Source: Candidatus Atabeyarchaeum deiterrae
Lineage (GTDB): Archaea > Asgardarchaeota > Atabeyarchaeia > Atabeyarchaeales > Atabeyarchaeaceae
Length of the DNA stretch: 64,000 bases
Direction: 5' to 3'
NCBI GenBank assembly: GCA_037310415.1
Contig: CP147780.1
Coordinates: forward strand, 544,001 to 608,000
Part shown: piece by piece, positions 1-64,000 of the stretch
Position numbering within the stretch: position 1 is the stretch's first letter
How the letters are laid out: each line of letters starts with the position of its first letter
Notes under the pieces: model-generated
Database searches by the model: none
What the model was told of the DNA's origin: nothing
Seen by the model: only the letters and a program-made list of their open reading frames with translations
Position numbers and translations under genes: made by a program

Positions 1-457
1 CTAGACCAAGCGCTTCTACCAACTCCCTACGTCCCATTGCGTTTGGTAGATCCCTCTTGTTGAGCATCATAAGCAGGGGAACTTCTTTGCCCAGACGATC
101 GCCGTAGGTCTCTTTCAGCTCCCTGAAGCTCTCCATGTTTTCGCTAAGGCGTTCACGCGAAGAATCAATAACGAATAGTACGCCGTCTGATTCCTTTGAC
201 ACGATCTGCCGTCTCGCCTTCTGAGTTGGTGAGCCGGCAACCGTGAACACGTTGAAGATCACCTTTCCAGAAGCGGACATCGGAGCATAATCAAAAAATA
301 TGGTTCGACCATCAGGACCCTCTATTGATGTGAACCCGCCCTTGGTCAGACCTTCTGAGTGGTTGTATATCCATCTGAGAGCCGTGGTTTTGCCAGACAT
401 CGATGGGCCCCAGAGAACCACCTTGAAATGAATCCTCCCTTTCTCATCCCGCTTCAC
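1..457 (-). CDS. MglA-like small GTPase (runs off the window start; not in the ORF track)
   Basis: Manual translation: FKVVLWGPSMSGKTT (G1), GRTIFFDY (MglA-type G2), FTVAGS (G3), NKRD (G4); GTG start at 457 lies 9 nt after GGGGG. Confidence 0.85.
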   Translation of the reverse strand, partial: MKRDEKGRIHFKVVLWGPSMSGKTTALRWIYNHSEGLTKGGFTSIEGPDGRTIFFDYAPMSASGKVIFNVFTVAGSPTQKARRQIVSKESDGVLFVIDSSRERLSENMESFRELKETYGDRLGKEVPLLMMLNKRDLPNAMGRRELVEALGL

Positions 458-817
458 TTTGACCAGCCCCCTATTTCCAAACCTATGTTGACACGACTGA
501 CTGTCTAGCGGTGACCGCTTTAGATAATTAGCACTAACAGCTACTTATACTATTAGGATTGAACTCACAAATAAATGTATCAATTCAGGCTACGAGCATT
601 CAATGTATAGAGAGACACAACTCTCTCAGGTCGCAGTGATGCCAATTGCCAATTCAGAGCGTCACCCATAAACGAACACGCAACGGTTCACCTAGTTGAG
701 CGGAACAAGATTTGATTGGGAAAACTCTATTAATCACCCGAGACAACATTAATAAGTCAAGTTTCGCAGACCTCTATTCCTCATCTTCTGATTCTTTCAT
801 GACGAAGAGGGAGAAGA

Positions 818-1096
818 ATGCAAGAAAAGTTATTTAATAGGATCTTGACTGTTGTGATTATCCTTTCCATTGTGGCTTTCGCTGCAGGTTGCGTTTATGT
901 CTTGCTTTCAGAGAGCGGTCTTACACTGAGGAAGTTTGCGGCTGTATGGCTGTTTGCATATGTTTTGGCAGTGACGCTGGGGTTCAAGGGAAGCATAGAA
1001 TCTCATAAGGATGGGCTGACAAGGTTTGCAGTCGAATGGTTAATCGCATGCGGCGCAGGAACAATCCTAGCTGGTCTAGTGATTATGTTTGGATAG
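818..1096 (+). CDS. small membrane protein (about 3 TM helices), hypothetical
   Basis: 92-aa hydrophobic ORF with a purine-rich RBS. Confidence 0.6.
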   Translation: MQEKLFNRILTVVIILSIVAFAAGCVYVLLSESGLTLRKFAAVWLFAYVLAVTLGFKGSIESHKDGLTRFAVEWLIACGAGTILAGLVIMFG

Positions 1097-1172
1097 ACAA
1101 TCTGTGCAAAACAACAGTAGCTTCCAGTAAGTAGTTTTGACGAAACTCCAAAAGCTTTGTATCTGGCGGTGA

Positions 1173-1862
1173 ATGGAAATGTCCACCAACATTATTCGTG
1201 GTGTCCACCCCACAAGAATGGAATTGATTCAGCTTCAACGAAGAAGAATACTCGCAGAGAAAGGACACGACTTGCTCAAAGAGAAGCGGGATGCTTTGAT
1301 CATGGAGTTTTTCAGCGCGTTAGAGGATATCAGAAAACTCAGAGGAGACGTCAACTCTGCACTTCAAGACGCATTCAGAGCATTGTTGGAATCAAAGATG
1401 ATACTGGGTCCTGCCAAGTTGAATGAGCTTTCTATGAATTTGCCATTTTCAGTACAGATCGATGTGGACACGAGAAACATAATGGGTGTAAGGGTTCCTA
1501 TACTTAGATCAAGAGAGGAAACAGTGGAGGAATCGGTTCCTTATAGCGTAGTCGACACGACGGCAAAAATGGATGAAGCAGTCAAGAAGTTTCGGGATAC
1601 AACCAAACTGATCATACGTCTGGCAGAAACCGAAACTGCAGTCAAGAAGCTGGCACAAGAAATCGATAAGACGAAGAGAAGAGTCAATGCGCTGAAGTAT
1701 ATCATTATCCCTAGAATAGGAAACACAATAAAATACATCCAGTTCCACCTGGAGGAAGTCGCCAGAGAAGACTTCTTCAGATTGAAGAGGATTAAGGCAA
1801 CACTTGAGAAAAGAGAATCAGTCAGCAAAACTCAGACAGCAGGCAATACCGAGGCCAGATAA
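1173..1862 (+). CDS. atpD: A/V-type ATP synthase subunit D
   Basis: PTRMEL...GHDLLKEKRDAL and KTKRRVNALKYIIIP motifs. Confidence 0.95.
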   Translation: MEMSTNIIRGVHPTRMELIQLQRRRILAEKGHDLLKEKRDALIMEFFSALEDIRKLRGDVNSALQDAFRALLESKMILGPAKLNELSMNLPFSVQIDVDTRNIMGVRVPILRSREETVEESVPYSVVDTTAKMDEAVKKFRDTTKLIIRLAETETAVKKLAQEIDKTKRRVNALKYIIIPRIGNTIKYIQFHLEEVAREDFFRLKRIKATLEKRESVSKTQTAGNTEAR

Positions 1863-1870
1863 TCCGTTCT

Positions 1871-2236
1871 CTACTTCTTTTGCATCTTCAAGGTTAGAAT
1901 AGCTTGCGCCAGATCGCCCTTAGAGTCAACAAGAGCAGAGCGAGCTTCATCAAGGCTCACTCCAACTTGATCAGCGACTAATTGAACGTCCTCGGAAGAT
2001 GCTTCTCCCGGACCACCTTGTCCCTCGCTGGTTCCTTCGACGGGAGTCCCAACTACCTGAAACACGTCGCGATCACCCGACTTCATGCGCGACACTTGTG
2101 GGTTCGGTATAACAAGTTCGCCTCCTGAAGCCATTCGGAAGACTACCTCAGTAACGTTTTCAAGTTCCTCAAGTTTCAGTCCCATTCTGCCCATGAGTCT
2201 GCGCATTGTTCTGGGATCCATTTTCCGAGGGAACAT
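1871..2236 (-). CDS. nac: nascent polypeptide-associated complex protein (archaeal NAC)
   Basis: MRRLMGRMGL N-terminus; C-terminal UBA-like EDVQLVADQVGVS...GDLAQAI. Confidence 0.93.
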   Translation of the reverse strand: MFPRKMDPRTMRRLMGRMGLKLEELENVTEVVFRMASGGELVIPNPQVSRMKSGDRDVFQVVGTPVEGTSEGQGGPGEASSEDVQLVADQVGVSLDEARSALVDSKGDLAQAILTLKMQKK

Positions 2237-2720
2237 CTTTACTATTCACACCTCTTCTGACCTTGATAGCGATGCCATGCTTAAATCTTTTGGCTTCCTC
2301 ACTTGACAGGAGTGACCGTCCGACGGCCAAAACACGTGATGCCTCAGACGTGACAATGGTTTCGCTTGAGGGATGAACCCAATTTGACGAACCTGCCACA
2401 TGCTTGGCAAATACGTTCCCTCCCCTGGATATTGGCAAAATGAATTCATCTTTGATTGTAATGCAGGGGCAGTCGTCCCTGCCCACCAGTCTTCTGGCAC
2501 CCTCCATAGAAAGGGAAAAGGTGCCACTCCTTGGATTAAGAGTCGCTATGTGACTCTTACCCTCACTAATCTCCTTTATCTTCCCTGTCTTTCTTGAGAT
2601 CGAGACATCTTCCACACGTGGAAACAAGGAAGACCCAATACTCGAAGAGAACTGGTAATCAGCAATCATTCGAATCCTTCTAAGTGCCCAATAATCGGTT
2701 TCTTTTATCAACATAGGCAC
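2169..2720 (-). CDS. PUA-domain RNA-binding protein (archaeosine TGT C-terminal-like)
   Basis: IADYQF, SRKTGKI, GNVFAKHV and GIAIKVRRG motifs. Confidence 0.85.
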   Translation of the reverse strand: MPMLIKETDYWALRRIRMIADYQFSSSIGSSLFPRVEDVSISRKTGKIKEISEGKSHIATLNPRSGTFSLSMEGARRLVGRDDCPCITIKDEFILPISRGGNVFAKHVAGSSNWVHPSSETIVTSEASRVLAVGRSLLSSEEAKRFKHGIAIKVRRGVNSKDVPSENGSQNNAQTHGQNGTET

Positions 2721-2741
2721 CAGATTATCGATGAATCAAGA

Positions 2742-3947
2742 TCACCCGTACATTCCGTTGCATGAGTCACTTCCAGATGTGGAGTAACCTAATACCTTCG
2801 ACACAGCCTTCTCAAAATCAGCTTGCTGCACTTTGTGGCGAAACTCTCTAATTGCAAACATGCCTGATTCGGTACATATGGATTTAATGTCAGCCCCCGT
2901 CGCACCGTCAGTGATCTTCACCATATTATTAAAGTCAACATCGTCGGTCAGACTCATTCTCCTGGTGTGGATTCGGAATATCTCAAGACGCGCATTCTCA
3001 TCTGGAAACGGAAACTCAATTACGCGATCAAAACGTCCAGGGCGAAGAAGTGCTGGGTCTAGTATATCGGGACGATTAGTCGCTCCTATTACTCTTACGT
3101 CCCCACGAGCATCGAAGCCATCAAGTACGCTTAGTAACTGCATTAGGGTCCTTTGAACCTCTCGATCACCACTTGTTGCAACTTCAAGTCTCCTGCTTGC
3201 AACGGCGTCGATTTCGTCTATGAAGACAATACTAGGTGACTTTTCTCTGGCGAGTTGGAAAACTTCTCTCACCAACCGAGCACCTTCACCTATGAATTTC
3301 TGGACAAATTCCGAACCAATCACTCTTAGAAAGGTGGATTTTGTTTCTCTTGCAACAGCTCTCGCGACTAAAGTTTTTCCCGATCCTGGGGGACCGCACA
3401 ACAGTACGCCGTTAGGCGGATCTATTCCGATCTCTTCAAATGCCTCAGGGTGTGTGAGTGGAAGTTCAACGGTCTCTCTGATTTCTAGTATCTGCTCATT
3501 CAGTCCACCAATATCGTTGTAAGTAACGGGGGGAGATACTTCGACTTCCATGCTGCGAACAAAAGGATCTTTGGTCTGAGGTAGAATCTCAACTATCGAG
3601 AGAGTTCTTTGGTTCAGGGCGACCCTAGTACCTGGAAACAGCGCGTTCTTGGGGATGCTCTTCGACACATATACGACGAAGTTTGGACCAGTGGAGCTTT
3701 TTACTACTGCTCGTCCATCTTCCATTATGTCGGTTAATTGAGCAGCAATCAAGGGTGGCTGCCTTGCCTTTTCGATCTCGGTTCTAAGTGAGTGCAGTTC
3801 TCTTTCGAGTCTCGTTCTTTCAGCATCGACTAACTGTTTCTCAGTTTCAAGTGAACGAACTTTTCTTTCAAGGTGTCTTGTGTAAGAGGACAAATATGAT
3901 TCCTCAACGTTGTTGTAGACTCTTTTCTTGGAACCTGATTCTATCAT
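2742..3947 (-). CDS. pan: proteasome-activating nucleotidase (AAA+)
   Basis: N-terminal coiled coil, [28 protein letters not shown]-terminal HbYX (MYG); likely start MIESG at 3947. Confidence 0.96.
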
Positions 3948-4131
3948 GTCAGGCAAAACGAAGCCTCCACAGGTCACGATGAGTAAGATTGGCATCGTGC
4001 CGATTACCAGAAAGTAGATAAACCCAACCTTATTAATTCTTTTGTTACTAAACGAAAAATCACGAGCTTGTCGATGAGACATTTCATGCGTGATGGTCGA
4101 TTCAGATTATGGCATTGGGAGGCAGACTCTC

Positions 4132-4665
4132 TTGAGGTGCGAGATCTGTGGGGAGGAAGTGGCTGAGAGGGGAACTATGATAGATGTCGAGGGAGCGAAG
4201 CTTTTCGTTTGCTGGCAATGCAGGAAATTCGGCGAAGAGGTTAAGAGACGACCAAGCAAGCCCTCTGCGCAATCCGTCCAGCGATCTGCAAAGACTCCAG
4301 TCCAGAACATAAGGAGGACTGTCAAACCAAGAGTTGAACGTGTGAGAGAGACAAGGCAAGCATCTCCAGACCTTGAATTAGTTGAGGATTATCCTCAGCG
4401 GATTAGGCGCGCACGTGAGTCGCTCAACCTAACTCAGGAAGACTTGGCTAAGAGAATAGGGGAGAGACTTTCGATAGTTCAGAAATTAGAGACGGGTAAG
4501 ATGTGGCCATCTGATACACTTGTCGAAAAATTAGGAAGGATTCTTCGACTAACGCTGAGAGCACCAGTTGAAGAGGAGTCAGTTCCCCATCAATACAAAC
4601 GAACTAGCTCGGAGTTGACTATTGGAGACATAGCCGAGCCTGTTGACAAGAAGAAAGCCGACTAA
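4132..4665 (+). CDS. mbf1: archaeal multiprotein bridging factor 1 (Zn ribbon + HTH)
   Basis: CEICG...VCWQC, IRRARESLNLTQEDLA, LTIGD; TTG start after GGAGG. Confidence 0.92.
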   Translation: MRCEICGEEVAERGTMIDVEGAKLFVCWQCRKFGEEVKRRPSKPSAQSVQRSAKTPVQNIRRTVKPRVERVRETRQASPDLELVEDYPQRIRRARESLNLTQEDLAKRIGERLSIVQKLETGKMWPSDTLVEKLGRILRLTLRAPVEEESVPHQYKRTSSELTIGDIAEPVDKKKAD

Positions 4666-5195
4666 GTGTCTTTTTTGATAACTTCCTTTCCTCTTGCGCG
4701 AGGTAGTATGCTGATCTTGGCTCCGGGATACTCCTTTTTGAATTCGTCACCTTGAAGCAGTTCGTGTAGGAAAACTGCCAAAGCTGAAACCTCACTATGA
4801 GGCTGATTCGTTATCGAAACATTCCAGTCAGCCAGCGAATAGAGTTCGCCTGGGACTTTCTGGCCTCCGACGACGATCAGCAATTCCTTATCGCAGGACC
4901 TAATCTCCTCAATTACATCGTGCAAGTCAAGCCCGTACATGGTTAAGTGGACTAGCTTCCCAGTTAGTCTCCAGTTACTTAGAAACGCCTTCCATGACTT
5001 CACATATTCAATTGTGAATTCGCCGCCCCAGTTTGAGATGACTTTGCGTACGCTGTCCTCGAATTTCGGATCCTTGTCACCCGAGAAGAACATTTCGTTG
5101 GCACCAAATGCCCGGGCAGCAAGAGCAACGTGAGTTGAGATTCTTGGATCTCGACCCTTTCTGTGACCCATTCTGAATACACAAATGTTCTTCAA
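4662..5195 (-). CDS. trm56: tRNA (cytidine56-2'-O)-methyltransferase aTrm56
   Basis: GHRKGRDPRISTHVALAARAFGA, VHLTMYG, NQPHSEV. Confidence 0.95.
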   Translation of the reverse strand: MKNICVFRMGHRKGRDPRISTHVALAARAFGANEMFFSGDKDPKFEDSVRKVISNWGGEFTIEYVKSWKAFLSNWRLTGKLVHLTMYGLDLHDVIEEIRSCDKELLIVVGGQKVPGELYSLADWNVSITNQPHSEVSALAVFLHELLQGDEFKKEYPGAKISILPRARGKEVIKKDT

Positions 5196-5412
5196 GTGTT
5201 AACCACCGAGAGCCAAACGCAAGCAATGTAAGCGATTCTTGGTAATATACGTATCTTCAGTTGAACGGTGAGTTATGTGAACGTTTCGAGTTAGATATAT
5301 TTTTTAAGTAATCAAACCATATTATTATTGAAGACACGAATGCAGAGAAGGTTATTAGAGAGCTGTGCAACAAAAGAGCTAATTGATGGATTAAAAAGAG
5401 GTATAGGCGCCA

Positions 5413-5931
5413 ATGACTGGTAAACCCTCCAATACCGACGACATTGTTGTCTCTATCATAGGAGAGATAGGTGGGGAGGAAGCTGTCAAGGTAGCGTCCG
5501 CGTTATCAAATGAAGAGGAGACCACGGATGAGAAGATAGCGGGATGCACTGGCATGCGACTGAATGCAGTACGGAAGGTCTTGTACAGGTTACATGAGAA
5601 TCATCTTGCTTCCTATCGCAGAACTAGGGATAGTAATACGGGATGGTTTGTGTATTTTTGGAAGCTTAACCCTGAGAAGATAGCTGACCTGATAAGTGAC
5701 AGGAAGAGGCTCGTGCTTCGCAAGCTTAGAGAAAGGCTATCTTATGAGAAGGAGCATATATTCTTTCACTGTGGGAATGAGCAATGCCAAAGATGCACCT
5801 TTGATGAAGCAGTAGAGCTCTCGTTCCAATGCCCCACTTGCAAGAGTCCTTTGCAGTTCCATGGGAATAATGGCATTGTGGGAGTTTTGGAAGATAAAGT
5901 AAGAAAGCTCGAAGTAGACACAAACGCCTAG
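5413..5931 (+). CDS. tfe: transcription factor E alpha
   Basis: wHTH (VRKVLYRL...TGWFVYFW) plus Zn ribbon (FQCPTC). Confidence 0.95.
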   Translation: MTGKPSNTDDIVVSIIGEIGGEEAVKVASALSNEEETTDEKIAGCTGMRLNAVRKVLYRLHENHLASYRRTRDSNTGWFVYFWKLNPEKIADLISDRKRLVLRKLRERLSYEKEHIFFHCGNEQCQRCTFDEAVELSFQCPTCKSPLQFHGNNGIVGVLEDKVRKLEVDTNA

Positions 5932-5980
5932 ACGCAACTCTAATAAGTGCTCATAAACAAAGGTCGAATGCTACAGTCTA

Positions 5981-6089
5981 GGGCGGGTGATCTAGCCTGG
6001 TTATGATGCCGCGCTTACAACGCGGTAGAAGTTACTATCAAATAAAATAGCTTCCGCGAAAATCGCCGGTTCAAATCCGGCCCCGCCCA
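5981..6089 (+). tRNA. tRNA-Val(UAC) with a 34-nt intron at 44/45 (6027-6060)
   Basis: GGGCGGG/CCCGCCC acceptor; CCGCG-CTTACAA-CGCGG anticodon arm; GCCGG-TTCAAAT-CCGGC T arm; HBh' motif CGCG/CGCG plus GAAG/CTTC. Confidence 0.9.
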
Positions 6090-6415
6090 CTATCGGCAGA
6101 ATTCAAGAGTTCTAGCAAAAAAGAGAGGGGATTCGGACTTCAGTCTTACGTTAGTCGTCGGCTAGTAGGGAAGAGGAGGGGAACCGCCACCCGGAGGATG
6201 GCATCTCAAGGGCATTGGTTTGAGCAGAGATCTTGACACGACGACAAACAAGGATGGGATCTTCTTTTCGCGTTCAGCCATTGTCTTTCACTCTCTCAGG
6301 TGTTTTGATCCAAAGTCCTGAGAGAACGTATTTGAACGCCACCATCAAGGTGAGACATGGTTGACCACTCACATAGGATAGCATGGGATCGAATAGATCT
6401 CGCAAAGTTTTGAGA

Positions 6416-6520
6416 TGGCGCCGGGGACGGGATTTGAACCCGCGCGACCCGTAAGAGTCACGGGCTCTCCTGTACGGACTGACTCAAGGCCCGCGCCGTA
6501 GTCCGCTTGGCTACCCCGGC
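6416..6520 (-). tRNA. tRNA-Ser(UGA) with a 16-nt canonical 37/38 intron (6467-6482), CCA encoded
   Basis: GCCGGGG/CCCCGGC acceptor, long variable arm, CGGGC-CTTGAG^A-GCCCG, central helix CTTG/CAGG. Confidence 0.92.
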
Positions 6521-6703
6521 ATACAATCTCTGCTAGCCTTTCAACAAGAAGAAACGTATTTCAATATAAGGGGGTTGCCCCTTTAAAAAACATGTCTAGC
6601 ACACAACAAAGCCAATAAGATGGCTAGTAGAGTGACCGAGGGACAAAGTCTTCAGCGAACAAGGAGCCGATCAGATTGAAGCCAAACCGACCCATCAGAC
6701 CCA

Positions 6704-7021
6704 CTACACTATCTCGATCTCTATGTACACGTCTTCTGGTATTCTGATTCGCATTATCTGTCTCATAGTTCTCTCGTCGGCATCCAGATCTATCAGCCTT
6801 TTGTGAACGCGCATCTGCCACTTATCCCAAGTATGAGTGCCTTCTCCGCAGGGTGATTTCCTCGTGGGAACCAATAGACGCTTGGTGGGAAGAGGTACTG
6901 GTCCAGCTATGCGTGTCCCTGTTTTGATCGCAATATTCTTGACTTGCTTGCAAACATCATCGAGTTTTGCTGAGCTTGTGCTCGACAGCTTTATTTTCGC
7001 TTTTTGAACCATGATACCCAC
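6704..7021 (-). CDS. rpsJ: 30S ribosomal protein uS10
   Basis: [10 protein letters not shown]...[26 protein letters not shown]. Confidence 0.97.
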
Positions 7022-7072
7022 CAGTATCCATGCCTATACTCCCGTGAAGACCAAACATGAAAAGTTGGGGGA

Positions 7073-8389
7073 CTAGGTCTTATCAGCTTTCACGACATCT
7101 TTCACGATGCCAACAGCGACCGTGATCCCCATATCTCTTATCGCGAAACGCCCAAGCTGTGGAAAGTCAGCGAACTTCTCTATTACAAGGGGTCTCATAG
7201 GAATCAGCTTCACAACTGCATTGTCCTTTGCTTTGATGAAGTCTGGGTTGTCCTGTATCACTTGTCCTGTTCGTGGATCTATTTTGGACACTAGTTTCTC
7301 AAACTTGCAGGCTACAGTAGCAGTATGGGCGTGCAGGACTGGAGTGTAGCCAGCAGCTATGCTCGTGGGGTGTTGAATGACTACGATCTGTCCTGTAAAT
7401 TCCTTCACAACCGTCGGAGGATTGTTCGGAGAACCTGCGACGTGTCCTCTCCTTATATCTGCCCGATCGATGCCCCTAACGTTGAAGCCAATGTTGTCAC
7501 CAGGAACGGCCTGTTCCAATCGTTCGTGGTGCATCTCAATACTCTTGACTTCACCCTTGGCTCCTCCAGGCATGAAAATCAAAGTCTCTCCAGATTTGAG
7601 GATTCCTGTCTCGACGCGTCCCACTGGAACAGTGCCAGCTCCACTGATTGAGTACACGTCCTGAAGTGGGATTCTAAGTGGTTTGTCGATTGGCTTAGGC
7701 GGTACAACCAACGCGTCCAATGCCTGAACAATTGTTTGACCCTTATACCAAGCCATCTTGCTGCTAAGCTCCATCAGGTTTTCTCCCAGCCAAGCAGACA
7801 CTGGTATGAATGGAATCTTCTCAAGTTTATATCCTACAACCTTGAGTAGATCTGACATCTCCTTCTTTATTTCATCGTATCTGTCCTTGCTATAGTTGAC
7901 TGTCTGGTCATCCATTTTGTTTAAAGCGACGATTAGCTGACCCACGCCAAGTGTAAAGGCCAAGTATGCGTGTTCTCGTGTCTGCCCTCCAGGCCCGACT
8001 CCAGATTCGAATTCGCCTTTCTTTGCTGAGATCACCAGTATTGCGGCATCGGCCTGACTGGCTCCAGTTATCATATTCTTAACGAAGTCCCTGTGGCCAG
8101 GCGCATCAATGATTGTGAAATAATACTTGTCGGTCTGGAACTTCTGGAACATTATGTCTATGGTAACTCCTCTTTCTCGCTCTTCCTTGAGCCTATCCAT
8201 GACCCAGGCGATGTATTCCGATCCTTTGCCGATCTTCTCCGCTTCAGTTTTGAAAGTCTCTAGAGTACGTTTGTCGACGGCACCTTTCTTAACGAGAAGC
8301 TGACCACCAAGTGTACTCTTCCCATGGTCGATATGTCCGATCACTATCAAGTTAATGTGTGGTTTCTTTTCAGACATTTCTGTATCCAT
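7073..8389 (-). CDS. tuf: elongation factor 1-alpha
   Basis: [34 protein letters not shown]. Confidence 0.98.
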
Positions 8390-8485
8390 TCCTCCGATGT
8401 ACTCGATAAATTCAGCTCTGTCGTTCAGTCAGATTGAAGCTATCATTACCAAGTTAAGAGTTTATAATTTTGATGATTTTTTCCC

Positions 8486-8499
8486 TTATAAAGGTTTTT
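8486..8499 (-). promoter_or_regulatory. putative BRE/TATA promoter for EF-1alpha-uS10
   Basis: AAAAACC-TTTATAA on the minus strand in the uS7-tuf intergenic region. Confidence 0.4.
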
Positions 8500-8609
8500 G
8501 GTAGAGAGACCTGCGAATAGAAAACCATTCGGCTTGTTTCGGCAATTAAGCAAGAACGGAGATCTTCCATTCATCAAGCAACCCAGGTATGATCCTCTGA
8601 CCAAGACAA

Positions 8610-9176
8610 CTATCTAGCCGAAAGAGCTATTCTCTCCTTCTCATCCTTCTTCTGTATCGCGTGGGCTTTGGGATTCTTTGTAGCGACTGCCATTATCTCA
8701 TCGGCGAGACATTCGTCTATCGTCTTCGGGTTCTTGAACGATGCAGACGATGCTCCCGCTATGATGAATCTCATTGCGAGATCGATGCGCCGTTGTGGTG
8801 CAACGTCGACGGACTGATGATAGACTATTCCACCGTAGCTGATTCTGGTCGTCTCTTCTCGTGGCGCGGCGTTCTCTATCGCTTGAACCAAAACCTTCAC
8901 TGGATTCTCACCAGTCTTCAGTTCAATTATCTCAAAGGCTGATTTCACTATGTTTGTGGCCAGGTGCTTCTTTCCAGTGTTTGCGCCAGTTTTCATTAGA
9001 CGATTCAGAAAGCGTTCCACTATTGGCATCTGTGATTTTCCGAATTTGCTGTGCTCATGCCGACCCCCAGTGTGTGGAATGTACACCGGCTTTAGCGAGA
9101 TATATTTCCTCAAACCTACGTCGTTCACTTTGATATCTTTGAAATCCCACTTGCCAAAAAGTTTTGGTTCTGACAA
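8610..9176 (-). CDS. rpsG: 30S ribosomal protein uS7
   Basis: [33 protein letters not shown]. Confidence 0.97.
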
Positions 9177-9265
9177 GCTAAACCACCAACTTGCATCTGT
9201 AATCTCGATTGCATATTAAGCGAGTTTGCCTTATTTGTTTTCCCTTAGGAATAGTCTCAATTCCG

Positions 9266-9703
9266 CTATGTTATTACCACATCATTTATGCCAAAGTGTC
9301 TGACAGCGAGGAGCCGAGCTCGTGCAACGTTCTTTCCATTTTTTCCTATGGCTAAACCCCTATCCTTAGGCTCCACTGTTACGACAGCGATTCTGTGCCC
9401 CTCCTTCTTCTCCGTTATCTTCACCGATTTTATGCGTGCAGGAGCGAGTGTGTTCTTAACGAAATCTTCGGGCGATTCGGAGTACTCTACAATCTCGACC
9501 TCCTTGCGCAATACCTCCTCAACGCGTCTGACATTGGAGCCCTTCTTTCCAATCGCCAGACCAATATCCCCTGCCTTTATTACGAAGATCACTCTGCTAC
9601 TCTTCTCATCTACTACCACATCTTTAGCAGTGGCACCCGTGACCCCTTCGAACAACCTAATATACTGAATCAAATCAGTTGTCAATACGACTCCACTATT
9701 CAT
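9266..9703 (-). CDS. nusA: NusA-like transcription factor (two KH domains)
   Basis: GLAIGKKGSNV and GLAIGKNGKNV KH motifs; conserved position. Confidence 0.95.
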   Translation of the reverse strand: MNSGVVLTTDLIQYIRLFEGVTGATAKDVVVDEKSSRVIFVIKAGDIGLAIGKKGSNVRRVEEVLRKEVEIVEYSESPEDFVKNTLAPARIKSVKITEKKEGHRIAVVTVEPKDRGLAIGKNGKNVARARLLAVRHFGINDVVIT

Positions 9704-10067
9704 GCCTACGTCCTCCAGCCGCGATTTGCAGAATGTTAGAATCTCCTGGTTCTTTGATACCCATGGTTGATGTCATGAATGGTTTTCCACAGGTTGATCC
9801 AAGATCCCATGATGATGATCTAAACTCATATACGGGAATCTGCGACAAATTGCCATAGTATTCGATCTGCGACCGAATATCTTCTGGGCAATTCTTTGCA
9901 ATTATGACGAGTCTGACTTTTCCTTTCTTGACAGCGTTGAGAGTGCTCTCAAAGCCGAAAGTCACTGCGCCTGTTTTGACGGCAATTCGAATAGATTTTG
10001 ATATGTCTTGTTTTTCCGATGTCGTCGGCTGTTCTTGCCTGCTGCTCTTTGGAATACTTTTTGGCAT
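9696..10067 (-). CDS. rpl30e: 50S ribosomal protein eL30
   Basis: AVKTG, IIAKNCP, LGSTCGKPF, PGDSNIL. Confidence 0.96.
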   Translation of the reverse strand: MPKSIPKSSRQEQPTTSEKQDISKSIRIAVKTGAVTFGFESTLNAVKKGKVRLVIIAKNCPEDIRSQIEYYGNLSQIPVYEFRSSSWDLGSTCGKPFMTSTMGIKEPGDSNILQIAAGGRRHE

Positions 10068-10132
10068 TCTGCTACACTTCCTTCAGCATACGTTCTCTTG
10101 TTCCTCCAGAATGACCTGCAAATAGGTTATTG

Positions 10133-11329
<1,197 letters not shown>

Positions 11330-13984
11330 TCACTTCTTGAACTTTTCACCCAGATTCTTCTTCAATATCGCATCTAAGTTGATGGCGTGTCCGTGATAGC
11401 TTTTTGACGGGTCAATACCGTCTTCTCCATACTGGAATTGAACTATTCGGCCCACTGAGGTTCTCACGGTACCGTCGTACTCAACTTTGATGTCCTGAAG
11501 CGCATTGATCAATCGCCGCTGCATGTAGCCACTAGTAGAAGTACGAACGGCTGTATCGACCAGTCCCTCTCTGCCACCCATAGCGTGGAAGAAGAACTCA
11601 ATGGGGGTTAGACCAGTGTAATAGGACGAAGACACAAAGCCTCTGGCTTCAGAGCTGAGGTCTTCTGGCTTGAAGTGTGGGAGGCTTCGCTGCTGGTAGC
11701 CACGCATTATGCGCTCTCCACGAACTGACTGTTGCCCTACACAGGCTGCCATTTGCGCCAGGTTCAGTCTATCGCCTCTAGCCCCGCTTCTCGCCATTAT
11801 GACTGCATAATTTCCCATTCCCAGATATTTGTCAGCTATGTCGCCTGCACCGTCTCTTGCTTCTGAGAGGTGTTGCATAAGTCTCATCTCAAGGGTTTCC
11901 TTAACGCTGTGACCCGGTACAGGCTCCATTTCCCCTCTTCGATAGGCTTCAATGTCTTGATCGACTTCCCTTGCTCCATCATCCAGAATTTCTCTAATCC
12001 TATTTGTAGCCTCTTCTCTAAGCCGAACATCATCTATGCCCATCGTAAACCCTTTTGCAGTTATGAACATGACGAGTAGTCGAGTGATCGAGTCGAGAAA
12101 GACTCTCGCTGCATCGTTGCCGTAACTCTTTATCATGTAGTGATAGATGCTTTCAGGAACCCCAGCGCCAAAAGCGTTCTTATCGAATACCCCAGAGATC
12201 AACTTCCCGTTCTTCACTATGCAGTAAGCATCGTAAGTGCACTCTTCTCTTTTGCAGTCCTCGCATTTGTGGCATATTTTCGCCTTCCAAGAATAACTCA
12301 AATCGTCAGGTAAGAGCATGCTGATTATCTGTTTCCCGCTCCACATATCGGGGTTTTTCAGCTCGGGTTCAGGGAGTCCCTTATTGATTCCTGCGGCGTC
12401 AATAAGGCCACACATCTCCTTGAGAGTCAAGTAGCTACCCTTCTTCGTCAGAAGGTACCCAGCGGAGATGTAGTCCTGAATACCACCTATAATAGGGCCA
12501 CCGTATCTGGGTGAGAGAATCTGTTCTTGAACACGCATCAAGGTCTTTGCTTCTGCCCGAGCTTCCTCACTCTGAGGAACATGCAGATTCATCTCGTCAC
12601 CATCGAAGTCTGCATTGTAAGGTGGACAGACACACAGATTCAGACGAAAAGTCTTGTAGGGCATGACGCGCACTTCATGAGCCATGATGGACATGCGATG
12701 AAGTGAGGGCTGTCTGTTGAAGAGCACTATATCTCCATCTTTAAGATGGCGTTCCACAACAGAACCAGGTTCGATCGCGTCTCCTATCGAGTCAAGGTCC
12801 TTAACGAATCTCAAATCTACTCTTCTGCCATCCATGCGAATGACATAGTTGGCCCCTGGATGACCCTCGGGACCATTTCTGACTAGTTTCTTTGTCTCCT
12901 CAATGTTCCAGTTTGTAACACGTTCAGGAATTGTCAGGATCTTTGCTACTTCAAGGGGCACGCCGACATCGTTGATGCTGATGTTTGGATCAGGCGAGAT
13001 AACTGTCCTAGCAGAAAAGTCGACACGTTTTCCTGAGAGGTTGCTTCTGAACCGCCCTTCTTTCCCTTTAAGACGCTGCGCCAGTGTTCTCAACGCCCGT
13101 CCTGATCTGTGCCTCGCCGGCGGTACGCCTGAAACTTCATTATCGAAGTAAGTTGTCACATGATATTGAAGCAATTCCCATAGATCCTCAACAATTAGTT
13201 GGGGTGCTCCAGCATCAATGTTCTCTTTGAGCCTCTGATTTATGCGAACTACATCGACAAGTTTGTGGGTTAGATCATCTTCCGACCTCACTCCAGACTC
13301 GAGTGTAATTGAGGGACGAACAGCAATCGGAGGAACTGGAAGAACTGTCAGAACAGTCCATTCGAGTCTAGCGCTTCTGGAGTTGACTCCCAAAAGTTTC
13401 TGATCTTCGTCGGTTATTCTTTCGAGTCTGTCCCTCACATCGCTGGAGGTGAGCCTCACTGGCCCAGCTTCTGTCTCTTCGGTGAATGATGTGGGTTTCT
13501 CAAATCCTATCTTGCGTTGGGTCTCACCACAGTGAGGGCATTGACTTACCCGTATTGCGTGTTTTACGATCTTGTCGGTGATGTCAGAGTTAAGTTCATT
13601 CCAAGTTTTCTCGTGCTCATCCATTTCTGTTCGAAGCTTCTCCAACTCGGCATCTGACATGAGAATCCGACTGCACTTTCTGCAAGTCGACCTTAATGCT
13701 TTGTATGTCAGTTTGTTGAATCCAACGTGTATGACTGGCCTTGCTAGTTCAATGTGACCAAAATGCCCTGGGCAATCACCGACGCGGTTACCACACGTCT
13801 TACATCTCCGACCTGGCTCAACTGTGCCGAGTCTGGAATCCATTAATCCAGAGTCTATCGGCAAGCCATCTTCGTCATATGTATCCGCCGTGATTATTCT
13901 GGTAACAGAGAGTTTTCTGATTTCATCCGGCGAAAGAAGACCAAATCTTATTTTCTCAATAATCTTCGGTACGCGTGACGCCAA
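11330..13984 (-). CDS. rpoA1: RNA polymerase subunit Rpo1N (A')
   Basis: catalytic NADFDGDEMN; no intein. Confidence 0.98.
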   Translation of the reverse strand: MASRVPKIIEKIRFGLLSPDEIRKLSVTRIITADTYDEDGLPIDSGLMDSRLGTVEPGRRCKTCGNRVGDCPGHFGHIELARPVIHVGFNKLTYKALRSTCRKCSRILMSDAELEKLRTEMDEHEKTWNELNSDITDKIVKHAIRVSQCPHCGETQRKIGFEKPTSFTEETEAGPVRLTSSDVRDRLERITDEDQKLLGVNSRSARLEWTVLTVLPVPPIAVRPSITLESGVRSEDDLTHKLVDVVRINQRLKENIDAGAPQLIVEDLWELLQYHVTTYFDNEVSGVPPARHRSGRALRTLAQRLKGKEGRFRSNLSGKRVDFSARTVISPDPNISINDVGVPLEVAKILTIPERVTNWNIEETKKLVRNGPEGHPGANYVIRMDGRRVDLRFVKDLDSIGDAIEPGSVVERHLKDGDIVLFNRQPSLHRMSIMAHEVRVMPYKTFRLNLCVCPPYNADFDGDEMNLHVPQSEEARAEAKTLMRVQEQILSPRYGGPIIGGIQDYISAGYLLTKKGSYLTLKEMCGLIDAAGINKGLPEPELKNPDMWSGKQIISMLLPDDLSYSWKAKICHKCEDCKREECTYDAYCIVKNGKLISGVFDKNAFGAGVPESIYHYMIKSYGNDAARVFLDSITRLLVMFITAKGFTMGIDDVRLREEATNRIREILDDGAREVDQDIEAYRRGEMEPVPGHSVKETLEMRLMQHLSEARDGAGDIADKYLGMGNYAVIMARSGARGDRLNLAQMAACVGQQSVRGERIMRGYQQRSLPHFKPEDLSSEARGFVSSSYYTGLTPIEFFFHAMGGREGLVDTAVRTSTSGYMQRRLINALQDIKVEYDGTVRTSVGRIVQFQYGEDGIDPSKSYHGHAINLDAILKKNLGEKFKK

Positions 13985-14006
13985 GTGCCTAATACACCTC
14001 TTTCGA

Positions 14007-17000
14007 TCAAGCTCTTTCCTTCAACATCAATCTCGGGGCGATTCCTAAACTTACCAGTTCCTGAAGCAGGAGTTTGAATGCGTATGACATCTCAACTCTT
14101 GAGATTCTTCCTTTATCACCACAAACTCTACAGTAATATCTGTCTCTGCTTCTATCATATGTGGCAAGCATACCGCAATTCTCGCAGACTAGAACTACGC
14201 ATTTGTCTGACTCTTCCAGCAACCTTTCCTTCAGAAGAAGCGTTGCACCGTGTCCAATTAGACAGTCTCTTTCCATCTCTCCGAACCGAAGACCGCCTTC
14301 CCTAGCGCGACCTTCAGTAGGTTGTCTGGTCAGTATCTGAACAGGACCTCTCGCCCGAGCATGCAGTTTATCAGCTACCATATGGTGAAGCTTCTGATAG
14401 TACACTACTCCTATGAACATGTCGACCTCAAACTTTTCGCCATTTACGCCACTATACATGACTTCTTTGCCATTGTACTTGTAACCGAGTTTCTGCAGTT
14501 GGTCATAGAGGTCTGATAGCTTCTCACCTGAGAAAGCTGTTCCGTCGACAACTTTTCCACCTAATGAACCGACCTTTCCGGCAATTGACTCTATGAGTTG
14601 CCCAATTGTCATTCTGGATGGGATCGCATGAGGGTTAATCACCAAGTCGGGAACGACTCCATCTTCTGTAAAAGGCATGTCTTCTTGAGGAACCAGTAGA
14701 CCGAGTACTCCTTTCTGTCCATGACGCGAAGCGAACTTGTCGCCTAGCTCCGGCACTCTCGGGTCCCGAACTTTGGTCTTTACCAAGCGGTTTCCTTCAA
14801 CCGTCTCACCGAGTATCACCGTGTCAATGATACCTGATTCCCCGTATCTCAGATTACTTGAGGTTTCTCTTCTAGTGGGGCTTGGCACTTCAAATTCCGT
14901 ATATTCCTCTAAGAAACGAGGGGGACTAGTCCTTCCTATCAATACGTCTCCGCCTTGTACGTCAGTCTCGGGTTCGATTATCCCATCTTCACTTAGGTGG
15001 CGGTAAACCTCTGCCGCGCGGTATCCTCTAACTGTTCGGTCAGGGATCTCGAAACGATCTTCCTGACCTCCTGGGTATTTTCTCTCCTCTGCTTCATAGA
15101 CACGGAAGAAGGTGGAACGAGCTAGCCCTCTTTCAACTGAGGACTTGTTCATTATTAGGGCATCTTCCATATTGTAGCCAGATAATGAGAGTATTGCCAC
15201 AACGAAGTTCTGTCCAGCGGGCCGCTTGTCGAACTGGATGGCGTCCATGGCCTTGGTTCGAACCATAGCCCTTTGAAGATAGTGAAGAATGTGGGATCGA
15301 GTATCGACTCGCAGCCGGTAGTTGGCGCCAAAAAGTCCCAATGCTTGTTTGGCCATGCCAGCTTCGTAGGTGTTTCTCGGAGACTGATTATGTTGGGGAT
15401 AGGGAATCATCGAGGCACATATGCCTAAGATAGCGGACGCCGCTATTTCCATGTAATTATGTTCGGATGTCAATGAGTCTGGTCCGATCGCCACGAACGC
15501 GTTCTCCTCTTCTTCAGCATCGAGATACTCCATAATCGCATTTCTGACGAGATCGCTGAATCTCCATTCGCGGTTTCTCAGTTTCTCGATGTGTTCGAGG
15601 GTAAGCTTTGGTCTTCCATTTTCTGCGATGATCACGGGGCGTCTAACTCTTCCTGCATCACAGTTGATTTGAATCTCACCAGATTCTCGGTAATAAGCAA
15701 TGTTTGTTTCATTGCTGATCTCCCCTCTTCTGCGGAGAAGGACTACCTGATTTCTGAATCGCTGCGGGTCATTGTGATAGCCGACCAGTCGGCCATTGAG
15801 GAATATTCTAGCTTCCTTTGCGGCATTGCTTTTTCTTGCTTCTTCGATTGACATTATCCCAAGATCTAGTATTTTCCCCTCAACTTGGCTGTCTTCAATT
15901 CCGACAGAGATGTAGGCCATCAATGCCAAGTTCTTGACGAGACCACAATTTGGTCCTTCTGGTGTCTCGCTCGGACATACTCTACCCCAGTGGGTTGGAT
16001 GAAGATCCCGCGCTTCGAAGTGGGGTTGGCTGCGACTTAGAGGCGAGATGATTCTTCTGAGGTGACTTAGTGCCGAAAGAAAGTTATTGCGGTCTAGAAG
16101 TTGGCTGACTCCAGCCTTACCGCCGACCCAGTTCCCCGTGGCAAGGGCGTGTCGCAACCTTTCCGTTATGACATCGGCTCTAACGGCAGTGTGGATACTC
16201 GGAACGCGACCACGTATCGCGTTTCTCTCAATTTGATACTTGATATCCCTGCACAAGTTAAGGAAAGCAACCCTGAATAGACTGACAAGAAGATCTCCAG
16301 CCAATTTCAATCTCTTATTGGCATAGTGGTCTTTGTCGTCAGATTCCCGTTTATGCAATGAAAGTTCGATTAAACGTTCGGCCATCTGGCCAAGATAATA
16401 CGCTTTCTTGAGTCTGGCATCTGAGCTAGTTCCGATATGTGGAAGAAGATACTTGTCGAGAATCTGTTCAGCACGCTTCTGGCGGTACTCCTTGGTCTGT
16501 CCAACGGCAACTCTGCGACCGACGTAGTCGAGGGCGTCATTCTGATCTGCTACCACATCAGCCTCGTGCAGGGTAGGAATAAGTTCGCGAACGACCTCTG
16601 GATCCTCGGAAACGGCTTCGCTTATCTGCTTATCAGTTACTAGCCCCAATGCACGAACTAGTATGGCTAATGGAATCTTACCAGGGACGGATGGAAATGA
16701 CAGACGAAGTGATCCGTCACGACGTCTCTCAAGTGTGACTGGTGCCCTGAATCCGCGGGAAGTTGAGAAAACCTTAGCTACGTGAGTATAAGCTCCTCCT
16801 GAACTCTCTTCGATCAGTATTCTATTTGAAGCCAAGTCTTCTTGTATCACGATCACTCTTTCGGAGCCATTGACTATGAAGTAGCCTCCAGGGTCGTTTG
16901 GATCTTCTCCAACCTTAATTAATTCCTCGGTCTGCATCTTGACCAGAAGACACTTGCTGGACTTCAGCATTATTGGTAGTCGGCCGATGTACTCCTTGGA

Positions 17001-17345
17001 AGGCTTGCTCTCTACTTCAATTCCTGTCCTCTCATCTTTGTGAACGAGAGTCATTTCAAGATAGACTGGTGCTGAATAAGTGAGGTTTCTGATCCGAGCT
17101 TCCATTGGGAAGATCTCTTTTGCAGACCCATCAGCTTCTTTAACAGTCGGTGCTCCAACCTCGATCTTGCCTAGCTTGATATAGTACCCTTCGATATCAG
17201 GCTCGATCTTTCCGACTTCATCAACGATTTGCTGAAGTCTATTCTCCACAAAATCGTTGTACGAATCCAAGTGCTGACGAGCTAATATTCCTTCGTTGAT
17301 GAAGGCTTGCATAACTACCCATGGGTCAAGAAACTCTTTACTCAA
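14007..17345 (-). CDS. rpoB: RNA polymerase subunit Rpo2 (B, unsplit)
   Basis: [23 protein letters not shown]; 1112 aa, no intein. Confidence 0.98.
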
Positions 17346-17376
17346 TAAGAATCAATCCCTCTTAGATTCAAGAATC

Positions 17377-17628
17377 CTAATCTCTTGGGATGTATCTATA
17401 AAAAACTGCATACTCACCTGCTGTTTCACTTTTCCTCATTATCTTCACAATGTCACCCTTTTTCGCATTTATCGCAATCATGACGGGATCATCTATTTTG
17501 ATTAGTGGAAGCCACTCTGGCTGGATGTTATACTTCTCAAGCAGTTCCTTTTTCTCTTCCTCAGTGAGAAGAATGTGCTTTGGAACAATCTCGTGCTCAA
17601 TGAGCTTCTTTGGCTCTTGTGAAGACAC
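17377..17628 (-). CDS. rpoH: RNA polymerase subunit Rpo5 (H)
   Basis: HEIVPKH, LPLIKIDDP, KGDIVKIMRKSETAG. Confidence 0.96.
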   Translation of the reverse strand: MSSQEPKKLIEHEIVPKHILLTEEEKKELLEKYNIQPEWLPLIKIDDPVMIAINAKKGDIVKIMRKSETAGEYAVFYRYIPRD

Positions 17629-17692
17629 GTCGCTAGACCTCCGTCCATATCTTCAATTGATCTATCATCAATCTCGAATCGTTGTGCAGGTG

Positions 17693-17907
17693 TGGCGGGC
17701 CCGAGGGGAATTTCGGCATATCCTCTTGTAATATGCTATCGAACCCCCGGCCACCGGGTTTCATTACGCTACCCTTGGATGGTTTGTTCTCTCTGGCATT
17801 AGTCGACGTTTAAAAGCCTCACCCTCTGAGGAGCAGTTCACTCCTCTAGAGTCCGGCGCTATAGGCAGACACTGTTTCTTCCTTCTACCTGACTGAGCTA
17901 CGGGCCC
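17693..17907 (-). tRNA. tRNA-Lys(UUU) interrupted by four introns (22/23, 30/31, 37/38, 59/60), CCA encoded
   Basis: Removing 17861-17884, 17818-17852, 17760-17810 and 17710-17737 gives a canonical 77-nt cloverleaf; each intron has BHB geometry. Confidence 0.9.
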
Positions 17908-18034
17908 AAGCAGGCCTCATACACCTGTATTGTCTATGGATAAAATGAATTCCTTATATTCTTTTCTCCTCTTTGGGCGTCTCATTCTTCGAAGCTTCAT
18001 GACCAAAAAGACGACCTCGTCTTACCTTCTCAGG

Positions 18035-18889
18035 TCAGTCTCGGATTGCTTTCCTGATAAGTGGTTCTATCTCCCACCAAGGCGCGATTCTCTTGACGAG
18101 AGGTTCACCGTTTATGCATACTCCCCTGCTCAGTCCACGTTCTAGAACAACTTGCCTATCGTCCGTATTGATGAAGTTTGCTTCAACCTTGTATTTCCCA
18201 ATGTTTCTTCTGACTTCGTCGGCTGACCAACCTGACCATAGACACTGGCTGTTGAAGTAGATGTCCACGACAGGCTTGCCACTTCCCTTGTACTTCTTAC
18301 ATTGCGGGTGAACTAGCTCCGGCTTCTCATTCGAGCCGGTATTCAGGTGGAGAAGCACTCGGCTTCCATCTCGATCAACGTCTTTGAAGCCCATCTTTCT
18401 AAACTGTGCCGCGGGCAAATATGCATAACCTCCGAGCCATTTATCGCCGTCGTAGGCTAGGATACTTACTCCTCCATAGTTTTTTCCCATTTCGACAGCT
18501 CTTTGCACGAGAGCCCTCGCCACACCGTGGCGCCAAAATGGTCTGAGAACCCACATGCAATTTATGAAAAGTGATCCGTTTCCTCTGACAGGCTCCAGAG
18601 CATGCTCGATTGGAACGTACTCTATCAGTCCCACCGGGAAGTTGCCGAGTGTTATGGTTTCCTTGAATTTTGCGTCTTTTTCGCCGAGCAACTCAATTGC
18701 CTTTGAGGAATCTTCGAGCGCAACCGAGATCCGTAATCCTTTCGCCATCATATTTCTAATCCACATTCTTCTGGTTTCCATTGGAGCTTCTAGGGCTTTT
18801 CTCCATTCGCGCGGAATATCTGGCTCATAGCATATTGCCTTAACATAGTCGAGTTCGTTGGGCGAAACCTCTTTGACTAGAATGGCTAT
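18035..18889 (-). CDS. GNAT acetyltransferase with C-terminal thioredoxin-like (YoaP-type) domain
   Basis: INCMWV...WRHGVARALV GNAT motif, QCLW C-domain; frame extends to an ATA at 18889 behind GGAGG. Confidence 0.8.
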   Translation of the reverse strand: MAILVKEVSPNELDYVKAICYEPDIPREWRKALEAPMETRRMWIRNMMAKGLRISVALEDSSKAIELLGEKDAKFKETITLGNFPVGLIEYVPIEHALEPVRGNGSLFINCMWVLRPFWRHGVARALVQRAVEMGKNYGGVSILAYDGDKWLGGYAYLPAAQFRKMGFKDVDRDGSRVLLHLNTGSNEKPELVHPQCKKYKGSGKPVVDIYFNSQCLWSGWSADEVRRNIGKYKVEANFINTDDRQVVLERGLSRGVCINGEPLVKRIAPWWEIEPLIRKAIRD

Positions 18890-19007
18890 ACTTCCTCCTG
18901 GCCTCTGATCGTGCAGTAATTCATTAACTACTGTCCGCTATAAAAGCCTAGTCGAACTTCGGCAGCCCCAACCCAATAATAACGATGTCTACAATCCTCA
19001 GACATTA

Positions 19008-19061
19008 CAAAAAAGGGCTTGTGGGTCTGTAAACGGGCATATTTGGGGTTCTAGTCTTTTC
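19008..19061. repeat. intergenic ~60-bp repeat, copy R1
   Basis: CAAAAAAGGGCTTGTGGGTCTGTAAACGGGCATATTTGGGGTTCTAGTCTTTTC aligns to R2-R4. Confidence 0.7.
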
Positions 19062-19502
19062 CCTAGCTCATTTTGCCCGTAATGGTACGGTTGCCAATAT
19101 GACCAACCGTCAGGCAGCGCGCGGAGTTGAGACGATATGCCTTCGTCCAAGATCCGCTATTGGAAGAATCCTCCGAAGCACAGAGCTAGGTCAAGGGACA
19201 GTTATCAGAGGCATAGACAGCATCTCACAAGGTATGCCAAGGCGCAACCTGCTTTGAAATCCACTTGAGTAACCATAACCTAGAGATGTTAGCTCGCACT
19301 AAGAGTATCCCTAAGGAAGAGGATACCGAAGAATACCATAGAAAAGCGTCTCATTCTCTTGTGCGTGCCCAAATCATCGACCGTAAAGAATATGTAAGTA
19401 GTCTTTGATATCACTTGGTGAAGTGCGCTGAAGCAAAGCTTAAGAAAGCCATCGAGACCATATACATCCTGACGGCGCACTAGGAGGGGCGGCGCGCGCG
19501 AG

Positions 19503-20366
19503 GTGACGATTGTGGTCTCCAAAAAACGGAGAATTGTGATCCCCACCCTTGCAGTTGGGTTAATAGTGGTTTTAGGTGTGGTCATAGCGCCCCTCGCACT
19601 CTATCCTAAGTGCGACATTGCTGGTCCGTATTATCACAAAATCTACTCTGCCACCTCGGTCAATGGTTTAAGTTGGACGGTCAATAATACCGTGATTTTT
19701 GATCATGCGTCTGTTCCTGGGGCCGTGTATTTCAACAGCAAGCTCTATCTCTATTTTGTTAATGCGGAGTGTGGTGAGAAATTGAGTGTGGCTATCAGCG
19801 ATAATTACGGTAATAGCTTTGCGGTGTATGACGTAGCGATTTCAGGGTCGAATAGCCCGCGTCCCGTCGATCCGAACCCAATAGTCGATGGCGGGCTAAT
19901 ACGGCTCACCTATCTCGGGAACTTAGGAGGAGACCCGGCTAATATTGTCACCGCCCACTCGTCCGATGGTATTAATTTTGTCGAAGATGCAATCCTATTC
20001 AGTGAAACCAGCATCACAGATCCGGATCTATTTCATTACAGCCCAAGTGAGTGGATTCTGTTCGTTGATCAAGGGAGCACTTTGTTAAAAGCCAATGGAA
20101 CTTCCATATCAACGCCGCTTGTGAAAGATAGCACCTTTAATTTTGCAGGCATACTGTGTTCGACACACTACATTAATAGCAAATTTCACACCTATTATCT
20201 CGGATCAAAAGGGATCTCAGTGGCGGAATATAATAGCAGCGGTTTGACAGTTCTAGCGGAAGATCTGATTACAGGATTTACCGGATTCATCGGAGATCCC
20301 ACCGTAGTAGTGTTTGGTCCTGGCAATTATCTCATGTATTTTAAGCAAACCGATATCCCACCGTAG
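19503..20366 (+). CDS. membrane-anchored beta-propeller protein (glycoside hydrolase/sialidase-like)
   Basis: N-terminal TM helix, repeated SxDG/Asp-box-like and DP motifs (SVNGLSW, SDNYGNSF, SSDGINF, GDPTVV). Confidence 0.6.
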   Translation: MTIVVSKKRRIVIPTLAVGLIVVLGVVIAPLALYPKCDIAGPYYHKIYSATSVNGLSWTVNNTVIFDHASVPGAVYFNSKLYLYFVNAECGEKLSVAISDNYGNSFAVYDVAISGSNSPRPVDPNPIVDGGLIRLTYLGNLGGDPANIVTAHSSDGINFVEDAILFSETSITDPDLFHYSPSEWILFVDQGSTLLKANGTSISTPLVKDSTFNFAGILCSTHYINSKFHTYYLGSKGISVAEYNSSGLTVLAEDLITGFTGFIGDPTVVVFGPGNYLMYFKQTDIPP

Positions 20367-20658
20367 TAGTATAGTTGTTAATATACTACCATATGTATTA
20401 GCAACTCTAATAGTATCGGTAACTAAACACCACCAACCAACCGTTTGTCTTGAATTAGCCCCTGCACCACTTCTTCGAGATCCAGCTTAGATGATTGAGA
20501 GTTCTTGTCCATGCCGAGTCTTCTACCTGATTCGGAGGCGTCATCCAGAAATCTGGGTCATTTACTGATAACCTGCTTTCCGTCAAAAGAGTCTTGTCTT
20601 TACCTGAAATAAGCAAAAGCTCGAGAACTGCTTGCTGCGAAATCGTCAAGTGCGCCTA

Positions 20659-20720
20659 TCGTCAAAAAAGAGGCTGCACGTCTCTAACCACACATATTTG
20701 TGGTTTTAGTTTTTTCTGTG
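20659..20720. repeat. intergenic ~60-bp repeat, copy R2
   Basis: TCGTCAAAAAAGAGGCTGCACGTCTCTAACCACACATATTTGTGGTTTTAGTTTTTTCTGTG. Confidence 0.78.
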
Positions 20721-20928
20721 AGCCCGAAAATGCTGATTTACAGACCTCCTGTTCTTCAACACTTCCGCAACTGTGAAAGCGATCTTCCTCATGAACTCCG
20801 AGTTCCCCGCACTTTCCAAGTGCTTTTGGGTTGAACTCGAAACTCCTAGCCTTGGCAAACTTGACCTAAATACACGTGAGAAATGGAAGCGAGTGCTTGC
20901 GTGACCCCGCATCGATCGTATCCTTACG

Positions 20929-21132
20929 TCACAAGCTCCGTTGGTTCTTGAGTATTTCTGAGTGCAGTTTTCCACCAGTCGCCCAATTAGTCTTGGGAGT
21001 CTCGTAGATGATAACGTGAACAGCGTCTCTGGGGACGCCCAAATCTTCAAGCACCTTCGTCATTCCCTCAGCTATCTTCCTCTTGCTGTCTTCAGCCATG
21101 CCAGCCCACATCGTAACTTGTACCAAGGGCAA
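20929..21132 (-). CDS. 4-oxalocrotonate tautomerase family protein
   Basis: Pro-1 (MPLVQV), KRKIAEGMT, NWATGG. Confidence 0.92.
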   Translation of the reverse strand: MPLVQVTMWAGMAEDSKRKIAEGMTKVLEDLGVPRDAVHVIIYETPKTNWATGGKLHSEILKNQRSL

Positions 21133-21222
21133 TCTAAAGACCTCAAGTTGATATCACCTTTCCAGCATATTAATGCAATCCCCTAGCATCTTGCGGCGCC
21201 TACATATGTCTGTTCATTCATA

Positions 21223-21867
21223 GTGTTAGCTGCAATAGAGTTGATTGTAGTGGCAGACAAGGAGCGCATTGTAAGGAAGGGTTATGATGAGATAGCCCAA
21301 GGTTACCACATTACTAGAAGCAAATTTGATCATGGAAAGGAATTGATGGAATTTGTCGCTCTGCTACCTAAGAATGCCAAGGTCTTGGATGCAGGTTGCG
21401 GTGATGGAGTTCCTGTTGCTGCATTCTTGGTGGAATGTGGTTTTGATGTGACAGGGATTGATTTCTCCGAGGAAATGCTCAAGCTTGCAAGAAAGAATGT
21501 GCCAAAAGCTGCATTCATCAAACAGGATATGAGTAAACTGGATTTTGCAGTCAACTCCTTTGATGGCTTGACTGCTTTCTACTCCATCATTCACGTACCA
21601 AGAGAAAAGCACTTCTCGTTGTTTGAGAGTTTCCATAGAATATTGAAGCCTAAGGGAATAATGTTTGTCTGTATGGGTGCAGATGAATGGGAAGCAACTG
21701 ATGAGTATCTGGGGACAACAATGTTCTGGAGTCAATACAACCCTGAGAAATCTTTGCACCTTGTGAAAATTGCTGGTTTTGAAATAATCTCCGACCAGAT
21801 TCTGATTAGAGGTGGAGAAAAACACTACTGGATTATGGCCAAGAACAAGAAATATCATGAAACGTGA
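21223..21867 (+). CDS. class I SAM-dependent methyltransferase
   Basis: VLDAGCGDG, GIDFSEEML, ILKPKG. Confidence 0.92.
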   Translation: MLAAIELIVVADKERIVRKGYDEIAQGYHITRSKFDHGKELMEFVALLPKNAKVLDAGCGDGVPVAAFLVECGFDVTGIDFSEEMLKLARKNVPKAAFIKQDMSKLDFAVNSFDGLTAFYSIIHVPREKHFSLFESFHRILKPKGIMFVCMGADEWEATDEYLGTTMFWSQYNPEKSLHLVKIAGFEIISDQILIRGGEKHYWIMAKNKKYHET

Positions 21868-22016
21868 AGTAGAGAACGCAACTTGACACTGAGCAAACTA
21901 CCACGCATAGACTGCGAATATCGTTTTCCGTCGCAGACGCGCTTATAGTGTCTTGGCCGAGTTCCCGTGAGTCTACTTGAACATGCTTGTTTCATTGGTA
22001 ACTTCTGTTTGAGTCT

Positions 22017-22082
22017 GGTCGCCAAAAAAAGGGGACTGTAGGTCTCTAAGCACACATGTTTGGGATCCTAGTTTTTTCTGTG
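22017..22082. repeat. intergenic ~60-bp repeat, copy R3
   Basis: GGTCGCCAAAAAAAGGGGACTGTAGGTCTCTAAGCACACATGTTTGGGATCCTAGTTTTTTCTGTG. Confidence 0.8.
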
Positions 22083-22205
22083 TTCGCGAACTTGCGTTCT
22101 CACGTACTCCTCTCTCTCCATTACCTCATTACCGACAGGGCAAACGGTCGGGGCGGCGTACCGTCGTTTTCTCTGTGAACTCTCCTTAAGAACAAGCACA
22201 AATCA

Positions 22206-23150
22206 TCATAGCCTGGATAGTAGCTCAAATGTGTTTTCTTTGAATATTCTTTCTTTTTCAAAATCAGAGAAATAGGCGCAAGAAACTAAACTCTCGACCG
22301 ACATTTTGGTTACAATCGCAGGAGCATAGGGAAAGTCACTACCGAACAGAATATGCATAGAATCAACAAACTCTCGGAGTCCGCACAAGGCAAACGTACT
22401 GGTTGACAAAGCAGTGTCATAATAAAGCTGCCGAAAATGAGATACTGCTCCTTTCGGGGCCGTTCTTCCACTATTGGGTATAGTAAGACCGGTTAAATCA
22501 ATCCGGAACGCAAGAAAGGGAATCGTCCCCCCGGCATGTGAAAGTATGAACTTAATATTGGGAAATCTTTTCAATGTACCCGAATAAACTAAATTCGTAG
22601 CTGCCCGAGTGGTGTCGAAAGGAAATTCCAACATGGGCACGGGATAAGTGAAATTGGTCTGCGTTTGGCTTGGACTTGTCGGGTGGATAAACACTACCGC
22701 CTTTCGGCGATTCAGTTCTGCCATCAATTCATCGAATCGAGAATCTCCAAGGTACACTCCGCTATAATTTGTGAGCAACGCAACGCCATCCAACTCGAGT
22801 TCATCGAGTGCGCGATTCGTTTCAGAAAGCGATTCTGAGAGATATGGGAGAGGGATTGTCGCAAACGCTCCAAAACGATCTGGGTGATCTGCCACGATAC
22901 GCTCCATTTCGTTATTTACCATTTCTGCAAGGTGGACGGCAAAATCTCTGTCTCCAAAATCAACGCTGGGGCTCGAAAGAGAAAGAAAGGCCTTTCCGAT
23001 GTGGTTGCGGTCCATCACATTCAAGGATAACTCTGGATTCCACTGGGGAAAAACCACGCCATCTCCTCCTTTTATGGCGCGTCCGGCCAGTTCGTGGATA
23101 TAATCAGAGGGTAAAATATGGTGGTGCACGTCGTATATTTGCTGTGGAAT
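22206..23150 (-). CDS. amidohydrolase-2 family (ACMSD/aromatic decarboxylase-like)
   Basis: DVHHH, FIHPT, LSHAGG, FGSDFPY; frame extends to an ATT at 23150 behind GGAG. Confidence 0.9.
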   Translation of the reverse strand: MPQQIYDVHHHILPSDYIHELAGRAIKGGDGVVFPQWNPELSLNVMDRNHIGKAFLSLSSPSVDFGDRDFAVHLAEMVNNEMERIVADHPDRFGAFATIPLPYLSESLSETNRALDELELDGVALLTNYSGVYLGDSRFDELMAELNRRKAVVFIHPTSPSQTQTNFTYPVPMLEFPFDTTRAATNLVYSGTLKRFPNIKFILSHAGGTIPFLAFRIDLTGLTIPNSGRTAPKGAVSHFRQLYYDTALSTSTFALCGLREFVDSMHILFGSDFPYAPAIVTKMSVESLVSCAYFSDFEKERIFKENTFELLSRL

Positions 23151-23406
23151 ACTCCTTCACTCTCCCGAGTCGAACGATATTACTGATGCTTTAACGCTAT
23201 CGGGAATGTAGATTTGATTCCGAATACCGTTAGGTGCAGCAATTTTGACTAATTTTCATAATATCCGCGCTTCAGATTAACCTAGCGGTATAAGTATGAG
23301 TTCGTGCCCTTTCCAATCCTCCACACATTCAAGCGGAAACAAAAGCTTGGAAGAAGAAGAGTCAATTTCAATAGACTCATTCTGACGGAAATTCTTATTT
23401 GGCATT

Positions 23407-23467
23407 GGTCGCCGAAAAAGAAGGCTGTAGGTCTGTAAGAACACAGACTTCCGCTTCTAGTCTTTTC
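23407..23467. repeat. intergenic ~60-bp repeat, copy R4
   Basis: GGTCGCCGAAAAAGAAGGCTGTAGGTCTGTAAGAACACAGACTTCCGCTTCTAGTCTTTTC. Confidence 0.78.
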
Positions 23468-23620
23468 GATAAGCGAGACTAATCAAGACCACACCTATGG
23501 TGGGCGAATGGCGATGATAACTGAACGCTCGGCTTCCCTGAATGCCTCGATCTCATGGCCGACGAAGGCTCAGAAAAAGATAAAAACTGTTTCAACCCCA
23601 GTATGAATCACGAATTGTGT

Positions 23621-23772
23621 GCCCTGGTGGTGCAAGCCTTCTCCGAAGGTCCGAAGAAGACCACGAAGCGGCTAACATTTGGGTCTGTCACACCCAAGAC
23701 GCGGGTTCGAGAAAGATCACCGCAATGCCTGCTGACGGCATACGATGATTTTATAAAATCCCGCCCAGGGCG
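23621..23772 (+). tRNA. tRNA-Asp(GUC) with two non-canonical introns (14/15: 23635-23667; 59/60: 23712-23758)
   Basis: GCCCTGG/CCAGGGC acceptor, TGGGT-CTGTCAC-ACCCA anticodon arm, GCGGG/CCCGC T stem; inserts have 4+3 BHB spacing. Confidence 0.85.
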
Positions 23773-23880
23773 CTCCCTCCTTCTCTGGCTGTGGCTCTAA
23801 GCAAGCATCCTACGGATGAGTGGATAGAAGAGAGTGAAAACTGCGGTTAGAGGAATTGTCTTCTTCTCTTAGAGAAGGGC

Positions 23881-24849
23881 TCATCCTTCTTGCTGCTCAT
23901 TTCTTCCTCGGGATCTTGCTCTTGCCCAGTAGACTTTTGTCCAGTATCCCCGCTCTGGAACAGTGATACCAAGTTTCTTGCATTTTCTGCCCGTGGACTT
24001 GGTGTGTGAAACGTGGTATTTGACTGCGATTTGCCTCAATGGCATTTCCTGAACTAGTTTCTCCAAATCCTCCTTTGTGATTTTTCTCCATTCACGTTGA
24101 AGCATATTTCTTTTCCGAACCTGTTCAATCGTGCAATCCTCTTTAGCCCTCGACAACAATTCTTCTTGTTCGCAGGGGGACCAACGTTTTCTAGGCATAC
24201 TATTCGCGTAGTTCTTCATCATCTTGTTAAATAGTTCCGGACCCAGACACATCATGTAGTTGGTTCCATTTAGCTTTCTGCCGTAGATTTCTTTTTGGCG
24301 TTTGTCCACGTAGATCTTGTAGGGGAGATCGAATCTTTTCTTGACTTGTCCTAAGAAACGCTCGCTGCCTGATGAGATCATCGTCGTGTTTCGTCTTCCG
24401 TCGCCATCAAAGTATCCTAGGAGGAATGCGAGTTCTAGACTAGTGCGGGGTAGCTTGGGATACTCGATGGTTTTTGATTTTCTGAATTTAAGACCGTGTC
24501 TGATCAGGTCGTTGCCCACCTCCATACAGGTGAACCTGATCATTGCTTGCCTGTGTCCTGCCTCATCGGTCGGGTATTCCTTCTTGCTTTTATTGAGCTG
24601 TAGGGCATCGCAGAACTTGTCGATGGTGTCTTCGTCTCTTATTTTGAGCTTTAGCCGGATTTCTGCCCTATTTGGGTATTCCACTAGGTAGCCGTCAGCG
24701 TAGAGGAATCCGAGCCAGTATGCTTTCTCTTTGGTGTTGATTGTCTCGAAGAAGTTGATCTTTAGATTCGAATGTACTGTATGTGCCGCCCACACTTTGT
24801 ACCAATGCGCCGTTGAGGCGTTTCTATGAGGTTGTCTGAGCGTCTTCAT
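23881..24849 (-). CDS. free-standing double-motif LAGLIDADG endonuclease-like protein with C-terminal HTH
   Basis: AYWLGFLYADG and AFLLGYFDGDG motifs; C-terminal LRQIAVKY...PERGYW. Confidence 0.88.
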   Translation of the reverse strand: MKTLRQPHRNASTAHWYKVWAAHTVHSNLKINFFETINTKEKAYWLGFLYADGYLVEYPNRAEIRLKLKIRDEDTIDKFCDALQLNKSKKEYPTDEAGHRQAMIRFTCMEVGNDLIRHGLKFRKSKTIEYPKLPRTSLELAFLLGYFDGDGRRNTTMISSGSERFLGQVKKRFDLPYKIYVDKRQKEIYGRKLNGTNYMMCLGPELFNKMMKNYANSMPRKRWSPCEQEELLSRAKEDCTIEQVRKRNMLQREWRKITKEDLEKLVQEMPLRQIAVKYHVSHTKSTGRKCKKLGITVPERGYWTKVYWARARSRGRNEQQEG

Positions 24850-25170
24850 GTTGCAGCTGCACTCCTTCGCTTCGGGGTTCTTTCTATTATCCTATCCCTA
24901 GAAGCCGTTTGCGGCGGTTACGCGTGGGTGATTTGTCTGCTACAATGGAGTCGTTGCGGTTCCTATTTCAAGTCAACATTTGGTGTCTGGCTGGATTGTT
25001 GCTGGGATCCTCGCGCGGTCTTCATTGGGGCATGTTCACGGTGAGATCCTATATGAGGCGGAGGCGGTGGTGTAAGAAGTGGGGTTTTCAGCATCCTTTT
25101 GCACTGTAGGTGGCTTAGAAGGAGGGACGTAACATGAGAGAAGTTGGTAGATGGGAATTATGTGTGGTTG

Positions 25171-25275
25171 TGGCGGGCCCGGAGGGAATTGAACCCTCGA
25201 CCACCAGCTGGCTCCCCTGACGGGAAGAAGCAAGGTTAGGGGGCTGGCGCCCTATCCTGACTAGGCCACGGGCCC
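25171..25275 (-). tRNA. tRNA-Arg(CCU) with a 27-nt 37/38 intron (25210-25236); C at position 33; CCA encoded
   Basis: GGGCCCG/CGGGCCC acceptor, CCAGC-CCCCTA^A-GCTGG, GAGGG-TTCAATT-CCCTC. Confidence 0.85.
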
Positions 25276-25366
25276 TATCCCTGTAATTGTGTCTTGCTTG
25301 AAGTAGAATCTGGTGACCTATGCATTTTAATTTTGTTTCTGAGGAAGTTGATCGATATGGGACAAC

Positions 25367-27067
25367 TCATTGTGAGATAAGAGCGTAGACCGTCGAGTCT
25401 TCTTTCATGGCTCGAAGCAGTTTCTCCCCGGTCGGTGTATTCTTTCTCAGACTTATCGATCCTTCGTTGTCTGTGCTAGCAAAGAAGAGAGGCCGGTCAT
25501 CCGCATAGAACTTCAGCCTCTTGTTTGAGAAAACAGGGTCGACTGTCATGATGATCCATTTACTTGAGAATCTTACCCGTGTGGGTATCTTGTATCCTTC
25601 TGCGATCCCTGCTATCATTCCATCAGCAGAGTCTCCTCCAACCCCTCTGGCGTGTTCAATTTGCCTGGGTGCCATTCTCCTGCTTGCGCTTCCTTCGCGT
25701 TCTCTCACTTGAAGTGGAACGACTATTACTTGATCGCTGAATGTGTAGATCTCGTATTCTATACTATTGCTGAGGAAGTCTCTCACTTCGACGACTGGTC
25801 TGGCTAAGTCAGCCTCCCTCATACCTGCTGGGACTCGCACCCTGAGCTGGAGACTGTAGACCTTCTTGATTTCGCCGTCTTTTACGAATATGGCGGTATC
25901 AATAACTTGACATAATTGTCCCAAACTCACCCTGTTCATTATTCTTTGTATTGCATCAATGGCGCTTGATGAGTGGACGACGCCAACCATACCGACGCCA
26001 GCCAATCTTAGATCCACGTAGATCTTGAAGTCTTCGTCGCCTCTGAGTTCATCATAGATACAGTAATCAGGTCTAACTAGAAGTAGCATGTTTGCAGTTT
26101 TCTCTACTCTACCATCTAGAGCTGTGTATTGCGTCACTTCTGGAGGAACCTGAAGGTCACGAGGCTTTTCGATTGTCTTCACTATCTTTCCTTTGCTCCA
26201 GTAGAATTCCGCTAATGCGCTTGCAAATGTTGTCTTACCTGCTCCCGGTGGCCCGGCTACTAGCACACCTTCTGCTCGTTTCTCCAATCGATTCTTGAGC
26301 TGCTCAGGTAAAGCGTAATCACTGAAGCTGACTTTTAGCAGCGGTCGAACACCTGTGATCTCCAAGCCGTCTGAAAACGGTGGTCTCGCTATCGCAATCC
26401 GGTATTGACCTAACTGCACTACGGTGGCACCAGGTTCGTCTATCTCAAGGAAGCAGTCGGGCGCTGAACGAGCTCTGTCGACCGATGATAGAGCAATTTC
26501 TTCTAGCTGCTGTCTTGTCATTGGTTCTTTCGATATCTCAGTGAGTTTCCAGTTGCCTGGTCTACCTCTCTTTGCTAGAGGCAGAGCGTTCTCTTTCAGG
26601 TGAACTGACATTGTGTCGGTTGTGAAATAGTCTTCGATCAGAAACTTGGTAGGGCATCTTGGCGCGATGTATCGAGTAGGTACTCCTTCAACTTCCGCAA
26701 TTGATGCTTGGATTGAGTCACTTGTTAGCAACGTCGCGTTATTTACTCGCGCCTGATTGCGGATCATCTCATCAAGTTCGCCGCCTCCGCTCAGTCTGAT
26801 CTGGTCGAGTGTGGGCCTCTCACCTACAAAGAGTAGGTTGATTTTTCCCTTGCTTGAGAGTATCCTCAGTTTCTTGAGCTCCTCTAGGCCAACTTGACCA
26901 GAGGTTTTCCCCACGTTGGATTGGTATTCGATCTCCGCGAGTACGGTTTTTGGTATGGCGATATCTATGGGTGAAGTGAGGTTCTCACCTAGCTCTCCAT
27001 TTTCTATCAGATCTGAAAGCATTCCGTTAATGACAATTGAAGTGTCAACTACGAATTTCGCACTCAT
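25367..27067 (-). CDS. PIN-domain ATPase (PINA family)
   Basis: VVDTS PIN N-terminus, GPPGAGKTT, LLVRPDY, DLRLAGVGMVGVVH. Confidence 0.9.
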   Translation of the reverse strand: MSAKFVVDTSIVINGMLSDLIENGELGENLTSPIDIAIPKTVLAEIEYQSNVGKTSGQVGLEELKKLRILSSKGKINLLFVGERPTLDQIRLSGGGELDEMIRNQARVNNATLLTSDSIQASIAEVEGVPTRYIAPRCPTKFLIEDYFTTDTMSVHLKENALPLAKRGRPGNWKLTEISKEPMTRQQLEEIALSSVDRARSAPDCFLEIDEPGATVVQLGQYRIAIARPPFSDGLEITGVRPLLKVSFSDYALPEQLKNRLEKRAEGVLVAGPPGAGKTTFASALAEFYWSKGKIVKTIEKPRDLQVPPEVTQYTALDGRVEKTANMLLLVRPDYCIYDELRGDEDFKIYVDLRLAGVGMVGVVHSSSAIDAIQRIMNRVSLGQLCQVIDTAIFVKDGEIKKVYSLQLRVRVPAGMREADLARPVVEVRDFLSNSIEYEIYTFSDQVIVVPLQVREREGSASRRMAPRQIEHARGVGGDSADGMIAGIAEGYKIPTRVRFSSKWIIMTVDPVFSNKRLKFYADDRPLFFASTDNEGSISLRKNTPTGEKLLRAMKEDSTVYALISQ

Positions 27068-27288
27068 TATTGACCTCCCCGTAAATTAAGGACTTTGGCG
27101 TTATCATAATGTAGTTAGTGGTTTCAAGTAAAGGAGTTGTCTGGTATGATGGCTTAGAAGAGAGAAAACGCTTATTTCAATTGTGCTGAGAATTGATCAT
27201 TAGACAAGTGGAAGAGCTTCCGGTCTCCTGTCACCTCACTCTTATGGTGGGTAGAAACACTGGTGTTTACAGCTGGGTGATGGTTTTC

Positions 27289-28668
27289 ATGAAAAACAAT
27301 AGTTACCGTGAAGAAAAGAAGAATGTTACATTAAAGACGCCGATAGGCACGAGGGACTTCCTGCCTGAGGACATGATCGCTAGGGAGTATGTGACAGGTA
27401 TCATTAAGGGTGTTTTCGAGGGATATGGCTACGACCCAATGGAAACTCCTGCCCTTGAGTTTAGCGAGGTGTTGAAGGGGAAGTACGGTGAGGAGGAGAA
27501 GCTGATCTATGAGTTCAAGGACAAGGGCGGACGAGATCTTGCCCTGAGATATGATCTAACAGTGCCCATGTCGAGGGTCATTGCGGCGAACCCTCAATTG
27601 CCCAAACCGTTTAAGAGGTATCAGATCTCGAGGGTTTGGCGATACGACAATCCTCAGAGGGGTAGGTATAGGGAGTTTTGGCAATGTGACGTCGATATCG
27701 TTGGTTCAAAAAGTATGTTAGCTGATGCCGAACTCGTGATACTTGCCGTTGACGTGTTTAGAGCTTTGGGATTCAGAGATTTCCGAATCAAGATTAACAA
27801 TAGGAAGATCTTGAATGCCATGTGCAGCTACGCTGGTATCGAAGAAGGCAGGAAAGTTGAAGCTTTGAGAGGCTTGGATAAAATCGACAAGATTGGTGTC
27901 AAAGGTTTTGCGGAGAATTTGAAGGAGAAGGGGTTCTCGCCTGATTGCGTTGGGAAGGTGCTTGAATTCATTCAGATGAGTGGAAAGGCAAATGATATAT
28001 TGAGCGTCGCATCGGAGAGATTGTCGGGTTACGAACAAGGAGTGGAGGGAGTAGAAGAGCTCAGGGAGATCATTCGCATTTTAAGAGAACTGGGAATAGA
28101 TGAAGAGTCGTATGTGATAGATCTTAGTCTGGCAAGAGGGTTAGATTATTACACGGGACCAATTTACGAGATAGCAATTACCAATCCGAAGATCGGTAGT
28201 CTGTCAGGAGGAGGTAGATACGACAAGTTGATTGGTAGTTTCGCCGGCATGGACGTTCCGGCGACAGGCATATCACTTGGCCTCGAGAGAATTATCGATG
28301 TGATGAAAGAGCTTGGGATGACCTCTCTTCCGAAGACCAAGACTTTGGTTCTTGTGTCTTCAATCGATGAGAAAACAGGCTTGGATGCTTTGAGAATAGC
28401 TCAAAGACTCCGGCTTGCAGGAATTGCGGTTCGCACTGATGTTATGGGAGAAAGGAAGATAACGAGGCAGCTGAAGTATGCGGACTCTCTTGGCATTCCA
28501 TACGCAATCATCATAGGACCTCGTGAAATGGAGAAGGGTACATTGAAGCTGAAGATGATGAACAAGAGAGAAGAGAAAGAAATGAAGATCGACCAAATAA
28601 TAGAGTTCTTGAGAGACCAGACACGAACCTGCTCCAAGAATAGCAGAGATGGAAAAGTGTTGCGTTAA
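27289..28668 (+). CDS. hisS: histidyl-tRNA synthetase
   Basis: GTRDF, LRYDLT, GRYREFWQCD, ARGLDYYTG, GGGRYD. Confidence 0.97.
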   Translation: MKNNSYREEKKNVTLKTPIGTRDFLPEDMIAREYVTGIIKGVFEGYGYDPMETPALEFSEVLKGKYGEEEKLIYEFKDKGGRDLALRYDLTVPMSRVIAANPQLPKPFKRYQISRVWRYDNPQRGRYREFWQCDVDIVGSKSMLADAELVILAVDVFRALGFRDFRIKINNRKILNAMCSYAGIEEGRKVEALRGLDKIDKIGVKGFAENLKEKGFSPDCVGKVLEFIQMSGKANDILSVASERLSGYEQGVEGVEELREIIRILRELGIDEESYVIDLSLARGLDYYTGPIYEIAITNPKIGSLSGGGRYDKLIGSFAGMDVPATGISLGLERIIDVMKELGMTSLPKTKTLVLVSSIDEKTGLDALRIAQRLRLAGIAVRTDVMGERKITRQLKYADSLGIPYAIIIGPREMEKGTLKLKMMNKREEKEMKIDQIIEFLRDQTRTCSKNSRDGKVLR

Positions 28669-28759
28669 TGCTAACACTTATATAGCTATGCCGAGTTTAT
28701 TGCGAAACGTGAAATTCGGGTATAACGTCTTCTGATCGACCCCAAGGAGTGTAGTTCCC

Positions 28760-29179
28760 ATGGTTAAAGTTGGCGATTATAATATCCCAGATGAATTGAT
28801 GTACACCGAGGAGCATGAATATACACGGATTGAAGATGAGGAACTTGTGAAGATAGGAATAACTGATTATGCTCAGAAGTCTCTGAGGGACATTGTCTAT
28901 GTTGAGCTTCCCAAGAAAGGGACTGAAGTGACACAAGGATCTGAGTTTGGTTCGATAGAATCAGTCAAGGCCGTGTCCGAGATTTATGCGCCGATATCAG
29001 GTGTCATAGAAGAAGTGAACAGTGAACTTGAAAATTCTCCTGAACTTATCAACGAGGATCCTTATGGAGAGGGGTGGCTCGTAGTAATCAGAGCTTCGAA
29101 TCTAGAAGGGGACAAACCAAAATTGCTTGGCTCCAAGCAATATGCAAAGGTTGTCAAAGACGCAAGTGAAAAGAAATAG
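28760..29179 (+). CDS. gcvH: glycine cleavage system H protein
   Basis: GITDYAQ, lipoyl motif IESVKAVSE, DPYGEGW. Confidence 0.95.
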   Translation: MVKVGDYNIPDELMYTEEHEYTRIEDEELVKIGITDYAQKSLRDIVYVELPKKGTEVTQGSEFGSIESVKAVSEIYAPISGVIEEVNSELENSPELINEDPYGEGWLVVIRASNLEGDKPKLLGSKQYAKVVKDASEKK

Positions 29180-29252
29180 AGTCTTTGAAGATTCCGCTTA
29201 ACCCCTGTTTGTTTCGACTTAATCGAGTGCCTAACGAGGGTCTGACAACCTT

Positions 29253-29462
29253 TCATTTTTGTTTTTCTGGTGGCTCCGTCTTTTTGCTTCCGATTGATTC
29301 CGCTGTCTCCATTTTGTACTTTCTTCGGTATTCTCCGTACTTGTCTAATGGTGAGAATCTAGGCGGATAAGGCATAATCAGCTTCCCTTTGCAGTATGGG
29401 CAGGCATCTGTCTTGAGAGTATATTTACCGCATGCAACACATTTTCTCAGTAGCTTTGGCAA
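29253..29462 (-). CDS. nop10: H/ACA RNP protein Nop10
   Basis: CGKYTLK...CPYC...PPRFSPLDKYGEYRR. Confidence 0.95.
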   Translation of the reverse strand: MPKLLRKCVACGKYTLKTDACPYCKGKLIMPYPPRFSPLDKYGEYRRKYKMETAESIGSKKTEPPEKQK

Positions 29463-29482
29463 CTAACTCCCCCATGACCTTC

Positions 29483-30274
29483 CTAGCTTTTTAGCAGCAA
29501 CCCTTCTCCGCCATTGGCTTTTATTTCGTCTAATGCCACTGAGACAGCTTTGTCAATCCTTTTCTCTGCTGTTTTATAGTCCTTGGCAGTCACAGTGATC
29601 CTGTAACGTGGCGTGCCCATTAAGGCAATGTTTGTCTTTGTGTCACTTGACTTTGCTTCTTCCAACACTTTCAGAAGGGATTTCTTTATCGCTTCTATTC
29701 CATCGGATTTGAGGCATCTGAGTTCGATCAGTCGATCCACTTGTACTTTCCGTATTTGTATGTACGACTCTGCAACGGATTTTATGACCTTTGCCCAATC
29801 TTCTGGTACGCCAGCTTTTGTCAGAACTTCTTCACCTTGTTCAACGCTGTTCTCGAATCCTTGATAGATCTCGCCGAACGCATCTTCCATTTTCCAACCA
29901 GCTTCATTGTATGCTTGGTCTACAGTCTTTCCGAGTTTCTCAGCTGCCATAGAAAGCAAGTTCTCGGCTTTCTGAGCTCTCTTCCACTCATAGATCTTCT
30001 GCTTTCTTGCCTGATCAGTTGTCCTCTTGAGCGATAGATCGACGTGACCTTTTGATTGGTCGACCCTCTGAACTTTTGTGACAACTTTCTGTTTTTCTCT
30101 TACGAAGTCTCTGATGTTCTTAACCCATGTGGTCGCGAGCTCGCCTATGTGTATGTATCCTTCTTTGTCTCCATAGCCATCCAGCGTGACATATACACCG
30201 TGAGGAGCTATTTCCTTGACAGTTGCAAGTACGTATTCGCCTATTTCTGGCCATTCTTCTCTTTTTCTAACCAT
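29483..30274 (-). CDS. eif2a: translation initiation factor aIF2 alpha
   Basis: WPEIGEYV S1 domain, KGHVDLSLKR, PRYRI. Confidence 0.95.
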   Translation of the reverse strand: MVRKREEWPEIGEYVLATVKEIAPHGVYVTLDGYGDKEGYIHIGELATTWVKNIRDFVREKQKVVTKVQRVDQSKGHVDLSLKRTTDQARKQKIYEWKRAQKAENLLSMAAEKLGKTVDQAYNEAGWKMEDAFGEIYQGFENSVEQGEEVLTKAGVPEDWAKVIKSVAESYIQIRKVQVDRLIELRCLKSDGIEAIKKSLLKVLEEAKSSDTKTNIALMGTPRYRITVTAKDYKTAEKRIDKAVSVALDEIKANGGEGLLLKS

Positions 30275-30506
30275 GGTCCATCATCTGCATGTATCTTTGA
30301 GATCCTGGTTGTAGTCCTTTAACCGGCGGAACAGTAGTCTAAATTAGATGAACTCTCTTTAAACACTTTGGGAGATGTTTTTCACAGAGAGAACTGTGGT
30401 TGTCCGTATCTAAGCAACATTGCTAGTGCACGTCCTGTTGACTGCGAACGGACTTTTTATATGTGTATCACGTTCTATCTTTCTGTCAGACTGGGGGTAA
30501 GATGTC

Positions 30507-31082
30507 TTGAGCGAGCAGCCTGATCTCGAGAACCTAGCTACTTTGAAGAGTTACTTGGAGAGGCGCCTGAATAACGCTGAGACCAAGGCGACCATGTACA
30601 GAGGTTTCATACAGGCAATCGACAGCATACTAACCCAGATGAGCTTCAAGGTGGCGGCTGATCTTCTGAAGGAAGGAAAAGAGGCGACAGTTGAAAAGAC
30701 AGCCAAAGGAGTTGGAGGCATTCACAAGGCTGCATTGACTTCGCGAGTTGGGGGAACCATGCTAGGCGAGGTAACTGTCTCAGGAAACTCGATGACGATA
30801 GTTCCTGCTCAGAATGTGAACTGCCTAACTGATTCTGGCACATTCAACACATTTTTTGTGATGAAGATCCTGGATAACATGATCGAGAAAGACAAGGAGC
30901 TTGTCAAGGCTGGAAAGATTGGTGAAAGGGAGAAAATGAGCTACCAGCTCATGAAGAATGATGATGGGACACTGAAGCAGATCGTGATTTTGAACTATAG
31001 GGATGAGACTAGACTAAGTGAAATCACTAACACGATAAGATGGACACTTGAGAAAACGCTTGAGAAAATGTCGCGTGAGTAG
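30507..31082 (+). CDS. hypothetical protein (N-terminal coiled coil)
   Basis: 191-aa ORF with RBS and typical composition; no function recognised. Confidence 0.65.
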   Translation: MSEQPDLENLATLKSYLERRLNNAETKATMYRGFIQAIDSILTQMSFKVAADLLKEGKEATVEKTAKGVGGIHKAALTSRVGGTMLGEVTVSGNSMTIVPAQNVNCLTDSGTFNTFFVMKILDNMIEKDKELVKAGKIGEREKMSYQLMKNDDGTLKQIVILNYRDETRLSEITNTIRWTLEKTLEKMSRE

Positions 31083-31145
31083 GAAAAGATTGTGCACTCT
31101 CTTGTACTCTATTGAGTTTCTCGTGCTCGAGTCTCTGGCTTTGTT

Positions 31146-31424
31146 CTAGGTGACTATTTCCAGTTTCTTCAATCTTATGCCATAACGCATGAGGGTGTAC
31201 CCACATTTCTTGCACTTCAACACCAAGGTTTGTTTCTTGGTGGTCTTGGCGAATTTCTTTTGTTCTGGCTTAGGTTGAGAACCGTACCCAGCCAGCTTTC
31301 GGTTATATCTTCTTCTGCCTTGTGAGAGAACTCTCTCTCGACCCTTCTTGTAAAGACTTACTGAATGCTCAGTGTGTGTCTTGCATCTTGGGCAATGAAC
31401 TCGCATTACGCTTGGTACTCGCAT
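31146..31424 (-). CDS. rpl44e: 50S ribosomal protein eL42 (L44e)
   Basis: [29 protein letters not shown]. Confidence 0.96.
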
Positions 31425-31486
31425 GCTAATCTTCCTCCGCCAGGTTGTGCGGTGATTCAATCTATCTCATGATGAATTCAGTTTCT

Positions 31487-31681
31487 TCAGGAGAGTACCT
31501 CTATTATCTTTGCCAGTATCTTGGATTTTCCACCTGTTAGCTGGACTAATGGTCTGCTACACACCTCGCACTTGGCTGGCGTCGAGCACGAGCCGAAAAC
31601 GATCTGTTCGTTTCCGCAGTCCAAGCATTTCACTCTCAGAAAGCGAGAGCGTGGATTCGGTATGAGTTCTTTCTCAGGCAA
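31487..31681 (-). CDS. rps27e: 30S ribosomal protein eS27
   Basis: [20 protein letters not shown]...C..C...TGGK; TTG start. Confidence 0.96.
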
Positions 31682-31925
31682 CTGGATCTCTTCCTCCATT
31701 GCGGAAATGAGGGAGGCGTCCATTTACTTTTAAGTCTTTTGCAGCGTTAGCCCATTCTTCGTAATCTACAAGACGTTTAGGTCGGCGTAAATGCGGTGAG
31801 AGTTCTCGAAATACTTTCGCTATGATTTGGCATGTATTGGTTATCGTGCTTTAAATATTGACTTTGGGAACAAATACGCAGAAGCATGAGACGGTTGTCG
31901 CTGTGAGCTGGAGGTAAGGAAAGAT

Positions 31926-32339
31926 TTGGAACTCACTTTGGAGAAGATCATGCTGACATTGGTGGGTCTGTCTTTTGCTTCAATGATCTGCATACCCCTT
32001 ATTGAGAATGGCTTCACCCAGATCTCCGATCAATACGGTTACTCGCAGTTCCAAAGTCTGACGTCGACGATCGATTCAGGGATTTTCATGGTGTTGAACG
32101 GTACGGGTCAGCAGACCTACCAAGGAGACGTCTACGTTCCTCAGCATGTAACGATAAACTCGTCAATAATAGACCATGGAGTTTGGTACCATTTCAACTC
32201 TGGTTCCATCGACACAACCGTGTTCAGGGAATACCCAATAGGTGTGGCAATAAGCTTCAACTACATGCCAGGCTGGTATCGGGTCAGAATAGTTATGGAG
32301 AATAGCTCGCTCATTACTGTCAGCTTCTTTTTCCCGTAA
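31926..32339 (+). CDS. hypothetical secreted/pilin-like protein
   Basis: N-terminal LTLE plus hydrophobic helix, beta-rich remainder. Confidence 0.5.
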   Translation: MELTLEKIMLTLVGLSFASMICIPLIENGFTQISDQYGYSQFQSLTSTIDSGIFMVLNGTGQQTYQGDVYVPQHVTINSSIIDHGVWYHFNSGSIDTTVFREYPIGVAISFNYMPGWYRVRIVMENSSLITVSFFFP

Positions 32340-32607
32340 AGTCGACAACCCTCCGGTGCGAATGTGCAGAGCCTTCTTCACATGATCTGTTTGTTCCAAG
32401 GTATGCTCTTCTTGATAACTGGCATTTATCGTAATTTTTTAATGGTTACTGTATCCATATATTCAGACGGTTACTAATCATTGGAGACGGAGGAAGTTGA
32501 GGCTAGAGTTTCGTCTTGATTTGGAATTGACAAGCGATAGCTCTATTTCTTAGTGTGATACGGTTGAACGTGTGTTAGTCGTAAGAAGTCAGTAGGGTGG
32601 GTCAGTT

Positions 32608-33774
32608 ATACCAACAAATCTGTCACCTCAGTGTTTAGCTGCTAGAAAGAGGTACTTCTATGCTGAGACTCTCAGTGACAAAATAGAGTCTTTGAGAGAG
32701 TACATCTCCCTAGTTCCAAAGCATAAGGGAACTGAAAGACTGCTGAAGCAGCTGAGGTCAAAACTCTCAAAACTTGAGGAGGAGTCACAGAAGCGCCGTT
32801 ACACCAGGAAAGGCTCGACTGCGGCCAGTCTTTTTCACATCAAGAAGGGGGGGTCTGGTCAGGTGGCTCTCGTGGGATTGACTACTTCGGGCCGTTCATC
32901 ATTGTTAAGGTGGTTGACTAACGCCAAGCCAGAGGTATCTCCTTATCAGTTCAAGACCAGAAGTCCAGTGCCTGGTATGATGTCTTATGAAGATGTTCAA
33001 ATACAGTTGGTCGAGATTCCAGCTCTTTATGAAGACGTAAGCTCGGGTAAGGGTTTGGGACCGCAGATCATTGGAGCAATCAGGAATGCGGATGCAGTTG
33101 TTCTAGTAATTGATCTCTCAAGAGATGCAGTCCTGCAAGTAGACTTGACGCTCAGGGAGCTTTTGAATTCGGGTATACGTTTGAACCAGCAACCTCCGAA
33201 AGTTGACATTCAGAGAACAGGAAGTGGTGGGGTTCAGATTTTTGGTACCTCATTATACACAGATAGCATAGATGAGTTGAAGGAGATCTTGTTCAAATAC
33301 TCGCACAACCTCACTTTGCGTCTCTATCAACCTACGACGAGAAAGGAGATACTTGATGTCGTAGACCCACGTATAATGTATAAGAAAGCTATGATTGTGG
33401 CTACGAAGGGTGATATCGCTAGTTCGTCGCAGAATTATGAAACCTTGAAAGAGAATTATGGCAACAGATTCCCAGTTATTCCTGTTTCAGTTGAGAAGGA
33501 CAAGGGAAAGGATGAGTTGAAAGCTGAGATATTCAGAGTTTTGGAGATCATAAGAGTGTATACTAAGGAACCGAGAGAGAAGCCTTCCGAGAGCCCAGTG
33601 ATCCTGAAAAAGGATGCAACAATATCTCTCTTGGCGCAGAAGCTACCGAGGATATTTCAGAAACAATTCAAGTATGCAAAGGTGATTGGTCCATCAGCCA
33701 AATTCGACGTAGAGTATGTTGGAGTGAATCATGTGCTTATGGACAAAGATGTAGTTCAGATTTACCTGACTTGA
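32608..33774 (+). CDS. DRG/OBG-family GTP-binding protein with TGS domain
   Basis: (M)PTNL...PKHKGTE N-terminus from an ATA at 32608; PVPGMM..EDVQIQLVE; C-terminal TGS (HVLMDKDVVQI). Confidence 0.9.
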   Translation: MPTNLSPQCLAARKRYFYAETLSDKIESLREYISLVPKHKGTERLLKQLRSKLSKLEEESQKRRYTRKGSTAASLFHIKKGGSGQVALVGLTTSGRSSLLRWLTNAKPEVSPYQFKTRSPVPGMMSYEDVQIQLVEIPALYEDVSSGKGLGPQIIGAIRNADAVVLVIDLSRDAVLQVDLTLRELLNSGIRLNQQPPKVDIQRTGSGGVQIFGTSLYTDSIDELKEILFKYSHNLTLRLYQPTTRKEILDVVDPRIMYKKAMIVATKGDIASSSQNYETLKENYGNRFPVIPVSVEKDKGKDELKAEIFRVLEIIRVYTKEPREKPSESPVILKKDATISLLAQKLPRIFQKQFKYAKVIGPSAKFDVEYVGVNHVLMDKDVVQIYLT

Positions 33775-33933
33775 TAATAGGATAGCGTCAAATCGTTTCA
33801 TGAAATGATGGGTAGAGGAATGCTGGGATAGCGAGCGGATCGAGGCTGCTTTGCTTCTAGCTTAAATCCCTGAATACAGGTATGTAGAGGAAGACTGTAG
33901 TTTGGAGCTAGTCTAAGGAGAGGAGCTATCACA

Positions 33934-34545
33934 ATGATTCTGTCAGATCGGGATATAAAGAAACTCTTGCAGACGGGTGATCTTGTGATTGAGCCGCTGG
34001 ATCCTGAGACCCAGATACAGCCATCGTCGGTCGACTTGAGATTGGGTGACACGTTCAGGTTGTTCAAGCCTTCGGAGAAGGCTTACATAGATCCGATAAA
34101 CGATAGGGACCTAGAAAAGTACACTGAAGTCATTAAGGTTGAAGAGGGGAAACCATTCATCCTTCATCCCTTTGAGTTTGTCTTGGCATCAACAATTGAG
34201 AGAGTGAAGTTGCCCGACTATCTCGTAGGGAGACTTGAGGGGCGTTCTAGTCTCGGCAGAATTGCCGTGGTCATTCATGCTACGGCTGGATTTGTAGATA
34301 GTTGTTTTGACGGTCATCTTACACTTGAGATGTCGAATGTTGGAAAACTTCCGGTCGCGCTTTACCCTGGGCAGAGAATTTGTCAAGTGGTCTTTGAAAA
34401 GTTGTCATCACCATCAGAGAGACCCTACGGACACCCAGACAGGGAATCAAAATACCAACACCAGCAGGGACCTGAGCCCAGTAGAATATACAGGGATAAA
34501 GAATTGCAGAAAAGGGGCAAGTCGGCGAAGCAACAAAACTCTTAA
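33934..34545 (+). CDS. dcd: dCTP deaminase
   Basis: MILSDRDI, QPSSVDLRL, GRSSLGR, KYQHQQGP. Confidence 0.95.
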   Translation: MILSDRDIKKLLQTGDLVIEPLDPETQIQPSSVDLRLGDTFRLFKPSEKAYIDPINDRDLEKYTEVIKVEEGKPFILHPFEFVLASTIERVKLPDYLVGRLEGRSSLGRIAVVIHATAGFVDSCFDGHLTLEMSNVGKLPVALYPGQRICQVVFEKLSSPSERPYGHPDRESKYQHQQGPEPSRIYRDKELQKRGKSAKQQNS

Positions 34546-34626
34546 ATAACGCAGAACTCATCTAACTCCACGCAACACCGCTTCAATGTAGACTCGCAAG
34601 TGAAACATGAAATGGGTGACTGAGAC

Positions 34627-35139
34627 ATGCCACAACGTCCAGGAAGATGCTACAGAGACATAACCCAGCAGTCATATACTAGGAAGGAATACATACGAGG
34701 AGGACCGCAGTCAAAGATTACCATATTCACAATGGGAAACAAGAGTGCCCCGAAAGAAGAATATCCTGTGCAGATTACACTGTATGCGAAGGAAGCTGCG
34801 CAGATTAGGCATAATGCCCTTGAAGCGGCAAGACAGGCAGCGAATAAGTACCTCTCCAAGAAAATCGGAAAGGACGACTTTCAGCTAACTGTCAGGGTGT
34901 TCCCACACCATATCCTAAGAGAAAACAAGATGATGGCGTTCGCAGGGGCTGACAGGCTGCAGGATGGAATGAAACAGTCATTTGGAAAGGCCATAGGCAG
35001 CGCTGCAAGAGTCCACCCCAAGCAAGCGTTGATCACTATTCGCGTCAAACATGAAACGGTTGAGATTGCCAGAGACGCCTTGCGGAGAGCCGCAATGAAG
35101 CTACCTACGCCCTGTAGAACTGAGTTTGATTCAGAATAG
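34627..35139 (+). CDS. rpl10e: 50S ribosomal protein uL16 (L10e)
   Basis: RPGRCYR, ENKMMAFAGADRLQDGM. Confidence 0.97.
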   Translation: MPQRPGRCYRDITQQSYTRKEYIRGGPQSKITIFTMGNKSAPKEEYPVQITLYAKEAAQIRHNALEAARQAANKYLSKKIGKDDFQLTVRVFPHHILRENKMMAFAGADRLQDGMKQSFGKAIGSAARVHPKQALITIRVKHETVEIARDALRRAAMKLPTPCRTEFDSE

Positions 35140-35295
35140 TCTATTTCCCGAGTTTGCTTTTTGTATTCTCTGTCTCAGCAGCAATGGGTTGGCGCTCCTT
35201 GTTCTCTAATGTCCAGTGTTTATGCTATTGATTATTAAGTATCGTAACTATCATAGAGAAAGCGTCGAGTCTAACGGTAAAAGGAGAGAAGAGAA

Positions 35296-35802
35296 TTGGA
35301 TGAGATTCCAGAGATAGATTCGGAAGCGCTTTTAGATTTGGCAACTTATGCTTTTCTCAGACTAGATGGAGCGTGGTTCATTGCGGCAGCGGAAAAGTAT
35401 GGAGTTGGTGCAGCGACAGATTTAGATGTTAGGGCGTGGGAAACTTTTTCCGAAAGGTTGGCGAAGAGGATTGTGTCAAAGCTGCATCTACAAGGTGAAT
35501 TCTGCCAAGTGCTACCCGTGGTGGCCAGAGTGCAGCAAAGGCTAATGAAGATCAAAGGTGAGGTTTCGTGTATTGATGAGAACAGAGCCATCTTCAGGGT
35601 TAATGATTGTGAAGTCTGGAAAATGGTCAGCAAAGTCTGGACTCGTGAAACAGCGCCTTGCTACAAGGTCACCCAAGCGAGCGTTCGCGGGATGTTAAAA
35701 GGCGCGTTCCCAGGAACAGATTTTACCATAAGCCACAATAAGAAGATCCCGTTGGGAGACTCATGCTGTGAGGTCGAAATAGTCAAAAAGGACTCCAAAT
35801 GA
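35296..35802 (+). CDS. DUF6125/V4R-like protein
   Basis: LDGAWF..A.EKYG..A.DLD..W and spaced Cys residues (DCEVW, PCY, CCEVEI). Confidence 0.6.
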   Translation: MDEIPEIDSEALLDLATYAFLRLDGAWFIAAAEKYGVGAATDLDVRAWETFSERLAKRIVSKLHLQGEFCQVLPVVARVQQRLMKIKGEVSCIDENRAIFRVNDCEVWKMVSKVWTRETAPCYKVTQASVRGMLKGAFPGTDFTISHNKKIPLGDSCCEVEIVKKDSK

Positions 35803-35836
35803 GTTATTGAGACTGAACCTTGTATTCTGAGGGACC

Positions 35837-36382
35837 CTATGGATATTCGATGGTTTTTCCACAGTTTGAGCAGAATCTTGCACCAGGTTCTAGTGAGGTG
35901 CCGCATTCGTCGCAGTACATGGCTACGTTTTGCTCATCTTCGGGGGTTGCTGGAGCCTGTTGTGCTGGACCTGCTTCTTGGAGCGCGTCCTCGATCATCT
36001 GTAGTGTGGATTCTCCATCATCGACCCCAATTCTCAGTATCTTGATTTTACCTTGGTCCCAATATTCGATGACGATTATTGTTCCTGTGAATACCTTTAC
36101 GAAGCCTGCTCCCGGGAATCTTACCTTCTCCACACGATTCATCTCATTGAGTTGAATTGAGGAGACTTTGTACTGGTGCTGTTTCTCGGCAAGCAGTATT
36201 ATTCTGCGATTAGTCAAAATCAGGTGTGATTCGCTGAATGGCGTGGCTGGAACCACTGGCGGATCAACGAGCCTCAATCCAGTTCTCTTTATTAGACGCT
36301 CTCCCGGGTCTAGTGTAATTCCGCCAGGTAGCATTGCCAAATCACCGACGGTTAAGTAACACCTCATAGTATTTAAGGGCAT
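35837..36382 (-). CDS. PH-like domain protein with C-terminal zinc ribbon
   Basis: HLILTNRRIIL PH-like motif; YCDECG...ARFCSNCG. Confidence 0.7.
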   Translation of the reverse strand: MPLNTMRCYLTVGDLAMLPGGITLDPGERLIKRTGLRLVDPPVVPATPFSESHLILTNRRIILLAEKQHQYKVSSIQLNEMNRVEKVRFPGAGFVKVFTGTIIVIEYWDQGKIKILRIGVDDGESTLQMIEDALQEAGPAQQAPATPEDEQNVAMYCDECGTSLEPGARFCSNCGKTIEYP

Positions 36383-36435
36383 AGAATGAAGGCATTTAAT
36401 GAGACGGGGTATCTCTTAACACCAACGCAGGGTGG

Positions 36436-37125
36436 ATGTCTCAGGTGTCTAACAAGGAGCCCAGCGGCGATTCGATAGAAGTCAAGTGGGGAAATCGAGA
36501 CCACCCTTTGTTCGAAGATCTAACTAACGCAACAAGAGATGCCATGGACAAACGCATATCGAGTAACTTCATTGGTGAGAGAGGGGGAAAGGGATTCAAC
36601 CAGAATGATAGGTTACATCTTGAATTCATTAAGGTGCCCAGCGGTAAGGAACTTGAGGAGTGGGAAATGCACTCACGTCACAAAGAAGTGAAGATAAAGG
36701 CATTTGTGGAGATAAGCGCTCAGATTATCAGGGTTAACTCGGTCGAGGATATTGTGATCCAAGATGGCATGTTACTCATTAAGGGTTCCGAACAACAGAA
36801 ACGCAATTCGACTTTATTTTGTTTTCCCAAAAGTGGCGGAATTGCTTACGAGTTGTATGACGTGTCCCCAAGTGAAAGAGTGGACGCGGGTCAGCTCAAG
36901 TTTACCTTCAAGCTTGATATTGACAGAATGAAAGAGACTGGGCATGGCATATTAAGTGAAGACGAAGCTAAGCCTGAAGCGATATTCCGAGTCGACCCCA
37001 TTAAGTCTGGGGAAGTTGACTCCATGGTTTTTGAAGAAAGTGTTCTGATCTATACGAAGACATCTGGGGGAGTTTTGTTGATTGACGCCTTTCCGTCAGA
37101 GACCCAGAGGGCAAACTATAGTTAG
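36436..37125 (+). CDS. hypothetical protein, tandem paralog 1
   Basis: Full-length similarity to 37251-37964. Confidence 0.75.
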   Translation: MSQVSNKEPSGDSIEVKWGNRDHPLFEDLTNATRDAMDKRISSNFIGERGGKGFNQNDRLHLEFIKVPSGKELEEWEMHSRHKEVKIKAFVEISAQIIRVNSVEDIVIQDGMLLIKGSEQQKRNSTLFCFPKSGGIAYELYDVSPSERVDAGQLKFTFKLDIDRMKETGHGILSEDEAKPEAIFRVDPIKSGEVDSMVFEESVLIYTKTSGGVLLIDAFPSETQRANYS

Positions 37126-37250
37126 AGACGGAACTCCGAATAAAGGGATTTAGGAGCTGAGGGGCGTACATAGTAGAAAACTGAATAAGAATGAACGATA
37201 TCAGTATCCAGTAGTAATCTGTGGCCTTGGCATGGTTGATGGATTAGGGT

Positions 37251-37964
37251 GTGCCAAGTGTAACAAAGGGGATATGTGAATTGACTAAAAAGGCGCCAAA
37301 TGGACCTCGGTTGGATATTGATTGGAAGAATCGAGATGATTCTAGGTTCGAGTATCTTACTCCTGATGTAAGGGACTCCATGAACGCGCGTATTTTCAAT
37401 GGTTTCATTGGAGAGAAAGGCGGAAGAGGCTGGAACATTAACAATTACATGCATCTAGAGTTTAGCAAATTGCCTTCCACTAAAGAAACTGAGGCGTGGG
37501 AGCACCGTACGCGTTTTCGGTCTGTTGTTGCAAAGGCGCTTGTCGAGATTGACACCGTTCAGGTGAGGGTAATCTACGTTGATTTTGCCGAGGATAAGAA
37601 AGAGTCGCTTGTGGTTGGAGGCTCAAAAGATCAGGGTTGGCAGTTCACGTTGTACTGTTTTCCGAGTAATTTCAAAGTTGCGTATGAACTGTATGAAGGA
37701 TCTCCTTTTCAGAGGGTAGGCCCTAATCTTGTGACATTTGCCTCAAAGGAGCAGATTGAGAAGAGGAGAGGCCGCTTTGAAATGGTTAATGAGGACAAGT
37801 CGAAGATGGAGGCGACTTTCAAGATAAAACCAGTTTCTTCGGGAGAGGTTGCCTCAATTGTCTTTCGTGACGACGTATTGGTTTATTCTAAGTCGCCTAA
37901 GGATGTTCTGGAAATCGATGCTCATGCGACTGACAACCAGATAAAAACCTACAAGGACCCATGA
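37251..37964 (+). CDS. hypothetical protein, tandem paralog 2
   Basis: Shares W.NRD, FIGE.GG.G.N, HLEF.K.PS.KE.E.WE, AYELY and SGEV motifs with the upstream ORF. Confidence 0.75.
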   Translation: MPSVTKGICELTKKAPNGPRLDIDWKNRDDSRFEYLTPDVRDSMNARIFNGFIGEKGGRGWNINNYMHLEFSKLPSTKETEAWEHRTRFRSVVAKALVEIDTVQVRVIYVDFAEDKKESLVVGGSKDQGWQFTLYCFPSNFKVAYELYEGSPFQRVGPNLVTFASKEQIEKRRGRFEMVNEDKSKMEATFKIKPVSSGEVASIVFRDDVLVYSKSPKDVLEIDAHATDNQIKTYKDP

Positions 37965-38169
37965 CAGTCTGGTGAGGCATTTACTCCGCTCTTATCTTTC
38001 ATGACTGTCAATGTAGTCGGACAAGTCCCCTCTTGTCTCAGTTCTGCACGTTTATAAGAACAATCTTTAAAAGTTAGATTGGCGAATAGTTCATAGCAAG
38101 GTAAGAGTTTCCTTTTGTGAAAACGATAACTCTCGAAGTCACACGGTGGGAAGAGAGGGGTAACGATGC

Positions 38170-38622
38170 TTGAGTCGCAGAACTGCGGAGAATAGTGGCT
38201 CAACTAAAAGAATTGTCGCTAACATAGTTGGTGCAGCGCTCGCTATTATTGGAGTAATTCTTTTTGGAGTTGGCTTTGTTAATTTTGCACAGGCGGGAAT
38301 GGCAGCCGTTCAGGGAGTCGGCCTTGGCGGCTCATTCGGTATGCCAAGTGAGGTTATGAATGCGTTTTCCACTGTGGCTATCGGCATGGCTCTAATGATC
38401 CCTGGATTCTTAATTCTCTACCTCGTTAACATCCGGAGGATCTTTGGGTTCTATGCTAGTGCCGCGACCCCAGCAATCAAGACTGCAGTCAAGGCGGCTG
38501 CTGAGGAGCTAAGAGAAGAAGGCGTCACGTCAGGCGGAAGAGTAAGAATCAGATGTCGAGATTGCGGTGCCCTCAACGACGAGGACGATGATTACTGCGG
38601 CAAATGCGGGAGAAGGCTTTAG
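38170..38622 (+). CDS. membrane protein with C-terminal zinc ribbon
   Basis: Two TM helices plus CRDCGALNDEDDDYCGKCG. Confidence 0.75.
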   Translation: MSRRTAENSGSTKRIVANIVGAALAIIGVILFGVGFVNFAQAGMAAVQGVGLGGSFGMPSEVMNAFSTVAIGMALMIPGFLILYLVNIRRIFGFYASAATPAIKTAVKAAAEELREEGVTSGGRVRIRCRDCGALNDEDDDYCGKCGRRL

Positions 38623-38676
38623 AATCGACTCAGACATAGTTAATCAATGGAGCCTGATTCCTAGCAGTTCTGATTA

Positions 38677-38848
38677 TCTCAGTCGGGACTCCGCTGGCTG
38701 TATCGAATAAGTTTGTGATGCAGATGACAATCAAGAACTTGCTATATATCTGCACTGGTAATGTCTTTCGAAGTCCTGTTGTCGCAGAGATGACGAAGAG
38801 ACTCTTTGGAGAACTGGATGTAAAGGTCGAATCGGCGGCGATCCTTGA
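38677..38848 (+). pseudogene. truncated duplicate of the 5' end of the LMW-PTP gene (direct repeat with 40032-40203)
   Basis: Encodes MQMTIKNLLYICTGNVFRSPVVAEMTKRLFGELDVKVESAAIL, after which homology ends. Confidence 0.85.
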
Positions 38849-39062
38849 CACTCCGAGCTATTCCCAATTTGCTCTTTATCATAAGCGATTCTAAGAACCC
38901 GACTCCTCATCGCGCCTGCGATAGTTCTTCTTAAGTTTCCTATTGCCAGAGAAACCATCCTCGACAACCATTTCTCTTCTCCTTTCGCAGTGAATATATG
39001 CTTGTCTTGCCGTATGTTATTGATGAGGCTTCGGGCAAGTATGCGAGGAGGGTCTAACGGCT

Positions 39063-40028
39063 TTGGGTAGAGAGGTTCTAGCCACTGCGTTTCAAGTTAT
39101 TATGGTCGTTTTGGCGTTAGCTTTGCAGATAGTTGGTGTTTTCATTCTTCCATTCCATTTGGTTCCTTTCAGTTTTTTCGAAACCATCTATGGCTATGAT
39201 TCCCCGTTGGTGCTGCTGCCTTTCCTCATTGCATTCGTTCTGACAGTCACATCAGTGATTATCAAGATTATAAACCTGAAGAAGAAGATCCGGATCAATG
39301 ATGCAGCAATTCTTGCTTACTCGACTGTTCTGTCCTTGCTGCCAGCATGGGTTGTCTTGTGGGCATCGCAGACGGAGTGGCACACAGATCTCATGTATGT
39401 ATACAATCCTCAAATGAGCCTTTTGTCAGGATTCTATGTTTACTCAGCCGGATGCATCTTACTTCTTGCCTCTCAGGCACTGGCACCATTTCTCGCAGTC
39501 GGCCATCTTTCGGCGTCAGATGAAATCTCGAGATGGATTGCAGGGAACAGAGCGAACATTATTGGTGCGATACTCCTGATGTCAGCTGGTCCGCTGTCCT
39601 TGGTAGCAAATCCTGCTTCCCCTGTTTACTCAATAGGATCTTTCTACCCAGATTCTTTGCTTCTTACTGCCGTTTTTCCCCTTCTTGTATCGGTCACCTG
39701 GCTGGCGGTAGCAGTTGCAGCAGATATCTTCATGTGCATTCATTCAAGAAGACACTTGAAGGATTCCCAAGGGTTCAAGCCGCGCCAGTTGATTCCTTGG
39801 ATGTTGCTTTTAATGATAATCCCAGTTTCTAGACAGTACTACCTTGACTTGCCCTTCTGGCAACTGATTACTTTAGTCTCCTACCAAAGTGCTATCTGGA
39901 TTTTCATTGTTGGACAATTTTCCACGATGGTGGTCGCTCCTGTTTTCGTAGGCATACTCTTCGCGATTGATACGAAAGTCCTCAGATCGAAGACACTGGA
40001 AGGACCAAGAGTGGCGAAGCGTTCGTGA
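39063..40028 (+). CDS. polytopic membrane protein, hypothetical
   Basis: About 8 hydrophobic segments. Confidence 0.65.
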   Translation: MGREVLATAFQVIMVVLALALQIVGVFILPFHLVPFSFFETIYGYDSPLVLLPFLIAFVLTVTSVIIKIINLKKKIRINDAAILAYSTVLSLLPAWVVLWASQTEWHTDLMYVYNPQMSLLSGFYVYSAGCILLLASQALAPFLAVGHLSASDEISRWIAGNRANIIGAILLMSAGPLSLVANPASPVYSIGSFYPDSLLLTAVFPLLVSVTWLAVAVAADIFMCIHSRRHLKDSQGFKPRQLIPWMLLLMIIPVSRQYYLDLPFWQLITLVSYQSAIWIFIVGQFSTMVVAPVFVGILFAIDTKVLRSKTLEGPRVAKRS

Positions 40029-40072
40029 TGTTCTCAGTTGAAACTACGCCGGGTGTATTAGGCAAGTTTGTG

Positions 40073-40561
40073 ATGCAAATGGCGATCAGAAACGTGCTAT
40101 ATATCTGCACTGGGAATGTTTTTCGAAGTCCTGTTGCTTCAGAGATGACGAAGAAACTTTTTGGAGGCTTGGGCATAATGGTCGAATCGGCGGGGATTCT
40201 TGAATACGGTGGAGCGCCTCTTCCTGAGAGAATAATTGCTATGGCAAGAGGGTATGGTATTGATTTATCTGAACACAGACCAAGACGGGTGAATACGAGG
40301 CTAGTTGAAGCAGCTGACCTGATTTTGGTCTTCGATGGCAACCAAGTCGGGCAGTTGATAGCGGAATACCCTCAGGCAAGAAACAAGACCTATGCCATTA
40401 AGGATTACGCAGGTTGCCACGATGGTAGGGACATGGAGGATCTTTGGAATAAACCCGTTGAAGTTTTCCAGAGGTTCATAAATGAACTGAAGATCTACGT
40501 GGAAAGATGCGTGAGCAGAATTAGGCTACAGTCGAGCCCCGCAAAGAATGGGATATCCTAA
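40073..40561 (+). CDS. low-molecular-weight protein phosphatase (LMW-PTP/ArsC family)
   Basis: CTGNVFRS P-loop, VESAG, GIDLSEHRPR, ADLIL. Confidence 0.88.
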   Translation: MQMAIRNVLYICTGNVFRSPVASEMTKKLFGGLGIMVESAGILEYGGAPLPERIIAMARGYGIDLSEHRPRRVNTRLVEAADLILVFDGNQVGQLIAEYPQARNKTYAIKDYAGCHDGRDMEDLWNKPVEVFQRFINELKIYVERCVSRIRLQSSPAKNGIS

Positions 40562-40748
40562 TCGGCGAAAGAAGATGATTAGTATTAGTAAGCCGACTAT
40601 CGATTAATCTGATCGATGTAGAATGTCCTCTCGTCTTTTTTTCGGATCCTCTTGTTGTTTTGGAAACTGTTATATCGCACTTCCTCGAGAACAAGATAAC
40701 ACCTATCCTATATTGGAAGAGTTGTGAGAGAAAGAGGGAATTTGACCG

Positions 40749-41504
40749 ATGGTTTACACAGGTTTGCATGGATTGATCGGTCTAGGGGTATCTTGGTGGA
40801 CATCTAAGAAGAAACCTTTGAACATAAGTCCCTCAGGGATCGCGAAGCTTGCCTACGTAATTGGCTGTATGATCCCCGACTTGGATCTTCTTGGGTCAAT
40901 CTTTTTCGTTGTTACTGGGCAGGGACTTGCGGCAGCGACCTCGGTTCACAGAACATACTCGCATAGCTTGATCACGATAGGCATCATAATTCTCTTGGGA
41001 ATTATCATAGGGCGACTTGGCAAGGGTAAGGGTAAATACCAATCGATCCTCGTAGGACTTGGGCTCGGCATGCTTACGCACGACCTTTTCGACTTGCCTT
41101 ACATGGTAGGGGTCTCTCTATTTTGGCCACTGCCAATTGGCACATATATCGCTGACCAAGGAACCTACAGAATTGGCTTGTTCTGGGATCTGCCTGGTGG
41201 GCTTGCCAACTTCAACAGCGCACTTGATTTCCTCTTCGCAGGTCTGTTCTTCTATGCATTGTATGTTCTGGTGCGTCGAGTCAACAAAGAGAATAAAGGT
41301 CTACTTTTGAAGATTCTTATCATACTATCGTTTGCGATCTTCATTGGGCTGGGAGCATGGGGGCTTATGGTTCCGGCAAACGCTTCTACGTTTCTATTGA
41401 TCTACGCGCTTGCAGGGTTGCCTTACCTGTTGCTTATGATCTATATTCCTTACAGGTACAGGAGAGGGATATACGCGATCGGAGAAACAGGCAAGAAAAG
41501 GTAG
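40749..41504 (+). CDS. membrane-bound metal-dependent hydrolase (YdjM-like)
   Basis: H...PDLD...HRTYSHS...HDLFD motif series within TM helices. Confidence 0.85.
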   Translation: MVYTGLHGLIGLGVSWWTSKKKPLNISPSGIAKLAYVIGCMIPDLDLLGSIFFVVTGQGLAAATSVHRTYSHSLITIGIIILLGIIIGRLGKGKGKYQSILVGLGLGMLTHDLFDLPYMVGVSLFWPLPIGTYIADQGTYRIGLFWDLPGGLANFNSALDFLFAGLFFYALYVLVRRVNKENKGLLLKILIILSFAIFIGLGAWGLMVPANASTFLLIYALAGLPYLLLMIYIPYRYRRGIYAIGETGKKR

Positions 41505-41597
41505 CATATCTTTTCCCACCTTTTTTTCATTAAACCGGCAAAGTGTACCGACATAATAGGCGACCCAACGCGCCGGAGATTCTGGGTTTTAGCGACT

Positions 41598-51509: not shown

Positions 51510-52397
51510 TTATCTTGAAGCTTTTCGCGGTTTCTGCGCTGGGTCGACGTGGATGACACAATGATGACACTCTGTCTCACGACTGACTTTGTCATGGACG
51601 TCTTCGGAAATCCTGTCTGCCTCTTCTATCGGGGTGCCTCTTGCCACTTCTATGTGGAAACCTGTGTGGACTATGTTTGGTCCGACATACTCGGCTATTA
51701 GATCATGGACGCCGAGTACCCCCTCGACTGATTTCGCAGTTGACTCTATTTTTCTCATGAATTGCTTGTTCGGTGCTCTGCCAACGAGGTAGCGGAAGTT
51801 GTCTTTGAAGAGGTATACGCCGCCTATGACGATTATTGCACCTATAATCATGGATGCTATTGCATCTGCTAGATAGTATCCTTGCGAAACTAGGTACACG
51901 CCTATCAAGGAAGGAACATAGGAGATCTCGTCTTTCACGAGTTGGACTAGCCCTGCTTTTGACGAAGCGCCTCTTTGCTTTACCCTCAGAATGCCAATCA
52001 TCGGAATTGCTAACACGAGCATGGATACTAAGATCGCTATCAGGCCGAGGCTGACGTTTTGGAGCGCACTGGATTCGGGTTGCAGAAACTTGTCGATAGA
52101 CTGACGGAAGACTTCGAGACCCATGAAAGATATGAAAATTACGGATGAGACGAGTGCCGCGACATTCTGTGTTCTTCCGCGACCAAACATGTAGAATTCA
52201 TCCGCTGGCTTCTTTGACCAGTATAGAGAAAGAAGAAGGAAGGCAGACACCAGTACGTCGCCGAGCACCTCCAACGCTTGCGCGAACAACACGAGGATGC
52301 TTGTCATAAAGTATGTCAGAAGTTGTAGAACAAAAATGATGGTGTAAGCTACGAAAGTGATTCTCAGGCCACGTGTTTCCCCGGCGTGTTCTGTCAT
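51510..52397 (-). CDS. cation diffusion facilitator (CDF) transporter
   Basis: KKPADE..FG.GR, ADAIAS, GVLGVHDL, IHVDP. Confidence 0.9.
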   Translation of the reverse strand: MTEHAGETRGLRITFVAYTIIFVLQLLTYFMTSILVLFAQALEVLGDVLVSAFLLLSLYWSKKPADEFYMFGRGRTQNVAALVSSVIFISFMGLEVFRQSIDKFLQPESSALQNVSLGLIAILVSMLVLAIPMIGILRVKQRGASSKAGLVQLVKDEISYVPSLIGVYLVSQGYYLADAIASMIIGAIIVIGGVYLFKDNFRYLVGRAPNKQFMRKIESTAKSVEGVLGVHDLIAEYVGPNIVHTGFHIEVARGTPIEEADRISEDVHDKVSRETECHHCVIHVDPAQKPRKASR

Positions 52398-52427
52398 TTG
52401 AGTCGTCCATCCGTCTATGACGCGTAG

Positions 52428-53003
52428 CTAGTGTTTGTGTTCGCTGGCTTTTTGTTCGCCGTGTTCGTGTTCGCCCATCGTTTCTCCTTCTTCGTGTTCT
52501 CCTTTGCCTGTTATGGATGTGTAGATGTGGTGTGAGAACAGCTCGAATCCAAGCATTGCTTTGATGTACTTCCTGGCGGCTACTACGTCATTTGGATCGT
52601 AGTCCTTTTTGGACATGGCGTCACTAAACTTCTCTTGCAGCACCTCTTCAACGGTATGTTGGAGGAATTCTATTACTTCTCTTGGGTTTCCTGTTTCGAT
52701 TGCTTTTTCTGCACGCGGAACTACTGGGCCCCAATCGAGTCCTGCTGGTTTCAGCCCAGTGTATGATGCTCCTTCTCCTGCTCTGTGCAAGCGCACTGCT
52801 GTTTCAAAGAACCAGTAGTCTGCAACCTCTTTTGCTTCCTTGCCTTGTTTTCTCGCTCGCAGTGTTTTCTCAAAAGCCTTCTTTAACTCTTCTTCCCCTT
52901 CTTTCGGCAGATAGGGAAGTATGAGTTTGACATTACCTTTCTCTAAGGCGCTAGTTGCGGCCTTAACGACGGGTCCATCTAATGTATCGCAATGTGGGGG
53001 CAT
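52428..53003 (-). CDS. DUF6448-like protein with His/Glu-rich tail
   Basis: HCDTLDGPVVKAA, FFETAVRLHRAGEGASYTGLKP; C-terminal EHEHGEQKASEHKH. Confidence 0.75.
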   Translation of the reverse strand: MPPHCDTLDGPVVKAATSALEKGNVKLILPYLPKEGEEELKKAFEKTLRARKQGKEAKEVADYWFFETAVRLHRAGEGASYTGLKPAGLDWGPVVPRAEKAIETGNPREVIEFLQHTVEEVLQEKFSDAMSKKDYDPNDVVAARKYIKAMLGFELFSHHIYTSITGKGEHEEGETMGEHEHGEQKASEHKH

Positions 53004-53168
53004 CCCACTCGTTCACCTCCGCAGCATGAACAGGTTCCCTTCCTAATATTCTTGACTCTTATAATGGAATAAAGGGTCCGCTTCGTTTTCAGTTTTTGCA
53101 TCTTATATAGAATGGGGGTGTGATGACCTTGCAGATGGATAGGGAAGGTAGCAGGAGACTGGTTTCGC

Positions 53169-56100
53169 GTGCTTCTGGAGGACATCCTCTATAACTTGCT
53201 TGTTTTCTTTGTTGGGATACCTGTTGCGGTTCTCTTTTTGTTGCTGGTTTTGTGTATTGCTTTCAAGTCTGCTCGCGGGTCCGTTTCTCACCTCGCTCGG
53301 TGGATGCTTCACGGCTTGGGGGTCTTGACACCGTACATGATCGTGGTGGTATTTGCGCTTGGTGTTGGAATTGCATGTTTCCATGTGCTGGTGTTTAGCA
53401 GTGAGTTGGTGAGGTTAACTCTCAGTTGTGCTGTTACTCTTTTGGTGTCTTACTCGATTCTCGCCTTGGCTGTGATGCATGCTAGGTGGTCGTCGAGTTT
53501 GGTAAAGTTCGTCGCGTTCTCATGTTTCTTCGTTATATTGATGGATGTTCTTGTTGGGTTTCTTGTGAGTGATGATTTGGTTCGGGTTTTGGCTTCTTGG
53601 GGTTCTTCTGTGTTTCTCGGGTGGCTTCTTCTCTATGAGAGGGATACTCTGAGGGCTTCAATGGGGTCCTTGAAACTAAGGATTAGGAAGCCTAAAGGTG
53701 ACGTGGAGCCTACATCTTTTGGCAATAGGGATCGTGAGTTGCCTGCAAATGGGAGCGGAGGAAGGAGTAGCGAGAGTGGGGGTTGTGAGGTTGGGTCAGT
53801 TGAGGTTGTCGGTATCCCTGAGAGTTACTTCTTCGGGAAGGTGGGGAATCGGAGAGACGGAGAAGCCGAGGGGTCCGGAGACGAAGATATTGCGGCTAGG
53901 TTTCGTGGATTCGCGGTGTCCCTGATTGAACATGGGTGCACCTTCGCGTTTAGCCAGGTTTACCATGGGGGTCGTGGGAGGTTCTTCATTCAGTGTAAGG
54001 AGCAAGATAGGTCTAAGCTTGCGCGGTTGGTGGAAGGTGTTGATGCATCTTTACATTCTTGGTTCCCCGATTTTGACACGAAGATACGCTACGGGGATGT
54101 TGAGTCTTCATTGGGTGGCGGGAGGCATGCTTGTGGTTGGGTTTCGAATCTGCCAGCTCCTTCGAGGAATCCTGTGAAGTATATTGCTGAGTTTTTTGTT
54201 CAGAGGAGGCTTACTGGTTCTGTGGTGGTGGTTGCTGAGGGGAGCACATCTTCTCTTTCATCTTTCGTGAAGAGGGGGCGTTATGGGAGGTTGTCGGCTA
54301 AGGCTGCGAGGCAGGAGCAGCAGAGCCCCATCGTGGGAGTGCACAACAAATCCACTATTACCAGTCGATCGAGTTGGGGTGCTGAGAAGGAGTTGAAGCA
54401 TTTAGGGACCGAGCTTGAGAGGTTGGGTTCGAAGCTGCAGGCAAAGTGTTGGATTACACTGACATGTGAGAGCTCCACGAGTGAGGAGGCTGAGATGGAT
54501 CTGGATTTGGTGCTTAGGACATTTGTGGGGGCGTTTAGTTTTGAGGAGGAGCGCCATGAGATGCGTTTTGGGAAGTTTCCCAGGAGGCAGGCTGAGGTTG
54601 TTTACCGCGCTACATCCAAGTTGAGTCCCCGGGGTAGGAGTACGGTTTTGCTGCCTTCTGATTTGGCGTTGTATTTTTGGTTGCCTGAGATGGACTCGGT
54701 TGCTCGGGTGAAGAGGAAAGGCGGTTTCTTAGCTCCTACTGGAGAGGAGGTTGAAGGTGGGGAGATTCTACTTGGTGGGGTTCTTCGCCATGGGTGTGTG
54801 TCGGATGTTGAGGCTCGCCTCACGCTTGGTGATTTGGCTCGCCACTGTTTGGTTGTGGGTTCCACTGGGAGTGGAAAGACGTGGACGACATTGTCCATAG
54901 CGATGGCTTTGCATCGGCTTGGGGTTCCTTTTTTGGTGCTTGATCCTGTGAAGAAGGAGTATAGGTGTTTGGTTGGCGCTGTTCCTGGGTTGCGTGTCTT
55001 CACGGTTGGGGATGAGGGTGTTGCGCCTTTTCGCTTCAATATTCTTGAGGTTCCCTTTGGAGTTAAGGCGCAGAAGCATGTTGACTTGGTGGAGGATGCT
55101 TTGTGTGCTTCTATTGTGATGTATCCTCCTGCGCCCTATGTTTTGCACATGGCTTTGAATCGCACTTACAGGGAACATGGTTGGGACTTGACATATGGAG
55201 AACGTGGTGGAGCTGTGTCTTTGCGTGATTTGAGGCGGAGTGTGAGGGACGTTGTTGTCGAGGAGGGTTACGAGGGTGAGCCGAGAAGCACTATTATTGC
55301 GGCTTTGAATACTCGGTTTGAGAGTTTATCTGTAGGTGGTAAGGGAGCGGCCCTGTGCAGCAGGGTATCCATGTCTCCTCAAGAGTTGATTGCTAATCCG
55401 ACTGTGGTTGAGTTTGGTGAGATGGGGGCGCAGGAGGATCGCGCCATGGTTATCCTCATGGTGCTATCGTCCATCTACGAGTATCTGCAGACACTTGGAC
55501 CAACATCTAAGCCCAGGTGCGCCATCATATTGGAGGAGGCCGGCTCACTCTTCGGCAACGTTGGCGCTAAGGGTGGAGCAGAATACGATTCTAAGGAATC
55601 TAGGAGAAAGGCGATTGAGGTTATTTCACGCATTACCGCTGAGATTCGCTCCCTTGGTGGCATGATTATTTTTGTGAATCAAAGTGCAGTTGGCTTGCCG
55701 CTTGAGGTGACCGAGAATACTTCCACGAAGATTGTGCATCAGGTTGCGGATGATGAGGATGCGGAGAAGGTTGCACGCATGTTCGGGTTAAATGAGGAGC
55801 AAAAACGTGCGCTTGCGAGTCTGGAGGTTGGTAGGCCTGTTATTAAGACGCCAAATGTGAGTCACCCGTTTCAGGTTGAGGTAACTCCTGTGACGAGTTA
55901 TGGGGTTGACCCTACCAAGTTTGTTACGGATGAGGAGTTGAGGAGGTACATGAGGGCGACGTTCTATGATGCTAACCCGCAGTATCTTAAGGCGAGTGTG
56001 ATGACGCCCACTGAGAAGACGCCAACATCGGCTCCGAGTGTGACCGTTTCCGTTGTGAATGGAGGCAGGCTAGCTGAATCAATTGTAGCTCGGGCAGACT

Positions 56101-56363
56101 TTGAGGCAAAGTTTTGTAAATCTGTGGGGAGACATCACGAGGGTGAGGGTGTGAAGGCGGTTGTGAAGCTGCTTATTGCGGAGGCTTCAAGGTATACGCG
56201 GAAACGTAAGGAGGAGGAGACGCTTGCAATGGAGATCCTCAACAGAGCTAATGACAAGTACTGCGTGAACCTGAGACCGGAAGTACGCAGGAGAGTCAAC
56301 GTGTTGGTGAAGAGGGAACTGATGGCTGACCTGCAAACGGCTGGCGGCGTGAGATCTTCCTAG
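53169..56363 (+). CDS. membrane-anchored HerA/FtsK/VirB4-like ATPase (DUF87)
   Basis: About 5 N-terminal TM helices; RHCLVVGSTGSGKT, VLDPVKKEY, IILEEA, AEIRSLG..NQS, NTSTKIVH. Confidence 0.88.
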   Translation: MLLEDILYNLLVFFVGIPVAVLFLLLVLCIAFKSARGSVSHLARWMLHGLGVLTPYMIVVVFALGVGIACFHVLVFSSELVRLTLSCAVTLLVSYSILALAVMHARWSSSLVKFVAFSCFFVILMDVLVGFLVSDDLVRVLASWGSSVFLGWLLLYERDTLRASMGSLKLRIRKPKGDVEPTSFGNRDRELPANGSGGRSSESGGCEVGSVEVVGIPESYFFGKVGNRRDGEAEGSGDEDIAARFRGFAVSLIEHGCTFAFSQVYHGGRGRFFIQCKEQDRSKLARLVEGVDASLHSWFPDFDTKIRYGDVESSLGGGRHACGWVSNLPAPSRNPVKYIAEFFVQRRLTGSVVVVAEGSTSSLSSFVKRGRYGRLSAKAARQEQQSPIVGVHNKSTITSRSSWGAEKELKHLGTELERLGSKLQAKCWITLTCESSTSEEAEMDLDLVLRTFVGAFSFEEERHEMRFGKFPRRQAEVVYRATSKLSPRGRSTVLLPSDLALYFWLPEMDSVARVKRKGGFLAPTGEEVEGGEILLGGVLRHGCVSDVEARLTLGDLARHCLVVGSTGSGKTWTTLSIAMALHRLGVPFLVLDPVKKEYRCLVGAVPGLRVFTVGDEGVAPFRFNILEVPFGVKAQKHVDLVEDALCASIVMYPPAPYVLHMALNRTYREHGWDLTYGERGGAVSLRDLRRSVRDVVVEEGYEGEPRSTIIAALNTRFESLSVGGKGAALCSRVSMSPQELIANPTVVEFGEMGAQEDRAMVILMVLSSIYEYLQTLGPTSKPRCAIILEEAGSLFGNVGAKGGAEYDSKESRRKAIEVISRITAEIRSLGGMIIFVNQSAVGLPLEVTENTSTKIVHQVADDEDAEKVARMFGLNEEQKRALASLEVGRPVIKTPNVSHPFQVEVTPVTSYGVDPTKFVTDEELRRYMRATFYDANPQYLKASVMTPTEKTPTSAPSVTVSVVNGGRLAESIVARADFEAKFCKSVGRHHEGEGVKAVVKLLIAEASRYTRKRKEEETLAMEILNRANDKYCVNLRPEVRRRVNVLVKRELMADLQTAGGVRSS

Positions 56364-56388
56364 TTGGAGAGTTATATTAGATGGTGAT

Positions 56389-58173
56389 GTGGGTCGGGGA
56401 GGATTACTGTATTTGCCAAGGGAGTCTGAAGGGCACGAGCACGTAGAGGATGACGCAGAATCTTCCCTGGGTTCCGATGAACAGGAAGAAGGGAAATGGG
56501 GTGAACTTCGCGAAGAAGCTGAGTTGACGGATGAATCGGCCCTTAGGGAATACGAGGAATCGCTGACAAGTCAGCAAGGGGAGGGGGGAAGAGAAAAAGA
56601 TGCCTCAGAGACCGATGATGAGTCAGTCGCCGTGTCTGAGGAAGAGGAATGGAAGCAATTCGTGGATTCAACTCTCAACGAATATGAGAATTCATTGAAC
56701 GAATCGATAAGAAAAGATGAAGTGGTCAAGGCGACAGAATCACAGGAATCCAGTGCAAATGTGGAGCAAAGAAGCCAGACAACTGAAGGGGAACCCCAAC
56801 AAATCGATGAGCCCACTAAGCGAGCAGAAGTTCCATCAACCGAACCACGACAAGAACCCAACATGGATAGGGATAACGAAGCGGACGGAGTAAAGGTGAC
56901 TGATAAGGTCACGGTGAAATTCGATGAGAATGAGGGCCTTACAATAATCTCTGAGAACTTGAACTATAGGATCGCAACTGTGGAGCATGAGACTATAGGG
57001 GGATTGGAATTCGACAGGTACAAGACTAACATGGGAGAAGAGTTTCTACACATACCTAGTGAAAACAAGTTGATCCCACCCTATGAAACGCCATGGTACG
57101 CATTACGTCCAAACACCGAAGTATATCTTGACCTGAGCTACAAAACTGACCGATTGCTGGAGGCGATAAGCAAGGCGGGAGGAGAAGTGGCGTTTCGAAA
57201 GGAGATGAAGGAAAGGGGCGCAATCTTCAGCAACGGAAATGTATACAGGCATCTGCACCAGCAGAGAGACGGCTTGAGAGCCGACAAACTGATTTCAGTC
57301 CTCAAATTTCTGGGAAGGAATCTCGATGAGCCAAACAAACATATCAGAGCGATAGGACATTGCAGGGCAATAGAAAACCCAAAACTACCATTCAGACTCA
57401 ATAACAACGACGGAGCAAGATTGATGGGAGCAAGGTATTCAGACGGAACTAACTCTGCATCGAAGGGACGTGGACCAAGATTCAACTACGCGAACAATGA
57501 CGCAGGGCAAAGAAACAGGATCGTAGAATCCCTGAAGAATGTTTTCGGTGGGGCAAATATACTCAACAGAGAGTACAACACTGGTGAAGTGGCGAAAGTG
57601 CGTACTTCATCAGACATCGTTGGATATGTATTGATGAGAGCAGGAGCTGTGACAGGGGAAATAGTTGACAAGAACCCACACATACCTGTGCTAATACGGG
57701 AAGGGTCTTTGGAAATGAAACGCGAGTGGCTAATCCAAGCATCTGGTGATGAGGGATACGTCTGGCCACAGAAAGGCAAAGTGTGCATAGGAAGAGCGGT
57801 TGAAGCATCAAGCGTTCTGTCCAAGGAGATGACCGATCGCCTTGATGGAATGAGTTGGCAGGACAAGTTCATAAACAGGAGATTTGTCTGTGGCATAAGA
57901 CCATGCAAGGATCTCCCTGGCGACATCTACGGAGTGGTAGAAGGTCATCCACCTAACCTTCTTTTGGAAGAGAAGAAGATGCTCAGTCATTTTGATATTG
58001 AGGCACGAATGTATCCCATAGAGATGCACAGGGGAAAGTATGGCGACTACTCAGCCCACTGGACCCTACAGACAGAGACAAGGGAAGATGGAAGACGATT
58101 CGCCGAAAAGATCGGGTTCCCCCAAGAAAGAAAACAAAAGAAGGCAGTTTCAGTCCTAAGACTCGACAGGTGA
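56389..58173 (+). CDS. acidic N-terminal region fused to an intein-type (DOD) LAGLIDADG endonuclease domain
   Basis: ARLMGARYSDG and KREWLIQASGDEG motifs, HIPVLI, FAEKIGF..ERKQKK; no Hint splicing motifs. Confidence 0.72.
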   Translation: MGRGGLLYLPRESEGHEHVEDDAESSLGSDEQEEGKWGELREEAELTDESALREYEESLTSQQGEGGREKDASETDDESVAVSEEEEWKQFVDSTLNEYENSLNESIRKDEVVKATESQESSANVEQRSQTTEGEPQQIDEPTKRAEVPSTEPRQEPNMDRDNEADGVKVTDKVTVKFDENEGLTIISENLNYRIATVEHETIGGLEFDRYKTNMGEEFLHIPSENKLIPPYETPWYALRPNTEVYLDLSYKTDRLLEAISKAGGEVAFRKEMKERGAIFSNGNVYRHLHQQRDGLRADKLISVLKFLGRNLDEPNKHIRAIGHCRAIENPKLPFRLNNNDGARLMGARYSDGTNSASKGRGPRFNYANNDAGQRNRIVESLKNVFGGANILNREYNTGEVAKVRTSSDIVGYVLMRAGAVTGEIVDKNPHIPVLIREGSLEMKREWLIQASGDEGYVWPQKGKVCIGRAVEASSVLSKEMTDRLDGMSWQDKFINRRFVCGIRPCKDLPGDIYGVVEGHPPNLLLEEKKMLSHFDIEARMYPIEMHRGKYGDYSAHWTLQTETREDGRRFAEKIGFPQERKQKKAVSVLRLDR

Positions 58174-58179
58174 GGAAGT

Positions 58180-58488
58180 ATGGTTGATGATAGAGAAATG
58201 GTAGAAATGATTAAGCAAGCATATGAAGAGCTAAAGACCCGAGATATTGGAAAAGAGGAACTACTCGATTGGCTGAAAAGAAACGGTCTGACACTGGAAC
58301 AGGCGTCAATGGCCATCCACCTAGCCATCCAACAGGGTTTAATCCGATTTTGTTACCCACCCTCTGTTTGCGGAGAAGAACCAGTTCCAAGTTACGAAAG
58401 GATCACAGAAGAAGATCTGCTCCCGCCTGAACTACTGGAAGAAATGCGTACAAGAATTTTCGAAGAGAGTGTAGAGCGACGAAAATGA
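58180..58488 (+). CDS. small acidic protein, possible winged helix
   Basis: 102-aa ORF immediately downstream with a GGTGAGG RBS. Confidence 0.6.
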   Translation: MVDDREMVEMIKQAYEELKTRDIGKEELLDWLKRNGLTLEQASMAIHLAIQQGLIRFCYPPSVCGEEPVPSYERITEEDLLPPELLEEMRTRIFEESVERRK

Positions 58489-58754
58489 GGAAGACATCAT
58501 CAAAGAAAACGATCCCAACAACAGTACGAAGAATTGAAGCCGATCAAGGTAAATCATGAGGGTATCGAGATGGTCAAAATCGGCGGTAACCAAACCAACA
58601 AAACAGACTTCAAAACTGTTGATAGTTCATAGGCCTAGCTGGTCGCTGTGCCATTCGCTTATACCTGACAGTTCTCAGATAGTCCTCCTATTTCAGTAAT
58701 TCTGTAAGCATAACTAATGCCCAAAGGGTATCTCTCGACAAGTTCCCTTTGGTT

Positions 58755-60014
58755 TCATGGGTTCTGTCGCCGCGCTTGTTCAAGCCTCGGATTCCAACAA
58801 GTTGACGGAGGCATATGAATTTCATCAGGAAACCATGCATCGCTCACCATTTTCAACACTTCCTCCTTGGGAAGAGCCCTCGCTTTCATTGAAAGTTCCT
58901 TGTCAACTCTCTTCCTTTCTAGTGAAGCACTATGGAATCTGAAACCCTGTCGGATACAGATGTTTTGCCTCCTCACATTCCTGCGAAACTGTTTGACTTC
59001 TGCATCTGACCAACTGGGATGGATGAAATAATCTTTCGAAGTTTGGGGATAATAGAAGTCGAAGTTGTCATGCAGCTGACTCACCGGTCGATACCTACAA
59101 TCAGTAATCTGGACTTTCCATTCCCAACACTTAAGTCGCTTCTTCTCCATCTCCACAAAAGGTATGTCCCAATTGAAAATCATGAAAATCGATATCTCTT
59201 CGGCGTGATAACTGGCGTTCACCAAGATGTCTAGCTGTTTCTTTATCCGCTCAAATTCATCGTAACCCCAATCCCACGCAATTTTTGGGCTGTCAAACCT
59301 TGCTTTCTTTAGAGCCACTGCCAGTTCAGGCCTCTGTTCAAGTATCTTCCCGTCGAACCCACTTTGAGACTCGCAACGAACTACTCTTCCTTTATACTTC
59401 AACCCAGAGATCTCTGTGAGCAATTCATCAATATGCTCATTCATTAGTAAGTTGTTATCATAGAAGACTAGTCTATTGGAACAGAGCTCACGTTTTATGC
59501 TCTTTTTTGAAGTCCGTTTTGGCTCAAGCTTCCACGTGTAACAGAATTTGCACTGGCGGAGACATCCTCGAGTAGAATGAATGATTTGATAGTCAAGTTG
59601 ATGAGGGTTCTGCCTTACCAGTTTGTAATTGGGCAAACAATTCTCCGCCTTGTTATGAAGACCGACATATGGCTTGACCCGAAATCGCCTACACTTTTCC
59701 TTGAAGTCTTCATTGTTAAAGTGAAGAGAAACGTATATTCCGCCGATCCAGATAACACTTTTTGGATAGGCGTTTCTATAAAACGCAACACTATCCCAGA
59801 AGTATGTGCTCCAATACGTAAACAAGGAAGTTATCCATATCTTATCCGGAATGAAACCGACCCGGCAGTTGCCTATTACCAGTTTTAGCCTCGTTGCCCG
59901 CCCACTTTTCTTAATGTACGTTCCAATCTTCAATAGACCGATCGGTAAGAAGTTCTTATGATTTCTGCTCTTTCTTGGAATTGGGAAATCAGGCTCAACC
60001 AATAGTATTCTCAT
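58755..60014 (-). CDS. radical SAM protein with B12-binding-like N-terminus
   Basis: MRILLVEP...PIGLLKI, GGIY, TRGCLRQCKFC (CxxxCxxC), DNN. Confidence 0.9.
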   Translation of the reverse strand: MRILLVEPDFPIPRKSRNHKNFLPIGLLKIGTYIKKSGRATRLKLVIGNCRVGFIPDKIWITSLFTYWSTYFWDSVAFYRNAYPKSVIWIGGIYVSLHFNNEDFKEKCRRFRVKPYVGLHNKAENCLPNYKLVRQNPHQLDYQIIHSTRGCLRQCKFCYTWKLEPKRTSKKSIKRELCSNRLVFYDNNLLMNEHIDELLTEISGLKYKGRVVRCESQSGFDGKILEQRPELAVALKKARFDSPKIAWDWGYDEFERIKKQLDILVNASYHAEEISIFMIFNWDIPFVEMEKKRLKCWEWKVQITDCRYRPVSQLHDNFDFYYPQTSKDYFIHPSWSDAEVKQFRRNVRRQNICIRQGFRFHSASLERKRVDKELSMKARALPKEEVLKMVSDAWFPDEIHMPPSTCWNPRLEQARRQNP

Positions 60015-60018
60015 TAGT

Positions 60019-61029
60019 CTACCCTGTCTCCATTCTTCTTGGTATATGAATTCTGATCTCCATCTCCTTGCATAGGCTCAGAAGCTCCTTCGTGAGATGT
60101 TCAACCTTTGAAAGGTCTCTCTTACTGTTCTTCAACTCGTCTCTTTCCTCTCTTGTAATCGTCTGAACCCGCTTCAGAAGGCTTTCAACACCTTTGATGA
60201 AAACAGAATCTGTCATAGGGAATTTTGCCTTAATCTCGTGATGAACCTGTTCTATATCTTCTCGGCCCTTGAAGACTCTTTTCCTAGCATCCTTGTACTT
60301 GTATACGGTTCCGATAAGCCTTACATCCTGGGCTTTTCTTATTGTTCCATCCTTAATTAGCTCAACAACTTTCTCAACAATCTCTGGATCCGCAACCCTC
60401 CGGATTTCCTGAACCGCCGCATTCTTTACTAACTGTTCGAAGTGGCTGTATTTATCCTTCCTCATTTCTCCGTTCTTGACCATTAACTCAACTGCCTCTA
60501 TTTTCTGCGATATTGAAGCAATATTGTCGCCGGCAACAGCTTCTATCTGTTGCAAAGTCATTTTGTCTTCAACCCTCATCTTGCGGAACAGATTTGCCTT
60601 ATCATATGCATCCCACTTAGCCTTTCCCGCGATGTGCTCCGTGCAAAGCAGTCTGTATATTTCTTCTTGAGAAAGCCTCTCTACAATTACATTGCTCTTG
60701 ATCAACGTCCATTTGTCGTCTCCAGTATCCTTGTGGAGATGACGATAACAACACAATCTTGTGTTTCCTTCTAAGACCTCATGATCATATACTAATACGG
60801 GGTTGATTAACCCCCCATCGTTCTCAATTTGATGATACAACTCGTGAGTCGCGTCCCTTTGCCAAAGTTCCTGATCGATTATGTCATCAGTAACCTGTCC
60901 ACCGTGTTCACTAACAATAGTTGCGATTCTGGGATTTCTTGTGTAGTATCTCAATACGTATATGTCCAGCAACTTGTACTCGTATTTTATCTCCTTTCCT
61001 CTTATCGATAGAGCAATTTGATTTGCCAT
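60019..61029 (-). CDS. ParB/Srx-like domain protein
   Basis: NPRI, GGLINPVLV, VLEGNTRL, W..Y.KA. Confidence 0.8.
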   Translation of the reverse strand: MANQIALSIRGKEIKYEYKLLDIYVLRYYTRNPRIATIVSEHGGQVTDDIIDQELWQRDATHELYHQIENDGGLINPVLVYDHEVLEGNTRLCCYRHLHKDTGDDKWTLIKSNVIVERLSQEEIYRLLCTEHIAGKAKWDAYDKANLFRKMRVEDKMTLQQIEAVAGDNIASISQKIEAVELMVKNGEMRKDKYSHFEQLVKNAAVQEIRRVADPEIVEKVVELIKDGTIRKAQDVRLIGTVYKYKDARKRVFKGREDIEQVHHEIKAKFPMTDSVFIKGVESLLKRVQTITREERDELKNSKRDLSKVEHLTKELLSLCKEMEIRIHIPRRMETG

Positions 61030-61032
61030 TTT

Positions 61033-62529
61033 CTAACCCCCTAAGATCCTGAGCAAGTCAGCTTTCGACAAATAGCTGCGCTTAAATGTAATGCACTCTG
61101 TGTCGCCCAGAGTATATTTCGCGATCAGTTCCTTCTTCTCCAATATCTCATCAGTATATTCATCTATTGTATCTTTAGCGATAATCTTGAAGACCTTGCA
61201 TGGCTTGGTCTGCGTTATTCTGTGGATCCTGTCTTGCGATTGAAGATAGTCATCCATTTTGAAGGTTCGGTCCACATAGATTGCGTTGTTTGCGGAAGTT
61301 AGAGTTAAACCTTCTTTTGCGGCAGCTGGGTTCGCAATCAGCAACTTGCATCGCTCTTCGTTCATGAACTTCTTTACGATGTTGAGACGATCCATAATTG
61401 GAATCTCTCCGAAAAGCATCTGCGCCCCAAATTCCTTGAAACGATTCCTGAGTGTTCTAATGTTTCCAATGAAACTTGTCCATAAGATTGCTTTCTCTTT
61501 TCGCTCCACAACATCACGAACAAGTCTGTTCAAAACCTTGAACTTGCCCGGTTCCTCATTATACTGAATGTTTAACAAGCCTGGGTTGCTAGCGATTTGA
61601 GTAAGTCGGAGTAGTTTAACCAGATAATTGTCTATCTCTTCCTCGATCTTCTCTCCGTCGGAGTTAGAGATCTCATAGTAGAGTTCACTTCTAGCCTTGT
61701 CATAGGCTATTCTTTGCTTAGGCGCAAGTTCGGCGGTTACGTTCTCAAAAGTTTTTTCGGGAAGCTCCAATACATCCTTCGTTCTTCTAATAGAGACTGG
61801 TCTCAAGGTCTCCCTTAACGATTTTAGACTCAATTCGAATTGGCTCATGTCTTGGGCTCCCTTCAAGTCGACCTTGAATCGCTTTTGGAAAGCGTCAAAG
61901 TCGTCTCCAAGTAGCACGCCACCATCCAAGAAATAGAATTGAGACCACAGGTCTTCTGGTCTATTTGCAATTGGCGTCCCTGTGATTATGATCCTCTTTG
62001 CAACAAGACTCCTCAAGGAGATTACAGCTCTTGCTGTCTTCGATTTTGGGTTTTTCATTTTTTGGGATTCATCAAGAACCATTGCGAATCTTCGCTGCCT
62101 CAACAATAGTTCAATGAACTCGGTCTCCTGAATCAGGGATTCGTAGTTGGCTATATAGAAGTGTCCATAGGTTGTAAGCATGCGACCCCGTTGCATTCTT
62201 GAGCCGTCCAAAACTACTGGAAGGAGATTCGAGTGTTTCTCTATTTCGTCTTTCCACATATATAATAGAGACTTCTTACAAATAATAAGCGCACCGTCTA
62301 TCGTTTTCTCCTTCATGTTTCGGCACAGAGCATCGATGACGATTTTGCTTTTGCCCAGACCCTGCTCATCAAACAATGGCACGTCATTGTGAGTGCTGAC
62401 ATAGTCTGTAGCCTCGATCTGATGTTCAAGAGGCTCGGTTTTCGAGGAGAAATCAAATGTGACTTTCTTAATCAGTCTCAACCAACTCCTCAGGAAGCAC
62501 AATGTACGAGACATTAGTAAGTTTTTCAA
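61033..62529 (-). CDS. SNF2-family helicase/ATPase (true start probably near 62480)
   Basis: DEQGLGKS, DESQKMKN, TGTPIANRPEDLW, EGLTLT, QSQDRIHRITQ. Confidence 0.92.
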   Translation of the reverse strand: MKNLLMSRTLCFLRSWLRLIKKVTFDFSSKTEPLEHQIEATDYVSTHNDVPLFDEQGLGKSKIVIDALCRNMKEKTIDGALIICKKSLLYMWKDEIEKHSNLLPVVLDGSRMQRGRMLTTYGHFYIANYESLIQETEFIELLLRQRRFAMVLDESQKMKNPKSKTARAVISLRSLVAKRIIITGTPIANRPEDLWSQFYFLDGGVLLGDDFDAFQKRFKVDLKGAQDMSQFELSLKSLRETLRPVSIRRTKDVLELPEKTFENVTAELAPKQRIAYDKARSELYYEISNSDGEKIEEEIDNYLVKLLRLTQIASNPGLLNIQYNEEPGKFKVLNRLVRDVVERKEKAILWTSFIGNIRTLRNRFKEFGAQMLFGEIPIMDRLNIVKKFMNEERCKLLIANPAAAKEGLTLTSANNAIYVDRTFKMDDYLQSQDRIHRITQTKPCKVFKIIAKDTIDEYTDEILEKKELIAKYTLGDTECITFKRSYLSKADLLRILGG

Positions 62530-62887
62530 GACCGAGATCGACCATTAAGCGCAACAAGATGCTTTCTTCGTTTCTGGGCACTCCGATTATTAGTTCAAAT
62601 CTCAGTCCGGATGTAGCCCCAACAATATTCGAATAGTCCAGCAGTTGCTCTCTAGTTCTTTCTGACAACAAGTCATCTCCAGTTTTTGCCTCGCCAATGC
62701 ATAGCACCTTGGTTTCCATGTTTATGCCAATTACATCTGGTCTGTGTCTACCTATCCTCGGGGGAACATGCACCGCTTCACCATGAAATGTGTAATACTG
62801 CCCATCATATGCGACTGGAGCATACCCCTCCTCCCGCATCTTTCTGCCTATTAGGTCAACAAGCATTCGGTGCATCCGCGATGGCAT
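62468..62887 (-). CDS. small PD-(D/E)xK nuclease-fold protein
   Basis: H..LV N-terminus, RPDVIG...IGEAKT. Confidence 0.72.
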   Translation of the reverse strand: MPSRMHRMLVDLIGRKMREEGYAPVAYDGQYYTFHGEAVHVPPRIGRHRPDVIGINMETKVLCIGEAKTGDDLLSERTREQLLDYSNIVGATSGLRFELIIGVPRNEESILLRLMVDLGLEKLTNVSYIVLPEELVETD

Positions 62888-62891
62888 GTCT

Positions 62892-63989
62892 TCAACTCAC
62901 TTCGAACTTCTTAAACATCTCTGCTATACTCGAAATTTGTTTATATAGCTCGAGAATCAGTTCCTTCTTCTTTGGCTCCTCGCCTGCAACAATGCTCCTT
63001 TCCTCTTCTCGTGACATGCTCTTGAGGCCTTCTATACACTTGTTCATGTGTTCGAACAGTCTCGAAGCATAAGCTGGCATAGACAGACTGAGCTCTTCTT
63101 TTGCGGCGGAGAAACCTTCCTCCTTCAGTACTTTGACAATCTCTTTGTTATCAAACATCTTCTTCAGATCTCGAACGTCTTGAGCACGCACGATCTCCCC
63201 GTTCCCAACCCAATCACAGAAGTCTTTGTCTTCAAGCTCGTGTTTCTTCATTCCATCTATGATCTTCTTGCTCTCGTATTCAACGAAATATGAAAACTTC
63301 GTGAATGGATTGTCTCTGCCTGTGTAGCTTGGCAAAAACTGTTCGGTCATGAGTTTGTATGCTTTTATCCATCTTCTGATGTCGACCAACGAAAGTTTCG
63401 TCGTATCCATAAGTCGCCGTTCGCTGTATCCCCTCTTGTCCCATAGTATGTACAGCATTCTGGCTCTCTCGTAGGCTTGCCAGTCATTCTGTGCGCGTAA
63501 ATGTGCTATGAGGCGGATGAAGTTTCTTGCGCGCTCATCGGTGCCCTCTGGAAGGATCCTTGCCTTGATCTTCGTGTATTCCTCTTTCCTTGGGTACTTG
63601 TCTCTTAATTCTCTGTAGATAATCACTCTTGTGTTGCCATCTATGCACAGATATTTCTCACCTTTCTTCATGACCCAGATCATTTCGACGGCGCCACCGC
63701 CAGCCTCGATGCTGCTCTTCAATCTGTTGTATGCGTCCACATTCTGCTGTTTCAAGAAATAGACCAGGGTTTTTTGATTTGTTGTCTGCCCCGCGCTAAG
63801 ATAGTTGTCTCTTGCGTATCCAATTCTGGGATTCTCTTCATCCAATTCGATCTCGTCTATGGGAATATCATCGATTTCGATCTCTTCTGGCACGCCATCG
63901 ATTGGAACTTCCATTTTGTACCGATCCTTTTCCTCCTTTCTCTCACTCGGCGCCAGAAGTACACTTTTGTCATCAATGTCTTCGGACAA
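62892..63989 (-). CDS. ParB/Srx-like domain protein (paralog of 60019-61029)
   Basis: LDEENPRI, CIDGNTRV, WQAYERA, KFSYFVE, RAQDVR. Confidence 0.8.
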   Translation of the reverse strand: MSEDIDDKSVLLAPSERKEEKDRYKMEVPIDGVPEEIEIDDIPIDEIELDEENPRIGYARDNYLSAGQTTNQKTLVYFLKQQNVDAYNRLKSSIEAGGGAVEMIWVMKKGEKYLCIDGNTRVIIYRELRDKYPRKEEYTKIKARILPEGTDERARNFIRLIAHLRAQNDWQAYERARMLYILWDKRGYSERRLMDTTKLSLVDIRRWIKAYKLMTEQFLPSYTGRDNPFTKFSYFVEYESKKIIDGMKKHELEDKDFCDWVGNGEIVRAQDVRDLKKMFDNKEIVKVLKEEGFSAAKEELSLSMPAYASRLFEHMNKCIEGLKSMSREEERSIVAGEEPKKKELILELYKQISSIAEMFKKFEVS

Positions 63990-64000
63990 CTTGTCACACC

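Follow-up and report, generated by a model that had tools for sequence, protein, structure and literature searches.

A conserved tRNA-Lys(UUU) gene of Atabeyarchaeia-2 with four bulge-helix-bulge introns, two of which may be removed in a fixed order

Atabeyarchaeia-2 carries a gene for tRNA-Lys(UUU) that is divided into five exons by four bulge-helix-bulge (BHB) introns, and we put the probability at roughly 0.93 that this is the sole functional tRNA-Lys(UUU) gene of the organism, with its introns cut by EndA and its exons joined by RtcB. There is little doubt that the gene is real, and it is almost certainly functional. Its location is 561693-561907 of a single 2,756,679-bp contig, from which we analyzed a stretch of 64,000 nucleotides (G000:C1:544001-608000; “the window” in what follows). 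Neither the gene nor its set of four introns is new, as both were published for the Atabeyarchaeia-2 genome by Valentin-Alvarado et al. (Nat Commun 2024; PMC11291895). Supplementary Data 4 of that paper lists it as tRNA 34 of SRVP_Atabeyarchaeota_2_curated.FINAL (561907-561693, Lys TTT), with four tRNAscan-SE introns that start at 561884, 561852, 561810, and 561737 and end at 561861, 561818, 561760, and 561710, and with a tRNAscan-SE 2.0.12 Infernal score of 89.4 bits. Subtracting 544000 from these boundaries gives exactly those of the original prediction, which had been made by reading the letters of the window, and the coordinates of further tRNAs (for example, 243848-243938, 1238460-1238535, and 2410455-2410592) coincide with the same table. 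The novelty that the prediction had attached to a four-intron tRNA does not survive, given that this publication already contains the same gene at the same coordinates, along with its ortholog and further Asgard tRNAs with four introns. The main text of the paper reports 228 tRNA introns in three genomes, with several introns in more than half of the genes, and does not discuss this Lys gene. What we add to the published entry are comparative, uniqueness, enzyme, and splicing-order analyses.

The 215-nt gene runs on the minus strand from 17907 to 17693 of the window. Its parts, together with a conserved upstream element, are given below; identities refer to the comparison with G001 and G002, two genomes from another genus of the same family.

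17946..17967, minus strand: purine-rich upstream block of 22 nt, followed by ATATAA; invariant in the three species within a spacer that diverges
17885..17907, minus strand: exon 1 (23 nt), comprising the 5' strand of the acceptor stem, the 5' strand of the D stem, the D loop, and G22; 23/23 identical in G001 and G002
17861..17884, minus strand: intron 1 (24 nt) at 22/23, HBh' motif with H AGGU/GCCU and an h' of 3 bp
17853..17860, minus strand: exon 2 (8-nt micro-exon), A23-G30, comprising the 3' strand of the D stem, G26, and C27-G30; 8/8 identical in the three species
17818..17852, minus strand: intron 2 (35 nt) at 30/31, H CGCC/GGUG, h' CUCU/AGAG, and an inner GGAG/CUCC stem
17811..17817, minus strand: exon 3 (7-nt micro-exon), G31-A37, with the entire anticodon UUU; 7/7 identical
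17760..17810, minus strand: intron 3 (51 nt) at the canonical site 37/38, H CUUU/AAUG with a U-U mismatch, h' ACGU/GCGU
17738..17759, minus strand: exon 4 (22 nt), A38 to U59; 22/22 identical
17710..17737, minus strand: intron 4 (28 nt) at 59/60, full hBHBh' motif with H UUCG/CGAA and the T stem as h
17693..17709, minus strand: exon 5 (17 nt), comprising U60, the 3' strand of the T stem, the 3' strand of the acceptor stem, and G73; 17/17 identical
17693-17695, minus strand: genome-encoded CCA, within exon 5

Joining the exons of 23, 8, 7, 22, and 17 nt across introns of 24, 35, 51, and 28 nt yields a 77-nt product that is identical to the one originally proposed and that ARAGORN accepts as tRNA-Lys(ttt), 77 bases long, with a regular cloverleaf. 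The spliced tRNA has a 7-nt anticodon loop (C-U-UUU-A-A) in which UUU occupies positions 34-36 between U33 and A37, a discriminator G, and an encoded CCA. Cutting at the bulge sites therefore restores a canonical cloverleaf, as is characteristic of archaeal BHB introns. The claim of a tRNA-Lys(UUU) with four introns and five exons is thereby confirmed.

Each BHB motif was laid out such that the two strands of helix H are the four bases that precede the 5' bulge in the exon and the four that precede the 3' bulge in the intron, and the cut was placed after the second base of each 3-nt bulge. In this layout, the H helices of introns 1, 2, and 4 form all four pairs (one of them G-U in intron 1), and that of intron 3 forms three of four here and in G002 and all four in G001, the missing pair being a mismatch of U33 with U. 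No intron lacks a flanking helix of 2 bp or more, as the h' helices measure 3, 4, 4, and 7 bp for introns 1 to 4. The outer helix h is more variable: it is essentially absent from intron 1, it corresponds to the 5-bp T stem in intron 4, and in intron 3 it comprises 7 bp, with the full anticodon stem, only once intron 2 is out. In intron 2, the 4-bp h' is followed by the extra GGAG/CUCC stem. The boundaries were tested in two ways: the mature sequence was aligned to the DNA in spliced mode with no use of motifs, and equivalent slides of the boundaries were scored. The alignment recovers the same four inserts, and among the slides that yield the same product, the ones with the best BHB motifs are those of the original prediction, an agreement that is far beyond chance. 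The alternative registers 36/37 and 38/39 for intron 3 were rejected, as their H helices are worse by eye and the slide scores favor 37/38. Strand and boundaries, which also match the published ones, thus stand as predicted, and so do the finer motif details, including the single mismatch in the H helix of intron 3 and the perfect UUCG/CGAA helix of intron 4.

Orthologs of the gene in G001 and G002 share 81-83% identity with it over the whole gene length, yet this figure conceals a sharp partition: all 77 exon positions are invariant in the three-way alignment, while identity amounts to 52-89% in the introns and 40-60% in the 20-nt flanks. Together with the status of the gene as sole copy and with the abundance of AAA codons (below), the identity of 77/77 exon positions shows that the gene is under purifying selection. 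Substitutions on the intron side leave BHB pairing intact in introns 1, 3, and 4. In intron 1, the H partner GCCU of this genome is replaced by ACCU in both G001 and G002, exchanging a U-G for a U-A pair; the H partner of intron 3 varies between AAUG, GAUG, and AAGG, the last of which gives the four pairs seen in G001; and that of intron 4 is CGAA or CGAG across the three species. Two further ideas about the introns were rejected. A C/D-box guide RNA within intron 3 was suggested by GUGAUGA at the intron end in G002, a motif that is absent here and from G001, and intron transposition within this genome found only chance matches elsewhere, of at most 19 nt.

The invariant upstream block is a candidate BRE/TATA promoter, as judged from its sequence and conservation; relative to the mature 5' end, its ATATAA occupies about -52 to -47. 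Downstream, rpoH (83 aa, Rpb5 C-terminal domain; 17377-17628, minus strand) begins 65 nt after the end of the tRNA gene and is followed on the same strand by rpoB (Rpb2, 1112 aa, 14007-17345). No T-run terminator is present between the tRNA gene and rpoH, and a GGAGG precedes the GTG start of rpoH in all three species. Cotranscription of the tRNA with the RNA polymerase operon is possible. A 93-aa open frame with an ATG start (17450-17731 of the window, plus strand), which overlaps the 3' part of the tRNA gene in antisense, is almost certainly spurious.

Neither a BLAST search with the mature sequence nor a genome-wide motif-free spliced-alignment scan, which is blind to split genes whose halves lie more than 700 nt apart, found a second Lys(UUU)-like gene in the genome. 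In the scan, the Lys(UUU) locus scored 126, followed by the Lys(CUU) gene at 320687-320799 with 107 and then by Arg tRNAs with at most 81, so that the closest match is the isoacceptor and not a second copy. AAA makes up 44% of the Lys codons in long open frames. The unspliced form of the gene is also found in DNA contigs of two public runs, one of which is possibly the source sample, and the locus is thus not an assembly artifact. No RNA run containing the locus was found, and two metatranscriptomes from the same study yielded no contig matching positions 17600-18000 of the window, a result that is uninformative on expression.

The Lys(CUU) gene (G000:C1:320687-320799) has a single intron in this genome (22/23, 36 nt), and its counterpart in the sister genus (L024, G001:C1:304457-304624) has three, at 22/23, 37/38, and 59/60. 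At 59/60, the intron of the latter has a UUCA/UGAA helix free of mismatches, and it shows partial resemblance to intron 4 of Lys(UUU). The difference between the two Lys(CUU) genes is one of intron gain or loss between genera, or of exchange between isoacceptors.

The original prediction had also expected that standard scanners would miss the gene. This applies to ARAGORN, with and without its intron mode, and to Rfam cmscan at both gathering and E-value thresholds, none of which detected the unspliced gene; it does not apply to tRNAscan-SE 2.0.12, which finds the gene with all four introns. The misses are limits of ARAGORN and Rfam and not evidence against the gene. Genome-wide, the Rfam tRNA model exceeds its cutoff for only 16 genes. 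The 43 published tRNAs of this genome, 39 of which lie within 208-793 kb, or about one-fifth of the 2.76-Mb chromosome, include no Asp, Cys, Ile(GAU), Thr(CGU), Ser(CGA), or Ile2 tRNA (PMC11291895, Supplementary Data 4), and more hidden or heavily interrupted genes therefore probably remain. One sequence of this kind lies in the window itself (23621-23772, plus strand), where a tRNA-Asp(GUC) with two inserts, in the D arm and the T loop, can be discerned. Its BHB motifs are poor; ARAGORN takes many of its spliced versions as tRNA-Asp(gtc), and the Asp tRNA is absent from the PMC11291895 list.

Could the inserts instead mark a decaying, non-functional tRNA gene, with Lys(UUU) supplied by another gene that is hidden, split, or permuted? 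The absence of Asp, Cys, Ile-GAU, and other tRNAs from the published list lends this idea some substance, as hidden genes evidently exist in this genome, and split halves more than 700 nt apart would escape our scan. However, a decaying gene is hard to reconcile with 77 exon bases that are identical in three species amid diverged introns and flanks, with BHB motifs maintained through substitutions, with a conserved promoter-like block upstream, and with a genome-wide scan that returned no other Lys(UUU)-like sequence, and we consider it very improbable. Three of the features that speak against our main reading, namely, the lack of an outer helix h in intron 1, the U-U mismatch in the H helix of intron 3 in this genome, and an intron count of three by R2DT versus four by tRNAscan-SE (the column “Total number of introns observed (R2DT)” of Supplementary Data 4, PMC11291895), would rather fit a gene in which only three inserts are true introns and the fourth is kept as an enlarged loop or removed by another route. 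Yet any insert that was kept would break either a stem (D or anticodon) or a loop (anticodon or T), so that all four must be removed for the cloverleaf to form. In addition, all four inserts keep BHB motifs in three species, the four-intron solution is the one scored highest by tRNAscan-SE, and for each of the four positions, other Asgard families provide examples of Lys tRNA genes with a BHB intron there. A gene with only three true introns is thus highly unlikely as well, and the evidence argues for a functional gene with four BHB introns.

The enzymes needed for the removal of these introns are present in the host genome, which encodes both EndA (PF01974 twice, with 103.9 and 70.4 bits) and RtcB (PF01139 once, with 582 bits). 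The two EndA genes are located at about 215.5 kb and 625.6 kb of G000:C1. Among solved structures, the first paralog is closest to the Aeropyrum pernix subunit 3P1Z_B (E value of 2e-46), and its Tyr, His, and Lys motifs can be recognized by eye. The second is located as follows:

L022:1192-1788, corresponding to G000:C1 ~625.3-625.9 kb: EndA paralog 2

In an alignment, paralog 2 has Thr at the position of the catalytic His of Methanocaldococcus jannaschii EndA and keeps the Tyr and Lys positions, which suggests that it is probably a structural subunit. Judging from these sequences, EndA of this organism probably combines a catalytic and a non-catalytic subunit in a heterotetramer. Such a pair of paralogs fits the pattern of crenarchaeal heterotetrameric EndA, which tolerates relaxed motifs at non-canonical positions.

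A further claim of the original prediction was that the motifs of introns 1 to 3 draw on the same micro-exons, implying an ordered splicing pathway. The motif layout bears out the overlap between introns 2 and 3: C32-U33 are paired in the outer helix of intron 2, which extends to C32-U35 after removal of intron 1, and are also part of the H helix of intron 3. Moreover, the H helix of intron 2 uses C25-C28, of which C27-C28 also belong to the anticodon stem, that is, to h of intron 3. In the free thermodynamic ensemble, the H pairs of intron 4 reach probabilities of 0.7-0.95 in the primary transcript, while the H helix of intron 3 has essentially zero probability in every splicing state, a further point against our main reading. 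We took this to mean that a helix of 4 bp rich in A-U pairs is beyond the reach of thermodynamics without protein, and therefore turned to constrained folding: for each splicing intermediate of the three species, a protein-free nearest-neighbor model gave the free energy needed to impose each full motif. In this model, the intron 3 motif costs 13.2, 16.4, and 15.6 kcal/mol in the primary transcripts of the three species and only 6.8, 6.7, and 7.6 kcal/mol once intron 2 alone is removed. Intron 3 would acquire a good motif only after excision of intron 2 because intron 2 interrupts the anticodon stem and uses C27-C28 and C32-U33. In contrast, removal of intron 1 affects the cost of the intron 2 motif little or not at all (6.7 to 5.0, 9.8 to 7.5, and 7.4 to 7.5 kcal/mol). 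Constrained folding further suggests that no prior splice is needed for intron 1 in any of the three species, nor for intron 4 in this genome and G002, the picture for intron 4 being less clear in G001. The ordered pathway thus finds support in its second half, with removal of intron 2 before intron 3 being the only order that the model favors consistently across three species, whereas a dependence of intron 2 on intron 1 appears weak or absent.

How strict such an order would be is another matter. It is conceivable that the four introns are real but removed in no fixed order, with a broad-specificity EndA that cuts relaxed HBh' motifs independently as the precursor changes conformation. In the primary transcript, nearby sequence suffices to form H and h' of every intron, and heterotetrameric EndA accepts motifs that lack one outer helix, an observation for which Marck and Grosjean (in 2003) are reportedly the source; the weak or absent effect of intron 1 on intron 2 in our model would fit as well. 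On the other hand, the intron 3 motif is 6-9 kcal/mol harder to form with intron 2 present in all three species, and the motifs of introns 2 and 3 compete for C27-C28 and C32-U35. We assign to unordered removal an appreciable probability, though one well under one-half. That excision of intron 2 (30/31) before intron 3 (37/38) is obligatory, and that the four positions are the apparent union of those found across the few sampled Asgard families (below), is a tentative reading that we rate just short of even. If it is true, a 7-nt micro-exon with the whole anticodon would be joined in a fixed order, and the gene would be a handy natural substrate for studies of sequential archaeal tRNA splicing. 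The idea that one intron must be out before the next BHB motif forms is itself already contained in the tRNAscan-SE 2.0 paper.

Taken together, we infer the following pathway for the maturation of this tRNA. Transcription, probably from the conserved TATA-like promoter about 50 nt upstream, would give a precursor of at least 215 nt, in which EndA would cut inside both 3-nt bulges of the four BHB motifs at 22/23, 30/31, 37/38, and 59/60. RtcB would then ligate the exons of 23, 8, 7, 22, and 17 nt to a 77-nt tRNA that already bears its CCA, and the introns would be released, presumably in circular form. Intron 1 (in the three species) and intron 4 (in this genome and G002) would be removed independently of prior splicing, and intron 3 would follow intron 2.

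With the four introns already cataloged, the remaining interest of the gene lies in its role as sole source of Lys(UUU), in intron positions that are shared between genera and, in sets of three, with other Asgard families, and in a testable prediction of splicing order (intron 2 before intron 3) that bears on how EndA handles densely packed introns. No other prokaryotes are as closely related to eukaryotes as the group to which this organism belongs, and the tRNA genes of its lineage had previously been described as exceptionally interrupted. It is also worth recording that a reading of the raw sequence alone correctly recovered a heavily fragmented tRNA gene, including its 7- and 8-nt micro-exons.

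The closest known relative of the gene is Lys(TTT) of Atabeyarchaeia-1 (519373-519589, the locus in G001), a direct ortholog with the same four intron positions (PMC11291895). Supplementary Data 4 of the same paper also lists two four-intron tRNAs of Freyarchaeia, Arg(TCT) and Ile2(CAT), and R2DT raises two more to four introns, Atabeyarchaeia-2 Trp(CCA) and Freyarchaeia Leu(GAG). These other four-intron Asgard tRNAs resemble the Lys(UUU) gene in having BHB introns at non-canonical sites of the D arm, anticodon stem, and T loop, but those of Freyarchaeia and Trp differ from it in isotypes and positions. The statement in the original prediction that archaeal tRNAs have up to three introns accordingly fits the literature before 2024 and not the later catalogs, which list four, or a 2026 preprint (10.64898/2026.10.13.758758), which describes up to five intervening sequences in one Asgard tRNA gene. 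Beyond the family of the window, the Lys(UUU) genes that we compared (L015, L018, L020, and L013) carry three of the four positions each, and among the families sampled, all four occur only in the window's own. In family f15, introns of lengths similar to those described here are found at 22/23, 37/38, and 59/60 (26, 51, and 29 nt, with 21 nt instead of 51 in G031), with a UUCA/UGAA helix by eye at 59/60, and in a genome of family f5 (G006) they are found at 22/23, 30/31, and 37/38, with the same CGCC/GGUG H helix at 30/31. All four positions thus exist elsewhere in the phylum, although the intron sequences are not alignable between families despite their common positions. Outside the Asgard archaea, the nearest parallel is provided by the Thermoproteales, whose multi-intron tRNA genes were reportedly treated by Sugahara in 2008. 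As in the Lys(UUU) gene, their BHB introns occupy non-canonical positions, some of them so close together that removal must be sequential; Pyrobaculum calidifontis, for instance, has 71 introns in 46 tRNA genes, with at most three per gene (tRNAscan-SE 2.0 paper). Thermoproteales possess a heterotetrameric EndA, and the two EndA paralogs found here probably form such a tetramer as well. Unlike the Lys(UUU) gene, the tRNA genes of Thermoproteales have a reported maximum of three introns each, and they belong to a different phylum, whereas the four introns described here are those of an Asgard archaeon from a mesophilic wetland habitat.

Follow-up and report, generated by a model that had tools for sequence, protein, structure and literature searches.

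Results

The island between tRNA-Lys and tRNA-Asp

The window analysed here is a 64,000-nucleotide stretch of the Candidatus Atabeyarchaeum deiterrae genome (G000; contig CP147780.1, positions 544,001 to 608,000), and coordinates refer to the window unless stated otherwise. A tRNA-Lys and a tRNA-Asp gene are transcribed divergently in this stretch, so an array of accessory genes and non-coding repeats sits between their promoters. Both tRNA genes were missed by ARAGORN and Rfam and were identified by their exons, which are visible in the sequence and bear out the earlier view of these genes as the flanks of the island. The tRNA-Lys gene is conserved in Atabeyarchaeia-1 (G001, CP147779.1), which belongs to a sister genus, and in a third Atabeyarchaeia genome (G002). 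Read on the minus strand, a repeat unit consists of a flank F (30-190 nt), the motif O (AGAAAAGA), a core C of ~47 nt with a T-run at its end, and an extension G made up of GGCGACC and ~30 further nt. The features of the locus are:

17693..17907, minus strand: tRNA-Lys gene with several introns (exons 5' GGGCCCGTAGCTCAG... and 3' ...CGGGCCCGCCA); anchor of the array
17952..17959, minus strand: tRNA-Lys promoter, TATA box ATATAAGG; its upstream edge is the exact limit of homology to the repeat family
17960..18014, minus strand: solo half-site F-O, with O at 17960-17967 and F reaching to ~18014; core C absent
18035..18781, minus strand: cassette 1, GNAT acetyltransferase (PF00583)
19000..19064 (19009-19078 by repeat search), plus strand: repeat copy A, written G-C-O, with the GNAT and 287-aa genes diverging on either side
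19503..20366, plus strand: cassette 2, 287-aa protein, no Pfam family
20654..20719 (20664-20733 by repeat search), plus strand: repeat copy B
20720..20849, plus strand: long flank F of copy B, containing an inverted partial core at 20723-20746
20929..21132, minus strand: cassette 3, 4-oxalocrotonate-tautomerase-family protein (PF01361, E 6e-11)
21223..21867, plus strand: cassette 3, SAM-dependent methyltransferase (PF13649, E 5e-21)
21985..22081 (22026-22095 by repeat search), plus strand: repeat copy C, weak extension G at 21985-22014, core at 22015-22081
22206..23129, minus strand: cassette 4, Amidohydro_2 hydrolase (Pfam)
23366..23470 (23415-23484 by repeat search), plus strand: repeat copy D, extension G at 23366-23403, core at 23404-23470
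23621..23772, plus strand: tRNA-Asp gene with introns, exons visible, transcribed away from the array; region conserved in G001
23881..24849, minus strand: free-standing LAGLIDADG endonuclease-like gene (PF14528) beside the array, sole copy in G000

Repeat search recovered four plus-strand copies of a single family in the window, spaced by 1655, 1362, and 1389 nt. When a profile HMM built from these copies was run with nhmmer against the 2.76-Mb genome, the four scored at E 1e-16 to 3e-19 (overall nhmmer range 1e-14 to 1e-19), which excludes chance. Thus the four co-oriented copies of ~60 bp reported in the preliminary description are real, and its start coordinates (19008, 20659, 22017, 23407) fit ours, differing only by inclusion of the GGTCGCC prefix. 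The full unit is larger than these ~60 bp: its flank F can reach ~190 nt, and its extension G measures ~35 nt. Copy C lies between convergent genes, and copy D, which has no flank F, forms the end of the array on the tRNA-Asp side. Pfam matches agreed with the gene labels given earlier for the GNAT, tautomerase, methyltransferase, and amidohydrolase genes; only the supposed propeller protein was without a match. Cassettes measure 0.6-2.6 kb and carry one to three genes each in either orientation.

Blocks conserved across copies are AAAAAG, GTAGGTCT, and TTCTAGTCTTTTC, and the core ends in CTTCTTTTTT on the minus strand and in TCTTTTC on the plus strand. The central, spacer-like segment differs from copy to copy and so fits poorly with a classical tyrosine recombinase, for which overlap regions have to be identical. 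The ends had been described as imperfectly self-complementary; an AAAAG...CTTTT arrangement is present, but the pairing of AAAAAG(A) with (T)CTTTT is weak (9 bp, G-T-rich). RNAalifold found no conserved fold on 12 copies; for 16 copies the energy was -0.07 kcal/mol, and compensatory changes were absent. A central 7-6-7 palindrome occurs in about half of the copies, with a central helix not convincingly above shuffled sequences, and a long hairpin appeared in the DNA folds of only one copy (5559 of G001). The repeat units had no Rfam match. The lack of R''/R' boxes, of a conserved hairpin, and of an integron integrase speaks against canonical attC sites.

Distribution and cargo of the repeat family

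The HMM found only two further copies in G000, E at genome position 1,840,661 and F at 1,842,600, bringing the genome total to six. Seven copies were found in Atabeyarchaeia-1, two in the third genome, and eight on metagenome contigs. All three genomes of this family carry the repeats, and none of the 148 other sampled Asgard genomes does; a GTDB-wide pattern scan returned Atabeyarchaeia-1 only, plus one stray match. The repeat family is small and was found in Atabeyarchaeia only. Mean identity between copies was 68.8% within genomes vs. 69.4% between genomes, and most nearest neighbours came from another genome. This lack of clustering by genome speaks against local duplication. Copy D is 86.5% identical to M27 over 89 nt.

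The syntenic tRNA-Lys/tRNA-Asp gap of G001 holds six co-oriented copies that separate entirely different genes (3HCDH, Rce1-like, MNT+HepT, luciferase-like, and several unknowns), and its tRNA-Asp edge has no repeat copy. Searches for the GNAT, 287-aa, and amidohydrolase genes of G000 in G001 and G002 found them in neither genome. Orientation of the copies is constant within every array, and the neighbouring genes point both ways. Three more co-oriented copies surround other cargo in L050.

Homologues of the amidohydrolase gene (94-94.5%, 84%, and 80-81% nucleotide identity) adjoin sites of the family on other contigs with differing neighbours; the 94.5%-identical gene has a downstream neighbour different from that in G000. 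In L051, nucleotide homology to G000 stops 33 nt past the stop codon and is followed by F-O and then an unrelated GNAT gene. The F subtype differs among orthologous amidohydrolase cassettes, so that gene and F are not always inherited as one. Repeats must therefore also undergo homologous exchange, which could even account for the mechanism entirely.

Half-sites and breakpoints

The solo F-O upstream of tRNA-Lys is unique in the genome. It is identical at 26 of 28 positions to the F-O of copy M29a and at 8 of 20 past the breakpoint, and it matches the F of L051 at 80% over 65 nt. In all three genomes (G000, G001, G002) a solo F-O is fused to the TATA box of the tRNA-Lys promoter. Comparison of the tRNA-Lys upstream regions of these genomes with repeat flanks gave 20-26 identities in 28 nt up to AGAAAAGA and 7-10 in 20 beyond it. 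In G002 the half-site has another F allele, which agrees with copies 12123 and M26 at 24-25 of 28 positions and with its counterparts in G000 and G001 at 20-21 of 28; the breakpoint falls on the same nucleotide for both alleles. F-O is thus common to the repeats and the tRNA-Lys upstream region; C and G have no significant similarity to promoter or leader.

The second locus of G000 (CBS/TPR, 1.84 Mb) has sequence X joined to AGACTAG-C at one end and F-O joined to sequence Y at the other. Its terminal F-O is identical to that of copy 8891 at 53 of 66 positions, and the alignment stops at AAGACT. The G001 locus syntenic to CBS/TPR is without the repeats, the 447-aa gene, and the TPR gene. Copies E and F begin 37-39 nt past stop codons, and the first T-run after the CBS gene comes from E. 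The junction in L051 is an exception, breaking after CTAGAA and not after AGA.

Recombinases and the LAGLIDADG gene

No recombinase was found in the window, as stated previously; the nearest tyrosine recombinase lies outside it, ~65 kb off. Matches to PF00589, PF00239, and PF01797 were all far away from the arrays, leaving no recombinase gene in or near any of them, nor did the ORFs next to copies in L011, L029, and L004 include one. G000 encodes tyrosine recombinases at 497, 1009, and 2039 kb, a serine recombinase at 1347 kb, and a single Y1 HUH transposase at 1377 kb. The best match to the integron integrase model TIGR02249 in G000, G001, and G002 reached 61 bits vs. a cut-off of 265. A LAGLIDADG gene adjoins the arrays of both G000 and G001, and L029 has two such genes near repeat copies; the gene family is mobile in G001 and G002. 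No such gene lies near the E/F locus or near other arrays.

Discussion

With a probability of roughly 55%, we consider the repeats to be att-type junctions of an integrase-less array of small cassettes, inserted serially between the tRNA-Lys and tRNA-Asp promoters. An integron-like accretion system with a putative mechanism is our best reading. What the sequences show directly is how the units are built, how many there are and where, that the cargo varies between genera and close relatives, that mosaic breakpoints are precise, that orientation is constant, and that no recombinase lies nearby. Against this reading stand the lack of a recombinase in or near any array, the variable central segment, the differing F subtypes of orthologous cassettes, the missing repeat at the tRNA-Asp edge of G001, and the deviating L051 junction. 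The preliminary description had likewise suggested cassette-accretion sites that are integron-like and not canonical attC. We favour this since the sister-genus island keeps the repeats and swaps the genes, the same gene has other neighbours in a close relative, solo half-sites have nucleotide-precise breakpoints at two loci, and orientation is constant. A cassette would consist of C-G-gene(s)-F, and recombination at O between a cassette-borne F-O-C and a resident O would insert it, leaving F-O-C on one side and F-O fused to resident sequence on the other. At tRNA-Lys the incoming DNA would re-supply the purine-rich element just upstream of the TATA box, so that the tRNA promoter would stay intact. 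The putative recombining enzyme would act in trans. Circular intermediates, an exchange that is site-specific and not homologous, the direction of array growth, and a promoter-preserving role of F-O are what we infer for such a system.

It is also conceivable, though we think it unlikely, that no dedicated recombinase is involved and that F and C-G are portable homology arms, with gene conversion or ordinary homologous recombination swapping or adding cassettes. Uptake of DNA might set this off, or a double-strand break for which the LAGLIDADG endonuclease next door may be responsible, and the repeats could persist by mediating exchange. The F subtypes that differ between orthologous amidohydrolase genes are consistent with this, as are the absence of a recombinase nearby and the flank of copy B, which shares 78-80% identity with the corresponding part of G001 copy 5559 along 178 nt that also take in some adjacent core. 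The LAGLIDADG genes beside the arrays of G000 and G001 and in L029, from a family mobile in G001 and G002, could supply such a break, but G000 has a single copy, and the E/F locus and other arrays have none nearby. Moreover, homology at O ends on the same nucleotide in independent junctions and for two F alleles, where scatter would be expected. A distinctly less probable view takes the units as regulatory punctuation, either a bidirectional terminator/insulator or a short RNA gene, that travels with acquired genes and has no part in insertion. T-runs are present on both strands, and those of copies B, C, E, and F lie downstream of and co-oriented with a gene, in keeping with the placement of E and F shortly past stop codons, with E as the first T-run after CBS, and of C between convergent genes. 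Copies A and D do not fit, however, A being upstream of both its neighbours and D upstream of tRNA-Asp, and orientation tracks the array rather than the neighbouring genes. The ~50 conserved nt are also far beyond what an archaeal T-run terminator needs, neither an Rfam match nor a conserved fold was found, and the solo F-O half-sites would be unexplained.

We consider it very unlikely that a miniature non-autonomous transposon (MITE or PATE-like) with a preference for A-rich intergenic targets left the units behind as remnants. Such an origin would account for the imperfectly complementary ends and for the 7-6-7 palindrome seen in about half of the copies, and the genome does encode one Y1 HUH transposase. 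Ends of a non-autonomous element had been the earlier alternative, which becomes less likely given few copies in few clustered loci and no clear TIRs or target duplications: the six or seven copies per genome are co-oriented and clustered in two or three islands, no target duplication beyond AGA is consistent, neither a longer parent element in the genome nor copies on viral contigs were found, and the F-O homology with the tRNA-Lys promoter is left unexplained. Least credible of all is a canonical integron array without integrase (CALIN), even though co-oriented sites at spacings of <4 kb would suit it, as would cargo of the usual kind (GNAT, toxin-antitoxin pairs, small unknown proteins) and the enrichment of Asgard genomes in integrons, mostly CALINs (PMC9668308). 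A regex search for RYYYAAC...GTTRRRY pairs at 40-140 nt spacing found 0 on both strands of 17900-23700, against 1.2 in shuffled sequences; the AAC...GTT triplets are just 14 nt apart, and many copies have AAG...CTT. No conserved hairpin is present, the integron integrase is below cut-off in all three genomes, and copies are no closer within than between genomes.

Integrase-less CALINs are known from Asgard archaea (Ghaly et al. 2022, PMC9668308). The present arrays resemble them in having co-oriented ~60-nt sites every 0.7-2.6 kb around one to three accessory genes, in cargo (GNAT, toxin-antitoxin, methyltransferase, unknowns), in hypervariable content at a fixed chromosomal position, and in a hybrid half-site at the array anchor that is topologically like attI. 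They differ in that the Atabeyarchaeia sites are conserved in sequence and not in structure, genes can face either way, a tRNA promoter takes the place of intI-attI as anchor, and site variants are common across genomes and not homogenised within one. The main text of a 2024 account of the mobile elements of these genomes (PMC11529989) makes no mention of these repeats.

Asgard genomes are large and gene-rich with much horizontally acquired material, whose entry route is poorly understood. The locus described here would be a concrete capture site, with a crossover motif beside an essential tRNA promoter and cassette turnover between genera and close relatives, and the conserved module recurs next to other cassette arrays. 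If an enzyme were tied to the locus, integron-style gene capture would have a second and independent solution, and the flow of accessory genes in wetland Asgard populations could be tracked.

Integrative elements and integrase-less CIMEs, archaeal tRNA-targeting elements among them, accrete in tandem at tRNA genes or at the 3' ends of genes. Serial insertion at one site and restoration of the target by incoming DNA would be shared with our proposed system, as may be direct repeats that partly stem from the target, whereas here the target is a promoter-proximal upstream element and not a tRNA body or gene 3' end, the units are cassette-sized, no array has an integrase, and the larger part of the repeat (C-G) does not come from the target. 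The pdif modules of Acinetobacter plasmids are Xer-dependent and bounded by 28-bp 11-6-11 palindromic sites in alternating orientation. Short sites likewise bound gene modules there, and the host supplies the recombinase in trans, as proposed here; the present units are in contrast ~60 nt long and co-oriented, and only about half have the 7-6-7 palindrome.

Tentatively, the Atabeyarchaeia may possess a lineage-specific integron analogue in which O and C are recognised by a putative trans-acting enzyme and cassettes are captured and shuffled at several anchors, each repairing the interrupted promoter or gene end. The anchors would be the tRNA-Lys promoter, the CBS locus, and the RuBisCO-like-tail arrays. 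The latter occur in the same organism and also hold small accessory packets with no recombinase nearby, but they are delimited by decaying protein-gene tails; the unit described here is non-coding and resembles its target in F-O alone. In G001, L026, and L029, a RuBisCO-like tail fragment is followed after ~65-120 nt by a copy of the repeat.

Four co-oriented repeats in the tRNA-Lys/tRNA-Asp island

A repeat search of the window returned a single family with four plus-strand copies, spaced 1655, 1362 and 1389 nt apart. The features of the island are:

17693-17907, minus strand, multi-intron tRNA-Lys
19009, 20664, 22026 and 23415, plus strand, repeat copies A to D (~60 nt each)
20723-20746, inverted partial repeat core adjoining copy B
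23621-23772, plus strand, multi-intron tRNA-Asp
23881-24849, free-standing LAGLIDADG endonuclease-like gene adjoining the array

A profile HMM built from the four copies was run against the complete 2,756,679-bp source genome (G000), which belongs to an Asgard archaeon of the Atabeyarchaeia. It recovered its own members at E-values of 1e-16 to 3e-19 and only two further copies, E and F, at 1,840,661 and 1,842,600 (1.9 kb apart). The four co-oriented repeats reported for this island in the preliminary description were thus confirmed by both searches. Conserved blocks of the family are AAAAAG, GTAGGTCT and TTCTAGTCTTTTC, and many copies carry a GGTCGCC prefix.

The two tRNA genes are divergently transcribed, which places the entire island between the two promoters. 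The cargo between copies comprises a GNAT acetyltransferase, an Amidohydro_2 hydrolase, a SAM methyltransferase, a 287-aa protein without a Pfam family and a minus-strand tautomerase; an exact-protein look-up of the GNAT for strain variants found nothing on record. Beyond the island lie rpoB and rpoH on one side and the LAGLIDADG gene, a tRNA-Arg and a PIN-type ATPase on the other. Both multi-intron tRNA genes, whose exons are plain in the sequence, were missed by ARAGORN (zero tRNAs in the window) and by the Rfam tRNA model (only two single-intron tRNAs there). Automated tRNA counts for this lineage will therefore tend to be too low.

Anatomy of the repeat unit

Read on the minus strand of the window, a unit begins with a flank (F, 30 to ~190 nt), followed by the motif AGAAAAGA (O) and a core of ~47 nt (C) that starts with CTAGAAC and has a T-run at its end. 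About a third of the copies continue into an extension (G) of GGCGACC plus ~30 nt. Flanks fall into three subtypes, one of which (copies B, C and 8891, and copy 5559 of the sister-genus genome CP147779.1, SRVP18_Atabeyarchaeia-1, hereafter G001) contains an inverted partial core, so that O lies at the centre of an imperfect palindrome of ~70 nt. Among the palindromic flanks a long hairpin was found only in 5559.

Breakpoints at O

In G000, G001 and the third genome of the family (G002), an F-O segment lies directly upstream of the TATA box ATATAAGG of the tRNA-Lys promoter. Left of the breakpoint, 20-26 of 28 positions are identical between promoter sites and repeat flanks. To its right only 7-10 of 20 agree, compared with 11-20 of 20 for repeats among themselves and 17-19 of 20 for tRNA sites among themselves. 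The G002 promoter carries a different F allele, closer to copies 12123 and M26 (24-25/28) than to the G000 and G001 tRNA sites (20-21/28), and despite this its breakpoint falls at the same nucleotide.

At the second G000 locus, core homology begins at AGACTAG, 37 nt after a CBS gene. Copy F is followed by a solo F-O that matches the one of copy 8891 at 53 of 66 positions and stops at AAGACT, with unrelated DNA beyond. Neither the repeats nor the enclosed genes are present at the syntenic G001 locus. The interval between CBS and AHSA1 in G001 (g1syn 3941-4954) holds instead ~1 kb of overlapping short ORFs only. The AHSA1-family homologue of G001 (G001:C1:2134652-2135050, L031) has an in-frame TGA.

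Distribution and cassette turnover

The tRNA-Lys/tRNA-Asp gap of G001 spans 11.4 kb and contains six copies in one orientation relative to the flanks. Its cargo (3-hydroxyacyl-CoA dehydrogenase, Rce1-like protease, MNT/HepT toxin-antitoxin, luciferase-like monooxygenase and several unknowns) is unrelated to that of G000, and the G000 GNAT, 287-aa protein and amidohydrolase were found nowhere in G001 or G002. A seventh G001 copy lies beyond the gap, G002 has two, and metagenome contigs from four JGI samples added eight more and one half-site. A covariance model of the unit was positive in 3/3 genomes of the family and in 0/148 other sampled genomes of the phylum; a GTDB-wide pattern scan found Atabeyarchaeia-1 only, plus one stray match. 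The main text of the study of mobile elements in G000 and G001 (PMC11529989) does not mention the repeats.

Homologues of the amidohydrolase occur on other contigs at 94%, 84% and 80% amino-acid identity. On one of these (L051) the gene is 94.5% identical in nucleotides, and homology to G000 ends 33 nt past the stop codon; there follow a different F subtype, O and CTAGAA, and an unrelated GNAT gene adjoins CTAGAA directly. On another (L052) F-O-C stands 45 nt after the amidohydrolase gene. A further stretch (L050) has three more co-oriented copies around different cargo: DUF6114, an aldo-keto reductase together with a catalase-peroxidase and an amidase, and MtrA-like genes. Copies are 68.8% identical within genomes and 69.4% between them, with most nearest neighbours in another genome. 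Local duplication is hard to reconcile with this pattern, which favours movement or shared variants of ancient origin.

Proposed junction sites and alternative explanations

The preliminary description offered two readings, recombination sites of a cassette-accretion system without canonical attC and ends of a non-autonomous element, with no recombinase in the window; the first reading gained support from the comparative evidence, the half-site breakpoints and the constant orientation. We consider it somewhat better than an even chance (about 0.55) that the units mark att-type junctions in a cassette array that lacks an integrase; such an array would represent a hitherto undescribed version of gene capture by integrons or accretion. 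A putative enzyme, for which a 304-aa Xer-like and a 434-aa tyrosine recombinase, the serine recombinase and the 322-aa LAGLIDADG protein are candidates, would exchange strands at or next to AGAAAAGA, and C-G-genes-F units would be inserted by exchange at O, of which the observed X-O-C ... F-O-Y arrangement is the residue to be expected. At tRNA-Lys the incoming F-O would preserve the element upstream of the TATA box. The TATA-like box of tRNA-Asp is also preceded by a similar purine-rich stretch, which fits a putative role of O as a promoter element. Different F subtypes on orthologous cassettes indicate that homologous exchange between units also occurs; that such exchange is the whole mechanism draws on the same observation, and we regard it as unlikely.

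Canonical integron components were absent: the array has no attC core-site pair, no fold is shared among the copies, no integron integrase exceeded the model cut-off in G000, G001 or G002, and none of the arrays has a tyrosine, serine or HUH recombinase in its vicinity. A structured RNA or attC-like hairpin was rejected, as single-sequence RNA and DNA folds were inconsistent (z-scores mostly -0.4 to -2.4), alignment folds were empty or negligible, and a central 7-bp helix did not clearly exceed shuffles. No known RNA family matched at gathering or E-value thresholds. A MITE is a poor match for the observed copy number and clustering. An attP of viral or plasmid origin was looked for in two pattern scans of viral contigs, which found nothing. 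In every array the copies keep one orientation whichever way the genes face. Copy A is flanked by two divergent gene starts, and copy D precedes tRNA-Asp, so termination by itself would hardly account for all copies.

Three readings of the promoter similarity were also rejected. F-O is unique in G000, which speaks against a general tRNA promoter motif; the family HMM had no match at the promoter, which speaks against core C as a diverged tRNA-Lys promoter or leader; and G resembled the post-O region about as well as shuffles did, which speaks against a unit that had inserted into a copy of the promoter and displaced its TATA region to become G. By analogy with RuBisCO-like gene tails, flank F could be the relic of a protein C-terminus. 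Differences by codon phase between copies B and 5559 were 14/8/5 (not significant; p about 0.1 by a rough hand estimate), with fewest third-position changes in the frame ending at the unit's TAG. In addition, tblastn in G000 found no full-length source gene, and the candidate was dropped.

RuBisCO-like tails and the LAGLIDADG gene

In G001 and two other stretches (L026 and L029), a repeat copy lies ~65-120 nt downstream of a RuBisCO-like gene 3'-end fragment. Such fragments are degenerating copies of the gene's final ~35 codons, with ...KWGAGKTGFQM at the end. They divide up a further accessory island outside the window (G000:C1:2640700-2664800, at 2.64-2.66 Mb), and occur elsewhere at L043 7994-8190, L026 1179-1327 and L029 4395-4559. 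This proximity hints that one machinery may stand behind the repeat array and the RuBisCO-like-tail arrays.

G000 carries the LAGLIDADG gene once; G001 and G002, in which it is mobile, carry 5-6 copies. G001 copies lie at G001:C1:446665, 464848, 783228 and 825128, and the extra ones are lineage-specific insertions between syntenic genes. L029 has two near repeats (1840-2760 and 6757-8016). We treat the gene's position beside the array as a lead, not as evidence. Next to one G001 insertion, part of a conserved gene is present as a direct duplication of 406 nt with 83% identity (L049 6564-6966 and 8692-9096; G001:C1:826563-829095), which may be another target-duplicating insertion.

Follow-up and report, generated by a model that had tools for sequence, protein, structure and literature searches.

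A radical SAM enzyme common to several restriction-like cassettes ends a five-gene ParB/SNF2 operon in an Asgard archaeon

We found, by ORF calling, five tightly packed minus-strand genes between position 58755 and a point past 64000 of the window (the whole stretch of 64,000 nt that was analysed), in the genome of an Asgard archaeon. From the first gene of the operon to the last, these are predicted to encode a ParB-like protein (ParB-like 1; 62892-63989, open towards the window end at 64000; at least 365 aa), a small PD-(D/E)xK nuclease (62468-62887; 139 aa), an SNF2-family ATPase (61033-62529; 498 aa from a TTG, about 480-498 aa depending on the start), a second ParB-like protein (ParB-like 2; 60019-61029; 336 aa, with an HTH region and a helical C-terminus) and, with ParB-like 2 immediately upstream of it, a radical SAM enzyme (rSAM; 58755-60014; 419 aa). 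Counted from the rSAM gene, the first two gaps measure 4 nt and 3 nt, the SNF2 and nuclease genes then overlap by at least 14 nt, and the last gap is again 4 nt, in line with the close packing described in the original prediction. Candidate starts of the SNF2 gene are TTG 62529, ATG 62514 and TTG 62502 or 62481; those of ParB-like 1 are ATG 63914, TTG 63989 or a TTG 64 nt past the window end. The operon had been thought possibly to continue beyond the window, and it does not: ParB-like 1 is the sole gene to leave the window, by its 5′ end and by up to 64 nt, and upstream of it lie about 740 bp that hold no long ORF, followed by divergent plus-strand genes.

Domain searches, motifs and AF2 models all agree with the five gene identities given originally, and the motifs named there are present: NPRI and DGNTR in ParB-like 1, NPRI and EGNTR in ParB-like 2, AQDVR in both, and RHRPD...GEAKT in the nuclease. 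The two ParB-like proteins are paralogues, as had been proposed (BLASTP E 9e-12, 22% identity over 281 aa), and the G-N-x-R and NPR motifs and H160/W167 are invariant in both. Neither has a match in a single-sequence Pfam search; a profile of 14 ParB-like proteins from cassettes of this kind (ParB/SNF2 or type-A cassettes), however, matches H. pylori ParB (4umk, E 5.6e-6, profile positions 62-184) and the ParB family chains 7bnk, 7bnr and 7o0n, so that both proteins, by profile match and invariant motifs, belong to the ParB/Srx superfamily. The 139-aa protein is likewise without a Pfam match; H6, D28, P50-D51 and E66-x-K68 are all invariant among its relatives, and its AF2 model (pLDDT 86) has NucS/EndoMS, SfsA, YaeQ, McrC, MunI and Hjc as best PDB neighbours (E about 1e-3, probability 1.0), all of them PD-(D/E)xK proteins, and motif and modelled fold together place it in this nuclease superfamily. 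The SNF2 family ATPase scores above the Pfam cut-offs in both lobes (SNF2-rel_dom, E 2e-37, 129.2 bits against 24.9; Helicase_C, E 4e-11, 43.7 bits against 23.5), with GLGKS, DESQ and TGTP motifs intact.

The fifth protein combines an N-terminal Rossmann/B12-binding-like domain, a radical SAM barrel and a basic C-terminal helical region. Its cluster motif, C151-x3-C155-x2-C158, is invariant in 22 diverse homologues, as are many other core residues, and is kept even in divergent and viral members of the family. The AF2 model (pLDDT 85) aligns over two domains with AprD4 best (Z 22.2), then MgmA (Z 21.1), with MiaB/MtaB/RimO (Z about 18.5), TsrM, OxsB and TokK as further neighbours. On motif and modelled fold, we place rSAM in the radical SAM superfamily, despite a score of 16.4 bits for Radical_SAM (PF04055), under the gathering cut-off of 29.5; precomputed PF04055 matches exist on several homologues. 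The label “B12-type”, given to it originally, holds only as a description of the architecture (a Rossmann-like N-domain in the model, and PF02310 precomputed on many homologues), but the window protein itself does not match the Pfam B12-binding domain (PF02310) at E 0.1. AprD4 carries a B12-type domain without binding cobalamin; and many hosts of the rSAM family are CPR or DPANN organisms, which seldom make cobalamin, a weak hint against cobalamin dependence.

Over 300-350 residues (Z 17-22), rSAM shares the Rossmann-like N-domain, the barrel and CxxxCxxC with the solved two-domain radical SAM enzymes (AprD4, MgmA, TsrM, TokK, CysS and OxsB; MiaB, MtaB and RimO), but is only 8-15% identical to them; a sequence search of solved chains left it unmatched, and NCBIfam has no family for it. 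Unlike the MTTases, the family lacks the three N-terminal cysteines, and its genes lie in restriction cassettes and phages rather than in biosynthetic surroundings. Of the nearest solved enzymes, AprD4 works on a sugar, MgmA on a protein and MiaB on tRNA, and the fold is uninformative on the substrate. The family is compact (about 400 aa) and abundant, with 2237 clusters at 50% identity, and uniformly basic (median pI 9.3; 9.6 for the window protein).

The order ParB1-nuclease-SNF2-ParB2-rSAM recurs in seven further genome loci, in archaea and bacteria, and the same arrangement is found in metagenome loci retrieved through the nuclease alone. Inconsistent linkage of the radical SAM gene had been named beforehand as refuting the original prediction, and this test does not refute it: the gene lies beside the other four in 14 of 14 nuclease-retrieved loci, a count that covers those reaching far enough, and the linked rSAMs comprise 11 canonical ones (45-53% identity) and three from a divergent clade at 28%. 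A search of 40 relatives, two of the same family included, did not find the cassette, and the rSAM family is present in 13 of 201 genomes of the phylum; with this patchy distribution, the five-gene cassette is accessory and horizontally mobile. Its neighbours in the window include HerA-like ATPases and an LmuC/MC2-like/HD pair. PADLOC and NCBIfam gave generic SNF2 matches and weak ParB-domain matches but no system match, and literature searches found no description of the five-gene cassette, in agreement with the earlier statement that the combination matches no described system.

Four known systems share parts with the cassette. The best PADLOC match of the SNF2 protein is ZorD of Zorya type I (E 2e-56, helicase region 465-883 of 908), and the pairing of an SNF2 motor with a nuclease resembles a split form of ZorD, although the nuclease in the window is a separate 139-aa protein; neither the flanking genes nor the other four of the operon match the profiles of ZorC or of the membrane motor genes ZorA and ZorB, and in the NCBIfam ZorD model the SNF2 protein scores 84 where 1500 is required, and we rejected Zorya. 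DISARM (DrmA/B/C with either DrmD and DrmMI or DrmE and DrmMII) is likewise a multi-gene helicase/nuclease restriction cassette with its own DNA modifier (the class 1 SNF2 protein being DrmD), and close homologues of the window rSAM (about 50-65% identity) end DrmA-DrmB-DrmC-DrmE-like operons in the position of DrmMII, where class 2 DISARM reportedly has a cytosine methylase. The window operon, however, has no DrmA, DrmB (DUF1998/MZB), DrmC (PLD) or methyltransferase: the DrmA/B/C profiles are unmatched by the five proteins, no methylase motif is seen at the locus, and the SNF2 protein scores 24.6 bits against a cut-off of 610 for the NCBIfam DrmD equivalog, so it is not DISARM. Dpd, the 7-deazaguanine system of DNA modification and restriction (DpdA-C plus DpdD-K), also pairs a ParB-superfamily protein (DpdB) with a DNA modifier and uses SNF2-type helicases and nucleases as its restriction part; the window SNF2 matches PADLOC DpdE (E 5e-38, helicase part only), and other rSAM-family members directly follow DpdB-like proteins. 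Dpd was rejected too, since DpdE is the only match: the five window proteins match none of the PADLOC DpdA, DpdB and DpdC profiles, and the cassette has five genes against about eleven, with a two-domain radical SAM protein instead of TGT-like DpdA, DpdC and preQ0 genes. Finally, the PbeABCD and CxC-ABC-ATPase-DndE-anchored systems are restriction cassettes with exchangeable modification modules (PMC6459918; PMC10853773), these being phosphorothioation or cytosine methylases (Xiong et al. 2019; Aravind group). In the slot of rSAM, such systems usually have a cytosine methylase or a PT module (PMC10853773). In PbeA-PbeC cassettes, the fifth gene is of the same rSAM family, and one of them (L008) holds, at 70% identity, the closest counterpart of the window rSAM beyond its own cassette type; the window differs in having ParB-like proteins, SNF2 and a PD-(D/E)xK nuclease instead of PbeA (HKD-helicase), PbeC (ABC ATPase) and a DndE-like gene.

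The main new point is that rSAM is not peculiar to the ParB/SNF2 operon. The original prediction, whose gene identities, novelty and linkage stood, had overlooked this. In 80 genome loci retrieved through rSAM, the gene is nearly always the terminal one of its operon, behind one of several partner sets: DrmA-DrmB-DrmC-DrmE-like genes (DISARM-like, with rSAM in the DrmMII position); PbeA-PbeC and a small protein (PbeABCD/CxC-DndE); a GHKL ATPase with or without a PP_RS20740-like protein; a type I R-M-like MTase/S set; and DndB/DpdB-HEPN. Among the partner families, F8 and the DrmE-like F16 are homologous, as are F12 and the PP_RS20740-like protein. We thus find rSAM to be a portable hub, a terminal module common to at least five other cassette types, to which the ParB/SNF2 partner set adds one more variant. 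Placing the 15 type-A rSAMs on a maximum-likelihood tree takes 11 state changes (shuffled labels: mean 14.2, minimum 11); and the window rSAM is about 50% identical to other type-A rSAMs, well below its identity with the Pbe-type one. The enzyme is exchanged almost freely among cassette types, which fits an enzyme with a substrate common to all these systems.

The family also occurs in phages. In 12 IMG/VR contigs, rSAM (37-48% identity) stands without cassette partners amid terminase, primase and replication genes, with a C5 DNA methylase nearby in five of them, and the sister clusters of rSAM in the ESM Atlas are mostly Uroviricota; this is the pattern of phage-borne orphan modification enzymes. 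Distant clade members are found in fusions: P0266 is a complete C5 DNA methylase (M.HaeIII, E 4e-30) fused to a distant rSAM, P0257 is a distant rSAM fused to C5-MTase motifs IX-X, and P0218 joins a distant rSAM to a domain homologous to the type-A ParB-like proteins (hhalign 95%, E 2.6e-8, 296 columns), with an Mrr_cat nuclease gene next after it. Pairing of rSAM with the ParB superfamily recurs at depth: a DpdB-like-HEPN protein directly precedes rSAM in two loci (L032 and L044), and alphaproteobacterial plasmids carry two DGQHR/DpdB-like genes with a distant rSAM and a GHKL ATPase. These fusions and plasmid cassettes come from distant clade members (23-30% identity), so transfer of function from them is uncertain.

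We give an even chance to the reading that rSAM is a DNA-marking enzyme guided by ParB-like 2 and coupled to translocase-nuclease restriction. In the marking half, ParB-like 2, acting as an NTP-gated DNA clamp or loader after the manner of ParB, DndB and DpdB, would bring rSAM to resident DNA, where a radical from [4Fe-4S]/SAM would put a covalent mark, for example by carbon methylation or other C-H functionalisation of a base; the mark would mean “self”. In the restriction half, whose roles we deduce from domain identities, ParB-like 1 may recognise or load on DNA, the SNF2 ATPase may translocate along it, and the small nuclease may cut DNA that lacks the mark. That DNA is the substrate, that the mark means “self” and how the two ParB-like proteins share the work is what we infer here. 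The original hypothesis of DNA marking coupled to restriction has gained independent comparative support from the methylase slot that rSAM takes in DISARM- and Pbe-like cassettes, from the phage orphans, and from the C5-methylase and ParB fusions of its distant relatives. In keeping with such a slot, the fetched flanks of about 68 of about 82 cellular rSAM loci show no recognisable DNA methylase. A wider version, which we advance tentatively and hold to be slightly short of an even bet, is that the rSAM family is an unrecognised class of DNA-modifying enzymes, serving as an interchangeable “self” tag of at least six unrelated restriction architectures (ParB/SNF2, DISARM-like, Pbe/CxC-DndE, GHKL/MORC-like, type I-like and DpdB-HEPN) and copied by phages for evasion; in the ParB/SNF2 cassette, a ParB-like clamp would deliver rSAM to DNA by analogy with DpdB-DpdA.

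To our knowledge, all well-studied marks that separate self from non-self DNA in prokaryotes are made by SAM methyltransferases, the Dnd/Ssp sulfur machinery or the Dpd transglycosylase. Radical SAM marking, if true, would be a new chemistry for DNA epigenetics; it would account for the way in which methylase-free DISARM-like and Pbe-like cassettes discriminate self from foreign DNA, and it would imply a new base modification, missed by present sequencing pipelines, in anaerobes such as Asgard archaea, methanogens and CPR/DPANN organisms. With five genes only, the ParB/SNF2 cassette is a tractable test case.

Several observations argue against self-marking. Conservation of the enzyme is unusually high, at about 50% identity between domains of life, whereas R-M methylases diversify, and it has no recognisable target-recognition domain. 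A DNA methylase is additionally present in about 14 of 82 cellular rSAM loci, so rSAM does not simply stand in for one; among these methylases is an N4/N6 family, with an HPPY motif, that turns up repeatedly next to rSAM cassettes of four types. In addition, some loci (L051, L053 and L056) have a GHKL-X-rSAM module within an ordinary type I R-M operon, where it resembles an accessory or back-up module more closely. We therefore weighed an effector or back-up arm, in which the ATPase/nuclease part would sense invading DNA and rSAM would then make a toxic or chain-terminating nucleotide, as viperin-like enzymes do, or damage nucleic acids by radical chemistry, halting replication or killing the cell. 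Its position as a terminal, portable addition to otherwise complete systems, among them these R-M operons that already have a methylase, is what such an arm would predict; antiviral radical SAM effectors are known (pVips; Ophion OpnA), and a 2026 preprint interprets a triad of PAACC, HSP90-like and radical SAM proteins as a toxin-like effector context. The partner cassettes, however, already hold nuclease effectors (PD-(D/E)xK, PLD/HKD, HEPN), solitary copies beside the phages' own DNA methylases are odd for a host-killing enzyme, the complete C5 methylase fusion points to DNA modification, and rSAM is not close to viperin, its best structural neighbours being two-domain B12-like and MTTase enzymes. 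We consider this effector role unlikely; even as an effector, one module common to so many defence architectures and phages would be a notable hub.

It is improbable, in our view, that rSAM matures or activates a partner protein, or that it is a switch, sensing SAM or redox state, that protects against anti-restriction or SAM-degrading functions of phages. Automatic annotation calls one homologue a pyruvate formate-lyase activating enzyme, MgmA (the second-best structural match, Z 21) is a protein methylase, and SAM dependence could, by our own reasoning, tie the system to phage SAM depletion; but the partners differ wholly between cassette types while rSAM is swapped among them, so they offer no protein substrate in common, the solitary copies in phages lack any partner, and the invariant CxxxCxxC and core residues favour catalysis over sensing. 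Equally doubtful is a non-immune module for mobile-element maintenance, partition or DNA repair, with rSAM handling lesions like spore photoproduct lyase (an established case of a radical SAM enzyme that works on DNA directly, and a weak structural match at Z about 8.9): ParB-like proteins are classical partition factors and one phage neighbour of rSAM matches a “DNA repair photolyase” PHROG, but the cassette has neither a ParA partner nor replication genes, the same rSAM occurs in restriction systems, namely the DISARM-like, Pbe-like and R-M-like operons, and a dedicated PD-(D/E)xK nuclease with an SNF2 translocase is the standard restriction arrangement.

Five tightly packed minus-strand ORFs lie at the end of the window, as the original prediction had described: in transcription order, they encode a first ParB-like protein (ParB-like 1; 62892 to the window end), a small nuclease (62468-62887), an SNF2 ATPase (61033-62529), a second ParB-like protein (ParB-like 2; 60019-61029), and a radical SAM enzyme (rSAM; 58755-60014, 419 aa), separated by 4 nt, an overlap, 3 nt, and 4 nt, respectively. 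The suggestion that the operon might continue past the window did not hold: in the closed 2.76 Mb genome only the 5′-end of the ParB-like 1 gene lies outside, its start being at most 64 nt past the window end, and it is preceded by about 740 bp lacking any long ORF, then by divergent plus-strand genes. Because this ORF-poor stretch and the divergent genes border ParB-like 1, the operon consists of exactly five genes. Scans for sigma-70 promoters and terminators gave the same counts as shuffled sequences; the sigma-70 model is uninformative for an archaeon.

All of the sequence motifs quoted in the original prediction were found in the five proteins, and its assignments for the ParB-like proteins, the nuclease, and the SNF2 ATPase were borne out. 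The SNF2 protein is above the Pfam cut-offs; single-sequence Pfam and NCBIfam searches with the other four (rSAM, both ParB-like proteins, and the nuclease) returned nothing above threshold. The two ParB-like proteins are paralogous (E 9e-12), with NPR, G-N-x-R, and other positions invariant in both, and a 14-protein profile matches PDB ParB chains over the ParB/Srx domain and the HTH (4umk, E 5.6e-6). The small protein is a PD-(D/E)xK nuclease: its PD...ExK is invariant, and the best structural neighbors of its AF2 model (pLDDT 86) are all PD-(D/E)xK nucleases. For rSAM, the CxxxCxxC motif is invariant among homologs, and the model (pLDDT 85), including both of its domains, superposes on AprD4 (Z 22), MgmA (Z 21), and MiaB, MtaB, and RimO (Z ∼18.5), with further two-domain matches to TsrM, OxsB, CysS, and TokK; thus, it is a radical SAM enzyme whose N-terminal Rossmann domain resembles B12-binding domains. 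This domain does not settle cobalamin use, since the best match, AprD4, is without cobalamin. No sequence-level match to solved chains was found with the rSAM family profile.

We found no described system that fits, which agrees with the novelty proposed for the operon: PADLOC, NCBIfam, and literature searches all lacked a match to the gene combination. PADLOC has no match for rSAM or the nuclease, only weak domain-level matches for the ParB-like proteins (PDC-M38A, PD-Lambda-5_A), and generic helicase matches for the SNF2 ATPase (ZorD, DpdE, DrmD); none of the five proteins exceeds any NCBIfam cut-off, and full-text searches found the combination nowhere described. The only near mention is a single line in a 2026 preprint, listing a neighborhood in which a radical SAM enzyme is accompanied by PAACC and an HSP90-like protein; this three-gene set is probably the GHKL variant (type B, see below) of the rSAM cassettes.

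More than 2000 rSAM homologs were found in a collection of 5.8 billion proteins (the best 120 are all >50% identical), and the rSAM profile retrieved 2237 clusters from 1.84 billion representatives at E<=1e-3, of which 179 reach E<=1e-30. We fetched 80 genome loci through rSAM, called their ORFs, and clustered the neighboring proteins into families. These loci span many phyla of Archaea and Bacteria, and the hosts are nearly all anaerobes, many of them CPR or DPANN; the gene order of the window is repeated in seven. In the reverse test, we used only the small nuclease (a five-sequence alignment) to retrieve 24 metagenome loci, and a radical SAM gene stands beside the other four genes in all 14 loci that reach far enough (roughly nine independent cases, given near-duplicates), so the proposed linkage is consistent. 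Eleven of these radical SAM genes are canonical copies, two of them on the opposite strand (L106 and L108), and three belong to a divergent clade with 28% identity and the same architecture (L099 6950-8005, L102 9990-10781, and L103 5646-6752). A universal auxiliary cluster on C296/C306/C353 is improbable: these three C-terminal cysteines are kept in the main clade and missing from the divergent one, which also serves cassettes like that of the window. The cassette belongs to the accessory genome: a search of 40 relatives, among them two from the same family (one with a closed genome), did not turn up ParB-like 2. Of 201 genomes from the phylum, 13 have a member of the rSAM family. Tandem pairs of rSAM-family genes occur in a Thorarchaeota MAG (L059, about 9980-12640) and in another genome of the phylum (G045:C34:40726-43316). 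The cassette is real, conserved, and mobile; it is of the modification/restriction kind, built on an uncharacterised radical SAM enzyme, and undescribed in the literature searched. That it is instead a partition or repair module outside immunity seems very doubtful to us.

In the rSAM-fetched loci, rSAM is nearly always the last gene, and the genes preceding it form alternative sets: the ParB/SNF2 set of the window (type A); a GHKL (HATPase_c_3) ATPase, usually with a PP_RS20740-like protein (type B); DrmA-DrmB-DrmC with a DrmE-like protein (type C); and PbeA-PbeC-small protein, i.e., the CxC-ABC-ATPase/DndE-anchored system (type D). Rarer partners (type E) are a type I-like methylase with an S subunit and two unknown proteins, a DndB/DpdB-HEPN fusion, and a HerA-like set. 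Some neighbor families proved homologous, namely F12 and the PP_RS20740-like family (98%), and the DrmE-like F8 and F16 (98.9%). A universal ParB partner just upstream of rSAM was ruled out, since hhalign of the type-A ParB profile was negative for the PP_RS20740-like/F12, DndE-like F4, DrmE-like, f24, f99/f100, and f33/f18 families. Mapped onto an ML tree of 91 rSAMs, type A (15 copies) requires 11 state changes (shuffled labels: mean 14.2, minimum 11), and all partner types together require 29, compared with 48.6 for shuffles. rSAM has therefore been swapped among partner systems almost freely; the window's rSAM is 70% identical to the copy in a Pbe-type cassette (L008) and ∼50% identical to most other type-A copies.

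DISARM class 2 ordinarily carries a cytosine methylase or a phosphorothioation module. The same is true of CxC-DndE systems (PMC10853773). In the rSAM variants of both, the usual modification module is missing and rSAM is there; type C is of the same kind as DISARM class 2, but with rSAM in the place of DrmMII. Of about 82 cellular loci, a refined scan found a recognizable DNA methylase in only about 14, and none in about four fifths. A family of ∼300-aa N4/N6 DNA methylases (PF01555), unusual in having HPPY as motif IV, is repeatedly found next to rSAM cassettes of four partner types, so methylase and rSAM can coexist. These genes are usually divergent from, or just downstream of, the cassettes (L008 9861-10793, L010 6430-7443, L017 624-1538, L037 1436-2350, L060 202-1809, and L087 5139-6053), and the family may be a second portable companion of rSAM. 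At some loci rSAM lies inside complete R-M operons, and this, together with its terminal, add-on position, would suit a back-up effector; we consider that role unlikely, and a modifying enzyme in the usual modification slot the better reading.

rSAM also occurs alone in phages. Twelve IMG/VR contigs carry it (37-48% identity) without any partner gene, among terminase, primase, and replication genes, with a C5 DNA methylase nearby in five; its sister clusters in the ESM Atlas are mostly Uroviricota, and a distant copy is present in the cultured Marinitoga camini virus 1. It is improbable that rSAM acts on a protein or as a sensor, given that its partners share no common element and that the phage copies stand by themselves.

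Several distant members are fusions. P0266 joins a complete M.HaeIII-like C5 DNA methylase to rSAM, P0257 joins rSAM to C5-methylase motifs IX-X, and P0218 joins rSAM to a domain whose entire length shows homology to the ParB-like proteins of type A (95%, E 2.6e-8). The methylase and ParB fusions belong to the divergent clade. A Mrr_cat nuclease gene immediately follows P0218, and this two-gene unit (a 757-aa radical SAM-ParB-like fusion, then the nuclease; L130 1710-4853 and L131 3798-6941) may be a minimal version of the window's cassette. In two further homologs (P0273 and P0255), an intein (Hint plus a homing-endonuclease region) sits exactly within the CxxxCxxC cluster motif. The methylase fusions and the phage adjacency suggested rSAM as a hypermodifier of 5-methylcytosine; the closed genome of the window's archaeon has no match to PF00145 C5 methylases, so elaboration of 5-methylcytosine is impossible here and hence not general.

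At two loci (L032 and L044), a DpdB-like-HEPN protein directly precedes rSAM. Alphaproteobacterial plasmids carry a conserved cassette of a PIN-like protein, a GHKL ATPase, a short DGQHR/DpdB-like protein, a distant radical SAM enzyme (537 aa), a second GHKL ATPase, and a long DGQHR-HEPN-like protein, for example in pNL1 (L124, NC_009426.1 112872-127870) and in an Agrobacterium plasmid (L126). PADLOC contains no such DGQHR/radical SAM system, which is a deep parallel, in aerobes, to the window's theme of two ParB-like proteins and rSAM.

The modification slot, the phage copies, the fusions, the ParB pairing, and the basic character of the whole family (median pI 9.3) lead us to favor rSAM as an enzyme that modifies DNA and that could be delivered by a ParB-type protein. 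DpdB is required for DNA modification by DpdA, and delivery of rSAM by a ParB-type protein would recall this role. From the domain identities, linkage, and comparative patterns observed, we infer a substrate, a meaning of the mark, and a division of labor: ParB-like 2 and rSAM would mark resident DNA, and ParB-like 1 would work with the SNF2 translocase and the PD-(D/E)xK nuclease to attack unmarked DNA. We give this two-half mechanism about an even chance. Should rSAM indeed mark DNA, the modification would belong to a new class.

The flanks contain two HerA-like ATPases, an LmuC/MC2-like and HD (dGTPase-like) pair, and, farther out, atpB. The HerA/DUF87-type ATPases (1064 and 1265 aa) lie one on each side of the cassette, at 53169-58488 in the window and at 15693-19490 of the flank locus L002 (window end + 11.7 to 15.5 kb), and both match PADLOC mad8/HerA profiles weakly; the one in the window is followed by 594-aa and 102-aa proteins without a family match. 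Just past the window end (L002 8805-10570), the divergent pair adjoining the operon encodes a 139-aa protein resembling MC2/LmuC (PDC-M19A, E 1e-10) and an HD-domain protein of 444 aa (HD_assoc_2, with a weak match to dGTPase), and may be another small defense module.
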